Shown: positions 1-32,329 of the stretch, in pieces
How positions within the stretch are numbered: position 1 is the first letter of the stretch
Layout of the letters: every line of letters starts with the position of its first letter
IMG/VR virus record: IMGVR_UViG_3300025327_000011
Source: a virus
Strand: one strand, 5' to 3'
Length of the DNA: 32,329 nucleotides
Translations under genes and position numbers: made by a program
The notes under the pieces: generated by a model
Seen by the model: the letters and a program-made list of their open reading frames with translations, nothing else
What the model was told of the DNA's origin: nothing
Database searches by the model: none

Positions 1-127
1 CCCGAGTATAGAGTATTTCCAGAAATAGTGGTTCCAAAAATCGTTGTACCAACAATGGTTCCGCCGTTAACAGTGCCGGTAAAGGTAGCACCGGAGAGGT
101 TGGCTTTTGTTGCAAGTTGTGAATTAA
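1..127. repeat. Terminal direct overlap, identical to 32203..32329 (127 bp). Signature of a circular or terminally redundant contig.
   Basis: Base-by-base comparison by eye shows cccgagtatagagtatttcc...gttgtgaattaa at both ends with no mismatch. It lies inside the fibre-gene repeat array. Confidence 0.95.
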
Positions 128-3100
128 TTAAAGTTATGTTCGCTGGTGTTGCAAATAAAGTTGATACATCTGAAGCACCAGAGTAAAGTGTATTTCCAGA
201 AAGTGCAGTTCCAAAAACTGTTGAACCTGCTATATTACCACCTGTAACTGTACCGGTAAATGTAGCTCCACTTAGGTTTGCCTTTGTTGCAAGTTGCGAA
301 TTGATTAAAGTTATGTTCGCTGGCGTTGCAAATAAAGTTGATACATCAGTTGAACCTGAATGAATAGTTCCGCCTGAAAACGTGCCTCCACTTAGTGAAT
401 ATGCATTGACATTTCCTCCAGCGGTAATTCTCATTCTTTCTGTTGGTGTAGCATTACTAAGTGTTGAATTTCTTGTTCCAAAAATTAAATCTCCAAGTGT
501 GTGACCCACAATACTTTTCTCTTGAAATCCTATATATGCTGGCGCAATATTAGCTAATCCGGAATTATAACCAAATCCTATTAATCTGTAAGAATTTAAA
601 TTATATTCATTACTGCCTAAATGTAAATATGTTGAAGCGCTAATTACTGTTGGTGCAGTTGTGGTATCAGTTGTAGACTGAAATATGGACGATTTAACAT
701 TGTTACTATTTAAAATTTTTAAATCAATACCAAATATAGTTCCACCGCTAATAGTTGTAGAACTAAATGAAGGAGCGTTAACCTGACCTGTAAATGTATC
801 ACCAGAACGATTTGCTTTAGTTAGAAGCTGAGCTGAATGTGTTCCGGCAAGTGCTGCTGAACCGAATAATAAACTTACGTCTGAAGCACCCGAATATAAA
901 GTATTGCCAGAAAGAGTAGTTCCGAAAACTGTACTTCCAGCTATGTTTCCACCAGTAACAGTACCTGTGAAGGTAGCACCTGAAAGGTTGGCTTTTGTTG
1001 CAAGTTGTGAATTAATTGAAGTTATGTTTGCTGGTGTTGCGAATAAGGTTGATACATCAGAAGCTCCAGAGTAAAGTGTATTTCCGGAAAGGATAGTACC
1101 AAATACTGTTGAGCCGGCTATATTTCCACCGTTAACAGTACCGGTAAAGGTGGCTCCGCTAAGATTTGCCTTTGTCGCAAGTTGTGAATTAATTAAAGTT
1201 ATGTTCGCTGGTGTTGCAAATAAGGTTGATACATCTGAAGCACCCGAATATAGAGTATTTCCAGAAATAGTGGTTCCAAAAATCGTTGTACCTGCTATAT
1301 TTCCACCAGTAACGGTGCCTGTAAATGTTGCTCCGCTTAGGTTTGCCTTGGTTAAAAGCTGAGCTGAATGAGTACCGGCAAGTGCTGCTGAGCCGAATAA
1401 TAAACTTACGTCTGTACTTGCTGAAAAAATTGTAGCTCCTGAAACAGTTGTAGCACTAAAAGAAGGAGCGTTGACTTGTCCTGTAAATGTATCACCAGAA
1501 CGATTTGCCTTTGTTAAAAGCTGAGCTGAATGAGTACCGGCAAGTGCTGCTGAGCCGAATAATAAACTCACATCTGAAGCACCCGAATAAAGTGTATTGC
1601 CAGAAAGCACAGTTCCAAAAATCGTTGTACCAACAATGGTTCCACCATTGACAGTACCTGTGAATGTAGCTCCACTTAGATTTGCCTTAGTTGCAAGTTG
1701 CGAATTGATTGAAGTTATGTTTGCTGGAGTTGCAAATAAAGTTGATACATCTGTTGAGCCTGAAATTAATGTTGTAGCAGTTAAAGTCGTAAAAGAACTT
1801 GCTCCTGAAGCTGTAATTGAAGCTATAGATGGCGAATTTACTAAATTAATAGTAGGATTATTTGCAGTTCCACCTGTTGTAATATTAGTTCCAGGTTGAA
1901 CTCTGGTTATATCATTTCCATCATTAGTGGTTAAAAAAATATTATATAGATTTGTATTTCCAGAAAGTAAAATCCCTCCATTAATTGTTCCTCCACTAAT
2001 TGTAGTTGCACTTAAAGAAGGAGCGTTAACTTGTCCTGTAAATGTAGCTCCACTTAGGTTTGCTTTGGTTGCAAGTTGAGAATTAATTAAAGTAATATTA
2101 GCAGGTGTTGCAAACAGGGTTGACACATCTGTTGAGCCTGAAATAAAAGAACCATTTGTTACTGAAATGTTTCCACCATTAACAGTTATAGCTGAGGTCA
2201 ATATTTCTGTATTTGCAGACCAAGCACCTTTTGAATCAATTGTCCAAGTTGACGCGACACCGTTTGTTAATCCTGATAAAACTGAAATTCCACCATTTAA
2301 CGCACTTAAATGTGAACCTGAAAGATTCATTACAATATTATTATCAGAAGTTTGAACCGTTGCTGTATTGAAAGTTGTTGCTGTTCCAAGAACATCTACA
2401 TTTCCATAAATTTGAATCGAACCATTAACTGTTAATCCTGTTGTGCCTTGAGTTAAAATAGAATTTCCCAAAACTTTATTTCCATTCCAAAGCGGAATAG
2501 TATTTGTTGAACCAGAACCTTGAATAAATATATTTTCAATATTTGTTGAGCCTGAAATTAATGTACTTGCAGATAATGTTGTAAACGAACTTGCTCCTGA
2601 TGATGATATTGAGTTAAAACTCGGAGAATCAACTACATTAATAATTGGAAGATTTGCAGTTCCACCGGTAGTGATATTACTTCCAGGTTGAACTCTTGTT
2701 ATATCTTCAATTCCAGAAGCTAAATTTGAAATAATTGTTTCTAAATTTGTTGAGCCTGAAAAAAATGTTGTTGCAGAAATACCATTTGTTGATATTCCAC
2801 TTAATGAAATTAAATTTGGAACATAAACAGTATTTGCTATATTCGCTGAAATATTATCTCCAAAAATAAATGTTGATTTTAAACCAGAATCAATTGTAGA
2901 ACCAGAACCAACAATCATCGAACGAGGAGAGCCTGCTCCTATTATTAAATCTCTACCAACTGCTATTGAATTTTGTGAACCATAATCAATAAACACTCCT
3001 TGTCCACTTCCAATTCCTCCTGTTGATAAAATTTTTGGTCCACCAACAGCAACAACTTGCACAGGGTCACCTGGATTATTCCATGGGTGATAAATAGAAG

Positions 3101-5360
3101 TACTTGTAGTTGTACTTACAAATTTTTCTTTTAATTTAATTAATTCAACTTTTGAACTTTCATTTGATGTTGGAGAATAATTAATTGAATTTACTATAAA
3201 ATAATGTCCCGCTCCATCTTCACTTATTCCATCAATAAAAATAGAATCGCTGAATTTAAAATCATTGATATCTTGTGGAGTTAAATAAATATTACAAGAA
3301 ATTATTCTTGAATCTTTATCAGCAATACCATCGAGATAAGTTTTCCAATGTGCATTTATTAAATTATTATCAGTAATTGAATCTAAATTATAATATTCAT
3401 AATCAACTTTTCCAAATGCGATATCAGTAGTCCCTGTTGAAGGATGATTTAACATTCCTAAATAAGGAAAATAAGTTTGAGTTTGACCACTTAATAACCA
3501 AGAATCAGCAGAAGGTAAAGGTAATATATTTGCAGTATTTTTTTGTAAAATCCTAATATTAAAATCAGTTCTCCCAAAATTTTTATTTGAATCTTTCTTT
3601 CCTATTTTAGGAATAACAAATTCATTTACAGTAGAAGAACTAGATAATGACGATTCGTGAACTGATGCAGAAGGTGTTGGAGAAAAAATAACTTCTATTT
3701 TTTTCTCACCATCAATAAATTCATTATCAATTATAAAATATTCATCTCCAAATATTCTGGTGGTTGTTGTTTTATAGTCTTCATTGTAATAATCTTTATC
3801 TTCTTTATAAGTAAAAATTATTTTTTTATTTTGTTGTTCTGATATTAATTTTTGACTTATTGGAAATTTTAAATCCAATTTTTTTGTCCAATCTTTTGTT
3901 CTTAATCCTCTTGAAAAATAAGTATCACGAGGTTCTACTATTATTTTTTTTGTATTATCTTTAACAGGATCAAGATAAAGATTATGCATGTAAATTAATG
4001 AGTTTAAAAAATCTTTTTGCTTAATCTTTTTTGGAACAATACCATTAAATATTAATGTTTGTCCGGGTAAAGCTTTTGTAGAAACTTTATTATAAAAATT
4101 AGTTCCGACAGAATATAAGTTATAATTTAAATCACCTCCTGCTCCTACTACGTTTATTTTTGTGTCAAGTCTAATTGTAACATAAAAAAGTTCTCCTGGT
4201 TGAACTACTCCAAATTGAGTTCCAACATTTCCATCTAAAGGTGGTGTTAAATAAGTTTTTAGTTTTCTATTGTTTAATATTATATCTCCATTAAATGTAT
4301 TTAAAACATCTGATTGTGAATAAAAACTTCCCTCAAATCCACCTGAATAAGTTGAACGGTAAAATTTAATAATAACATTTGATATTACAGGAGCAACATT
4401 TGTATTACTTCTTGTAAATTCCTCATCTAAAGTTATTGAAAACTGTTGAACAGAAGATGTGTCTGCTGAATATTTATAAATTGTTGTATCATATAAATTT
4501 CCATTATCAAAATAAGGAGCCGGAGTTTCTTTATTTAATGGTATTGTAATTTGATCTGTGAAATCCTGTAAAATACCTGCAGTTAAAGTTTTTGTTAAAG
4601 TATAATCAGTACTTATGCCAACATCAAAACTTCTTCCTGTTGCAAAAGAATTATCTTGATTTAATTCAGTTGTTCCGTTAAATGGAATATATAAATTTGT
4701 AAAATAAGTTCCGGATAAAAAAGTTGAATCATAACTATAACCGGCAGCAGAAAATATTCTATCAACTATGGTTTTTACTTGTAAAGCAGGAAACATTTCT
4801 TCCGCTTTAACTCCCATCCCGATATTCATATCAGTTATATTTAAATCATAACCATAATCAATAAGTGGATAAAAATATGATTGATTTGAGCCTGTCCAAG
4901 ATAATGTTATTCCTGAATAATCCCAAACGTGATTTAAATCAGAGAAATCTAAATCTTCAATATAGGCATCTCCAATATTTTTAAATAAATCCTGACTTTC
5001 AGAAAAAATAGTAACTTGATAATCTATTTTTTTATTTTCATTAACAGCAATTCCTACCAATTGAAAAACACCATTTTGCATTACAGGTATTGAATCAACT
5101 GCTAAGTATGCTGGTGTTTTTTTCCTTGCATCAAAAGTGCTATCAGAACCAATATTAAATATTTGAGTAAGTAATCTATTATTTTTTTCAGAACCTTGTA
5201 TAGTAAAACTTTGTGTATATGGTGCACTTCGTTTTGAAATATCTTTTATGTCCGAAATAGACATTTTAATATTTACCGGTTCGTCTCCATAAGTATCTAA
5301 AAATCCAACAGAATTTGTTGAAGCAGTGCTAATTAATCCAAGTTCTAATTTATTTTCCAT
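1..5360 (-). CDS. Giant tail-fibre / receptor-binding protein, N-terminal portion. It starts at ATG 5358..5360, is open to the window edge, and continues at 32202 across the circular junction.
   Basis: Hand translation from 5360 gives MENKLELGLISTASTNSVGFLDTYGDEPVNIKMSISDIKDISKRSAPYTQSFTIQGSEKNNRLLTQ... with no stop in the first 66 codons. Codons at 3..62 read ...GTIVGTTIFGTTISGNTLYS in the same phase. The ORF track lists no closed minus-strand ORF in 1..5363, as expected if this frame has no stop inside the window. The start lies 4 nt after the stop of the upstream gene (5364). I did not hand-check every codon. Confidence 0.8.
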   Translation of the reverse strand, partial: MENKLELGLISTASTNSVGFLDTYGDEPVNIKMSISDIKDISKRSAPYTQSFTIQGSEKNNRLLTQIFNIGSDSTFDARKKTPAYLAVDSIPVMQNGVFQLVGIAVNENKKIDYQVTIFSESQDLFKNIGDAYIEDLDFSDLNHVWDYSGITLSWTGSNQSYFYPLIDYGYDLNITDMNIGMGVKAEEMFPALQVKTIVDRIFSAAGYSYDSTFLSGTYFTNLYIPFNGTTELNQDNSFATGRSFDVGISTDYTLTKTLTAGILQDFTDQITIPLNKETPAPYFDNGNLYDTTIYKYSADTSSVQQFSITLDEEFTRSNTNVAPVISNVIIKFYRSTYSGGFEGSFYSQSDVLNTFNGDIILNNRKLKTYLTPPLDGNVGTQFGVVQPGELFYVTIRLDTKINVVGAGGDLNYNLYSVGTNFYNKVSTKALPGQTLIFNGIVPKKIKQKDFLNSLIYMHNLYLDPVKDNTKKIIVEPRDTYFSRGLRTKDWTKKLDLKFPISQKLISEQQNKKIIFTYKEDKDYYNEDYKTTTTRIFGDEYFIIDNEFIDGEKKIEVIFSPTPSASVHESSLSSSSTVNEFVIPKIGKKDSNKNFGRTDFNIRILQKNTANILPLPSADSWLLSGQTQTYFPYLGMLNHPSTGTTDIAFGKVDYEYYNLDSITDNNLINAHWKTYLDGIADKDSRIISCNIYLTPQDINDFKFSDSIFIDGISEDGAGHYFIVNSINYSPTSNESSKVELIKLKEKFVSTTTSTSIYHPWNNPGDPVQVVAVGGPKILSTGGIGSGQGVFIDYGSQNSIAVGRDLIIGAGSPRSMIVGSGSTIDSGLKSTFIFGDNISANIANTVYVPNLISLSGISTNGISATTFFSGSTNLETIISNLASGIEDITRVQPGSNITTGGTANLPIINVVDSPSFNSISSSGASSFTTLSASTLISGSTNIENIFIQGSGSTNTIPLWNGNKVLGNSILTQGTTGLTVNGSIQIYGNVDVLGTATTFNTATVQTSDNNIVMNLSGSHLSALNGGISVLSGLTNGVASTWTIDSKGAWSANTEILTSAITVNGGNISVTNGSFISGSTDVSTLFATPANITLINSQLATKANLSGATFTGQVNAPSLSATTISGGTINGGILLSGNTNLYNIFLTTNDGNDITRVQPGTNITTGGTANNPTINLVNSPSIASITASGASSFTTLTATTLISGSTDVSTLFATPANITSINSQLATKANLSGATFTGTVNGGTIVGTTIFGTVLSGNTLYSGASDVSLLFGSAALAGTHSAQLLTKANRSGDTFTGQVNAPSFSATTVSGATIFSASTDVSLLFGSAALAGTHSAQLLTKANLSGATFTGTVTGGNIAGTTIFGTTISGNTLYSGASDVSTLFATPANITLINSQLATKANLSGATFTGTVNGGNIAGSTVFGTILSGNTLYSGASDVSTLFATPANITSINSQLATKANLSGATFTGTVTGGNIAGSTVFGTTLSGNTLYSGASDVSLLFGSAALAGTHSAQLLTKANRSGDTFTGQVNAPSFSSTTISGGTIFGIDLKILNSNNVKSSIFQSTTDTTTAPTVISASTYLHLGSNEYNLNSYRLIGFGYNSGLANIAPAYIGFQEKSIVGHTLGDLIFGTRNSTLSNATPTERMRITAGGNVNAYSLSGGTFSGGTIHSGSTDVSTLFATPANITLINSQLATKANLSGATFTGTVTGGNIAGSTVFGTALSGNTLYSGASDVSTLFATPANITLINSQLATKANLSGATFTGTVNGGTIVGTTIFGTTISGNTLYS
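790..1760 (-). repeat. Second coding tandem array of two alternating fibre repeat types (ANLSGATFTG and ANRSGDTFTG units).
   Basis: Motif copies lie near 790, 965, 1141, 1318, 1480 and 1657, with 162-177 bp spacing. The block gagctgaatg.gt.ccggcaagtgctgctga.ccgaataataaact recurs near 830, 1360, 1520, 30910 and 31790. Confidence 0.8.
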
Positions 5361-5363
5361 TTT

Positions 5364-6959
5364 TTAATTTCTTTGTCCATTAAATTTTGAAGCAAGTTTA
5401 TAAGAAAAACTATAATTAAATAATTTATCATTTAGAGAATTTTTTACTTCAAAATTTGATTCATCTAATATTATTGGTGTCGCTGTTCCATCACTATTAA
5501 TTACAAATACTTCCGGAGAAGTAATTAATTCTTCTAACCAAACACTTTCCACATCTGAAATCCAATCAGATGTTACTTTATAAGAATATTGGCCATCAAC
5601 ATCTAAAACAGTGCTTCCACGGTCTCCCAATTGATAATTATAATCAAGGACTTTACGATAAGTATTACGAGTAACGCTTATCGTTTTTTTAGAAACTAAA
5701 TTGAAATTAAAATAATCAAAGCCTCCAAGTCTGTTTAAAAATTGTAATCTAACAGTAGAATATTTTCCGCATTTTGTATCAATTAAATAGGTTTTTACTT
5801 CTGAAATAGTGCTTCCATTATCTGCATTTAGTGAATATTTATAATCAGTTGAAAGATTTATTGTAGCTCCGGAATTTGGAAGATTATTTAAATTCCAAAT
5901 TCCTGATGGAATATGTACAACAGAATCTGAAGTTATACCTGTATTTGCTAAATAATAAGTCTTAGTTCCACCTGAATTTTGGTAAGTTATAAGTTTCATT
6001 CTTGTTGCAGCGCTATAAATTTGCATAAATGATAAAGTTCCTCTATCAGTAGAATTTTTTATATAAACTTCCGCTGGCTGATTTGTTAAAAATTTCTTTG
6101 TTGACCCTCCCATTAAATAATCTGAATAATTCCAAGAAGGTATTTGCTCATATTGATTTACACCATTAAAAGTATAGCCTGAGAAAAAAGTAAGTGCTGA
6201 ATAAATTGTCACTCCTGTATTTAATGTTCCATATTCCTCACCTATTTTTAAAATATAAGGAATCATATGTTTATTTGAATTTGTTGGCTCTACAATGTTT
6301 TGAATTCTTGCATCGCATCCTAAATAAGATTCTAATATACGAGCAGGAGAAAATATACAATTTCCTGTTGAACCTGGTCTTGGTAAAAGCTTTACTCTTG
6401 CTTGAGCATTGCCTCCACCTGTGTTTCCAGTAAAAATATCAAATACATATTTGTAATTAGGAAAGCTATAAAAAATCGATAATACATTAAAATAAATAGG
6501 ATTATAAACCGGAGCAATAAATCCTTGACTTGCTCCAGTAAAAGATGAAATAATAATACTTGAACAATCTTTTACAAAATCTATGTTTGCGGAACCTTGA
6601 CGAATATTAAAAGTTAAAGTTGCATTTCCAACCGCTGCTCCAATAGCTAAAGAAATACCAGTAGTTGTAATTGTTGTTGCAGTAGCTGTTCCAAACATAA
6701 CATCAATAGCAAATGGAGAAGATGCTCCTAAAATATTAACTTCTATTATATGAGAAGTTGATGTGCCAAAATCAGTAAAAACATTTGTTTGAAATAAAGT
6801 ATTATCTCCTGGTGAAACATAATTTCCATCTGCTCCATTACTTAATGGATAAGTATCAGAAGGTGTCCATGCGGCGTTTGCTCCTATACCCCAATTTGTA
6901 AATGGGCTTCCTGTACCGTTATCTAAAAGTGTTGGATTTAAAATTGAAATATTTGCCAT
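5364..6959 (-). CDS. Virion structural protein (putative tail or baseplate component), 531 aa.
   Basis: Long ORF immediately upstream of, and nearly abutting, the fibre gene. It is beta-rich, with a Ser/Thr/Asn/Gly-rich composition. No diagnostic motif was recognised. Confidence 0.35.
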   Translation of the reverse strand: MANISILNPTLLDNGTGSPFTNWGIGANAAWTPSDTYPLSNGADGNYVSPGDNTLFQTNVFTDFGTSTSHIIEVNILGASSPFAIDVMFGTATATTITTTGISLAIGAAVGNATLTFNIRQGSANIDFVKDCSSIIISSFTGASQGFIAPVYNPIYFNVLSIFYSFPNYKYVFDIFTGNTGGGNAQARVKLLPRPGSTGNCIFSPARILESYLGCDARIQNIVEPTNSNKHMIPYILKIGEEYGTLNTGVTIYSALTFFSGYTFNGVNQYEQIPSWNYSDYLMGGSTKKFLTNQPAEVYIKNSTDRGTLSFMQIYSAATRMKLITYQNSGGTKTYYLANTGITSDSVVHIPSGIWNLNNLPNSGATINLSTDYKYSLNADNGSTISEVKTYLIDTKCGKYSTVRLQFLNRLGGFDYFNFNLVSKKTISVTRNTYRKVLDYNYQLGDRGSTVLDVDGQYSYKVTSDWISDVESVWLEELITSPEVFVINSDGTATPIILDESNFEVKNSLNDKLFNYSFSYKLASKFNGQRN

Positions 6960-6996
6960 TTATTGTTTATTATAAATATAAATTTAATTTATTAGT

Positions 6997-7275
6997 TTAA
7001 AATGATTTTTCTATCTGCCTTACTAATTCTGATTCTACAAATTCTATGAATTCATTTGAACTTAATACTTCTGATGATATTTTATGCTTTTCATCCAAAA
7101 ATTTAAAATAATCTTCTCCTAAAACATTAAAAGAACCATCATTATTTGCTATAACTTCTATTGAATTTAAAAGCTTGCCGGATTTAACTAAATCTTTTTC
7201 AATTATTTTTTCTTTAATTAATTTTTCAATTAATTTAGCAGTTGGATTCCAATCTATTTTAAATTCGTTTTTCAT
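6997..7275 (-). CDS. Hypothetical protein, 92 aa.
   Basis: ORF in the structural operon, 6 nt downstream of the preceding gene. No motif recognised. Confidence 0.5.
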   Translation of the reverse strand: MKNEFKIDWNPTAKLIEKLIKEKIIEKDLVKSGKLLNSIEVIANNDGSFNVLGEDYFKFLDEKHKISSEVLSSNEFIEFVESELVRQIEKSF

Positions 7276-7281
7276 AAAAAA

Positions 7282-8253
7282 TTAAGATATAGGTAATGAG
7301 CAATAATTTGTCGGCTTTTTTAATTTAAATTCCAATGTGCAAGCCCAGCCGGAAACTTCTTCATCACTCCATTCTTCTAATGGATCTAAATTTATATCTC
7401 CAACCAATGTTAAAAATCCTAATTGATAAAAAGAATGCTCATTTATTTCTGTTATTATATCACTAATCATTTGAAATGTGTCGCTATGAGCATCATCTTG
7501 ATTATCAGTTGATTTATTTACAAGGTCTAATACTTTTAAGTTAATAAAAAATGATTTTGATGGATATGAGCCAGAAATTTCACTTTTAGGATACGTTCCA
7601 TTTGATAATTGAACATACATTGCTGGATATACTGGCTTTAATGAAGTTGCAAAATTATAATCTTTGCCATGGCCGAATGTATTTAATTGAAAATGTCTTT
7701 CTTGAATATCTTTTAAAACTAAAAGTACTTGATTATAAGTAAGGATTTTCCCATCAGGTATAGCAGGAATTGGAGTGCTTGAACTAAATGGTAACCCGCA
7801 GAATGAATTTTTATTTTTTAACCTAAATGTTATTTGTGTTTTAAATCCTGAAAGTTCTTCATCACTGAATTGTTCTAATGCTTCGAAATTAATATCTGAA
7901 TTGATAGAAACAGAATTTTCAATATAATTCTCGTTTTCATTTATTTCAGTTACAATATCACTTATTATTTGCTCACAATCTGAATAAACATCACTAATAT
8001 TATTAAGTCCTTTATTAACTAAATCTAAAACCTTAAGTTCAACAGTAAAATCCTTACTATTGTATGAATCATTTGCTTCTGATTTATAAAACGTACCAGA
8101 TATTGGCGTTATAAATAGTATTGGATATATATACTTAGTTGAACCGGCGAAATCTTCATCTTTTCCTATATCAAATGAATTTATTTGGCGGTGATTAGAC
8201 GCAATTGAACGAAGTTCAGAAATAATTTGATTATATGTTAGAATTGTACTCAT
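7282..8253 (-). CDS. Structural protein made of two homologous halves (internal tandem domain duplication), 323 aa.
   Basis: Residues 4-160 and 170-323 align by eye. ILTYNQIISELRSI...FDIGKDEDFAGS...YPILF...ELKVLDLVNK...IISDIVTEINE...FCGLP matches ILTYNQVLLVLKDI...FGHGKDYNFATS...YPAMY...NLKVLDLVNK...MISDIITEINE...YCSLP. Confidence 0.6.
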   Translation of the reverse strand: MSTILTYNQIISELRSIASNHRQINSFDIGKDEDFAGSTKYIYPILFITPISGTFYKSEANDSYNSKDFTVELKVLDLVNKGLNNISDVYSDCEQIISDIVTEINENENYIENSVSINSDINFEALEQFSDEELSGFKTQITFRLKNKNSFCGLPFSSSTPIPAIPDGKILTYNQVLLVLKDIQERHFQLNTFGHGKDYNFATSLKPVYPAMYVQLSNGTYPKSEISGSYPSKSFFINLKVLDLVNKSTDNQDDAHSDTFQMISDIITEINEHSFYQLGFLTLVGDINLDPLEEWSDEEVSGWACTLEFKLKKPTNYCSLPIS

Positions 8254-8257
8254 TTAT

Positions 8258-8560
8258 TTAATTATAAATATTATTTTTTTGTGCTTGTTTTTGTTTTGAT
8301 TCGAAAAATTGTTCCTTTTCCTTCCAAAAGCTTAAAAGATTTAAAGCAGAAATCCAATTTACTTTATATATTTCTTCAAACTTTGTTATATCTCCCTGTG
8401 CAAGCTTTTCTATTATCGAAAACCAACTCCAACGATTAAAACTTGTATCTATTTGGTCTCCATCTTTTGTTGAAAACTCTTCTTGTTCTTCATTTTTATT
8501 TTGGATGTTGAAAATTCCACTGAATTGTTTGAGGGTTTTTTCTCTCCAAGCAAAAAAAAA
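8258..8560 (-). CDS. -1 frame extension of the 8449..9090 gene. Candidate programmed frameshift fusion of about 277 aa, or a homopolymer assembly error.
   Basis: Hand translation of the -1 frame from the T9 run gives FFFAWREKTLKQFSGIFNIQNKNEEQEEFSTKDGDQIDTSFNRWSWFSIIEKLAQGDITKFEEIYKVNWISALNLLSFWKEKEQFFESKQKQAQKNNIYN, then TAA at 8258..8260. That stop is 4 nt before the ATG of the next gene (8253). The -1 frame is closed by TAG (8563..8561) immediately upstream of the run. Confidence 0.5.
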   Translation of the reverse strand, partial: FFFAWREKTLKQFSGIFNIQNKNEEQEEFSTKDGDQIDTSFNRWSWFSIIEKLAQGDITKFEEIYKVNWISALNLLSFWKEKEQFFESKQKQAQKNNIYN

Positions 8561-9090
8561 CTAATTATATCATAAACATCAGTTATCATAATAAATTTGG
8601 ATTTTTCATTGATGATTAAATTAATGTTATCCGGATTAAAAGGTTCTATATTTCCATCTGGAAGTATTCTTCTAAATAAAACTCCAAATGCTATTTCTGT
8701 TGGCGTTAAATCAAAAGCTTGTTTATCTTTTAACATAGTTTCAATTGAAATGCTTTCACCAACAGTTAATTTTGTGAAATCCTTTTTTATTGTCCATTCT
8801 TCATCATCTATTTTAAAAGAAGTTACAGGAACTTTCGAAGTTTTAGGCTCAACATTCATCCATTTGAATGAATCCTGTATCTTTTTGAAATCATCCACGT
8901 TTATATTAATTGCTATTTTAGAAAATTCAGGATTATTACATAAAAGTGATAATGTTTTTATAAATACTTCAATAGAAGAAGAGTTTTTATCCTCTGCAGA
9001 ATTTAAGATATCAATGTAATTTTTTAAAGTAACTTCATCCCATCCGGAAGGAAATAAAAATTCTTTATTTTCTATTTTTAAGTTTAGCAT
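8449..9090 (-). CDS. Hypothetical protein, zero-frame product (213 aa). It contains a U9 slippery run 33 codons before its TAG stop.
   Basis: Track ORF. The minus strand reads ATT AGT TTT TTT TTG CTT at 8565..8548. Confidence 0.6.
   Translation of the reverse strand: MLNLKIENKEFLFPSGWDEVTLKNYIDILNSAEDKNSSSIEVFIKTLSLLCNNPEFSKIAININVDDFKKIQDSFKWMNVEPKTSKVPVTSFKIDDEEWTIKKDFTKLTVGESISIETMLKDKQAFDLTPTEIAFGVLFRRILPDGNIEPFNPDNINLIINEKSKFIMITDVYDIISFFLLGEKKPSNNSVEFSTSKIKMKNKKSFQQKMETK
8552..8563 (-). promoter_or_regulatory. Candidate -1 ribosomal slippery site: U UUU UUU UUG within a U9 run.
   Basis: The plus strand has A9 at 8552..8560. The heptamer fits X XXY YYZ, and the open -1 frame begins exactly here. 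Confidence 0.45.
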
Positions 9091-9172
9091 ATTGTTTTTT
9101 TATTTGTAAATAGTGTGTAAAAAAGTAAAATCATACTTTCGTTGATAATAAATATAATTAATGAAATTTAGT

Positions 9173-10438
9173 TTATTGAAATATAAATGAGCCGGAATAT
9201 TGATTTTGTTTCATACAATAATAACCAATTGCTAATGACATAATTATATCATCGTGCCCGTAATTGGCTTGGTATGTTACATTTCCTTTTTTTGATATTG
9301 AATAACCAAATGCTTCCATTTCTGAAATAATATTTGGGTCATTTAACAATTGAATTTTTCCTCCATTGAAATCATAAATCAAATCATTTATTATTAATGG
9401 TTTAGAAGTAGAAGTTGTAGCGAATCCTTCAACTTGATATGCTCCACGTGAAATTAATTGCTCTATTATTGGTAAACCAAATGAGTTCGATTCTATATAG
9501 CACTTACAAACCCGAAATAGGTTAAGTGACGAGACTATTCTACGTAATATCTCATCATTACTTGTTTGATTAAATCTATCTATATATACAAGCTCTGCTC
9601 TTTGATTAAATATAGATATAACAGTAAAGTCATTCTTAAATCCTACATCGATTCCCGCGAAGTAAGTTTCTGAATCACGTGGTCCGGATAACTTATTTAA
9701 CTTCGTAAAATCCTTTATGTTTTTAAATAAACTACCACCATCGACAAACTCTGCCATATATTCTTGTTCGAAAATATCGATAGGCAGGATTTTTCTTTGT
9801 TGCTCAATAAACTCGATATTTGCATACGGATTATCAATATATGTAGTTTTAAAACTTTTAAAAGATTTATTCTCAGGGTCTTTTCCTTGTAAAAAAAGTT
9901 TATAGAAAAAATTCTTTCCACGAGGAGTTGAACCAAAGATTACTTTTTTTCCGCGAACTAATAGTGTGGGTGCCAATATAGTTGTCCAAGTCTCCTCATA
10001 AACAAATGCACACTCATCCATTAATAAATGTGTATTACTGTAGCCTCGAAGAGAATTTGTGCTTGCCGCTGACCTAAAAAGTATAACCGAACCATTAGTA
10101 AATGCTATTTCACTATCGCCAGCCTGTATTTTATAGGATTTAACATATGGTAAATGTATAATTGAATTTAAAATCTGCTTATATATCTTTTTTGATTGAG
10201 AATCTACCGGAGAAACAACCATTATATGTTGGTCGTTTAGATTTAAGGCATAATATACTGCCATATTTTGCATCAGAAATGTCTTTCCTGATTGTCTACT
10301 TGCATTATAGACTATATATTTGGTAGTCAGGTCTATACAAGTTTTTACTATCTCTTTTTGAGCCTCATAAGGCGTGAAAAGTTTTAATGTTGTTTTTTGA
10401 TTTGGTTCCATAAATGTATGTGGCTCGTGTGTGAGCAT
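9173..10438 (-). CDS. terL: Terminase large subunit, 421 aa.
   Basis: Walker A-like SRQSGKT, Walker B-like HLLMDECAF, and C-terminal RNase H-like nuclease acidic motifs GIDVGFKNDFTV and GHDDIIMSLA. It lies downstream of terS. Confidence 0.85.
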   Translation of the reverse strand: MLTHEPHTFMEPNQKTTLKLFTPYEAQKEIVKTCIDLTTKYIVYNASRQSGKTFLMQNMAVYYALNLNDQHIMVVSPVDSQSKKIYKQILNSIIHLPYVKSYKIQAGDSEIAFTNGSVILFRSAASTNSLRGYSNTHLLMDECAFVYEETWTTILAPTLLVRGKKVIFGSTPRGKNFFYKLFLQGKDPENKSFKSFKTTYIDNPYANIEFIEQQRKILPIDIFEQEYMAEFVDGGSLFKNIKDFTKLNKLSGPRDSETYFAGIDVGFKNDFTVISIFNQRAELVYIDRFNQTSNDEILRRIVSSLNLFRVCKCYIESNSFGLPIIEQLISRGAYQVEGFATTSTSKPLIINDLIYDFNGGKIQLLNDPNIISEMEAFGYSISKKGNVTYQANYGHDDIIMSLAIGYYCMKQNQYSGSFIFQ

Positions 10439-10495
10439 ATATTATTAAATAGATTAAAAAAAAATAATATATGTTGCTGATTAATAGGATTTTAC
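10439..10495 (-). promoter_or_regulatory. Promoter candidate for terL. The minus strand reads GTAAAATCCT, 19 nt, TATTTTTT, then ..TCTATTTAATAATAT-ATG.
   Basis: Same architecture and spacing as 16464..16519, including the shared leader TCTATTTAATA. Confidence 0.5.
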
Positions 10496-10631
10496 ATATT
10501 AATGTTAATATATGACTCAATTTTTAGGTTCTCTTCAGAGCTTGACTGGGCGAGGCTCCAAAAAAAGATTTACGTAAACCCAGCTTCACTCAGTAAAATC
10601 CTGATGAGCTTATATAAATTCAAAACCAGAA

Positions 10632-10667
10632 CGTAAAATCCTGTTGATGGCTCCAATATCCAGAATA
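10632..10667 (+). repeat. 36-nt direct repeat A1: cgtaaaatcctgttgatggctccaatatccagaata.
   Basis: Matches 11081..11116 at 35 of 36 positions. Confidence 0.9.
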
Positions 10668-10768
10668 TACCAAGGGCTCTTCAGTAAAATCCTACAGCTC
10701 TTCAGCACAATCCTATAGTTTTACTTGCCTAATCCAATAATGTTAATAACTTTTTATAACTTTTAAAA

Positions 10769-10798
10769 CTCATCATACCTCATCATACCTCATCATAC
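10769..10798 (+). repeat. Perfect tandem repeat, 3 x ctcatcatac.
   Basis: Read directly from the sequence. A single related copy, cctcatcata, lies at 10991..11000 upstream of repeat B2. Confidence 0.9.
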
Positions 10799-10815
10799 AC
10801 TTTAAGTTAAGGTTC

Positions 10816-10849
10816 ACTTAATGAGTAACTACTCTAAGTAGGATTTTAC
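10816..10849 (+). repeat. Repeat B1: acttaatgagtaactactctaagtaggattttac.
   Basis: Aligns with 11020..11054 (acttaatgagttactacatctaaataggattttac), with one indel and three mismatches. Confidence 0.8.
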
Positions 10850-10859
10850 GTAAAATCCT
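10840..10859. promoter_or_regulatory. Perfect 20-bp palindrome AGGATTTTAC|GTAAAATCCT. Candidate operator or dimer-binding site.
   Basis: Read directly. It consists of two abutting half-sites of the over-represented decamer. Confidence 0.6.
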
Positions 10860-11019
10860 TTTACTATTTATAACCCACACATACTGGAATATCGATTGTT
10901 GATAACTTTATTTATACTTGCGTATAACCAGTGCATTTACGAATGTTTGTAAATAATTTGTGGCACGATTATTGGCTGGCATAGTTATTGCCTCATCATA
11001 AACTTAGAGTTAAATACTT

Positions 11020-11054
11020 ACTTAATGAGTTACTACATCTAAATAGGATTTTAC
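11020..11054 (+). repeat. Repeat B2, partner of 10816..10849.
   Basis: See B1. Its terminal AGGATTTTAC (11045..11054) forms a 10-bp inverted repeat with GTAAAATCCT at 11082..11091, with a 27-nt spacer. Confidence 0.8.
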
Positions 11055-11080
11055 TTCGGCCTTTGGCACCAGTCTCTAAT

Positions 11081-11116
11081 CGTAAAATCCTGTTGATGGC
11101 TCCAACATCCAGAATA
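11081..11116 (+). repeat. 36-nt direct repeat A2: cgtaaaatcctgttgatggctccaacatccagaata.
   Basis: Matches 10632..10667 at 35 of 36 positions. Confidence 0.9.
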
Positions 11117-11128
11117 CTATAATATTTC

Positions 11129-11284
11129 TCACTCAGTTTTGGATTTTTCAATAAAGTTATTTGTTTGTGTTTGAATGTTTTGAATTAGTTCGAAACTTAT
11201 TTTTGCTGGCAATTCAGCAATTCCAGCTAAAATGATGTTAACTTGTTCAAGTGTTAGGTCTAATTTAATTTCTTTACTTTTCAT
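11129..11284 (-). CDS. Small hypothetical protein, 51 aa (below the track threshold).
   Basis: Hand translation gives MKSKEIKLDLTLEQVNIILAGIAELPAKISFELIQNIQTQTNNFIEKSKTE, then TGA. The ATG lies 39 nt downstream of the terS stop, on the same strand. Confidence 0.4.
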   Translation of the reverse strand: MKSKEIKLDLTLEQVNIILAGIAELPAKISFELIQNIQTQTNNFIEKSKTE

Positions 11285-11322
11285 AGTTTTTTAAATTTAT
11301 TAATTTATTGTTTTAATTCATA

Positions 11323-11769
11323 TTATTCTTCCGAATCGGATATTTCATCTTTAAAATAATTTTCAATTTCTTTATCAGTTAAAAGTTTTGGAACATCAAG
11401 GTCTGGAAACTTTAATTCTAAATTTAGAGATTGAACCTGGATTTTACTTGCTTCGTTGAAGCCCAGCATTCTATTTATTATCTCTAAGGCTTTTAAACTG
11501 GCCATGGAGTTTTGGTTCTTCTGAGCGTTTTTGATATCTAAAAGGTCTTGAAGTATAGATTCTCGGGTAATCTGGGATTTTAGAGCCAGCTGAGCCTTTT
11601 GGCGAGTTATTTCTTGTTGAATGCTATCTTTTGCAAGTAAATCAGAAGATAAAGATCTTGCACTATCATAACTAACTCCTTCATATGCAGACATATAAGA
11701 ATGAACAGCAACTCCTGTTTTAATATACTCATCAATGAATGCTTGTTGTTTTATGTTAATTACTTCCAT
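11323..11769 (-). CDS. terS: Terminase small subunit, 148 aa.
   Basis: N-terminal QQAFIDEYIKTGVAVHSYMSAYEGVSYDSARSLSSDLLAKDSIQQEI resembles the Terminase_2-type HTH (F..EY......A...AGYS...A......LL..P.v...I). It lies upstream of terL. Confidence 0.75.
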   Translation of the reverse strand: MEVINIKQQAFIDEYIKTGVAVHSYMSAYEGVSYDSARSLSSDLLAKDSIQQEITRQKAQLALKSQITRESILQDLLDIKNAQKNQNSMASLKALEIINRMLGFNEASKIQVQSLNLELKFPDLDVPKLLTDKEIENYFKDEISDSEE

Positions 11770-11785
11770 TTTATGTTAATGTTGT

Positions 11786-11817
11786 GTAAAATCCTGTTAT
11801 TTGTATTGTAAAATCCT
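11786..11817. promoter_or_regulatory. Two GTAAAATCCTGTT copies 22 bp apart, immediately upstream of the terS start.
   Basis: The copies are at 11786..11795 and 11808..11817. On the coding (minus) strand they read AACAGGATTTTAC. Confidence 0.5.
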
Positions 11818-11833
11818 GTTTATTGTGCTTATT

Positions 11834-12211
11834 CTACTTATTCTTATTTTTTTTAGCATTAAGTTTATCTAAAGCAGTATTAAAGTTCTTTTTAACCGGT
11901 GGTGGAAAAGTATGTGTGATTGTACCATCATTATCCACCTCCGACACAGGAAAATCCTGAACCTCCAATGGAGTAGGATTGGTTAAACGTTTTTCTATAC
12001 TTTCTTTATGAAAAAGATAAAATGTATTTAATTCTTTCTTTACGTCCCTTAAGTTAGAGGTACATGTAACACAAGTTGGGCAGCGAGGGTTTATATATTT
12101 TCTAACCAAATTAACTACTTCGATTGCCTCAACATTTGTATAATCATATTTTCGATGATGCAATTTCATTTTGTCAAATTCTTCTTGTGTTACTTCTTCC
12201 GGATTGCTCAT
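11834..12211 (-). CDS. Hypothetical protein with a Cys cluster (CPTCVTC), 125 aa.
   Basis: Track ORF tightly packed with its neighbours (3-nt gap). No family recognised. Confidence 0.5.
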   Translation of the reverse strand: MSNPEEVTQEEFDKMKLHHRKYDYTNVEAIEVVNLVRKYINPRCPTCVTCTSNLRDVKKELNTFYLFHKESIEKRLTNPTPLEVQDFPVSEVDNDGTITHTFPPPVKKNFNTALDKLNAKKNKNK

Positions 12212-12214
12212 AAT

Positions 12215-12514
12215 TTATAAATAAGTTTTAAATGAATTAATAATTTTATCAAAAGACATGGCAATTATTGCACCGGTTATTGCATCAAATATCATTATAT
12301 CATCGAATTTAAATGCCCCCCAGAATAATAAAAGCCAGAATGTAACACATTTTATACAAGAAATGCCATTAGCTATATAATCTGAGAAAATAAAAGGTTT
12401 AATGTATTTAGTTAAAAAACTTTGTAATGGCTCAAATGAAGTAATAAACCAAGCAATTAAAAATCCTTTTAGAATAAAAGTAAAATCCAGGAAAAACGGA
12501 ATAGTTTGTGTCAT
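12215..12514 (-). CDS. Small integral membrane protein, 99 aa, DUF1360-like.
   Basis: Three hydrophobic segments and a CIKCVTFW motif reminiscent of the C..C..(F/W)W signature of DUF1360 proteins. The family assignment is from memory. Confidence 0.5.
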   Translation of the reverse strand: MTQTIPFFLDFTFILKGFLIAWFITSFEPLQSFLTKYIKPFIFSDYIANGISCIKCVTFWLLLFWGAFKFDDIMIFDAITGAIIAMSFDKIINSFKTYL

Positions 12515-12538
12515 TGTATTTAAATAAATATAAATTAA

Positions 12539-13138
12539 TTAAGTTTGTTTTTGTATTTCTTTTTGTATTATTTCTCTGGCATTTTTTACATAAGAATGTA
12601 CGGCCATTAAACTTATTCCTGTTTTTTTAGCAATTTTTCTATATGTTAAGTTTTCGTTATAATACATTCTAAATAACTTAAAGTCTCGTATAAGAATAGG
12701 AATTTCTTTTGTTTTTTGTTCAACAATTGAGTCAATTAGGTTTATTTTATTTTGAATTTTATCCTGCAATTCAATTTCAAATTCAGTTTCCTCAGTTATT
12801 TCCTCTATTTGGAAGTTTTCAATATCTTCGTATAAACCAAAACCATCTTTTTTTCTCATTTGATAATGCCAACGACTTGTTGAGCTGCATACATTATTTT
12901 TAATCATTTTTATGTAAATCCATTTAAAGAAACCATTATTCCAATAAGTTAATACTTTTGGCATTTCACATATAGATAAGTGAAGCATTTGTCTAAATTC
13001 ATTTCTTTCATCTTTTTTAGGAAGAAACTTATGAAGTATTTCCTCATAAAAAGAATCATTTGATATTAAATAAAACATTTTAGTTAAAGTATCTGCAGTT
13101 AAAGTATTAATAGTGCTTGCTGTTATAGTTATTTTCAT
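12539..13138 (-). CDS. Putative transcription factor with a sigma-70 region-4-like C-terminal HTH, 199 aa.
   Basis: The C-terminus LTYRKIAKKTGISLMAVHSYVKNAREIIQKEI resembles a sigma region 4.2 / LuxR-type HTH. The N-terminal part is not clearly region 2. Confidence 0.45.
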   Translation of the reverse strand: MKITITASTINTLTADTLTKMFYLISNDSFYEEILHKFLPKKDERNEFRQMLHLSICEMPKVLTYWNNGFFKWIYIKMIKNNVCSSTSRWHYQMRKKDGFGLYEDIENFQIEEITEETEFEIELQDKIQNKINLIDSIVEQKTKEIPILIRDFKLFRMYYNENLTYRKIAKKTGISLMAVHSYVKNAREIIQKEIQKQT

Positions 13139-13479
13139 TTATTTAAATACATTGTGTTAAGTCCTGTTTTTATATCTAAAATATCTTTTTCCATAACCGG
13201 TAAAAACCAATTTGTTTTATAGCACATTTTTATAAATTCAGCTTCATTTTGATTAATTACTTTAAATATTTTTGCACTTAACTCATAACATTCGTCTAGT
13301 TCGCTATTCTGGAGATGAATAAAATGATTTTTCAGTTGGGTAATATAGTCTTCAACGAGAAATTCTTTGGATTTTTCAAGGAAAAGCAATTCCGCTATCC
13401 ATCCAGCATTATCATCATTATTTTCTTCGAGATATGCATCATATGCTTTATGAAGAGTTCTTATTTGTTTATTTGTCAT
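13135..13479 (-). CDS. Hypothetical protein, 114 aa.
   Basis: Track ORF with a 4-nt ATGA overlap with the downstream gene, suggesting translational coupling. Confidence 0.5.
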   Translation of the reverse strand: MTNKQIRTLHKAYDAYLEENNDDNAGWIAELLFLEKSKEFLVEDYITQLKNHFIHLQNSELDECYELSAKIFKVINQNEAEFIKMCYKTNWFLPVMEKDILDIKTGLNTMYLNK

Positions 13480-13481
13480 AA

Positions 13482-13982
13482 TTACTTTTCTGATATTTTA
13501 AATGAACCGTGACTTCCTATTTCGTAATCCGAATACTTTATTATTTCAATTGGATTTTTAAGTTTTGCTACATATTTATCGATTAAAGTTTTATCGACTG
13601 AAGACTCGGGTAAAAGTTTCCATTCAAATACATATTTTTTTATATCTTTTAATTCATAAATAGCCACACCATCTTTAGTAAAATTAATATAAAGCAACCT
13701 TATTTTAATATCTTTAGCACGCATAATTGATTCCGCTTTGCGTTTTATAGCTGCGAACTTTATGAATTCACAATAAGGTCCATATTTAACGGAAGTGTGT
13801 AAATCACAATCCATCCTGACTTTTATTTCTGCCATGCAATACGTATTTCCACTCCTGAGCTTTACGTCATTACAACTTCCTTTCTGTTCGTACACAGATT
13901 TGGTTATTTCTGGCTTTATAAATTTTAATTTATCAAATAAACTTTGTCCAATTAATTCTGATTCATCAAAAAAATCTATCAT
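13482..13982 (-). CDS. Hypothetical protein, possible PD-(D/E)xK-fold nuclease, 166 aa.
   Basis: D..(12)..E-I-K arrangement (NDVKLRSGNTYCMAEIKVR) in a beta-strand context. Weak call made by eye. Confidence 0.3.
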   Translation of the reverse strand: MIDFFDESELIGQSLFDKLKFIKPEITKSVYEQKGSCNDVKLRSGNTYCMAEIKVRMDCDLHTSVKYGPYCEFIKFAAIKRKAESIMRAKDIKIRLLYINFTKDGVAIYELKDIKKYVFEWKLLPESSVDKTLIDKYVAKLKNPIEIIKYSDYEIGSHGSFKISEK

Positions 13983-14031
13983 ATTGTTTTTGTTTTTTAT
14001 GTAAATAGTAAATAAAAAAGTAAAAGCTGGT

Positions 14032-14706
14032 TTATTTAAATTGTTTAGCTAATTTTGAGTTCTTTTTTAATAATTCAAGCATAGTTTTAAGTCGCCATTT
14101 ACAAAGAGAATCTGATATTCCTATTTTTTTACTTATTTCATTTGTTGATTTTAATTTTTCAAAACCAAACAATCCAAATCTATAGTATAAAATTATTTTC
14201 CAGTCTTCTTTTTTTATAAGTTTATTTATAGCTCGGTATAACACATCAAAATCCCTTGAAGTATCTTCTTCTTCAGCTTGTGTAATGTCATCTATTATTT
14301 CTTGTCCGGAAGTACAAATAGGAAGTTCTTCTTCTTCAGTTTCTGATTCTGGATTAGGTGCACAGTACTCTTTATTCTTTTTAAAATAATCTGATAATAT
14401 GTTTTGCGGAATTCTTATAGTTCTTTTGTTTTGCATTAACCAAGTTAACATCTCTCCTCTTACGTGTATTTTTGCGTATGTGATGAAATATACTCCTTTT
14501 TCTGGACAAAAATCTTGCATTGCATTGTAAAGTCCAATATTTCCCATTTGAATTAAGTCATCAAGGTATTCTGGATTATGAAGTGCATTAGCTATTTTAT
14601 ATATGAACCACTTATTTTTAGACAATAGTTTTTCGAAATCCTTTTTTATTACAAGGCTCACATTTTCTTCGTTTAATTCTTTAAGTTGTTCTTTAGTGTA
14701 TTTCAT
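14032..14706 (-). CDS. Sigma-70 family RNA polymerase sigma factor, 224 aa from the internal ATG at 14706.
   Basis: Region 2 motif LIQMGNIGLYNAMQDFCPEKGVYFITYAKIHVRGEMLTWLMQNKRTIRIPQNI (compare DLIQEGNIGL..A...F....G..FSTYA...IR..I........RTIRIP). Region 4 HTH ISKKIGISDSLCKWRLKTMLELLKK. The track start at 14772 would place a conserved upstream element inside the coding sequence. Confidence 0.8.
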   Translation of the reverse strand: MKYTKEQLKELNEENVSLVIKKDFEKLLSKNKWFIYKIANALHNPEYLDDLIQMGNIGLYNAMQDFCPEKGVYFITYAKIHVRGEMLTWLMQNKRTIRIPQNILSDYFKKNKEYCAPNPESETEEEELPICTSGQEIIDDITQAEEEDTSRDFDVLYRAINKLIKKEDWKIILYYRFGLFGFEKLKSTNEISKKIGISDSLCKWRLKTMLELLKKNSKLAKQFK

Positions 14707-14710
14707 TTTA

Positions 14711-14740
14711 CTTAAATAGTACAGGAAAAAGTAAAATCCA
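14711..14740 (-). promoter_or_regulatory. Conserved upstream element, copy 1. The minus strand reads TGGATTTTACTTTTTCCTGTACTATTTAAG.
   Basis: A 24-nt core, TTTTACTTTTTCCTGTACTATTTA, is identical to 16749..16772 (plus strand). It ends 4 nt before the sigma-factor ATG. Confidence 0.55.
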
Positions 14741-14821
14741 ATTCTATTAACAAAGTCGTTGGTTATTAACAAAATCGGAAATACTGTATTTAAATAGAAT
14801 TATAGGACAGTTAATAAAAAA

Positions 14822-15020
14822 GGGAAAAAGATTTTCTTCATTGAAGTTAAAAAAAAACTTATTTTTTATTGAAGTAAAAAGGAAAATATAAGTTTAGTTG
14901 GTTTTATGCGTTTTAAGAGATTATCTAACAAATGATATAGGATTATTCCATTGAAGGTTAGATTTGTTTTTATAGTTCTTGTGTGTCTGGTGGAAAATCC
15001 TTTTTTCTTATTGAAGTTAA
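14822..15020. repeat. Four dispersed iteron-like repeats, ATTGAAG(G/T)TAA.
   Basis: Copies at 14840..14850, 14868..14878, 14950..14960 and 15010..15020. Two share a longer context, GGAAAA..TTTTCTT.ATTGAAGTTAA (14822.. and 14991..). They lie in a 460-bp non-coding stretch between the sigma gene and the Rep gene. Confidence 0.6.
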
Positions 15021-15048
15021 GGAAGAAATTTGTTTTGTTTTAAAATAG

Positions 15049-15097
15049 GAACGGCACTAATAATTTTGAATTAATGCCGTTCTTTTGTTTTTTTTGC
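15049..15097 (+). terminator. Intrinsic terminator-like hairpin (GAACGGCA / TGCCGTTC) followed by TTTTGTTTTTTTT.
   Basis: 8-bp GC-rich stem (15049..15056 with 15075..15082), 18-nt loop, and a T-run on the plus strand. A second hairpin, CGGCTTTT/AAAAGCCG, lies at 15115..15136 just downstream of the minus-strand Rep gene stop. Confidence 0.55.
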
Positions 15098-15166
15098 TAC
15101 AATTTTAATGGAACCGGCTTTTCGGAGAAAAAGCCGAGTTCTTATTCAAATATTAGATTTACTTTT

Positions 15167-16213
15167 TTATTGAATTAAGATTACTTCTCCTTCTGTTGAA
15201 TTAAGATTAAAGTATACTTTTATATCAGCAATAATAGTTTGCCTTTCATTTGTATTTAATCTTGTTTCTTTTGTTTCTATATCAAATATTATTTTATTGA
15301 AAAGAATATTCCTTTCTACAAAAGATAAAGAAGAGATTATTTCAGGTGGATTTTGAGTAGTTACTTCATTCCAGATATATTCTTCTGTTCTTATTACATT
15401 ATTTTCAATTGCAGGCTCTTTTTTAGTTATTGTATATTTATTTTCTTGAACCAATTCTTTTTTTTCAGCTGAATTATAAATATGTTTATTTACTCTTTTT
15501 GTTAAAATAGATTTATCTGTTGAATTAATAGTATTTGATTTATCTATATACGATTTTATTTCATTGAATAAAGGAAGTTTTGTTTCTAAAGCATCAATTG
15601 TTTCTCTTGTATGTTTTTCAATAAATCCTGCGAAAAACTTTTCAGCTCTTTTTTCACTTATCTGTTCCGGAGTTAAAATCTCTTTTTCAATTAATTCAAC
15701 TGGCTCTTCTTTTTTAATTTCAACTTCAAATTCCGGAATTTCAATTTTCTTGTTTAGGTTAATATTATTTATGTTAGTCTTGTTTAAATTAATATTATTT
15801 AAGTTAGTCTTATTTATACCTCGATTTACCATAGATGGTTCAGCCATAGATGGTTCAGCCATAGATGGTTCAGCCATAGATGGTAAATCGCTATATGGAT
15901 TTAGCTCGAAAGACCACTGGATTTGCCCTTTTTCATTTTTAGTTCTAACTCTTTTTGCGTAGTTTTTAGCTATTAATTTGTTATAAATTGCCCTCTGAAT
16001 TAGTTCAGAATTAGTGCTTCTTTTATAGATTTCTGTGATAAAAACCTTCCATTCTTTTGAATTAGAAATTAGAATAGAAAGTAATCCTTTTTCTTCAAGA
16101 CTTAAAGTTTTATTATTTAAGATTGAGTTAGGAACTTTAGTAAAACCCTTTAGGTTTGTTTTAGATTTTTTTGTGGTTTTTGTGGCAATATTGCCAGATG
16201 TTGGTGTTTCCAT
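15167..16213 (-). CDS. Putative replication initiator / DNA-binding protein (winged-helix N-terminus), 348 aa, with internal tandem repeats.
   Basis: The N-terminal FTKVPNSILNNKTLSLEEKGLLSILISN pattern is typical of phage/plasmid Rep or replisome-organiser N-terminal domains (F..vPn.il.d..Ls...kgl). It sits next to iteron-like repeats and is the only replication-type gene seen. Confidence 0.45.
   Translation of the reverse strand: METPTSGNIATKTTKKSKTNLKGFTKVPNSILNNKTLSLEEKGLLSILISNSKEWKVFITEIYKRSTNSELIQRAIYNKLIAKNYAKRVRTKNEKGQIQWSFELNPYSDLPSMAEPSMAEPSMAEPSMVNRGINKTNLNNINLNKTNINNINLNKKIEIPEFEVEIKKEEPVELIEKEILTPEQISEKRAEKFFAGFIEKHTRETIDALETKLPLFNEIKSYIDKSNTINSTDKSILTKRVNKHIYNSAEKKELVQENKYTITKKEPAIENNVIRTEEYIWNEVTTQNPPEIISSLSFVERNILFNKIIFDIETKETRLNTNERQTIIADIKVYFNLNSTEGEVILIQ
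15829..15885 (-). repeat. 15-bp in-frame tandem repeat, ccatagatggttcag x 3.8, encoding (PSMAE)n.
   Basis: Read directly. The protein shows LPSMAEPSMAEPSMAEPSM. An adjacent imperfect repeat of about 27 bp x 2 (15757..15815) encodes NLNNINLNKTNINNINLNK. Confidence 0.9.
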
Positions 16214-16463
16214 TTTTATTTACCTTTTTAATTGTTTTTTAACCTTTTTGTTTTTGTGCCTGGGTAGGTAAACCAACGGTAATTACTCCGCTGGAAACCC
16301 AGGAAACTGAATTTTTAGTTCTGTTTAGTATTAGTAAATAGTATATAAAAAAATAAATACTGGGTTAAACATAAATTTTTAAATGAAAAAGTCAATATTT
16401 CAACCAAAACGTTAATCATTTGTAAATAAATATTTTTATTAACACGTTAATAGAACTAACTCA

Positions 16464-16500
16464 GTAAAATCCTATAAATAAAACCTAATCAATAATTTTG
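16464..16500 (+). promoter_or_regulatory. Promoter candidate: GTAAAATCCT, 19 nt, then TAATTTTG (-7 box). The box ends 19 nt upstream of the ATG at 16520.
   Basis: The TAnnTTTG consensus of Bacteroidota sigma-A promoters is matched at 16493..16500. The decamer occupies the -33 position. Confidence 0.55.
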
Positions 16501-16519
16501 TTGTCTATTTAATAGAATA

Positions 16520-16744
16520 ATGACTGAAGAAGAAATATCAAAAACAAGGCTAAACTATCTTAAAGATAAGTTTGATGAAAAATATTCAATTGAATCATTA
16601 TCCAGATTAGTTGGAATTTCACGAATTAAGAAGTTTTCTGAAATAATCAGTGCAATATATTTAAAAGAAAAATCTCTTTTAGATGAAGATAGAAAAAAAT
16701 TGGGTCGTTTTATTAGTAAATATTTTTATCCAAATAGAGAATAA
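16520..16744 (+). CDS. Small HTH DNA-binding protein (Cro/XRE-like early regulator), 74 aa.
   Basis: SIESLSRLVGISRIKKFSEI resembles a helix-turn-helix. It is the first gene of the divergent plus-strand cluster. Confidence 0.5.
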   Translation: MTEEEISKTRLNYLKDKFDEKYSIESLSRLVGISRIKKFSEIISAIYLKEKSLLDEDRKKLGRFISKYFYPNRE

Positions 16745-16747
16745 TAA

Positions 16748-16780
16748 TTTTTACTTTTTCCTGTACTATTTATAAATAAA
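16748..16780 (+). promoter_or_regulatory. Conserved upstream element, copy 2: TTTTTACTTTTTCCTGTACTATTTATAAATAAA.
   Basis: The 24-nt core is identical to the minus-strand copy at 14711..14740. It lies about 18 nt upstream of the ATG at 16798. Confidence 0.55.
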
Positions 16781-16797
16781 CGATAAAACTAAAAATT

Positions 16798-17115
16798 ATG
16801 ATAGATGTGTGTTATTATGACCTCTCGCTTGATAAACAAAATTCCTGCTTGATTGCTGTGAAGAATAAATCTTCTTATATTCCTAAAAAAGGAGAGATAA
16901 TTAAAATTTCACTCCCTTATTGCGAACATATAACTTATATTGATGATTATAAAATGGGAGAGTCAGTTAAGTTTATTGTTGATGTTGTTGAATATAACCT
17001 TGATAGTAATGAAATAGATGATATTGAAGAAAAAAATACAGAAATGGTATGTGTTTATATTACCAGATTAACTGAATATCTTAAAAGAAAGGTTTTAGTT
17101 GAAAAAATAATTTAA
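16798..17115 (+). CDS. Hypothetical protein, 105 aa.
   Basis: Track ORF preceded by the conserved element. Confidence 0.55.
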   Translation: MIDVCYYDLSLDKQNSCLIAVKNKSSYIPKKGEIIKISLPYCEHITYIDDYKMGESVKFIVDVVEYNLDSNEIDDIEEKNTEMVCVYITRLTEYLKRKVLVEKII

Positions 17116-17125
17116 AATAATTCTG

Positions 17126-17157
17126 ATTTAACTTTTTCCTTAACTATTTATAATAAA
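17126..17157 (+). promoter_or_regulatory. Conserved upstream element, copy 3 (degenerate): ATTTAACTTTTTCCTTAACTATTTATAATAAA.
   Basis: Shares ACTTTTTCCT..ACTATTTATAA with copies 1 and 2. It lies just upstream of the ATG at 17162. Confidence 0.45.
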
Positions 17158-17161
17158 AAAA

Positions 17162-17353
17162 ATGAATAACTGTAGTGATATACCATTAAACTGTTTTTTT
17201 GAAACAAAAAAAGATTTTAAAAATCTCGTTCAAACACGGATAGTAATATTTGAAAAGTATAATGAAAAGATTGAAAAGTATAATGAAAAGATAAAAACAG
17301 AGTATTTTATTTTGAAACAAAGAATATATTCAAACACGGATAGTAATATTTGA
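17162..17353 (+). CDS. Small hypothetical protein (63 aa as it stands). Its frame is terminated inside a 100-bp tandem duplication.
   Basis: Track ORF. See repeat 17229..17387. The +1 frame after the duplication stays open to 17462. Confidence 0.4.
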   Translation: MNNCSDIPLNCFFETKKDFKNLVQTRIVIFEKYNEKIEKYNEKIKTEYFILKQRIYSNTDSNI

Positions 17354-17387
17354 AAAGTATAATGAAAAGATAAAAACAGAGTATTTT
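17229..17387 (+). repeat. Tandem duplication, copy 1 at 17229..17308 and copy 2 at 17329..17387, offset exactly 100 bp. Copy 1 has a nested 21-bp duplication (17250..17270 = 17271..17291).
   Basis: ttcaaacacggatagtaatatttgaaaagtataatgaaaaga and taaaaacagagtatttt both occur twice. Read directly. Confidence 0.9.
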
Positions 17388-17468
17388 GAAATTAAAATGA
17401 TGGAACGTCAAAAACAACTTAGTGACTTTTTAGATAACTTACCGACAAAACCAAGAAATTAAGTAAAA

Positions 17469-17678
17469 ATGAACTATGACGATTATACTTTCGAAGAAAA
17501 AAAGAAAGAACGTACACAAATAAATATCGATATAAAAGACAGAGGAAGATATCTTATGTGGAGAGCATTGTGTAAAAACAATGGCTGGAACCAATCATAC
17601 ATAATAAGAGAATGTTTATTTGAACTTATGGAAAAAGCAATAAAAGAAAATAACAACAAACAAAATGAAAATAACTAA
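17469..17678 (+). CDS. Ribbon-helix-helix (CopG/Arc-like) DNA-binding protein, 69 aa.
   Basis: The putative beta-strand TQINIDI is followed by two helices (RGRYLMWRALCKNNGW, QSYIIRECLFELMEKAI). Pattern call by eye. Confidence 0.45.
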   Translation: MNYDDYTFEEKKKERTQINIDIKDRGRYLMWRALCKNNGWNQSYIIRECLFELMEKAIKENNNKQNENN

Positions 17679-17754
17679 AAGTGAAATAACAGCATTTATT
17701 TTAGGTGCTTTTTTGGGATTAATTATAGAATTAGTCATTTATATAATGAAATAA
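17665..17754 (+). CDS. Possible 29-aa single-pass membrane peptide.
   Basis: Hand translation gives MKITKSEITAFILGAFLGLIIELVIYIMK. It overlaps the previous ORF by 14 nt and is followed by a terminator. Confidence 0.3.
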   Translation: MKITKSEITAFILGAFLGLIIELVIYIMK

Positions 17755-17782
17755 TCCTGCTTTATCAGGTTATAAAAAAGTA

Positions 17783-17831
17783 AAATCCTGCAGATTTAGT
17801 CACTCATTTTATGCAGGTTTTATTTTTTTTT
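17783..17831 (+). terminator. Intrinsic terminator closing the plus-strand early cluster.
   Basis: Stem CCTGCA (17787..17792) pairs with TGCAGG (17812..17817), followed by TTTTATTTTTTTTT. Confidence 0.7.
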
Positions 17832-17860
17832 GGTTTATTGAAAAAAATTTACTATCTTTG
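17829..17860 (+). promoter_or_regulatory. Host-type promoter: TTTG (-33), 20 nt, TATCTTTG (-7).
   Basis: TTTG at 17829..17832 and TATCTTTG at 17853..17860 match the Bacteroidota TTTG / TAnnTTTG consensus and spacing. The -7 box ends 51 nt upstream of the ATG at 17912. Confidence 0.6.
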
Positions 17861-17911
17861 TCGTCAATTAAATGAAAATCATTTAGTTTTTTAACTTAAA
17901 TCTTAAATCAA

Positions 17912-18268
17912 ATGAAAAAGTACATTTTAATGTTGGGAATGATAATTTTTTTATTATCTTCTTGTAAAAAAGAAAAAATAGTAGTAGTTCCTACTCATAC
18001 TATGGAAATTGAAATAACAAGAGCAAATACTCCTGGATATTATACAATTAATGGAGGTAATCAAATTAAAATCGGTTATGTTAATTCATCTCCCCAATTA
18101 ATAACTTTCTCAGCAAAAAAAGGTGATGTTATTTTTTGTCATATAAGTAATCAAGTTTATGGAGGAGCAAATTATAATTTATATTTAAAAGAAGATGGAA
18201 ATATAGTTATAAATAATCATTATTATTATACTGATAATAGTGGTGTTATAAATTATACAGTTTTGTAA
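17912..18268 (+). CDS. Lipoprotein (moron), 118 aa.
   Basis: Signal peptide with lipobox MKKYILMLGMIIFLLSSC. The gene has its own promoter and terminator and is oriented opposite to the flanking lysis genes. Confidence 0.7.
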   Translation: MKKYILMLGMIIFLLSSCKKEKIVVVPTHTMEIEITRANTPGYYTINGGNQIKIGYVNSSPQLITFSAKKGDVIFCHISNQVYGGANYNLYLKEDGNIVINNHYYYTDNSGVINYTVL

Positions 18269-18294
18269 AGCAATAGTTATCTTTTATTTTTAAG

Positions 18295-18335
18295 CACCGG
18301 CCAGAAAAATGTTCTTTAATGGTCGGTGTTTTTTA
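18295..18335 (+). terminator. Intrinsic terminator, possibly bidirectional between convergent genes.
   Basis: CACCGGCC (18295..18302) pairs with GGTCGGTG (18321..18328, one G-U pair), followed by TTTTTT. It lies between the lipoprotein stop and the endolysin stop. Confidence 0.7.
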
Positions 18336-18722
18336 CTATAATTCGAAATGAGGTAAATCTTTAAATGAACTAAAATTACCTCCCCAATTTACATCAGAAT
18401 CTATTTCTTTTATTATTTCATAAAATTTTTTGAATAATTTTGGATTCCAATCTAATTTTTTATCAAAAGTTAAAAATGCGATATCAAAAGCTGTAGAAGG
18501 ATTAGTATTATGCTTACTTTGTCCTCCTTTTGCATTTGTTATTTTTTTGCCTTTAATTGTTCTTCCTATTTTATATAATTCATCCTGTTCTTCAGGAGAA
18601 CGATAAGTGCATACTAAAAAAGGCACCGGCTCATTTGAATAAATTTCTTTCCATTTTTTCAATGAAAAATCAAATGCAGTTGCTAATTTAAAAACTAAGT
18701 CTTTTTTATCTCTACTCGCCAT
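18336..18722 (-). CDS. Endolysin, peptidase M15 (VanY / L-alanyl-D-glutamate peptidase-like), 128 aa.
   Basis: Motifs CTYRSPEEQDELY, GQSKHNTNPSTAFDIAF (H...D zinc ligands) and WGGNFSSFKDLPHFEL (the terminal H of the M15 H-D-H triad). Confidence 0.8.
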   Translation of the reverse strand: MASRDKKDLVFKLATAFDFSLKKWKEIYSNEPVPFLVCTYRSPEEQDELYKIGRTIKGKKITNAKGGQSKHNTNPSTAFDIAFLTFDKKLDWNPKLFKKFYEIIKEIDSDVNWGGNFSSFKDLPHFEL

Positions 18723-19182
18723 CTGTTATTTTTTTTATATTTTTTTGAAATTCTTTTGTTCTATTCAAAAGTGTTTTAAATTTTTTCCAAATCGAAACTC
18801 CGGATATAGCTAAATAGTTCTCATTTATACTTGTGGCTTCGATAAAAAGTAACGTTGTAGTAACTATTTTTGTTAAAATAAAAGGAATGGATGTGAAAAG
18901 TCCTATAATATCACCAAGAATGAATTTTTCAACTGCAAAAGCAAGAATAATAGCAGATTGATATAACACCATTTTACTTATTATTTTAGAAAATTTTCTT
19001 GAGGTAATTGGCTCTTTTACTTTATTTGCACGTAGTATTCCAAAAATACTATCAACGAAAATAGCTACTCCAACAATTATAATTAAAGGAATAATTGGCA
19101 TCAAAAAAGCTATAATTATTCCATAAATTGATAGAAAAGATTTCTTTATTGATATTGCTAAAATATTTATCTGCTCTGTCAT
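18712..19182 (-). CDS. Holin (Phage_holin_4-like multi-pass membrane protein), 156 aa.
   Basis: At least three hydrophobic helices and a basic C-terminus. It overlaps the endolysin start by 11 nt. Confidence 0.6.
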   Translation of the reverse strand: MTEQINILAISIKKSFLSIYGIIIAFLMPIIPLIIIVGVAIFVDSIFGILRANKVKEPITSRKFSKIISKMVLYQSAIILAFAVEKFILGDIIGLFTSIPFILTKIVTTTLLFIEATSINENYLAISGVSIWKKFKTLLNRTKEFQKNIKKITDGE

Positions 19183-19184
19183 AA

Positions 19185-19757
19185 TTAAAAATTGTTACAA
19201 AAGTTATTGCAATTGTTATTGTTGTTATTTCTGTCTTCGTATGGCAAACCAGCTATGTGCAAGCCGCCGAAGTACTGTGTACGTTCCGGGAAAATCGTTG
19301 AGCAGTCTGAAGGGTCGTTAACTAATTCCGGAAATAAAGTATAGTTGGCCTTCATATAATTTATAAATCTTTGTGCGTAATAGCTTGCGTTGTTTAAAAT
19401 TTTTGCTTGTAAATAAACAATTTCTTCCATTGAAGCAGCATTCGAATTATCACTGTTTTTTGTTAGAACGCTTTTATTGGTTATTTGCCAATTAATAAAA
19501 GGAAGTGCTTCATATAATGTGTATTGAGCTAATGTTGGTTGAACATACAGTTGCATAAGAGTTAAGTAATTACCGGAAAGGGAATTGGATTTTACATCTG
19601 TAATCAAACGATTATATAATTCTGTACCAAGACATGGCAGAATATATTTATCCATACTTAGCACAATAAATGGACGTATAGTCATACCATCAACATTTGC
19701 TTGTATATTAGTATTGGCTTTTAGGTAATCTAGAGTAATGAATATGCTATCTGTCAT
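19185..19757 (-). CDS. Putative head-tail connector / head completion protein, 190 aa.
   Basis: The N-terminus ITLDYLKANTNIQANVD...ILPCLGTELYNRL resembles gp6-like connector proteins. It is adjacent to the portal gene and has an Asn-rich tail, NNNNNCNNFCNNF. Confidence 0.35.
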   Translation of the reverse strand: MTDSIFITLDYLKANTNIQANVDGMTIRPFIVLSMDKYILPCLGTELYNRLITDVKSNSLSGNYLTLMQLYVQPTLAQYTLYEALPFINWQITNKSVLTKNSDNSNAASMEEIVYLQAKILNNASYYAQRFINYMKANYTLFPELVNDPSDCSTIFPERTQYFGGLHIAGLPYEDRNNNNNNCNNFCNNF

Positions 19758-19759
19758 AA

Positions 19760-20965
19760 TTATTCTTGTTTTTTAATTTCTAAATACATTTTTTGGTCTG
19801 CAGGATTAATCGTAGTTGAATATAAATTATATTTATTTAATTCAAATGTTGGAGCTATTCCATTATATATAGCAAGTTTATTTATTGCATCACAAATAAT
19901 CTTTTGAGCAGGAGCGATGTTCGTAGTTTGAAACATATCATACGAATCTTGAATATCTGTTCTTGCTCCAAGTTTTCCAGACGTTTCTATATTTGCCACA
20001 ATAGATGATGCATCGTGGCCTATTCTTATATTTTCATTAACCTGAGTCATTAAATCTTTAAAGCGTTGGTCACTGCCATTGTTAGGCATAGGTACGAATT
20101 CAGGTGCTTTATCTGCATTTTCTGCATAAACCATAAGGATATCTCCACTTGCTTCGGCACCAGAATATCTTTTGCGTAGCTCTTGATATTGTTGCTCTCT
20201 CATTTCTTTTGGAGGAATACCATTTTTATTAATAATAATTAAACCTGAATTCATATTATTTTGAATTGATCTCAAATGGAAAACGTTAATTTCAAAAGCC
20301 AATTTTATCCAATTCAAAGAACTTGTATAATTACAATAAGAATAGTACTCTGCATTTGGGGAATATTGTCGAACAAAAAGAATTTGATTAGGAAATTCTT
20401 CTGCTTTTAGAGGATTAAAACCAACCATTTTTACCGGTGTGTTTTCTTCTCTTCTATAAAACTCCCAATCTCTGCTTACATAATAATTTTTTTCATTAAT
20501 TTCATCACCATCAATTGGTTTTGCAACTCTTACTTTTTCGAAAGGTAAATGTTGAATTCTGGAAATGGATTTTCCATCTTTACTAAATGTAACATTTAGA
20601 TAAAAGCCACCAAATAAATGTAAATCAAAGGCTGTAGCTACAACAATTTCATCAAGTGTCATATTACCAAACCTATTAGCTAAAAAATTAAGAGCTAATC
20701 CATTTAGGCCATCAGTTTTAAAACCATTACCTGCAGTCATATTCCCTTTTTTTCTAATCATTGCGGTGTGTAATGAGCTTGAATCTAAATAAAGACGAAT
20801 CAATTCTTGAGGGTATAAATTATCTAATCCAAAATTAACCCATGGCTGATTATTTCTCCAGAATTCTTTAAACTCAGGAGTTTTTGAAACTCCGCGTTCA
20901 TAGGAATAAAATAAGAAGTTATCATCCTTTTGTTTTTCTGTATTTTCTTTTGTACTTTTTGCCAT
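19760..20965 (-). CDS. Portal protein, 401 aa.
   Basis: Size, position in the head module, and the N-terminal pattern YPQELIRLYLDSSSLHTAMIRKKGNMTAGNGF typical of portal families. Call made by eye. Confidence 0.55.
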   Translation of the reverse strand: MAKSTKENTEKQKDDNFLFYSYERGVSKTPEFKEFWRNNQPWVNFGLDNLYPQELIRLYLDSSSLHTAMIRKKGNMTAGNGFKTDGLNGLALNFLANRFGNMTLDEIVVATAFDLHLFGGFYLNVTFSKDGKSISRIQHLPFEKVRVAKPIDGDEINEKNYYVSRDWEFYRREENTPVKMVGFNPLKAEEFPNQILFVRQYSPNAEYYSYCNYTSSLNWIKLAFEINVFHLRSIQNNMNSGLIIINKNGIPPKEMREQQYQELRKRYSGAEASGDILMVYAENADKAPEFVPMPNNGSDQRFKDLMTQVNENIRIGHDASSIVANIETSGKLGARTDIQDSYDMFQTTNIAPAQKIICDAINKLAIYNGIAPTFELNKYNLYSTTINPADQKMYLEIKKQE

Positions 20966-20967
20966 AA

Positions 20968-21393
20968 TTAATTATAAATATATAAACTTGTTGCACCAGT
21001 ATATTGTGTTGTTATATTATAAAGAGAACTTCCGGATAATAAAACTTTACCAGATTCAATATAACCATCAGAATTTGCATTACTTAATGTTACTCCTGAT
21101 AAATCAATATTTGTTTGACCAGTCATTTGATAAATTTTATATTGATAATAGCCAGGTATTTCTAAATGTATTGTTCCAGCTGTTAAATTTTGAGTAACAG
21201 CCGGTCCTTCTGTTATTGAAAATTCATTATATCGTTCAGTATTTGAACTTATATCAGGAGCAGTGAAAAACATTGATGATTGATTATCATCTGAAATAAA
21301 ATTAAAAAGATAATAAGTACTACCTGTTAAAGTTGTTAGCTCGGAAAGAGTTAAAATTACATTTGTTGTAGCAGATTTGTTTAAATAAATCAT
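20968..21393 (-). CDS. Hypothetical virion protein, 141 aa.
   Basis: Beta-rich ORF between the tube-like and portal genes. Confidence 0.45.
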   Translation of the reverse strand: MIYLNKSATTNVILTLSELTTLTGSTYYLFNFISDDNQSSMFFTAPDISSNTERYNEFSITEGPAVTQNLTAGTIHLEIPGYYQYKIYQMTGQTNIDLSGVTLSNANSDGYIESGKVLLSGSSLYNITTQYTGATSLYIYN

Positions 21394-21454
21394 AATAAAT
21401 CGATTTAATTCAAGAATATATTAATAAATATAAAAAGAACTCCAATGTACATTA

Positions 21455-21490
21455 ATAAAAAAAGCCAGACGATTTTAAACAGCTGGCTTA
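21455..21490 (-). terminator. Intrinsic terminator after the 21510..22022 gene.
   Basis: The minus strand reads AAGCCAG-14 nt-CTGGCTT followed by TTTTTT (plus-strand arms 21462..21468 and 21483..21489, A-run 21457..21462). Confidence 0.7.
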
Positions 21491-21509
21491 AATTTTAATC
21501 AATTAAGAT

Positions 21510-22022
21510 TTAAACGATTGAAAGAGTTGCAACGTAAGTACTTGATACCTCCCTAGCAGGAGATGGTTCTTTGGCAGTAATAGAAAAAGTGGAGCCATTT
21601 AAATCGCCATACGCTTTTCCTAATCCAATAGAACTTGCAGTTAAATCAGCTCCATTTTGTTCAGCCATCATAAAGTATTTTCCATTTTGATCAAGAACAA
21701 GAACTTGTAATCTTGATTGTGATAGAACTAAAAGCAAATCTCTGACACTCGCTTGATTTTTATAAAGTGTAAGGGAAGCAATTTGAGTCCAATAATTTGT
21801 GCCATTTTCGACGCTATGTGCGCCGTCTTCTTTATATTCTCCAACTTCATTTCTTTGCTCAAAAGTATAAAATGTTGGAACAGATGTTCCGCCGGTAATA
21901 ATATTATCAGAACCGACTGAAAAAGATGTAACAGCAGAAAAATTTCCTATATAAAATTTTTGTACTCCGCCTAAATTATCTTTGCAACCTAGTGAATAAC
22001 CTGTTGTGAATATGCAACTCAT
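21510..22022 (-). CDS. Abundant structural protein, possibly the major tail (tube) protein, 170 aa.
   Basis: Flanked by hairpin terminators, as highly expressed virion genes often are. Beta-rich, with the motif GKAYGDLNGSTFSITA. The family assignment is uncertain. Confidence 0.35.
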   Translation of the reverse strand: MSCIFTTGYSLGCKDNLGGVQKFYIGNFSAVTSFSVGSDNIITGGTSVPTFYTFEQRNEVGEYKEDGAHSVENGTNYWTQIASLTLYKNQASVRDLLLVLSQSRLQVLVLDQNGKYFMMAEQNGADLTASSIGLGKAYGDLNGSTFSITAKEPSPAREVSSTYVATLSIV

Positions 22023-22059
22023 AGTTTTTTAATTATTAATATTGTTTATTTATATTTAA

Positions 22060-22089
22060 AATGGCGAGCCAATTTCTCAACTCGCCATT
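22060..22089 (-). terminator. Hairpin (AATGGCGAG / CTCGCCATT) downstream of the capsid gene. Terminator, attenuator or mRNA stabiliser.
   Basis: 9-bp stem with a 12-nt loop. U-rich tracts lie on both sides, TTTAAATAT on the minus strand and CTTTGTTTTG on the plus strand. Confidence 0.5.
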
Positions 22090-22115
22090 CTTTGTTTTGT
22101 CTTTTTTAATTTTTG

Positions 22116-23072
22116 TTATCTTATTACAACAACTAGTTCTGGAAATACGAATCCAGTACCTACACGAATTTTTGTGCGAGTGTGAATTGCATCTGCATTT
22201 TTCTCGAACCATATGTCCATATTTAAATCTGACTCGTCAGAAATTACAAGAACGATATTTTCTTTTTTGGTTGCCAAAGCTGTTCCGCTGGCAACACCAT
22301 CCATACCGTTAGTTTTAACAATATGCATTCCAATACTTCCTGGGTGAAGAATATTTGTTGTAGCTTCAGCTTGAGTATTGTAATTGTATAAATTTAAGCT
22401 TCTTAACGAAGATAAATATGATTGAAAGTCTGCAGGAGAAAGATAAAGATTAAATTCATCTAGTAGCACAGAAGCATTAGCTGCTACGCTTGTTAAAATA
22501 TCGTCTACGATTACATAAGCATTAGAAACAGTTATTGCTGTTTTAGCTACGTTTACTGTTGATGCAGAAGCAAGATAACCAGCTTCTAAGAAACCATTAC
22601 AAAGAACTAAATTTCCAGTTGTTGCAGCGGAACCTGCATAATTTGGTGCAGCGGTTGCACTTCTCCAAACCATTTGGTCAATTGCTTTAGTTGTTGCTTC
22701 TACTTTATTAGAAACAAAAACATCTTCGAAAGCCCCAAGATCTTCAGTATTAAATTTAGATTGAGCCATAAATGATAAGTAATACTTATTTAATGTATCA
22801 ATACACACAGAATCTTCGAACTTAACTGGGCAGAGCGTAACTGTAGTCGCACCAATAACAGTACTTCCAGATGTTGCAAAAGCACTACAAGCAGCAGTTG
22901 TTCCTAAAATTGTACTTTTGATTGAATTTAATTGTACGGCATTGCCGATGGCACCGTATTGTATAGCGACGATATCGCCTTTTATTGTGTTTGAAGCTAA
23001 AAGAATTTCTTTAGCCAATTTTCCAGATATTTGATCTGTGTAGGTTGATAATGCTGATACGTTTAATGACAT
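22116..23072 (-). CDS. Major capsid protein (HK97-fold type), 318 aa.
   Basis: Gene order protease-scaffold-capsid, appropriate size, Ala/Thr/Ser-rich composition, and a hairpin after the gene. Confidence 0.7.
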   Translation of the reverse strand: MSLNVSALSTYTDQISGKLAKEILLASNTIKGDIVAIQYGAIGNAVQLNSIKSTILGTTAACSAFATSGSTVIGATTVTLCPVKFEDSVCIDTLNKYYLSFMAQSKFNTEDLGAFEDVFVSNKVEATTKAIDQMVWRSATAAPNYAGSAATTGNLVLCNGFLEAGYLASASTVNVAKTAITVSNAYVIVDDILTSVAANASVLLDEFNLYLSPADFQSYLSSLRSLNLYNYNTQAEATTNILHPGSIGMHIVKTNGMDGVASGTALATKKENIVLVISDESDLNMDIWFEKNADAIHTRTKIRVGTGFVFPELVVVIR

Positions 23073-23124
23073 AATTTATGTTTTAAATTGTTATTTGTTT
23101 GTTTGGTCTTCGTGACCAATATTT

Positions 23125-23754
23125 TTATTTGTTATTTTTTGATTCTCTAATTTCAACAATTCTATTAAAAGTTGTTGATTTTTTTGTTTGTTTTACTTCT
23201 TCTTTTGCTTCAACTTTTTTGAAGTTTACAGCAGGAGTTGCAGGTTCTGCACTTAATTCTTTTACTTGTTTCTTCAGATTTTTATTTTCTTTAGTAACTT
23301 CTTTCATTTCTGATTCCATTTGCATTCCACCTGCATTACACATGTCAATACATTTTTTTATTTCTTCAGAAAGTAAATTTATTGCTGCTTCAAGTTCTGC
23401 ACATTTTGTTTCGATTGCCGTAATCTTATCAGTTTCAGGAGCTTCAGTTACTGGAGTTTCTAACGCTGGAGTTTCTTCTGCCATTTCTTCTTCTGGAACT
23501 TCCGGAGCAACAATTTTTATAATTGCACCTGTTCCGTCTGTTGAAATTATACTTCCATCTTCTAATTCATAATCAGCAGCTCCTACTATTTGAACTGAAC
23601 CATCTTCTGATAATTGAGAAACAATAGAACCTTCTTTCAATTCTCCATCTACTCTTAATATTAAACCATCTTTAGTTTTAACATCAGCACATTTTGTTTC
23701 TTGTGGTGTTTTTTCTGCTTCAAAAAGCAATTTGATTTTATCAATTAAACTCAT
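23125..23754 (-). CDS. Scaffolding protein, 209 aa.
   Basis: Acidic, with a coiled-coil segment (AELEAAINLLSEEIKK...KNLKKQVKEL). Positioned between the protease and capsid genes. Confidence 0.55.
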   Translation of the reverse strand: MSLIDKIKLLFEAEKTPQETKCADVKTKDGLILRVDGELKEGSIVSQLSEDGSVQIVGAADYELEDGSIISTDGTGAIIKIVAPEVPEEEMAEETPALETPVTEAPETDKITAIETKCAELEAAINLLSEEIKKCIDMCNAGGMQMESEMKEVTKENKNLKKQVKELSAEPATPAVNFKKVEAKEEVKQTKKSTTFNRIVEIRESKNNK

Positions 23755-23811
23755 ATTGGTTGCGTTGCGTTAATTTATAATAATAAATATAATTGTGTGT
23801 TTTTTGTACAA

Positions 23812-24495
23812 TTAAAGTAATTTTTTAATTTCAATTTCTTTTTGGATATCATTTATATCCTTGTTATATACTATTTCTTTTATTTTAGATTCAATATTTA
23901 TAGGGGATATTACTTGTTTAAATATATGAGAGAATTTTTCCGCAAAATCTCCTTCAATGGAAAATCCTGAAAAACCTTCTGTCTTTATTATATTCCAAAG
24001 AACTGGACTTTCTATCTTCATTGCAATAAACCAATCTCCTTTAGATGGAGTAAAGCCGTAGCTTATGGCTGTATCTTTAGCTGGGTCTTGAACAATCCAA
24101 GATTGAGTCACATAAGCATCTTTTATTTGGTTTTGGCCAAGTACTTCTGAATGTTCAAGTGATGTTTTTGTGTGATTTGAATTCTTAAAAAATAATTCTG
24201 AGCATTTTACAACAGTTTCTTCTGAAAAAAAACAGTTAAAATAAGTGTCTGTTTCTTTGTTGTATCGAAGAATGTTTTTATTTGCTGTCATAGCCGGACC
24301 GACAATAATTTGTTTTTCAAAATCTATTTTTGCAAATGAATGTTCTTTCTCTTTTGAAAATAAATGAAATGATTTTTCAATTGCTGGGTCACGTACAATA
24401 GAAATAAGAGATAAATCTCCTAAAATAGAACCTTCAGCATCATCAATAACAAATTCAACTGTGCGTAATTTTTCAATTTTATCTTTTTCTTTCAT
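23812..24495 (-). CDS. XkdF-like putative prohead serine protease (Peptidase_S78_2-like), 227 aa.
   Basis: Pattern ISIVRDPAIE ... IIVGPAM ... LEHSE ... TQSWIV ... GDWFIAMKI..P.LW..IK..GFSGFSIEG matches my recollection of the XkdF domain layout. Confidence 0.6.
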   Translation of the reverse strand: MKEKDKIEKLRTVEFVIDDAEGSILGDLSLISIVRDPAIEKSFHLFSKEKEHSFAKIDFEKQIIVGPAMTANKNILRYNKETDTYFNCFFSEETVVKCSELFFKNSNHTKTSLEHSEVLGQNQIKDAYVTQSWIVQDPAKDTAISYGFTPSKGDWFIAMKIESPVLWNIIKTEGFSGFSIEGDFAEKFSHIFKQVISPINIESKIKEIVYNKDINDIQKEIEIKKLL

Positions 24496-24523
24496 AATTA
24501 TAAATATAAAAGTGATTTTTTAG

Positions 24524-24531
24524 TATATTTG
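24524..24531 (+). promoter_or_regulatory. -7 box TATATTTG upstream of the second lipoprotein moron.
   Basis: Matches TAnnTTTG and lies 52 nt upstream of the ATG at 24583. No clear TTTG -33 element. Confidence 0.4.
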
Positions 24532-24582
24532 TAACATTATAATTATTATTTCGTTTAATATAAAAAACTTAAAACTTAAATT

Positions 24583-25029
24583 ATGAAAAAAGTATTTTTT
24601 AAAATAATTACTGTAGTACTATTAGTATTATCAACTTCTTGTAAAAAAACAGAAATTGCACAAATGAATCAGATTCAACATTTTATTTATTTATTACCTT
24701 GTAATTGGAATTTGACTCATAATTATGGAAATCCTGAATTAACATTATATATTAAAAATTCAATTCATTATCATTCTTCAAATCTAAATTATTATTTTGA
24801 TACAATTCCTAGTGCAATATATTATATTCCATACAATAATTTAGCTCTTGATGGTCCCGTTAGATTTAATAAATATTTCAAAGTTCAAAGTAATGATACT
24901 ATATTTTTTTCAACCAAGGAAAATTTAAATTATAATGCAATAAGTTTTGATTTATATTATGATGAAAAAAAAGTAAAAACATCAAATTCTTCAAATAATT
25001 ATACATATATTGAATATATTATACCATAA
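24583..25029 (+). CDS. Lipoprotein (moron), 148 aa.
   Basis: Signal peptide with lipobox MKKVFFKIITVVLLVLSTSC. It is the lone plus-strand gene wedged between the minus-strand tape-measure-like and protease genes, and its stop abuts 25030. Confidence 0.7.
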   Translation: MKKVFFKIITVVLLVLSTSCKKTEIAQMNQIQHFIYLLPCNWNLTHNYGNPELTLYIKNSIHYHSSNLNYYFDTIPSAIYYIPYNNLALDGPVRFNKYFKVQSNDTIFFSTKENLNYNAISFDLYYDEKKVKTSNSSNNYTYIEYIIP

Positions 25030-26691
25030 TTAAGGAGTAAAATTAGCTCTTCTCTCTAAAACTGCATCTGAATTTTGTTGATTTGTTAAATCCTGACTAA
25101 TTACATAAACTTTTGATGGTTTATTTATTGTACTTGATGAATTTGTTGAACCAATTTTTTGTAATTCATTTCCAGTAAAAGCACCTGATGCATTTGGCGA
25201 TGCTGATGAAGGAGAAGCTGGTACAGCAACTCCTGAACTTTCTCCTCCACCATTAAGCGTAAATTGAGTTGCCGCTATTTTTGCCACATTTGTCGCGGCA
25301 GCAATTCCAACTGAAACAGCTGTTGCAACTTTTAAAATTGTTCCAAATGGCTCAGGAACAACTGATTGAGCTGATAAAGCATTAACAACACCTTGAATAC
25401 CTGATATTACAGCAGATTGAATGGCTAATGCTTTATTAATTTTAAATTGTTGTCTTGCTGCTTTTTCTTCTTCTGCACTTCCCTTTCTTGTATTTGCCAT
25501 TTTTACAGAAAAGAATAAATCAGATAAAGCAATTAAAGAGTCATTTGAAGTTTTAGCAATTTCGAACATAGAATCTTGCCTATTTTTTGCATCCTGAACT
25601 GATTTTAATGAATCAGATTCTTCTTTTGTAATTCTATCATCTTCTGCTTTTTCTTTAGCTTTTAATTTAGCCATCCAAGCTTCTCCGGATAATTTTATTC
25701 TTTCTTGTTCTATTCTATAACTTTCTAAAGAGGATTTTTCTTCTAATTCTATTTTAGCATCTTCTGCTTCTTCTTTAGCTTTTAATTCAGCCATCCAAGC
25801 TTTACCACTTTCTTTTAATTTATCCTCTTCTATTTTTTTATGTTCATCATTATACTCTTTATTTATTTTTACTTTTTCATCAGATGTTTTCTTTTCGTTA
25901 GCAATGGTTTTAGCTTTAATTTCAACTTCGGCATTATGAATTGTTGTTACTAAAGTTTCTAATTGCTCCATTTGAGCTTTAGTTAAAGTTCCATTCGCTT
26001 CATAAACAGCTTTTAATGCATTAACTTGAACTCTCGCAGTTTCAATAACAGCTTCTTGTTTTTTGATTTCAAGTGTAGTAACATCTTTTCCGGCTGCATT
26101 AGCAAGTTTTATTTCATCATCATATCTTTGTGTTACTGCTGCACCTGCTTTTTTAGACGCTTCTATTGTTTTTTCAGCATTATCTTCAATAGCATTATTA
26201 GTTATTCCTAACCAATCAGTTAAATCCTTAAAAGCTTGAATAACTGTATCAATTACATCTTTAATAAATCCAAAAACTTTTCCTATTAAACCACCTGATT
26301 GAGTTAGTTTTTCAAAATTTTCAATTACATATTTAATTCCCTCAATTAAAAGAAAAATTGGAATAGCTTTCATTGCTAAACCCAAAACTTTAAATCCAGC
26401 TCCAAGTTTTCCTGGGTCTGCGTTTACAAATCCTTCTTTTAATAATCCTAAAGATGAGTTTAATTTTTCAATTCCTGACCCTTTTAATGAATTTGTAGCT
26501 TCATTAAGGTCTTCCATTTTATCTTTTAATTCAGCAACTCTTTCAGAAGCACCAGCAACTCCTTTTATGGCATCAGACATGGCAGCTTTAGTCTCTTTTT
26601 TTAGACGAGTCATTTCATCAACAACTTTTCCAACATTTTGAGATGCTTGACCGGTATCTATTTTTATTTTTAATTCTATATCCTTTGCCAT
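25030..26691 (-). CDS. Coiled-coil protein with hydrophobic segments. Tape-measure-like or internal/ejection protein, 553 aa.
   Basis: Long heptad-like Lys/Glu/Ala-rich regions, hydrophobic stretches (FKVLGLAMKAIPIFLLIEGI, AVISGIQGVVNAL...VATAVSVGIAAATNVAKIAA), and an internal 40-aa duplication. Confidence 0.45.
   Translation of the reverse strand: MAKDIELKIKIDTGQASQNVGKVVDEMTRLKKETKAAMSDAIKGVAGASERVAELKDKMEDLNEATNSLKGSGIEKLNSSLGLLKEGFVNADPGKLGAGFKVLGLAMKAIPIFLLIEGIKYVIENFEKLTQSGGLIGKVFGFIKDVIDTVIQAFKDLTDWLGITNNAIEDNAEKTIEASKKAGAAVTQRYDDEIKLANAAGKDVTTLEIKKQEAVIETARVQVNALKAVYEANGTLTKAQMEQLETLVTTIHNAEVEIKAKTIANEKKTSDEKVKINKEYNDEHKKIEEDKLKESGKAWMAELKAKEEAEDAKIELEEKSSLESYRIEQERIKLSGEAWMAKLKAKEKAEDDRITKEESDSLKSVQDAKNRQDSMFEIAKTSNDSLIALSDLFFSVKMANTRKGSAEEEKAARQQFKINKALAIQSAVISGIQGVVNALSAQSVVPEPFGTILKVATAVSVGIAAATNVAKIAATQFTLNGGGESSGVAVPASPSSASPNASGAFTGNELQKIGSTNSSSTINKPSKVYVISQDLTNQQNSDAVLERRANFTP
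25638..25800 (-). repeat. 120-bp-period internal duplication (43-nt near-identical cores at 25638..25680 and 25758..25800).
   Basis: catcttctgctt.ttctttagcttttaatt.agccatccaagc occurs twice with 2 mismatches. It encodes AWMA.LKAKE.AED. Confidence 0.85.
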
Positions 26692-26731
26692 TATTATTCT
26701 TTTTTATAAATATAAAAAACTATTAATTGTT

Positions 26732-27667
26732 TTATATGATAGTTTCTATTACGTGATATGTGAAATTTGCTACATCAGTTGTTCCTACACCTAAATTTAA
26801 TGTAAAAGACGAAGTAGTTGAAGTTACGTAAGTTGAATTCATCCTAACTGCTCCTGCTGAATTGGTAGCAGAAATTACAACTATAGGTGCTGTTACATAT
26901 AAATAACCAAATGGAAATGTTACAGTTCCTGCTGCTGTAGTTGGAGTTATTTGTACATTACCTGCCACATCTGTACATTTAGTTCTCGATTGTGAACCTG
27001 CGACGTAAGTAGTAGTTGTTATTGCATTAAATGTAGCATTATTTGACTGAGTCTCAATAATGTGATAATCATAAGTATGAACTTCTGCTAAAATAGCAGA
27101 AGTTGTATTTACAATAAATTTATTTAAATATGATGTTGTATAAACACATATATTATCTATGGCTGCTAAAACATTTGTTGGACTTATTACAATAATTGGT
27201 TCAGTTGCATAAGTATAACCATATGTTATTGTTGCTCCAGTTCCTGCATTATTTAATTTTGGAGTAATTGAAAAATGACCAGCAATATCTGTTGCATTTG
27301 TTCTACTAGATGTTGTTGCTGCCGCACCGGTTGCTATAGTTAAACCAGATGCATTATTTGTTTGAGTTTCAAAAGCGTGATAATTATATGAATGACTAAG
27401 TGTAATATTAGCACCAGCGCTAATATTAATTGTAAAATCATTTTGTGTGCTTGTAACATAAATTAAAGAAGAATCAGTTGCTGAAACTGAATTTATTGGA
27501 GAAATTATAACAATTGGAGCAATACCATATGTATAACCAAATGAAATAGTTACAGTACTTGCTATAGAAGAACTTAATGCAAAAGTTACATTTCCAGCAA
27601 CATCTGTTGCTTTATTAATTGAAGAAGAAGATATTCCTCTTGTATGTCCAATTGTTGGTAAAGCCAT
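26732..27667 (-). CDS. Protein of three tandem domains of about 105 aa. Possible carbohydrate-binding (H-type-lectin-like) receptor-binding accessory protein, 311 aa.
   Basis: Repeats start at residues 21, 126 and 232 (TDVAGN / TDIAGH / TDVAGN). Each contains F/YGY.Y...P(I/V)(I/V)VIS..N and ends Y(N/D)YH.(F/I)ETQ.NNA. It lies immediately downstream of the fibre gene. Confidence 0.5.
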   Translation of the reverse strand: MALPTIGHTRGISSSSINKATDVAGNVTFALSSSIASTVTISFGYTYGIAPIVIISPINSVSATDSSLIYVTSTQNDFTINISAGANITLSHSYNYHAFETQTNNASGLTIATGAAATTSSRTNATDIAGHFSITPKLNNAGTGATITYGYTYATEPIIVISPTNVLAAIDNICVYTTSYLNKFIVNTTSAILAEVHTYDYHIIETQSNNATFNAITTTTYVAGSQSRTKCTDVAGNVQITPTTAAGTVTFPFGYLYVTAPIVVISATNSAGAVRMNSTYVTSTTSSFTLNLGVGTTDVANFTYHVIETII

Positions 27668-27719
27668 TTTATTTATTAAATAGTTTTAAATTTTCATATC
27701 CCATAATTTTTAAATTTTT

Positions 27720-30700
27720 TTAATCCTGTTGACTTTGAATATGTCCATTTTTTATTGAAAGTTTTGCGTTGGTAACAAATGATGTTGTGCCTATTCCAAT
27801 ACTTCCAGTTGTTTGAGAAAATGCCATTACAGTTCCTACGGTAGGGTTATAAATATTCAAATCGTTAGAACTTGCAGGTCTATATATAACCCATTTTTGT
27901 GTTGCTGCATTTGTAAATTCTAAAGCTGATTGATACCCATTTGCTGCATCTATTCTAATGTATTGATTTGCTGTTGATGCTGAACTTCCTACTTGTAATA
28001 ATTGAGAGGGGGTGGTTGTTCCTATGCCTACACTTCCAGTACCGGCAATTCTCATTACTTCTGGTGCAAGTGTATTATCAGTATTGGAAGTTCTGAAAGA
28101 TATATAGCCAGATCCAGTCGATGATTGCATGGTGATTCTAGAATGCGTTGCGACTGTAGAACCAAAAATACCATCAACAGTCTTTCTGTTAATGTCCCAA
28201 TATGCAGAACCTGTATTGGTTGCACTTTCTAAATTTAAAAATGTTGCAACATTAGCGCCACCTGTATTACTTGATATTTGAAATTGATTAACATCTGTGC
28301 CTTTGATGTGTAGAATACTTGTTGGGGTTGTTATTCCAATACCTACATTACCACCAGTTGGTTGTAGATTAACATAGCTAGTAGTTTTTGTTGCATTACT
28401 TGTACCATCAATTGTTATAACACCATTAGCTGCATTACTGCCATAAATTTGTGGTGTTATCAATGATGTACTTGCTGACATTGTAACAGCACTAAAAGTA
28501 TTGGCTATTGCACTACCACTTATTTCTAATTTTTGAGAAGGGGAAGTTGTTCCTATGCCGACGTTACCACCGTTAGGGTTCAAACTTAATGGTCTGGTTG
28601 TGTTAGAATTAGTTAAATTTTGTGCTTGAATCCAACTTCCGTATGGGGAAGCATTACCTACCCCCATTGTCATTACTTCATCCTGAGATCCATCTAAAAC
28701 AAATAATCCATTTGCAATTTGTCCAGATGATGAGGGATAAGATGCTGTTCCTTTAATATGAGTTTTGAGAAGTGGCGTTGTTGTTCCTATGCCGACGTTA
28801 CCAGCAAGACTAATGAACATTCTTGTGCTTAATGTTGCTGCACCGGTAGCACCACTTGGAGCAGTATAAAAATAAAAATTACCATTAGCCATTTCAATAA
28901 CATTGCCATAACCATTAGCTCTATATTTCCAACCACCATTGTAATAAATATTGTCACTTATCATTACATCACTTACTGCATATCCTTGGAGTTCTATACT
29001 TCCTACTTTCAATGAACTATTTGTTGAACTACCGGTTATTTCAAGTAAGGTTACTGGATTAGGAATTCCAACTCCAACGTTGCCAGAAGGTAATATAACC
29101 ATACTTGGAGCAGTAGTAGTTCCATTAGTTCTTTGGAAATAAGTATATCCATATGTTCCTGAATCACCTGCAATGAAATTTGAAACACCTTGGGATGTAT
29201 TAATAAGACTAAATGCTGTAGTTGTTTTCCTGTCTATCTTAATTCCATCAAGCAAATAACTAACTTCATCTTTACTTATGTGAAGCGGATTAGTAGGTGA
29301 AATTCCTATTCCGACATTTCCACCTGTTGATAATATCATTTGATCAACGTTGTTCTCTCTAAAATGTATATTTAACCCAGTTTGTCTATTAATATACAAT
29401 GATTTTCCCGGTGCACTATAAAAATTTGAACCTAAACCATTTAAACCATTAAGACTAATTACTCCATAAGCTGTATTTGAAGACCAACTGTCAATAAGGA
29501 CACTACCTGTACCAGAACCTTTTACTACTAATCTATCTGCAGGCGTTGCTGTCCCAATTCCTACATAACCATTTGTGTGTATTCTCATTAACTCGGTAGA
29601 TGTATGAAAAAAAGCGAATGGTTTAGCTGCGCTATGATAAAAATTTAATGAACTAACGCCACCATAACCAACATTGCCTGAACCATTCTTAAAAATTTCA
29701 GAGGTTCCACCTGATGCGGTAAATATTAATTCTGTGTATGAAGATTGTACAGCACTACCAATGTTTGCTTGTACTGAAACGGTAGATGATTGTACATCTA
29801 ATTTATAACCAGGAGTAACTGTTCCTATGCCTACGTTTCCACCACCTAAAACTGTTACTAAATTTGTTGTAAAATTTTTAATTTGCAACAATGTTTCAGA
29901 AGGAGAAAGTGCTTGCCAAGCTGTACCATTAGCTTTGCCACCAATAATAGTGGCTGCTGGTGTTGTATCAGTTGGATTACTTGATCCAATAATAGCATAG
30001 ATATTTAATGCCTTTGTATCACCGCTACTTATTCCAACAACATTCAATCCACCTAATGTACTGGAAATTGGACCCATATAACCATACACGTTTGTTGGTG
30101 TTATAGCTGTCATACCGTGAGCTAAATCAGAATCAGATAATTGAAAAATGCCATCTTTAACTTCTAATTTGCTTGAAGGGGTTGCTGTGCCAATCCCAAC
30201 ATATCCAGTTTGCCCAGAAATCCTCATAAATTCAGTACCACCATCAGTACCACCTTTAAAAATAATATCAGCACCTGCACCAGCAACACCAGTTGTGGGT
30301 TTAAAAGTTAAAGCTTGAGTTGTAGAAGTTCCACCAATAACTAAAGGAGAAGTAACAGAAGTGGAAGCGCTTATTGTAACAGCACTAAAAGTATTAGCTA
30401 TAGCACTACCGTTTACTTCTAATTTTTGAGAAGGAGAAGCTGTACCAATCCCCACACTCCCACCAGATAAAATAGCAATTCTTGTAGCACCATTTAAATA
30501 AAATACCATACCATTTGGACCAGCATATGTTCCTGTTGCATTGTCTACGAATATTTCTCCATACCCAACTGTTCCAGCAGTGTTTTTAAAATCAACCTGT
30601 GAATAATTTGGTAAACTAATATATGAAGAAGTTGTTAAAATTCCAGATAATGTCAAAGCATTAAATGAAGGGCTTGTAGCAACGTTGATAATTGGAGAGT

Positions 30701-32329
30701 TTGCAGTTCCACCGGTTGTGATATTACTTCCTGGTTGTACAAATACTCTATTCGCATTTATTTGAGCGTTTGTAATTAATGATAATTCTGTTGCGCCTGA
30801 ATACAATGTTCCACCACCAACGGTTGTAGCTGTAACAGTTGTGGCTGATAAACTTGGAGCTAATATATTACCTGTGAATGTTGCTCCACTTAGATTTGCT
30901 TTAGTTAAAAGCTGAGCTGAATGAGTACCGGCAAGTGCTGCTGAACCGAATAATAAACTTACGTCTGTACTTGCTGAAAAAATTGTAGCTCCTGAAACAG
31001 TTGTAGCACTAAAAGAAGGAGCGTTAACTGTACCTCTGATACTTAAATTTTTAGGAAAAAATTGACTTGGATTCAATACGTCAATTCCATTACTAACACT
31101 TACATTGTCAATTATAACACCTGCCGGCGCATATATAGACGCTCTAACATATAAAGGTGATTGTGTTACACTTGTATTAGCACTACCATCATATAATGTT
31201 GTCCAAGTATCGCCACTATTATTACTTAAGTAATATTTAGCTCCATAATTTTCATTTGTTACTATTTTAAGTCTGTAAGTTATACCAGCTGTATATACAT
31301 AAGAAGTTGTAAATACTGAAACAGCATTTTCATATATTGCAATACCACCACCATTATAAAAATAAATAGCGTGTGGCATATTGGTATAATTCATAGTTGT
31401 CGTACTAGCCCATCCATACATCGCGTAACTTGTTGCATTTGGATTAATAACATCCATCATTAATGTAAGTGTGTTTGTTCTATCATAAGCTTGGGTACTT
31501 GTAATACCATGTGATGTCCAATTACTAATTCCAGATATTGATAAATCATTATTTTGTGTGACTACGCCAGTAGCAGTCCAATTTGAAGTGTTAAAAACAG
31601 TCCCATCAAATGTATCTGTAAATTGAACAAAATCTCCATTATTTGAGTTTGCTCCAACTGTTAATGCTCCAGAAGTGTAATTATTATTAATTATAGCAGT
31701 AGTTGCACTTATTGTTGTGGCACTTAAAATAGGAGTGTTAACTTGACCTGTGAATGTAGCTCCTGATAGATTTGCTTTAGTTAAAAGCTGAGCTGAATGG
31801 GTTCCTACAAGTGCTGCTGAACCGAATAATAAACTAACATTTGAAGCACCCGAATATAGAGTGTTTCCAGAAAGAATAGTTCCAAACACTGTACTTCCGG
31901 CTATGTTTCCACCGGTAACTGTACCAGTAAATGTTGCTCCACTAAGATTTGCCTTTGTCGCAAGTTGTGAATTGATTAAAGTTATGTTCGCTGGCGTTGC
32001 AAATAAAGTTGATACATCTGTTGAGCCTGAATATAAAGTGTTTCCAGAAAGAATAGTTCCAAATACCGTGCTTCCAGCTATGTTTCCGCCTGTAACAGTG
32101 CCGGTAAATGTGGCTCCGGAAAGGTTGGCTTTGGTTGCGAGTTGTGAATTAATTAAAGTTATGTTCGCTGGTGTTGCAAATAAAGTTGATACATTTGAAG
32201 CACCCGAGTATAGAGTATTTCCAGAAATAGTGGTTCCAAAAATCGTTGTACCAACAATGGTTCCGCCGTTAACAGTGCCGGTAAAGGTAGCACCGGAGAG
32301 GTTGGCTTTTGTTGCAAGTTGTGAATTAA
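27720..32329 (-). CDS. Giant tail-fibre / receptor-binding protein, C-terminal portion (stop at 27720..27722). It is the same ORF as 1..5360. The combined ORF is 9843 nt, or 3280 aa, on the 32202-bp circle.
   Basis: The track ORF 27720..31889 begins at an internal GTG. I translated 31890..32102 in the same phase with no stop (…NTLYSGSTDVSTLFATPANITLINSQLATKANLSGATFTGTVTGGNIAGSTV). The product has fibre-like repeats: KANLSGATFTG motifs, 11 copies of G(N/S/Y)VGIGT..P..KL.V.G, and VQPGSNITTGGTAN. Confidence 0.85.
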   Translation of the reverse strand, partial: NSQLATKANLSGATFTGTVNGGTIVGTTIFGTTISGNTLYSGASNVSTLFATPANITLINSQLATKANLSGATFTGTVTGGNIAGSTVFGTILSGNTLYSGSTDVSTLFATPANITLINSQLATKANLSGATFTGTVTGGNIAGSTVFGTILSGNTLYSGASNVSLLFGSAALVGTHSAQLLTKANLSGATFTGQVNTPILSATTISATTAIINNNYTSGALTVGANSNNGDFVQFTDTFDGTVFNTSNWTATGVVTQNNDLSISGISNWTSHGITSTQAYDRTNTLTLMMDVINPNATSYAMYGWASTTTMNYTNMPHAIYFYNGGGIAIYENAVSVFTTSYVYTAGITYRLKIVTNENYGAKYYLSNNSGDTWTTLYDGSANTSVTQSPLYVRASIYAPAGVIIDNVSVSNGIDVLNPSQFFPKNLSIRGTVNAPSFSATTVSGATIFSASTDVSLLFGSAALAGTHSAQLLTKANLSGATFTGNILAPSLSATTVTATTVGGGTLYSGATELSLITNAQINANRVFVQPGSNITTGGTANSPIINVATSPSFNALTLSGILTTSSYISLPNYSQVDFKNTAGTVGYGEIFVDNATGTYAGPNGMVFYLNGATRIAILSGGSVGIGTASPSQKLEVNGSAIANTFSAVTISASTSVTSPLVIGGTSTTQALTFKPTTGVAGAGADIIFKGGTDGGTEFMRISGQTGYVGIGTATPSSKLEVKDGIFQLSDSDLAHGMTAITPTNVYGYMGPISSTLGGLNVVGISSGDTKALNIYAIIGSSNPTDTTPAATIIGGKANGTAWQALSPSETLLQIKNFTTNLVTVLGGGNVGIGTVTPGYKLDVQSSTVSVQANIGSAVQSSYTELIFTASGGTSEIFKNGSGNVGYGGVSSLNFYHSAAKPFAFFHTSTELMRIHTNGYVGIGTATPADRLVVKGSGTGSVLIDSWSSNTAYGVISLNGLNGLGSNFYSAPGKSLYINRQTGLNIHFRENNVDQMILSTGGNVGIGISPTNPLHISKDEVSYLLDGIKIDRKTTTAFSLINTSQGVSNFIAGDSGTYGYTYFQRTNGTTTAPSMVILPSGNVGVGIPNPVTLLEITGSSTNSSLKVGSIELQGYAVSDVMISDNIYYNGGWKYRANGYGNVIEMANGNFYFYTAPSGATGAATLSTRMFISLAGNVGIGTTTPLLKTHIKGTASYPSSSGQIANGLFVLDGSQDEVMTMGVGNASPYGSWIQAQNLTNSNTTRPLSLNPNGGNVGIGTTSPSQKLEISGSAIANTFSAVTMSASTSLITPQIYGSNAANGVITIDGTSNATKTTSYVNLQPTGGNVGIGITTPTSILHIKGTDVNQFQISSNTGGANVATFLNLESATNTGSAYWDINRKTVDGIFGSTVATHSRITMQSSTGSGYISFRTSNTDNTLAPEVMRIAGTGSVGIGTTTPSQLLQVGSSASTANQYIRIDAANGYQSALEFTNAATQKWVIYRPASSNDLNIYNPTVGTVMAFSQTTGSIGIGTTSFVTNAKLSIKNGHIQSQQD
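31740..32329 (-). repeat. Coding tandem repeat array with a 177-bp (59-aa) period. It continues at 1..370 across the junction, about 5 units in total.
   Basis: The motif cc(g/t)gt(a/g)aa(t/g)gt(a/g)gc.cc...(a/g)(g/a)(g/a)tt(t/g)gc, encoding ANLSGATFTG on the minus strand, starts near 31747, 31924, 32101, 32278 (equivalent to 76) and 253. Spacing is exactly 177 bp. Confidence 0.85.
32203..32329. repeat. Second copy of the 127-bp terminal overlap (identical to 1..127).
   Basis: Same comparison as above. The minus-strand reading frame is preserved across the junction: codon phase at 32327 equals phase at 125, and 5360-125 is divisible by 3. Confidence 0.95.

Follow-up and report, generated by a model that had tools for sequence, protein, structure and literature searches.

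A repeated decamer marks a candidate protein-binding array between terS and terL of a 32.2-kb phage genome

Lambda cosB combines the sites R1–R3 for gpNu1 with the IHF site I1, and P1 pac comprises seven hexamer repeats and an IHF site. The locus analysed here, a gene-free island between terS and terL, resembles both in that short words are repeated in both orientations beside the terminase genes and are accompanied by a second, different box. Conversely, its repeated word does not follow TerS, the array is located between terS and terL rather than upstream of or inside terS, and it is missing in close relatives but turns up again in large contigs that are unrelated. A host architectural protein is used by lambda cosB and P1 pac, and we infer a host-supplied reader here. 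A non-coding stretch that breaks the conserved late gene order and carries protein-bound repeats is found in SPP1 (PMC6316719), whose TerS belongs to the same Pfam family as that of the phage under study (PF03592). The oriR repeats of SPP1 match those in its initiator gene, whereas the iterons in the rep-like gene of the present genome (CCATAGATGGTTCAG) are unrelated to the decamer, and, unlike the array here, the pac site of SPP1 extends over the beginning of terS.

Two further systems share the overall architecture. DnaA-box clusters and the 11/12-mers of Vibrio RctB likewise feature sites of 9–12 bp with sharp borders, mixed orientation and irregular spacing that are dense in one non-coding region and occur singly in promoters and genes. 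These arrays are read by a single protein, but the decamer differs from a DnaA box, and this genome shows no enrichment of DnaA boxes; a separate origin-like array is present, and no initiator is linked to the decamer. The arm-type sites of lambda attP (10-bp Int sites together with IHF sites) are also distributed in both orientations over a few hundred non-coding base pairs and intermingled with those of a second protein, as the decamers are with a second box, itself a putative site. Unlike in lambda attP, the complete genome lacks a tyrosine integrase, decamers extend into the genes on either side, and large contigs carry the array.

The window, i.e. the whole stretch of DNA analysed, is the 32,329-nt virus record IMGVR_UViG_3300025327_000011 of IMG/VR. 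Its assembly is circular, the two ends overlapping exactly over 127 bp, and the circular genome of the phage is 32.2 kb. Features are compiled in Table 1. The identities of terS and terL proposed in a preliminary description, made from the sequence alone, agree with PHROGs and Pfam. The description had also called the gap between them unusual in size; it is the largest of the genome, although others of 394, 306, 233 and 195 bp exist. Its non-coding character was confirmed: there is no credible ORF, stops are present in all six frames (7–17 TAA in each), the longest ORF is ≤51 aa, and no tRNA or tmRNA genes were found. The same number of TAA stops rules out a hidden gene under another genetic code. 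A split terL or an intron was not supported either, since TerL aligns over its full length with its relatives and no intron model matched. It is uncertain whether the adjoining 51-aa ORF is a real gene; if it is not, the gene-free stretch amounts to 884 bp. An AT-rich tract is situated at 10440–10480.

Table 1. Coordinates of the island, its repeats and neighbouring features in the window
Feature	Coordinates	Strand	Remarks
Gene-free island	10439..11128	.	between terL start (10438) and 51-aa ORF + terS; largest intergenic gap
terL (Terminase_6N / Terminase_3)	9173..10438	-	PHROGs + Pfam
51-aa ORF	11129..11284	-	adjoins island; gene call in window phage only; no family match
terS (PF03592)	11323..11769	-	PHROGs + Pfam
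Decamer AGGATTTTAC	10486..10495	+	antisense to genes
Decamer AGGATTTTAC	10593..10602	-	gene-sense
Decamer	10633..10642	-	gene-sense; outer end of repeat A copy 1
Decamer	10684..10693	-	gene-sense
Perfect 20-bp palindrome of two head-to-head decamers	10840..10859	.	followed by TTTT on + strand
Inverted decamer pair, 27-nt spacer	11045..11091	.	
Repeat A copy 1, 36 nt	10632..10667	.	35/36 identical to copy 2
Repeat A copy 2	11081..11116	.	
Repeat B copy 1, ~62 nt	10788..10849	.	end coincides exactly with decamer
Repeat B copy 2	10991..11054	.	
Perfect 3x10-bp tandem repeat CTCATCATAC	10769..10798	.	
Second shared box TGTTAATAACTTT (gene sense AAAGTTATTAACA)	10741..10753	+	also in L002, L029 and L034 islands
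Variant of second box TGTTGATAACTTT (gene sense AAAGTTATCAACA)	10897..10909	+	
TGGCACGATTATTGG then TGGCATAGTTATTGC	10961..10991	+	conserved in L002 island only
Two direct decamers 22 bp apart	11786..11817	-	16 and 38 nt upstream of terS start codon
Decamer in terL	9705..9714	-	encodes K-D-F-T; shares alignment column with L002 copy
One-mismatch copy in terL	10135..10144	+	encodes V-K-S; shares column with exact copies in L002, L011
Lone decamer	8045..8054	-	within gene 7282..8253
Lone decamer	3545..3554	-	within giant tail-like ORF
Lone decamer	16464..16473	-	divergent early control region, rep-like gene vs small + strand genes
Lone intergenic decamer	17780..17789	-	overlaps 5' arm of terminator-like hairpin

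The repeated word is a decamer of 10 bp with the consensus (A/T)GGATTTTAC. Fifteen exact copies are present in the window. In 100 dinucleotide-preserving shuffles the expectation was 0.17, and no shuffle contained more than one copy. With up to one mismatch allowed, 38 copies were counted (4.3 expected). The decamer is the commonest 10-mer of the window, each low-complexity A/T 10-mer reaching at most ten copies. AT-rich 10-mers are not comparably enriched, so that the array cannot be dismissed as a general AT-rich effect. Eight of the 15 exact copies reside in the 690-bp terS–terL gap, and 20 of the 38 sites with up to one mismatch fall within 7.7–12.5 kb, producing a density gradient; clustering of decamers around the island is likewise observed in L011, L002 and L034. 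The ten copies given in the preliminary description, read on the + strand as GTAAAATCCT at 10593, 10633, 10684, 10850, 11082, 11786 and 11808 and as its complement at 10486, 10840 and 11045, are all correctly placed, but five further exact copies had been overlooked (3545, 8045, 9705 in terL, 16464 and 17780).

Comparison of 81 copies from five loci revealed zero information at any flanking position and no second element whose distance to the decamer is constant. The sharp borders and the missing fixed-distance partner point to a site for a single protein and speak against a two-part promoter. Over the four lineages that carry the array (see below), 44 copies are oriented in gene sense and 20 in the opposite direction, a bias of about 2:1 that hints at a directional process, as would apply to transcription, a translocase or an exonuclease. 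The copies show only marginal helical phasing (resultant 0.35–0.44 at 10.4 bp, from 21–24 spacings and with many periods scanned). A literature search for the decamer returned primer coincidences only.

Regarding the internal organization of the island, the palindrome, the inverted pair, the direct copies at 40 and 51 bp spacing, repeat A and the perfect tandem repeat are present as first described. Repeat B exists and ends at the decamer as claimed; its length is ~62 nt rather than ~35 nt. Homology between the copies of repeat A ends one base past the outer edge of the decamer. With two copies only, 449 bp apart, and homology that stops at this position, a CRISPR-like or solitary-repeat reading of repeat A was rejected. 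The second shared box has a palindromic core, GTTAnTAAC. In the form GTTATYAACA it was found in most islands, and GTTATCAACA is present in those of the window phage, L029 (twice), L034 and L086. A Xer (dif-like) site with accessory sequences, defined by a 28-bp core of the ATAA-N6-TTATGTTAA type, is not found in the window island, and the candidate was discarded, matches with ≤2 mismatches occurring at chance level; an exact Xer core-like match exists in the islands of L011 and L034 and in the early gap of L017.

The comparison with related genomes revealed a patchy distribution. The decamer fills the terS–terL gap in L002, L011 and L034, whose TerL proteins are 75%, 59% and 37% identical to that of the window phage; together with the latter, these constitute the four carrier lineages. 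The islands of different lineages are not alignable, while the decamer is identical, and two head-to-head decamer pairs with a 1-nt spacer enclose the island of L034. Conversely, L005, L014, L015, L016 and L017 have zero copies of the 9-mer and no terS–terL gap, and in 20 further, more distant relatives (25 non-carriers in all) zero copies were found and terS abuts terL. The conservation at the terS–terL junction that the preliminary description had raised as a question therefore extends to four lineages and is absent from 25 relatives. No equivalent island with a different word was detected in the non-carriers, the repeats of L017 being early-region iterons and those of L016 and L012 coding. 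In the sampled regions, no phage protein is exclusive to decamer carriers.

Comparable islands were found in a 212-kb viral contig with a weak T4-type capsid match (L029, L018) and in a 519-kb viral contig (L207) and its relative (L086). The 212-kb and 519-kb contigs correspond to IMGVR_UViG_3300025319_000005 and 3300014205_000170. The sampled pieces of 8–11 kb contain no detectable protein in common with the window phage, and no recognisable terminase genes are located near the islands in the sampled stretches. The L029 island closes with a long hairpin and a T-run. By DNA, no cultured relatives were found, and TerL, portal and sigma proteins match only distantly; a TerL scan of a genome collection returned two distant MAG contigs only. 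Among the matches listed in a metagenome pattern scan, most were chance pairs or unrelated tandem repeats, one (L086) was a true island, and none was a host genome rich in the decamer. The L210 and L212 matches were assigned to an unrelated GC-rich REP-like element.

Variation within the phage itself, which is present in samples such as ERZ27254756 and JGI 3300025119, is limited. Four contigs of the same phage are identical across the region, whereas the strain variant L214 lacks exactly one 51-bp unit (10633 to 10683) bounded by two direct decamers. The array thus gains or loses units at the decamer. A later contig set comprised one unit-sized indel and five SNPs, and 0/5 SNPs fell in a decamer, which is not significant. 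Those retrieved contigs that carry terS or terL span the island unbroken.

The copies inside terL are informative with respect to selection. In carriers they occupy shared alignment columns, and they owe their presence to codon choices such as GTA AAA TCC for V-K-S or to an amino-acid change that yields the F of KKDFT; the five non-carrier terL genes examined contain none, even with one mismatch allowed. Lone in-gene copies arose by point changes, not insertions. Judging from these alignments, the terL copies are maintained by DNA-level selection via codon and amino-acid choice.

In summary, we consider it likely that the island is a cis-acting array of predicted protein-binding sites. As the same word occurs in gene-free stretches of distant and unrelated uncultured phages, the array probably serves to dock a DNA-binding factor that they have in common. 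One protein would read (A/T)GGATTTTAC as a single 10-bp site, accompanied by the second box GTTATYAACA, and numerous molecules of it would be loaded onto the eight to ten irregularly spaced sites, which lie in both orientations. A large protein–DNA complex would be built at the terS–terL junction, local occupancy being raised by the additional sites selected within the flanking genes, and the isolated sites in the early control region may reflect use of the same protein for regulation. The complex may serve an accessory, architectural role in starting or controlling DNA packaging, like the IHF sites at lambda cosB and P1 pac.

Identification of the reader with TerS was the leading idea of the preliminary description. 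In that case the decamers would be the TerS sites of a pac or cos region, where TerS rings load and place TerL to cut nearby. The link to the terminase genes stands: the array is positioned between terS and terL, with further copies bracketing terS, in four lineages. Moreover, TerL is of the T4-like Terminase_6N type, the circular assembly with its exact 127-bp overlap fits headful packaging, and the anatomy is similar to P1 pac, lambda cosB and the pacL/pacR sites of SPP1 (for SPP1, PMC6316719). TerS as reader did not hold up, as it does not co-vary with the decamer. The window TerS is 49–53% identical to that of L014, which has neither decamer nor gap, but shares just 36%, 31% and 28% identity with TerS of the carriers L002, L011 and L034, and no carrier-specific residues are visible in the TerS HTH. 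Moreover, 25 relatives in which terS abuts terL have no island and zero copies, islands filled with decamers occur in large contigs with no terminase gene nearby, and an isolated decamer sits in the early control region. We thus regard a TerS-bound pac or cos region as quite unlikely, and a reader other than TerS, as far as can be judged from sequence comparison, as rather likely. The most likely supplier would be the host, or else a gene common to unrelated phages of one host community; we infer a host origin from the presence of the decamer in the large contigs, sampled in 8–11 kb pieces that a shared small phage protein could have escaped.

That four independent lineages have the array precisely at the terS–terL junction makes an accessory packaging role the most likely function, although a link to packaging, judged by position, is still doubtful. 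Because close relatives package without the island, it is not an essential pac site, and the large-contig islands away from recognisable terminase genes suggest that the packaging link may not be general. The complete model, an optional gene-free array of putative binding sites with a reader other than TerS and an accessory role in packaging, is proposed tentatively, at somewhat less than even probability. The ten invariant positions of the decamer count against it, being far stricter than the sites of known architectural proteins such as IHF, as does the marginal helical phasing, and the 2:1 sense bias is left unexplained by a binding array.

Some features of the island can be read in terms of gene expression or replication. 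The regulator sink mentioned in the preliminary description survives as a rival, albeit an unlikely one: the island would be a transcription-control platform or protein sink, with operators or enhancers for a host or phage regulator of late (terminase) and early promoters, and would titrate this regulator or drive antisense or non-coding transcription. Two direct copies just upstream of terS in the window phage and L011, a copy abutting the start codon of each of terS and terL in L002, the lone copy between divergent early genes, and three direct copies ~135–200 nt upstream of a small ORF in L018 are consistent with such control, as are the 2:1 sense bias and two facing TATTTAYAW boxes in the island. 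TGGCATAGTTATTGC (10977..10991) is the genome's sole exact match to TGGCAY-N5-TTGC, with sigma-54-like -24/-12 spacing, and its location downstream of the palindrome and a GTTRATAAC box creates a layout like that of activator site, bend site and -24/-12 promoter. The same element can be read as the palindrome GGCA-N7-TGCC, and this sigma-54-like element is absent from the islands of L011, L034, L029 and L207. A general promoter was rejected, as the decamer has no conserved fixed-distance partner and the genes own a TATTTAYAW box 2–22 nt upstream of the start codon; selected copies within genes and a density gradient over several kb would also be unusual for operators. The preliminary description had further considered a replication origin. 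A second origin or a fork barrier, in which decamers act as short iterons for an initiator or fork-arrest protein, agrees with a non-coding region of short sites repeated in both orientations and the AT-rich tract at 10440–10480, with the GTTATCAACA box containing TTATCAACA, one mismatch from a DnaA box, and with the L207 island between divergent genes near a DNA ligase gene. SPP1 provides a precedent, with oriR in a non-coding late-region stretch and fork stalling (PMC6316719). Still, this function is disfavoured and very unlikely, since the rep-like gene itself contains a lambda-style iteron array (CCATAGATGGTTCAG x3.7, 100% identity, 15829..15884) beside a 30-bp AT-rich repeat, and the decamer bears no relation to this iteron. 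No enrichment of DnaA boxes was seen (10 observed, 11.4 expected), sites of 10 bp with irregular spacing and mixed orientation are unlike tandem direct iterons of ~17–22 bp, and relatives do without the island.

Two other explanations concern DNA processing and the repeats as such. Like Chi and DNA uptake sequences, the decamer is a sharply bounded word common to unrelated replicons, is over-represented genome-wide including in genes by codon choice, and shows strand bias (44 vs 20) and inverted pairs. It could hence be a host-specified polar signal of the Chi kind that tames the host exonuclease RecBCD or AddAB and is concentrated at the unpackaged end left by terminase; the copies upstream of the island, which mostly share one orientation (14 vs 5), would fit. 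Known Chi sequences are 5–8 nt long and G-rich, unlike the decamer. The copies are extremely clustered in one island and of mixed orientation there and downstream, head-to-head palindromes and the second box are left unexplained, and large T4-like phages normally protect their ends by other means. As Chi and uptake sequences are host-specified, it should be noted that no decamer-rich host genome is among the metagenome matches listed. A signal of this kind is most improbable. Little probability is likewise assigned to a selfish or structural origin, namely a nest of MITE-like units whose terminal inverted repeats are 10 bp long, or one or more structured ncRNAs with stems of inverted decamers. 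Repeats A and B terminate at the decamer (A one base past its outer edge), the strain variant differs by one decamer-bounded unit, and the L034 island is bracketed by head-to-head pairs, but decamer breakpoints are expected anyway from recombination between identical 10-mers, and lone in-gene copies stem from point changes rather than insertions. Although 10-bp inverted ends do exist, no conserved interior, transposase, target duplication or dispersed full units were found. With respect to RNA, shuffled sequence folds less well than the + strand does (z = -3.7) and the L029 island is closed by its hairpin with a T-run, whereas the gene-sense strand reaches a z of only -1.7, and inverted decamers alone could explain both values. 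The ncRNA alternative of the preliminary description found no support, as the islands are not alignable and there was no Rfam match at gathering thresholds, and permissive thresholds (E up to 5) on 10300–11900 gave chance-level matches only.

Returning to a shared factor as reader of the array, a broader and rather speculative interpretation is that the decamer is a common currency of unrelated phages in one uncultured host group, which independently built landing pads for one factor. This factor could be an architectural protein of a new, sequence-specific type, or else control a DNA-processing machine in the manner of Chi. Small phages would have repeatedly inserted the pad at the terS–terL junction, and the 212-kb phage and the 519-kb element would have built their own. 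If true, this would define a new class of portable gene-free phage module, specified by a word that the host reads. If one factor reads the decamer, the word would offer a handle on a DNA-binding protein of the uncultured host group and possibly a means of linking phages to hosts in metagenomes. For annotation, repeat arrays beside terS should not automatically be labelled pac sites, because TerS does not track the repeats here and close relatives do without them. The copies within terL show that putative binding sites can be placed inside an essential gene by DNA-level selection on codons and amino acids. Should a link to packaging be borne out, an accessory, host-dependent layer in the control of headful packaging would merit investigation.

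The window covers a whole phage genome, assembled as a circle of 32,202 bp. Its first 127 bases are repeated without change at the end, while coding repeats of 177 bp in the window-end region are only about 76% alike. A giant minus-strand ORF bearing these 177-bp (59-aa) tandem repeats runs off the window start and continues over the circle junction, and the minus strand holds nearly all other genes. As claimed in the preliminary description, the 690-bp island between terS and terL has no credible ORF, with 7–17 TAA stops in each of its frames. The gap had also been called unusual for this genome; it is indeed the largest, but further gaps reach 394, 306, 233 and 195 bp.

Coordinates of features in the window and in the comparison loci
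Locus	Feature	Coordinates	Strand	Remarks
Window	Exact end repeat	1..127; 32203..32329
Window	terL	9173..10438	minus	PHROGs and Pfam
Window	Gene-free island	10439..11128
Window	51-aa ORF	11129..11284		Unconserved; between terL and terS
Window	terS	11323..11769	minus	PHROGs and Pfam
Window	Overlooked decamers, within genes	3545; 8045; 9705		9705 in terL
Window	Overlooked decamers, intergenic control regions	16464; 17780
Window	GTTATYAACA box	10741; 10897		In island
Window	TGGCATAGTTATTGC	10977..10991	+	Sole exact TGGCAY-N5-TTGC match in genome
L002	TGGCATAGTTATTGC	5067..5081	-	In island
Window	TATTTAYAW boxes in island	10865; 10955	+; -	Facing each other
Window	Start codons with TATTTAYAW box (examples)	6978; 8270; 9112; 14007; 17145; 20980; 24506; 26712
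Window	Sigma-factor-like proteins	12539..13138; 14032..14772	minus
Window	rep-like gene	15167..16213	minus
Window	CCATAGATGGTTCAG array region	15748..15884		Within rep-like gene
Window	Small gene	17162..17353	+
Window	48-nt and 21-bp repeats	17229..17376		Cross end of small gene
Window	Weak PHROG integrase match	23125..23754		E 2e-4
L011	ATAA-N6-TTATGTTAA	9624..9642		In island
L034	ATAA-N6-TTATGTTAA	8611..8629		In island
L017	ATAA-N6-TTATGTTAA	3754..3772		Early non-coding gap
L017	Four 22-bp tandem iterons	2989..3075		TTTTAAGACCGCTT core
L207	GTACTATACGAAWTTTAAATCTTAGGTGTTACA element	2484..2520; 4251..4294; 5379..5415
L029	GTACTATACGAAWTTTAAATCTTAGGTGTTACA element	814..850; 5952..5995
L207	TTACCACTTTATACCAC(T)	6930..6975; 7270..7295		Beside decamers
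L086	TTACCACTTTATACCAC(T)	~970..1000		Beside decamers

The decamer (GTAAAATCCT/AGGATTTTAC) occurs in 15 exact copies in the window against 0.17 expected, and in 38 copies at ≤1 mismatch against 4.3 expected. It is the commonest 10-mer of the genome and outranks every low-complexity A/T word; a comparable enrichment of AT-rich 10-mers, named in the preliminary description as a possible objection, is not seen. All ten positions reported there are exact, although five more exact copies were overlooked. The 20-bp palindrome, the inverted pair with its 27-nt spacer, the direct spacings of 40 and 51 bp, the 36-nt repeat A and the perfect 3x10 tandem repeat were likewise recovered, while repeat B measures about 62 nt rather than 35 nt. 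Decamer density drops away from the island, with 20 of the 38 sites (≤1 mismatch) located between window positions 7.7 and 12.5 kb and the remainder of the genome still about five-fold over chance. Across four lineages the gene-sense strand reads AGGATTTTAC 44 times, versus 20 on the opposite strand. Repeat B terminates exactly at a decamer, the homology of repeat A extends one base past the outer decamer edge, and a strain variant (L214) lacks exactly one 51-bp unit bounded by two direct decamers. These repeat ends and the deletion are attributed to recombination between identical 10-mers, for which no transposase is required.

Comparison with related phages revealed the array at the same junction in three other lineages. 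One phage (L001–L004, TerL 75% identical) has five copies in a 452-bp terS–terL gap, L011 (59%) has eight exact copies and one GTAAAATCCA variant in 682 bp, and L034 (37%) has four exact copies and one GTAAAATCCA variant in 268 bp, including two head-to-head pairs. In each carrier the decamer ranks first among the 9-mers or 10-mers of its locus, and the carrier islands could not be aligned with one another. Conversely, in L005, L014 (TerL 63%), L015 (58%), L016, L017 and twenty more distant relatives, terS overlaps or abuts terL (gaps of -29 to 69 nt) and the 9-mer is absent over about 220 kb. As carriers have both and non-carriers neither, island and word were gained or lost together, and their spread over the TerL tree is patchy.

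Alignment of 81 copies from five loci gave the consensus (A/T)GGATTTTAC, with zero information outside it and no second element at constant distance. So sharply bounded a word fits a site for one protein molecule, or another single reader. A two-part promoter does not match this pattern, and a general expression signal is ruled out because about 12 window genes carry their own TATTTAYAW box 2–22 nt before the ATG. This box is probably a promoter or translation-start signal of the phage; two copies also lie inside the island. No window gene has a Shine-Dalgarno sequence, which hints at a Bacteroidota-like host. Of the two sigma-factor-like proteins encoded, one matches Sigma70_r4 alone and the other phrog_351 and Sigma70_r2.

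Copies inside genes were compared by aligning the codons of eight terL genes, five of them from non-carriers. The carrier genes hold the word at common columns, as V-K-S (GTA AAA TCC) at column 297 and as K/Q-D-F-T at columns 727 and 808. The non-carrier genes have no word, even allowing one mismatch, and use different codons or residues at these columns. The coding copies are under selection at the DNA level. In terS the copies occupy non-homologous positions between lineages, indicating repeated independent gain.

Outside the family of the window phage, the decamer again occurs in gene-free islands of this style. On a 212-kb IMG/VR contig, ten exact copies and one TGGATTTTAC variant lie in a 1.1-kb island (L029), with a further cluster (L018) 120 kb away; the contig also encodes an HNH endonuclease and a phage endonuclease I domain, weakly matches the T4-type major capsid protein and aligns by blastn with phage tRNA-gene regions. 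In a 519-kb contig (L207) and in its relative L086, divergent genes flank an island of about 1 kb. An intergenic element of about 33 nt, GTACTATACGAAWTTTAAATCTTAGGTGTTACA, is common to the 519-kb and 212-kb contigs and lies at gene junctions; it resembles a phage-specific promoter, and its presence in both suggests a relationship between them. A further repeat, TTACCACTTTATACCAC(T), lies beside decamers in L207 and L086. In record IMGVR_UViG_648019610_000001 (L210/L212, GC 0.55) the loop of a GC-rich REP-like hairpin, GGCGGACGCGT-AGGATTTTAC-GCGYCGGCC, contains the identical decamer, with about ten repeats per 7–10 kb and one orientation in 17 of 19 copies; this is an unrelated element, containing the decamer by coincidence.

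Several islands share other boxes. GTTATYAACA, whose core GTTAnTAAC is a palindrome and whose C variant includes TTATCAACA, is found in the islands of the window, L002, L029, L034 and L086, at no constant spacing to the decamer; the L002 island has a longer form, TGTTAATAACTTT, in one mismatched and two exact copies. TGGCATAGTTATTGC is kept in L002, the relative with 75% TerL identity, and missing from the other islands. It has sigma-54-like -24/-12 spacing, is also a palindrome (GGCA-N7-TGCC) and is oriented antisense to the terminase genes. The islands of L011 and L034, though not that of the window, contain an exact ATAA-N6-TTATGTTAA, resembling a Xer (dif-type) core with a TTATGTTAAAT arm, and the motif-less L017 has it too. 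No clear integrase is evident in the window genome beyond one weak PHROG match.

TerS is the obvious candidate reader, and TerS-bound pac or cos repeats were the leading idea of the preliminary description. Sequence comparison does not favour it: closest to the window TerS is that of the decamer-less L014 (49–53%), those of the other carriers being only 36%, 31% and 28% identical, and the helix-turn-helix region shows no carrier-specific residues. The 25 relatives without an array and its presence in large contigs conflict with this idea as well. Nor did the sampled regions contain any other protein confined to carriers. In the 8–11 kb pieces by which the large contigs were covered, no protein common to them and the window phage was detected. 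The simplest reading, inferred from these pieces, is that the reader may come from a common host or from a gene moving among phages.

A replication origin, an alternative named in the preliminary description, is unlikely here, because the rep-like gene already contains a tandem CCATAGATGGTTCAG array (x3.7, 100% identity) adjoined by a 30-bp AT-rich repeat (x2.3), the classic lambda (lambda O)/SPP1 oriL layout (PMC6316719); this iteron is unrelated to the decamer, and DnaA boxes are at chance level in the window. The CCATAGATGGTTCAG array has an internal palindrome, CCAT-AG-ATGG. Elsewhere in the window, a 48-nt repeat (96% identical, 100 bp apart) accompanies 21-bp tandem repeats, and the iterons in a 1.4-kb early non-coding gap of L017 are probably its origin or operator. 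A structured RNA has no positive support, and a miniature transposon would leave unexplained the gene copies made by point substitution. What remains is an array of putative protein-binding sites for a shared factor, and its terS–terL placement in four separate lineages points to a terminase-tied role. The array could act as an accessory or architectural element in packaging initiation, comparable to IHF sites at cosB and P1 pac; equally, it could control terminase expression. The packaging-accessory reading is ranked first, albeit as a tentative proposal with the odds against it. Below it stand regulation (a platform or sink), an origin or replication-fork barrier, a signal of the Chi type, and the readings as a selfish element or RNA.

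The anatomy is a familiar one, short putative binding sites clustered beside packaging genes. The literature searched offered no description of the present combination: a 10-mer invariant down to 37% TerL identity and in unrelated large contigs, its strict linkage to an optional gene-free island, and selection on its coding copies.

Follow-up and report, generated by a model that had tools for sequence, protein, structure and literature searches.

A ten-letter word recurs upstream of two genes in an uncultured phage of low GC content (about 29%), and the question raised by this locus is whether the word serves as a core promoter element, as a docking site for a regulator, or in a role to which the adjoining promoters are incidental. 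We addressed this question in the window, which is the whole stretch of 32,329 nt analyzed here (IMG/VR record IMGVR_UViG_3300025327_000011) and for which no close relative was found among deposited phages. The initial annotation had placed the decamer GTAAAATCCT at -33 of two otherwise canonical host-type promoters, those of gene 16520 and of the large terminase gene terL. The reading that we prefer, and hold tentatively, is that the decamer would act as an operator or activator site common to divergent promoters, forming the -30 element of the leftward promoter and overlapping the upstream zone of the rightward one. The features on which the argument draws are listed in Table 1.

Table 1. 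Coordinates of the genes, decamers and promoter-like sites discussed for the window
Feature	Position	Strand	Remark
TerL (large terminase) gene	9173..10438	-	
(TGA)TTTTAC-N11-CTATTTA	9107..9130	-	5' of ORF 8449..9090
CTATTTA box	10446..10452	-	7 nt ahead of first terL ATG
TATTTTTT, proposed terL -7 box	10459..10466	-	final base T instead of G
Exact decamer 5' of terL	10486..10495	-	outermost in the array of the terS-terL gap
Non-coding island	10439..11128	.	8 exact decamers, both orientations
terS	11323..11769	-	
Two exact decamers	11786..11817	+	22 nt apart
Region-4-type HTH protein	12539..13138	-	199 aa
TTTTAC-N11-CTATTTA	14002..14025	-	5' of ORF 13482..13982
Sigma-70 family protein	14032..14706	-	with region 2
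Putative sigma-gene promoter, TGGATTTTAC-N11-CTATTTA	14713..14740	-	decamer with one mismatch
Rep-like protein	15167..16213	-	
Divergent control region, rep and gene 16520	16214..16519	.	306 nt
Tentative 34-aa hydrophobic ORF MINVLVEILTFSFKNLCLTQYLFFYILFTNTKQN	16315..16419	-	predicted; start 27 nt past the leftward CTATTAA box
Leftward two-part promoter-like site, AGGATTTTAC-N10-CTATTAA	16447..16473	-	same decamer, other strand
Exact decamer GTAAAATCCT	16464..16473	+	minus strand reads AGGATTTTAC
TAATTTTG, perfect TAnnTTTG match	16493..16500	+	19 nt past the decamer
CTATTTA box within the shared leader TCTATTTAATA	16505..16511	+	8 nt ahead of ATG
74-aa ORF (gene 16520)	16520..16744	+	first rightward gene
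Small rightward genes	16520-18268	+	
TTTTAC-N11-CTATTTA	16749..16772	+	5' of ORF 16798
TTTAAC-N11-CTATTTA	17127..17150	+	5' of ORF 17162

Copies of the decamer and their layout in the window

Exact copies of the decamer numbered 15 compared to about 0.2 expected, exceeding the total of 12 that the initial annotation had implied, and 38 copies were counted when up to one mismatch was allowed (4.4 expected; 38 reached in 0 of 100 shuffles). On the reverse strand the word reads AGGATTTTAC. It was noted that GG precedes ATTTTAC in 22 of 31 heptamers, which places the conserved core at GGATTTTAC; this core occurred 20 times compared to 0.49 expected from shuffles, and 13 of the 20 fell within the non-coding DNA that makes up 9% of the window. 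The decamer copies were encountered in either orientation, some of them single, some paired as palindromes, and others arrayed near terS and terL, with a further copy at 17780. We suggest, as part of the tentative operator/activator reading, that the decamer may represent a single strand of (A)GGATTTTAC, a conserved word of 9-10 bp on which a protein would dock; the binding of a protein and the direction of its effect are what we infer from the sequence. A literature search on the word returned unrelated primers only.

Both upstream regions were laid out as had been described. On the plus strand, the decamer is followed after 19 nt by TAATTTTG, then by TCTATTTAATA (16504-16514) and the ATG at 16520, and on the minus strand the decamer at 10495..10486 is followed after 19 nt by TATTTTTT (10466..10459), then by TCTATTTAATA and the ATG at 10438. 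A TAnnTTT[GT] box at this distance was found downstream of only these 2 of the 15 decamers, and the remark that the remaining copies lack a correctly spaced -7 box was borne out for all 13. Because such boxes have a density of 0.0034 per nt, the chance of two decamers sharing one identical box spacing is roughly 0.001-0.01.

Bacteroidota primary-sigma promoters carry TTTG at -33 and TAnnTTTG at -7, spaced 19-21 bp apart. The two regions resemble this design in that the -7 box is matched perfectly by TAATTTTG at 16493 and the place of the -33 TTTG is taken at both sites by the decamer, with a 19-bp spacer. They depart from it in that the decamer contains no TTTG, the terL box TATTTTTT ends in T, and TAnnTTTG occurs in the window no more often than expected (62 copies compared to about 61, precisely 61.3, from shuffles). 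The label of otherwise canonical host-type promoters was mostly not borne out. Only three TAnnTTTG copies were intergenic and no more than 120 nt from a start codon, namely those ahead of 16520, 17912, and 24583. A sigma-70 consensus scan of the window gave fewer matches than shuffles.

The decamers of the terS-terL array are non-contiguous, with spacings of 10 to 195 nt. A perfect palindrome, AGGATTTTAC followed directly by GTAAAATCCT, was found inside the non-coding island at 10840-10859, and the two decamers ahead of terS, at 17 and 39 nt from its ATG, read AGGATTTTAC on the coding strand of that gene. The true start of terL is probably the second ATG, at 10411, because the alignment of its relatives begins only at residue 15; the 27 nt upstream of this codon carry a hairpin, GCUCACACACGAGC (10423-10436). 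Three tandem TCATCATAC(C/A) units were also observed in the island at 10770-10799, beside an AT-rich stretch.

The decamer at 16464 lies in the control region between rep and gene 16520, which was 100% identical across four strains, whereas the Rep proteins there differ by up to 5%. The relatives of the Rep protein were either too close to the window phage or came from phages without the decamer word. The product of gene 16520 contains, by eye, an HTH-like stretch (SIESLSRLVGISRIK), and no homologues were found for it beyond identical copies. When read from the other strand, the same decamer belongs to a leftward promoter-like site that points toward the tentative 34-aa ORF and rep. This site is off consensus in two respects compared to the promoter class described below, with N10 in place of N11 and CTATTAA in place of CTATTTA.

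A two-part promoter class and its upstream element

The heptamer CTATTTA was found close to start codons, with 8 of its 21 window copies no more than 60 nt upstream of one, a zone that comprises about 3% of sequence space. A two-part design, TTT[TA]AC-N10-12-CTATT[TA]A, occurred at 6 window sites compared to 0.1 in shuffles. The spacing of N10-11 to CTATT[TA]A was fixed at the six sites, all read from the strand opposite to the orientation used by the initial annotation. Five of these sites precede the sigma gene and the ORFs at 16798, 17162, 13982, and 9090, and the sixth is the reverse strand of the 16464 decamer. The two-part design was also recovered from three other phage sequences, namely L002, L152 (TGGATTTTAC-N11-CTATTTA), and L156, where it occurred twice with N9.

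From this comparison, the reverse strand of the decamer appears as the perfect form of the upstream element, at about -30, of a promoter class of the phage's own. The earlier placement of the decamer in the -35/-30 zone stood in part: the word seems to work there, on the other strand, as GGATTTTAC or TTTTAC 11 nt upstream of CTATTTA. If CTATTTA is taken as the downstream box, the decamer would sit near -50 of the rightward promoters instead of at -33, and the two proposed -7 boxes would be the T-rich tract ahead of CTATTTA; for TAATTTTG, this could equally be the case. For the annotation of this genome, the proposed -7 box is an unreliable promoter signal, and the recurring promoter-proximal boxes are CTATTTA and TATATTTAT.

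The second of these boxes, in the form TATATTTAT(A/T)AT, was counted 12 times compared to 2.9 expected. Eight copies lie on the coding strand (minus; 26714, 24508, 23791, 21432, 20982, 12532, 9156, and 6980), most of them directly 5' of structural and other minus-strand genes. The box is a candidate late promoter, possibly read by a phage sigma factor as the late TATAAATA box of T4 is.

The geometry of the two-part class recalls the middle promoters of T4, which combine a MotA box at -30 with a -10 element and depend on sigma appropriation by MotA and AsiA. In both, a 9-bp non-palindromic box is located 11-13 bp upstream of a -10-like element, replacing the normal -35, and several early or middle genes share the box. 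The corresponding arrangement TTTTAC-N12-TATTTA was present at 5 window genes and in one off-consensus copy, and also in L002 and L152. Unlike the T4 box, the window word is also found free-standing, inverted, palindromic, and arrayed, it occurs in phages that have no BLAST-detectable proteins in common with the window phage, and the two promoters singled out by the initial annotation carry it inverted and about 10 bp further upstream. As no match to the MotA or AsiA family was recovered among 20 window proteins searched against PHROGs and 10 against Pfam, this likeness bears on how the site may work and not on family membership.

A second likeness is to operators that overlap the -35 zone, such as those of lambda CII at pRE, of cI at OR2/PRM, and class II CRP sites. 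The decamer covers about -41 to -32, the control region is divergent, a small gene with an HTH-like stretch adjoins it, and one site could serve two promoters. The window sites differ in that most are lone half-sites of 10 bp and not dyads or direct repeats of the TTGC-N6-TTGC kind, and in their number, with 15 or more copies of which many are inside genes.

Under the preferred operator/activator reading, the word would be put to two uses. In the first, GGATTTTAC or TTTTAC at a fixed distance of 11 nt upstream of CTATTTA would form the approximately -30 element of the phage's own promoter class, driving the sigma gene and the ORFs at 16798, 17162, 13982, and 9090. In the second, free-standing decamers in either orientation would be used singly, as palindromic pairs, or as the terS/terL array, with the terL-proximal copy as the outermost member of the latter. 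On its top strand the 16464 decamer would cover about -41 to -32 of the rightward promoter, and its bottom strand would provide the upstream element of the two-part promoter that points left, so that a single protein bound there could repress or adjust rightward transcription and at the same time serve the leftward promoter. Several observations weigh against this reading. At both sites a T-rich box follows at the same distance of 19 nt, which is improbable by chance and fits an element of fixed geometry, as the initial annotation had supposed; the leftward site is off consensus; the jumbo phage described below encodes a sigma-70 family protein, which leaves a phage-encoded reader conceivable there; and a bacterial genome with an excess of the word, which would have favored a host factor, was not found.

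The word in related and unrelated phages

We compared the decamers of the window to those of its siphophage relatives. L002 and L003, whose terL is 75% identical to that of the window, carry the word in equal abundance, with 12-13 exact decamers in 4-7 kb. In both, the terL ATG is 2 nt from AGGATTTTAC, which is turned the opposite way, and a decamer likewise reversed lies 1 nt from the terS ATG. The more distant L156 (terL 37% identical) has a palindromic pair, AGGATTTTAC-A-GTAAAATCCT, at 16 nt from the terL ATG. The terL-upstream decamer thus varies in orientation and distance among the window, L002, and L156 lineages, and a common feature of these three is the concentration of copies within about 2.7 kb centred on the terS-terL junction.

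The layout shared by gene 16520 and terL, which the initial annotation had itself named as refutable by relatives, was absent at terL in L002, L003, and L156. A -7 box at 17-23 nt downstream of the decamer was found at 0 of 13 copies in L002, 0 of 12 in L003, and 0 of 57 in the jumbo phage G001, giving 82 copies in other phages. The -33 registration of the terL-proximal decamer appears to be specific to the window lineage.

The terS-terL gap appears to be a hotspot for inserted material. In L005 (terL 50% identical), a GIY-YIG/NUMOD-like homing-endonuclease ORF at 3827-4465 replaces the decamer island. Another gene, at 13482-13982 (minus strand) of the window, encodes a 166-aa protein with an invariant D-x12-E-x-K pattern like that of PD-(D/E)xK nucleases. 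It was conserved in all three siphophage lineages that carry the decamer (window, L002, and L156); no copy was seen in the part of L005 examined.

A block of 16 nt, CTGGCATAGTTATTGC, was identical at 16 of 16 positions between the window (10977-10992, plus strand) and L002 (5066-5081, minus strand). It is the sole match to the strict sigma-54 pattern TGGCAY-N5-TTGC in either sequence, reads opposite to terS and terL, and could be a sigma-54-type promoter or merely a conserved block. The pattern match TGGCATAGTTATTGC of the window and L002 was absent in L156 and G001, and a sigma-54 promoter with the decamers as enhancer sites was rejected.

The word is also abundant in G001 (IMGVR_UViG_3300025319_000005), a contig of 212 kb and 29% GC that belongs to the sample series of the window. 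It contains 57 exact decamers compared to 0-3 copies of a control word, and had no BLAST-detectable proteins in common with the window besides one weak partial match (35% over 82 aa) to a putative prohead protease. Within G001, at least 13 repeated cassettes place GGATTTTAC 48-167 nt upstream of GTATAGTAC, which is the core promoter of this phage. For decamers in the orientation of the initial annotation the upstream distance was mostly 220-310 nt, and several of them immediately follow terminator-like hairpins carrying a T-run. Because the distances between decamer and promoter vary, the arrangement suggests that the decamer in G001 would be the site of a regulator rather than a core promoter element.

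Further details of G001 were recorded. Between 5.8 and 92 kb, 56 GTATAGTAC copies were counted on one strand, with TTGTAAC about 20 nt upstream of each, and the cassettes of about 300 nt consist of a terminator, the decamer, hairpins, TGTCAC-N17-GTGACA, and then TTGGATTTTACGTATATC. More words beside decamers are common to the window and this unrelated phage, at 10896-10912, 14741-14755, and 16446-16455 of the window, and at 1597-1620 and about 1806-1825 of L016. One such word, GTTATCAACAAT, has an IHF-like WATCAA core and resembles a DnaA box. Another, CTTTGTTAATAGAAT, consists of 15 nt identical between the region upstream of the window sigma promoter and a G001 island. A search for known RNA families found nothing beyond tRNAs in G001.

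Candidate readers and competing explanations

Among the alternatives to the operator/activator reading, it is fairly unlikely that the overlap with the promoters is coincidental. The decamer would then chiefly serve another purpose, such as docking in an array for packaging or DNA organization at terS/terL, the promoter-proximal pair would have no regulatory role, and the shared layout would stem from two similar promoters built of a T-tract and CTATTTA. The clustering of most copies at terS/terL in three lineages, the unconserved layout, and the presence in both regions of the generic T-tract and CTATTTA design of other genes are in keeping with this. Against it, the same spacing would seldom arise twice at random (about 0.001-0.01), the array lies far from the 16464 copy, whose control region does not vary among strains, and G001 ties the decamer to promoter cassettes, not to packaging genes.

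Known docking arrays offer a further comparison. The Omega heptad arrays of pSM19035, lambda cosB, P1 pac, and SPP1 pac likewise use short non-palindromic repeats, direct and inverted, at promoters and clustered near maintenance or packaging genes. The window copies differ in being non-contiguous (10 to 195 nt), and an array of the window type is missing in the closer relative L005 and present in the unrelated jumbo phage. No RHH or ParB-like protein was detected.

As to the reader of the word, the pattern suggests a host-encoded factor, somewhat favored over the sigma-like proteins of the window, since the word is unchanged among lineages whose terL identity is 37-75%, and also in a jumbo phage for which BLAST detected no proteins in common with the window. 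In its widest form, which we regard as unlikely, (A)GGATTTTAC would be the code word of one host-encoded factor, and phages unrelated to one another but infecting a single uncultured host of low GC content would each have recruited it. In the window phage it would serve as a -30 element akin to the MotA box and also as a terminase operator or docking array, so that the state of the host would gate the transcription cascade and the packaging genes. The word itself is common to several uncultured phages, and its letter-for-letter presence in phages without BLAST-detectable common proteins would mark a common host factor and could serve as a host-linkage marker for metagenomic phages. If the decamer is a true regulatory site, it would open the transcription program of an uncultured, Bacteroidota-like phage group that lacks known promoter biology. 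Early or middle genes would be served by a two-part promoter with a -30 box and late ones by the separate box TATATTTAT, and the program would further include two sigma-like proteins of the phage and the 10-bp word that also occurs in an unrelated jumbo phage.

A host genome saturated with the decamer, as in an uptake-sequence or Chi-like system, was considered and rejected. At least 120 contig matches were mostly tandem repeats that include the word by chance. Five of these genomes were checked and held 12-38 decamers compared to 5-33 copies of control words; a large share of the surplus fell in single tandem arrays, so that none was saturated. A genome contig scan found no bacterial genome with a decamer excess. 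One Bacteroidales match with co-occurring words proved to be a histidine-kinase coding region, and the orientation of the decamers around the array does not fit a Chi-like signal. Arrays of GTAAAATCCT-containing units with periods of 12, 21, and 22 nt were observed in four unrelated MAG contigs (L099, L107, L097, and L043), with 13 copies in 510 nt of L099. These are probably tandem repeats or iterons that include the word fortuitously.

It is quite improbable that the decamer replaces the -33 TTTG in a small regulon read by the sigma factor at 14032..14706, by the region-4 protein at 12539..13138, or by a MotA-like appropriator, as the initial annotation had mainly proposed. Both proteins are what they were said to be, with matches to Sigma70_r2 (8e-9) and Sigma70_r4_2 (7e-7), respectively; TAnnTTT[GT] follows at precisely 19 nt in both regions, and the decamer does work in the -30 zone of the two-part class, albeit on the other strand. 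Set against this, the layout is missing from all copies in L002, L003, L156, and G001, TAnnTTTG is not enriched in the window, and a two-promoter regulon leaves the other 13 exact copies unaccounted for. What persists of the original interpretation is the option of a repressor or activator site overlapping the upstream zone and the statement that the word is not simply a promoter; the -33 element read by sigma region 4 mostly does not.

The recognition helices give a similar picture. The window protein has LMAVHSYVKNAR, its positional homologue in L156 has KNSLWEVINKVK (a weak homology, hhalign E 0.07), and that of L005 has VVSIWKYVNNVI. The helix in L002 is nearly equal to that of the window, and it differs both in L005, which has no decamers, and in the L156 homologue, which has many. 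Because the helices are unlike between the word-bearing window and L156, with the homology of the latter as weak as stated, the helix does not track the decamer, and the lack of covariation across the window, L002, L005, and L156 weakens the phage sigma or region-4 protein as its reader. By BLAST and HMM searches, G001 contains no homologue of either window sigma-like protein. It encodes a sigma-70 family protein of its own, whose region 4 was unlike both in family searches. The word is identical across lineages in which the recognition helix is not.

We consider it very improbable that the decamer is a recognition repeat for TerS within a pac or cos region, with the terL-upstream copy as part of the packaging signal. 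Packaging sites built from short repeats near terS are known from lambda cosB, SPP1 pac, and P1 pac, and the roughly 2.7-kb clusters around the terS-terL junction of the window, L002, and L156 would suit such a role. However, no Terminase_2 TerS was found in G001 to accompany its 57 copies, and its decamer island adjoins a methyltransferase-like gene. L005 encodes a TerS homologue and has 0 decamers, with the homing-endonuclease ORF in the gap, and the TerS proteins are only 29-37% identical while the decamer is invariant. On these points TerS/pac was rejected as a general explanation, which would also leave the 16464 and 17780 copies and the sigma-gene promoter unexplained.

Two further candidates were dismissed. 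An RNA-level element or Shine-Dalgarno mimic was suggested by AGGA at 7-8 nt ahead of the L002 terS and terL ATG, a spacing that is not general, and the role of the decamer would be at the DNA level because palindromes and both orientations occur. Rep iterons do not agree with the irregular spacing, the use of both orientations, and decamers 4 kb from rep. A separate tandem array was found inside the Rep-like gene itself, where four to five iteron-like 15-nt units of CCATAGATGGTTCAG at 15814-15903 recall the internal origin of the lambda O gene.

Follow-up and report, generated by a model that had tools for sequence, protein, structure and literature searches.

A giant open reading frame closed over the contig ends

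The window analysed here (the whole 32,329-nt stretch of viral DNA) has one feature common to both of its ends:

1..127, no strand: terminal overlap, identical to 32203-32329 and coding for aa 1745-1787 of the giant protein; mark of a circular or permuted genome in the assembly

The first and last 127 bases match exactly, and with one copy of the overlap dropped the sequence forms a 32,202-bp circle. On the minus strand of this circle a single ORF runs from an ATG at position 5360, through 1/32202, to a stop at 27720. It comprises 9,843 nt (3,280 codons, 341 kDa), i.e. 30.6% of the genome and six times the length of the next-longest ORF, and its sole stop is the terminal one; the chance of a 3,280-codon frame remaining open at the same base composition is about 1e-124. 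An in-frame TAA two codons before ATG 5360 is the stop of a 531-aa gene, with 3 bases between both genes. The list of ORFs in the window shows only 27720..31889, because the start recorded there is an internal GTG and ORFs reaching the window edge are not listed. A first, sequence-only reading of the same DNA had nevertheless proposed one wrap-around frame of 9843 nt (3280 aa) taking about 30 percent of the genome, and rotating and rescanning the circle recovered this frame without interruption, the 128..5160 part being free of stops.

The circular join codes for aa 1745-1787, which lie within an array of 177-nt (59-aa) tandem units. The longest exact repeat inside the giant gene measures only 80 nt, against 127 nt for the overlap, and the closure is therefore unambiguous. 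The proposed in-phase joining of both parts of the ORF by the 127-bp overlap is borne out, as the frame is kept and the +59-aa spacing of the units is unbroken over the join. The giant ORF is thus confirmed as real.

Modular organization of the giant protein

From the N- to the C-terminus, the following segments can be distinguished (the source of each assignment is given in brackets):

3081..5360, minus strand: predicted Tal / baseplate-hub-like structural anchor, aa 1-760 (homologues, AF2, Foldseek, BFVD)
2760..3080, minus strand: Gly/Ser-rich neck, predicted left-handed β-roll, aa 761-867 (UspA1 head match; common to close relatives)
2142..2759, minus strand: first VQPG(S/T)NITTGGTAN unit (aa 890) and conserved shaft domain, aa 868-1073 (motif, homologues)
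759..2141, minus strand: first array, aa 1074-1534, with seven 59-aa KANLSGATFTG-type units and the second VQPG unit (aa 1154) (TRF, motifs)
360..758, minus strand: non-repeat insert 1, aa 1535-1667 (~130 aa), ending in ERMRITAGGNV (sequence)
1..359, minus strand: second array (five 59-aa units), first part, aa 1668-1787 (runs on over the circular junction)
31671..32202, minus strand: second array, rest, aa 1788-1964 (TRF, motifs; +59-aa spacing kept)
31068..31670, minus strand: globular insert 2, aa 1965-2165 (homologues; no convincing Pfam family)
30462..31067, minus strand: 13th KANLSGATFTG unit, third VQPG unit (aa 2275) and linker, aa 2166-2367 (motifs)
27720..30461, minus strand: about ten tandem modules of 72-122 aa, aa 2368-3280, and the stop (PHROG, PDB, tblastn, module alignment)

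The modular plan and fibre nature proposed from the sequence hold, as judged by the motifs, the PHROG families, the match to 8OND and the cyanophage fibres described below. Three VQPG(S/T)NITTGGTAN motifs were counted, as claimed, and so were 11 G-x-(V/I)-G-(I/V)-G repeats; the KANLSGATFTG repeat is present too, in 13 copies by a search with L.TKAN.SG.TFTG rather than in about 14. The earlier list of modules was incomplete in that it left out the ~130-aa non-repeat insert at aa ~1535-1667.

In the neck, the family profile matched the UspA1 head (3NTN) in the PDB with E=3e-5 at profile positions 738-855, and relatives carry the Pfam domain YadA_head. The resemblance to heads of trimeric autotransporter adhesins is one of fold only: an assignment to the YadA/UspA1 adhesins themselves was rejected since, despite the matched head-like β-roll, the protein has no membrane anchor and is phage-encoded. 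The β-roll of the UspA1 head, matched just past the anchor, is of the obligate-trimer type. The stretch that follows (aa 868-1073) recurs in the long metagenomic fibres P0122, P0123, P0126, P0132 and P0153.

The units of the first array fall into two sequence subtypes, with a TRF period of 177. The 59-aa units are 93-98% identical at the amino acid level vs 78-86% at the nucleotide level, and only 50-70% of the codons for conserved residues are identical; judged by these sequences, the units are functional and under strong purifying selection. Two other interpretations of the shaft were discarded. A score of 40.8 bits for pentapeptide repeats (PF00805) is the sum of short matches, the best spanning 14 residues (aa 1336-1349) and none significant, which occur once per 59-aa unit and form no contiguous run. 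A foreign origin of the extension was rejected because GC3 is uniform and native along the whole ORF, the higher GC of the extension being a codon-position-2 effect.

When the ten C-terminal modules were combined in an HMM, insert 1 matched it weakly (aa 1610-1651, i-E 0.014), and it may represent a divergent β-helix module of their class; the variant P0121 carries a different GNVGIGT-initiated domain after its third KAN unit. Insert 2 has 99 representative relatives, many of them inside proteins of 2,000-5,490 aa. Pfam searches with insert 2 and 20 relatives returned no family, only sporadic matches to DUF2341 and BNR, and the sole match of its profile in the PDB was the N-terminal motif of a GH16 porphyranase (E=0.11). 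The label of a jelly-roll given to aa ~1965-2165 in the sequence-only reading is accordingly unproven; our guess is that insert 2 may be a jelly-roll of the ConA-like/lectin type, with a putative role in binding.

The C-terminal modules are bounded by the 11 GxVGIGT..P..KL.V motifs. They match the PHROG tail-fibre families 18345 and 9942 (E=4e-20 and 7e-19, respectively), the PDB entries 8OND (Bd2133, E=2e-6) and 8OJN (Bd3182, E=0.03) and, in tblastn searches, cyanophage proteins annotated as "tail fiber" or "chaperone of endosialidase" (E=5e-27). The matched domains of Bd2133 and Bd3182 are trimeric β-helices (PMC10769870), and the matches indicate that the C-terminal modules are trimeric β-helix fibre modules as well. 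The ORF stops 22 aa past the last motif (GSIGIGT), Pfam detects no Peptidase_S74 or other protease motif in it, and the protein ends with no recognisable tip or chaperone domain.

Structural relationships of the N-terminal anchor

The anchor has 474 homologues, on contigs mostly of 28-35 kb. Searches of the PDB with the single sequence and with the family profile returned nothing in the hub region, no Tal or gp27 was matched at the sequence level, and tblastn against 50,697 phage records detected no cultured relatives. Structure modelling, which had been proposed for the individual modules, was run on the anchor: AF2 gave a confident model (pLDDT 84, pTM 0.83), whose best Foldseek match in the PDB is 7zhj_b (E=1e-6, probability 1.0, but TM-scores of only 0.27/0.23), a chain of 949 residues that we take to be the T5 tail-tip hub pb3. 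Further, weaker Foldseek matches were VgrG and chains from the baseplates of contractile systems; in view of these and of the low TM-scores, a hub is only the likelier assignment for the anchor, ahead of a wedge. Foldseek also returned C1q-type matches over a stretch of ~200 columns, and the model suggests a C1q/TNF-like jelly-roll insert at aa ~245-430 (estimated boundaries). Among the 211 matches in BFVD (TM up to 0.80), the C-termini of the relatives vary (e.g. collagen, BACON), which is the pattern expected for a receptor-binding protein.

The non-repetitive N-terminal domain of about 760 aa noted from the sequence is therefore present, yet it appears to be more than the N-terminus of a fibre: the AF2 model and Foldseek matches point to a structural domain resembling that of a tail-tip hub (Tal/BHP). 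In T5, the tail tube is closed by a trimer of pb3, from whose C-terminus the central fibre begins (PMC10038345). Given a hub-like N-terminal domain, the fibre of the present phage would therefore most likely be a single central trimer.

Neighbouring genes and relationships of the phage

The genome carries genes for a large terminase, a portal, an XkdF-like protease, a holin and sigma factors (PHROG, Pfam), which identify the element as a phage; no major tail, sheath or other contractile-tail gene was identified by PHROG or Pfam. No phage record matches the terminase at more than 28.5% identity. The phage is a member of a large uncultured family that includes copies integrated in genomes of Bacteroidota, such as the related prophage at locus L086 of Chitinophaga polysaccharea. 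Four genes near the giant ORF are relevant to its interpretation:

5364..6959, minus strand: 531-aa upstream partner with predicted tail-tube-fold and Ig-like domains (Dit-like) (synteny, AF2, Foldseek)
7282..8253, minus strand: 323-aa protein, tandem duplicate of a ~160-aa domain (half-vs-half match, N-termini of relatives)
25030..26691, minus strand: predicted 553-aa tape-measure protein (sequence features)
26732..27667, minus strand: 311-aa orphan with three tandem ~100-aa repeats (52 nt past the fibre stop)

The 531-aa gene lies beside the anchor in 83 of the 92 related loci. Its AF2 model (pLDDT 86) matched, in a local Foldseek search, a Mu baseplate chain as well as the tube, tip and cap proteins of monocin, with probability 1.0 and E between 5e-3 and 1.5e-2; this suggests, with moderate confidence, that the co-inherited neighbour of the anchor is a Dit-type tube-fold protein.

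The 553-aa protein is a probable tape measure: it is rich in Lys, Glu and Ala, appears helical by eye and has hydrophobic segments at aa ~96-125 and ~448-472. Its gene is kept in 25 loci, and tblastn against the 50,697 phage records found no annotated homologue. It lies 3' of the giant gene, and in the relative L217 its homologue is located directly downstream. The arrangement differs from the canonical TMP - Dit - Tal order, as the putative TMP (553 aa) is downstream of the giant gene.

None of the 92 related loci contains a homologue of the 311-aa protein, whose repeats are 38-46% identical. It matched no family in Pfam or PHROG (nothing meaningful in Pfam at E up to 10), and the idea that it is a detached K1-lyase_C-like tip domain was unsupported by hhalign against the tip domains of relatives (probability 3%). 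We regard it as a candidate for an accessory, tip or assembly protein of the fibre.

The halves of the 323-aa protein are 47% identical (E=9e-50), and both match the N-termini of P0125, P0127, P0140, P0141, P0144 and P0153 (E=1e-9 to 1e-47), which are fibres of 1,359-1,914 aa on contigs of ~30 kb. Related phages use the ~160-aa domain to anchor a second long fibre at its N-terminus, in agreement with synteny in L217. These metagenomic fibres, as well as the giant ones P0122, P0148 and P0133, share the VQPG/VQNG and KANLSGATFTG shaft units with the giant protein, and the shaft of P0127 is 43% identical to aa 1066-1508. Thus, the 43%-identical shaft of a relative sits on the ~160-aa anchor, and here the same anchor is a fibre-less tandem duplicate; the shaft appears to have been built by module shuffling.

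Fibre length within the family

Family length statistics were taken from DNA loci; lengths from database searches are probably censored, since all matches to a 760-aa query were at most 1,297 aa long and all matches to a 2,420-aa query at least 1,334 aa. The complete homologues of the anchor (n=70) range from 314 to 1,613 aa, with a median of 983. In IMG/VR, ORFs with the KANLSGATFTG motif reach at most 1,589 aa (median length 620 aa) and contain 1-3 copies of the motif. Giant repeat fibres also occur in other metagenomic sequences, all as unannotated hypothetical proteins (P0122, 3,222 aa; P0148, 3,161 aa; P0133, 2,946 aa). None of these metagenomic giant fibres, nor of the fibres of 1,359-1,914 aa, has the Tal-like anchor; they possess the ~160-aa anchor or other N-termini instead. 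The proposal that a fibre of this size is extreme is therefore correct with respect to the 70 family homologues and the published evolved Tal, all of which are shorter, but less so with respect to genomic investment, which is close to that of L217, where two fibre genes take 27.7% of 31.6 kb. The small phage studied here commits close to one third of its coding space to one putative host-recognition gene.

The family as a whole, with its two anchors, varying repeat number and swapped C-terminal modules, provides a natural series for the study of fibre length and module evolution, and its long modular shafts are a possible source for the engineering of receptor-binding proteins.

Comparison with known adhesion devices

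The Tal of Streptococcus thermophilus phages adjoins Dit, in a phage genome of a similar size class. In the pac-group siphophages of this species the evolved Tal has a decorated N-terminal domain of ~800 aa and a total length of up to 2,020 aa, and its extensions appear as thin beaded fibres at the tail tip (PMC7533335). Evolved Tal and the giant protein are alike in having domains inserted in the hub fold, which in the giant protein is a putative one, and a long C-terminal extension with globular domains. There is, however, no detectable sequence similarity between them; the extension of evolved Tal is collagen-like and bears BppA-type CBMs, whereas the shaft described here consists of 59-aa and β-helix modules, and the hosts of evolved-Tal phages are Gram-positive, whereas the family of the giant protein is tied to Bacteroidota. 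The place of the putative tape measure in the gene order is another difference between them. The giant protein is 1.6 times as long as the longest published evolved Tal (2,020 aa; PMC7533335).

In T5, the hub, fibre and receptor-binding protein are products of three genes (pb3, pb4 and pb5; PMC10038345), whereas here they would be combined in one chain; both phages have a neighbouring gene with a tube fold. The T5 central fibre is ~31 nm long and consists of FNIII strings and a β-helix spike (PMC10038345), and the extension of the giant protein is about eight times as long as that of pb3. Lambda gpJ (1,132 aa) was grouped with the T5 tail tip as a comparison.

The (E)RMRI...GNVGIGT..P..KLxV signature of the C-terminal modules also occurs in the MAT fibres of Bdellovibrio bacteriovorus, and Bd2133/Bd3182 and the giant protein are all modular chimeric adhesin fibres. 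MAT proteins are located on the bacterial cell surface, comprise ~1,000 aa and combine a pair of β-helix domains with a separate tip or S74 chaperone (PMC10769870), unlike the giant protein with its ~ten β-helix modules in series and no tip domain. Likewise, the β-helix modules are shared with the S74/"endosialidase chaperone" class of fibres, but the C-terminal Peptidase_S74 chaperone is absent here. The giant protein is thus an extreme variant of an already known design, remarkable for its length.

Proposed function and alternative readings

Taken together, we consider it probable, with considerable room for doubt, that the ORF encodes a tail-tip hub protein (Tal / baseplate-hub type) continued by a long central fibre, in a putative long-tailed phage of ~32 kb. 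The three N-terminal domains would seal the tail tube distally under a ring of the 531-aa tube-fold protein, and the C-terminal ~2,500 residues would join as one central trimeric fibre, composed of the UspA1-like neck, the VQPG units, the 13 59-aa units in two arrays, the two inserts and the ~ten β-helix modules. Such a fibre could reach the host surface at a distance, probably binding a polysaccharide, and the binding signal would pass to the hub, which would open and allow DNA delivery. This mechanism, including trimer stoichiometry, central position, ligand type and fibre length, we infer by analogy to T5 pb3 and to the evolved Tal of phages of lactic acid bacteria. The T4 long tail fibre has ~2,500 residues per chain and a length of ~145 nm; scaling from it gives roughly 100-150 nm for the putative fibre, which would exceed the tail implied by the 553-aa tape measure. 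As regards the appendages suggested in the sequence-only reading, nothing in our analysis supports branched ones, and a putative multi-receptor adhesin is plausible because of the two globular inserts and the ten β-helix modules. For the hitherto unannotated tail-tip family, with its hundreds of members in uncultured phages, the analysis provides a probable structural role.

A more elaborate version of the hub-fibre reading, which we regard as speculative and somewhat unlikely in its entirety, holds that the fibre is longer than the phage's own tail and that its shaft has moved from the ~160-aa anchor to the hub. The 59-aa units, with near-same protein and scrambled synonymous sites, would make the array resistant to recombinational collapse; the number of units would differ from strain to strain and serve as an adjustable "reach" through a thick surface layer of the host, and the 311-aa triple-repeat orphan would supply the missing tip.

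It is unlikely that the protein, while a real virion fibre, is anchored peripherally in the baseplate or wedge, as side fibres in at least 6 copies, and is not itself the central tube-closing hub. The Foldseek matches to Algoriphagus eCIS (7aef_q), diffocin (8v3w_H) and cyanophage A-1(L) (8kea_A) would fit such a position, with TMq values (0.19-0.27) comparable to that of the T5 match, and so would the location of the putative tape measure, which is not upstream as in classic siphophage tail modules. These baseplate matches are, however, ~1,000-fold weaker in E-value than that to T5 pb3, the PHROG and Pfam searches show no sheath or other contractile-tail gene, and the adjoining tube-fold protein together with the single-copy architecture suits a Dit-Tal pair. 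The hub reading is in turn weakened by the non-canonical gene order and by the identity of the tape measure, which is drawn from sequence features only.

We find it quite improbable that the chain, translated as one, is then matured by proteolysis between hub and fibre or by loss of its C-terminus, so that the virion holds smaller products. Processing of Tal and of C-terminal fibre chaperones is known in other phages, the present phage encodes the XkdF-like protease, and relatives of the Bd3182 type carry an autoproteolytic S74 domain at their end (PMC10769870), but the giant ORF has no such domain or other protease motif, and processing would leave both the genetic finding and the fibre function unchanged.

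Assembly support and repeat copy number

The MEGAHIT contig L093 from ENA is colinear with 8833..1110 of the window (99.87% identity, gap-free) and differs by one mismatch from the first 4,251 nt of the giant ORF. It covers the anchor and the first five repeat units and itself ends within the array, at aa 1417, up to which the units, and hence their copy number, are independently confirmed; past this residue the copy number is provisional. P0121 and P0001, near-identical proteins from other assemblies, contain fewer units than the giant ORF; P0001 was rejected as a natural deletion variant and treated as a poor assembly, as its join is garbled sequence. That the length is partly an assembly artefact, with a different true number of 59-aa units or, in the extreme case, a closure that fuses two population variants, is very unlikely: the contig ends do sit in the tandem array, where the MEGAHIT contig breaks as well, and the variants with fewer units could be taken in its favour, but the 127-mer is unique and the k=127 de Bruijn path unambiguous, the cycle holds a complete phage gene set at a family-typical size, the join keeps frame and period, the units can be told apart at 78-86% nucleotide identity, and a miscount of whole units would still give a giant in-frame ORF. 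For annotation, the locus calls for caution of another kind, as the giant gene becomes visible as one unit only when the contig is circularised.

Identification of a giant fibre gene across the window ends

The first 127 bases of the window are exactly identical to its last 127, and removal of one copy yields a circle of 32,202 bp. On this circle a minus-strand frame runs from an ATG at 5360 through 1/32202 to a stop at 27720 (9,843 nt, 3,280 codons), and translation reveals no stop other than the terminal one. The rotated circle thus bears out the sequence-only reading, which had proposed a single uninterrupted ORF wrapping the contig ends, with its two parts joined in phase by the 127-bp overlap and occupying about 30 percent of the genome (30.6% by our calculation). 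An ORF lister reports just 27720..31889, since it takes an internal GTG as the start and leaves out ORFs extending past the window. The TAA of the preceding 531-aa gene lies in frame, two codons upstream of the ATG, and the chance of 3,280 stop-free codons at the composition of that strand is about 1e-124. The 341-kDa product is about six times as long as that of the next-longest ORF of the phage (553 aa).

The overlap encodes aa 1745-1787, inside a tandem array of 177-nt (59-aa) units, and this position is a warning sign for the join. No exact repeat in the gene exceeds 80 nt, compared to the 127-nt overlap, hence the closing k-mer is unique; moreover, the 59-aa spacing carries on through the junction. 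The cycle comprises a full phage gene complement at a size typical of related contigs, and is therefore not a short repeat loop. A MEGAHIT contig from ENA (L093, 7,727 bp) aligns colinearly to window 8833..1110 (99.87% identity, gapless), with one mismatch to the first 4,251 nt of the giant ORF; the N-terminal part and the first five repeat units are thereby confirmed by an independent assembly. The copy number of units past aa 1417 is uncertain, as both assemblies break within the array.

Repeat units and comparison of lengths

Pairs of 59-aa units share 93-98% of their amino acids and only 78-86% of their nucleotides, with the same codon at just 50-70% of conserved residues, which indicates that the duplications are old and that each copy is under strong purifying selection. 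This nucleotide divergence also makes the copies distinguishable by short reads. The repeat unit itself had been recognized correctly from the KANLSGATFTG motif, but its number, put at about 14, is 13 (L.TKAN.SG.TFTG); the counts of three VQPG(S/T)NITTGGTAN motifs and 11 GxVGIGT-type repeats (G-x-(V/I)-G-(I/V)-G) are both reproduced. GC3 is uniformly low along the giant ORF (0.10-0.18; 0.07-0.23 in the other genes of the phage), and the raised GC of the region beyond aa ~760 (the extension) is an effect of codon position 2, due to richness in Gly, Ala, Thr and Ser.

Complete genes sharing the N-terminal ~760 aa (the anchor), read from DNA, encode 314-1,613 aa (n=70, median 983). Among 66 complete ORFs of IMG/VR in which the KANLSGATFTG motif occurs exactly, the median length is 620 aa and the maximum 1,589 aa; 60 of the 66 carry a single copy and none more than three. 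Published "evolved" versions of the tail-tip hub protein Tal reach 2,020 aa (PMC7533335), and lambda gpJ has 1,132 aa (PMC7291167). With 3,280 aa and 13 units, the giant ORF product is clearly an outlier: it exceeds the longest described Tal by a factor of about 1.6, and all 70 anchor-family genes are shorter, in agreement with the earlier view that a fibre of this size is extreme. The same shaft units occur in other metagenomic proteins that reach 2,946-3,222 aa (P0122, P0148, P0133), none of which possesses the anchor. In the related 31.6-kb contig L217, 27.7% of the genome goes to two long fibre genes, whose products have 1,431 aa with a ~160-aa anchor and 1,488 aa with the Tal-like anchor, respectively. 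Given this share and the other giant shafts, it is the concentration in one polypeptide that is unusual, more than the total investment. In a word-indexed protein search, matches had at most 1,297 aa for the 760-aa query and at least 1,334 aa for the 2,420-aa query; this suggests a partition by length within the search, so that these ranges are censored and provide no evidence on longer homologs.

Two proteins from other assemblies are near-identical to the giant ORF product. P0121 has fewer 59-aa units and different inserts: it lacks aa ~259-366 of the insert domain of the anchor, and possesses a different inserted GNVGIGT-type domain and diverged C-terminal modules. In P0001 the first unit is joined to the last via a garbled Pro/Gly/Ala-rich stretch; the assembly looks poor, and from its sequence the join resembles a sequencing or assembly error. 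Together, the two variants hint that fibre length may vary at the population level.

The N-terminal anchor and its partner

The anchor has 474 homologs in a large protein collection, mostly on contigs of 28-35 kb, and 77 loci in IMG/VR, while the Pfam/PHROG search identified no family covering aa 1-760. An AlphaFold2 model from a 58-sequence alignment is confident (pLDDT 84, pTM 0.83). Its best structural match in the PDB is 7ZHJ chain b (E=1e-6, probability 1.0), with TM of only 0.27/0.23; from its length (949 residues) we take this chain to be the T5 baseplate hub protein pb3. The pb3 trimer closes the tail tube, and the central fibre begins at its C-terminus (PMC10038345). Weaker matches include baseplate chains of contractile systems and VgrG, and a domain inserted in the anchor matches C1q/TNF jelly-rolls. 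A search of BFVD, a set of viral structure models, gives 211 proteins that match the anchor at E≤1e-3, the highest TM being 0.80; those listed are almost all from uncultured phages, have 610-1,482 aa, and differ in their C-termini (e.g. collagen, BACON). A shared N-terminus with differing C-termini is typical of virion proteins that combine a conserved anchor with a variable end for receptor binding.

Of 92 related loci, 83 have the 531-aa upstream gene together with the anchor. The model of its product is mostly Ig-like (pLDDT 86), and one domain matches monocin tail-tube, tip and cap proteins and a Mu baseplate chain (probability 1.0). In the Dit-Tal pair a tube-fold protein adjoins a hub-like protein (PMC7291167), and the modeled 531-aa and anchor proteins look like such an arrangement. 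The ~760-aa N-terminal part, previously described as a non-repetitive domain, can be refined to a probable Tal/hub-like anchor, and we regard the giant ORF product with moderate confidence as a Tal/hub-fibre fusion.

Anchor homologs also occur within Mb-scale contigs of Chitinophagaceae, Chitinophaga polysaccharea and Ferruginibacter; hence the family includes integrated copies in Bacteroidota genomes, which are probably prophages. The closest relative in the genome collection is on a 5.2-kb contig binned as Candidatus Shapirobacteria (L078, VFLE01000090.1; 42% identity over aa 1-742). Mb-scale and isolate-genome contigs with anchor homologs are from Bacteroidota in every case, and the assignment of L078 to a CPR MAG is probably a binning artefact.

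Modular organization of the extension

The neck that follows the anchor matches, at the level of family profiles, the head of the trimeric autotransporter adhesin UspA1 (E=3e-5), and YadA_head repeats (Pfam) are present in close relatives. By this similarity the neck is predicted to be an obligate-trimer β-roll, and the UspA1 match supports the earlier description of Gly/Ser-rich segments as β-helix-like. Further segments are:

aa 1535-1667: insert missing from the earlier list of modules, weakly resembling the C-terminal module class
aa 1965-2165: insert with 99 representative relatives, many inside proteins of 2,000-5,490 aa; database searches gave no family name that could be attached
C-terminal ~910 aa: about ten modules, each of 72-122 aa and delimited by GxVGIGT..P..KLxV

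The C-terminal region matches PHROG tail-fibre families (E=4e-20 and 7e-19), and its modules align to Bd2133 (8OND, E=2e-6) and Bd3182 (8OJN, E=0.03), fibre adhesins whose crystal structures have trimeric β-helix domains in the matching regions (PMC10769870). The modules also match "tail fiber" and "chaperone of endosialidase" proteins of cultured cyanophages, and structural proteins of cyanophage S-TIM54 and of one roseophage. The PHROG, Bd2133 and cyanophage matches support the original identification as a tail fibre. Neither an S74 chaperone nor another tip domain was detected after the last motif by sequence or Pfam search.

A putative second virion anchor and probable module shuffling

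A further gene encodes a domain that anchors long fibres in related phages:

7282-8253 (-): 323-aa protein, tandem duplicate of a ~160-aa domain, halves 47% identical

Each half has homology (E=1e-9 to 1e-47) to the ~160-aa anchor found at the N-terminus of long fibres in relatives. In these ~30-kb phages the domain anchors a second long fibre of 1,359-1,914 aa; in the phage studied here no fibre is attached to it. By synteny, the L217 fibre gene at L217:10001-14296 occupies the place of the 323-aa gene, and the shaft on its ~160-aa anchor shares 42.7% identity with aa 1066-1508 of the giant ORF product. Read most simply, these sequences point to a movement of shaft modules between the two virion anchors. 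Speculatively, the 323-aa duplicate might assemble into a ring of three subunits with pseudo-sixfold symmetry, like that of the T5 tube protein.

Predicted architecture of the fibre

By analogy to T5, three giant ORF chains would form a tube-closing hub beneath a ring of the 531-aa protein, and their extensions would build one central trimeric fibre with globular inserts and β-helix modules. These would bind host surface structures, with binding relayed to the hub. If length scales as in the T4 long tail fibre, where some 2,500 residues per chain correspond to about 145 nm, the predicted fibre would be of the order of 100-150 nm. The giant ORF takes a known design to an extreme and does not represent a new kind of system.

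Genomic neighborhood

The element is a phage, with genes for a large terminase, portal, XkdF-like protease, replication initiator, a holin-like protein and two proteins similar to sigma factors. No close cultured relative was found. Two genes lie downstream of the fibre gene:

25030-26691 (-): 553-aa gene, Lys/Glu/Ala-rich, helical by eye, with two hydrophobic segments
26732-27667 (-): orphan 311-aa gene, 52 nt past the fibre stop, with three tandem ~100-aa repeats of 38-46% identity

The 553-aa protein has no annotated homolog and resembles, in these features, a tape measure (TMP). This putative tape measure, the only gene of its kind in the phage, is downstream of the hub-fibre gene, which breaks the canonical TMP-Dit-Tal order; its homolog in L217 is at 21489-24098. 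The 311-aa gene has no homolog in the 92 related loci and no Pfam/PHROG family. Its placement behind a fibre without a tip domain suggests a fibre accessory protein. As a detached tip domain it is unsupported (hhalign profile comparison, probability 3%).

The head module (protease, 209-aa, 318-aa, 170-aa, portal) comes after the tail-tip genes, an order unusual for a tailed phage and retained in relatives such as the contigs L002 and L217. Window 16200-18750, beside the replication-initiator gene, is ORF-poor and very AT-rich (GC 0.23-0.26); it contains a sign switch of GC and AT skew, two 48-nt direct repeats and a 21-nt tandem repeat (17229-17376). A cluster of small ORFs of 63-118 aa at 16520-18268 comprises the only sizeable plus-strand ORFs seen. 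The region could be a replication origin or a divergent early/regulatory module. The sigma-factor-like genes are at 12539-13138 (-) and 14032-14772 (-), with a match to PHROG 351 at E=9e-23 and weaker matches for the second; two such genes in a 32-kb phage suggest that it redirects host transcription.
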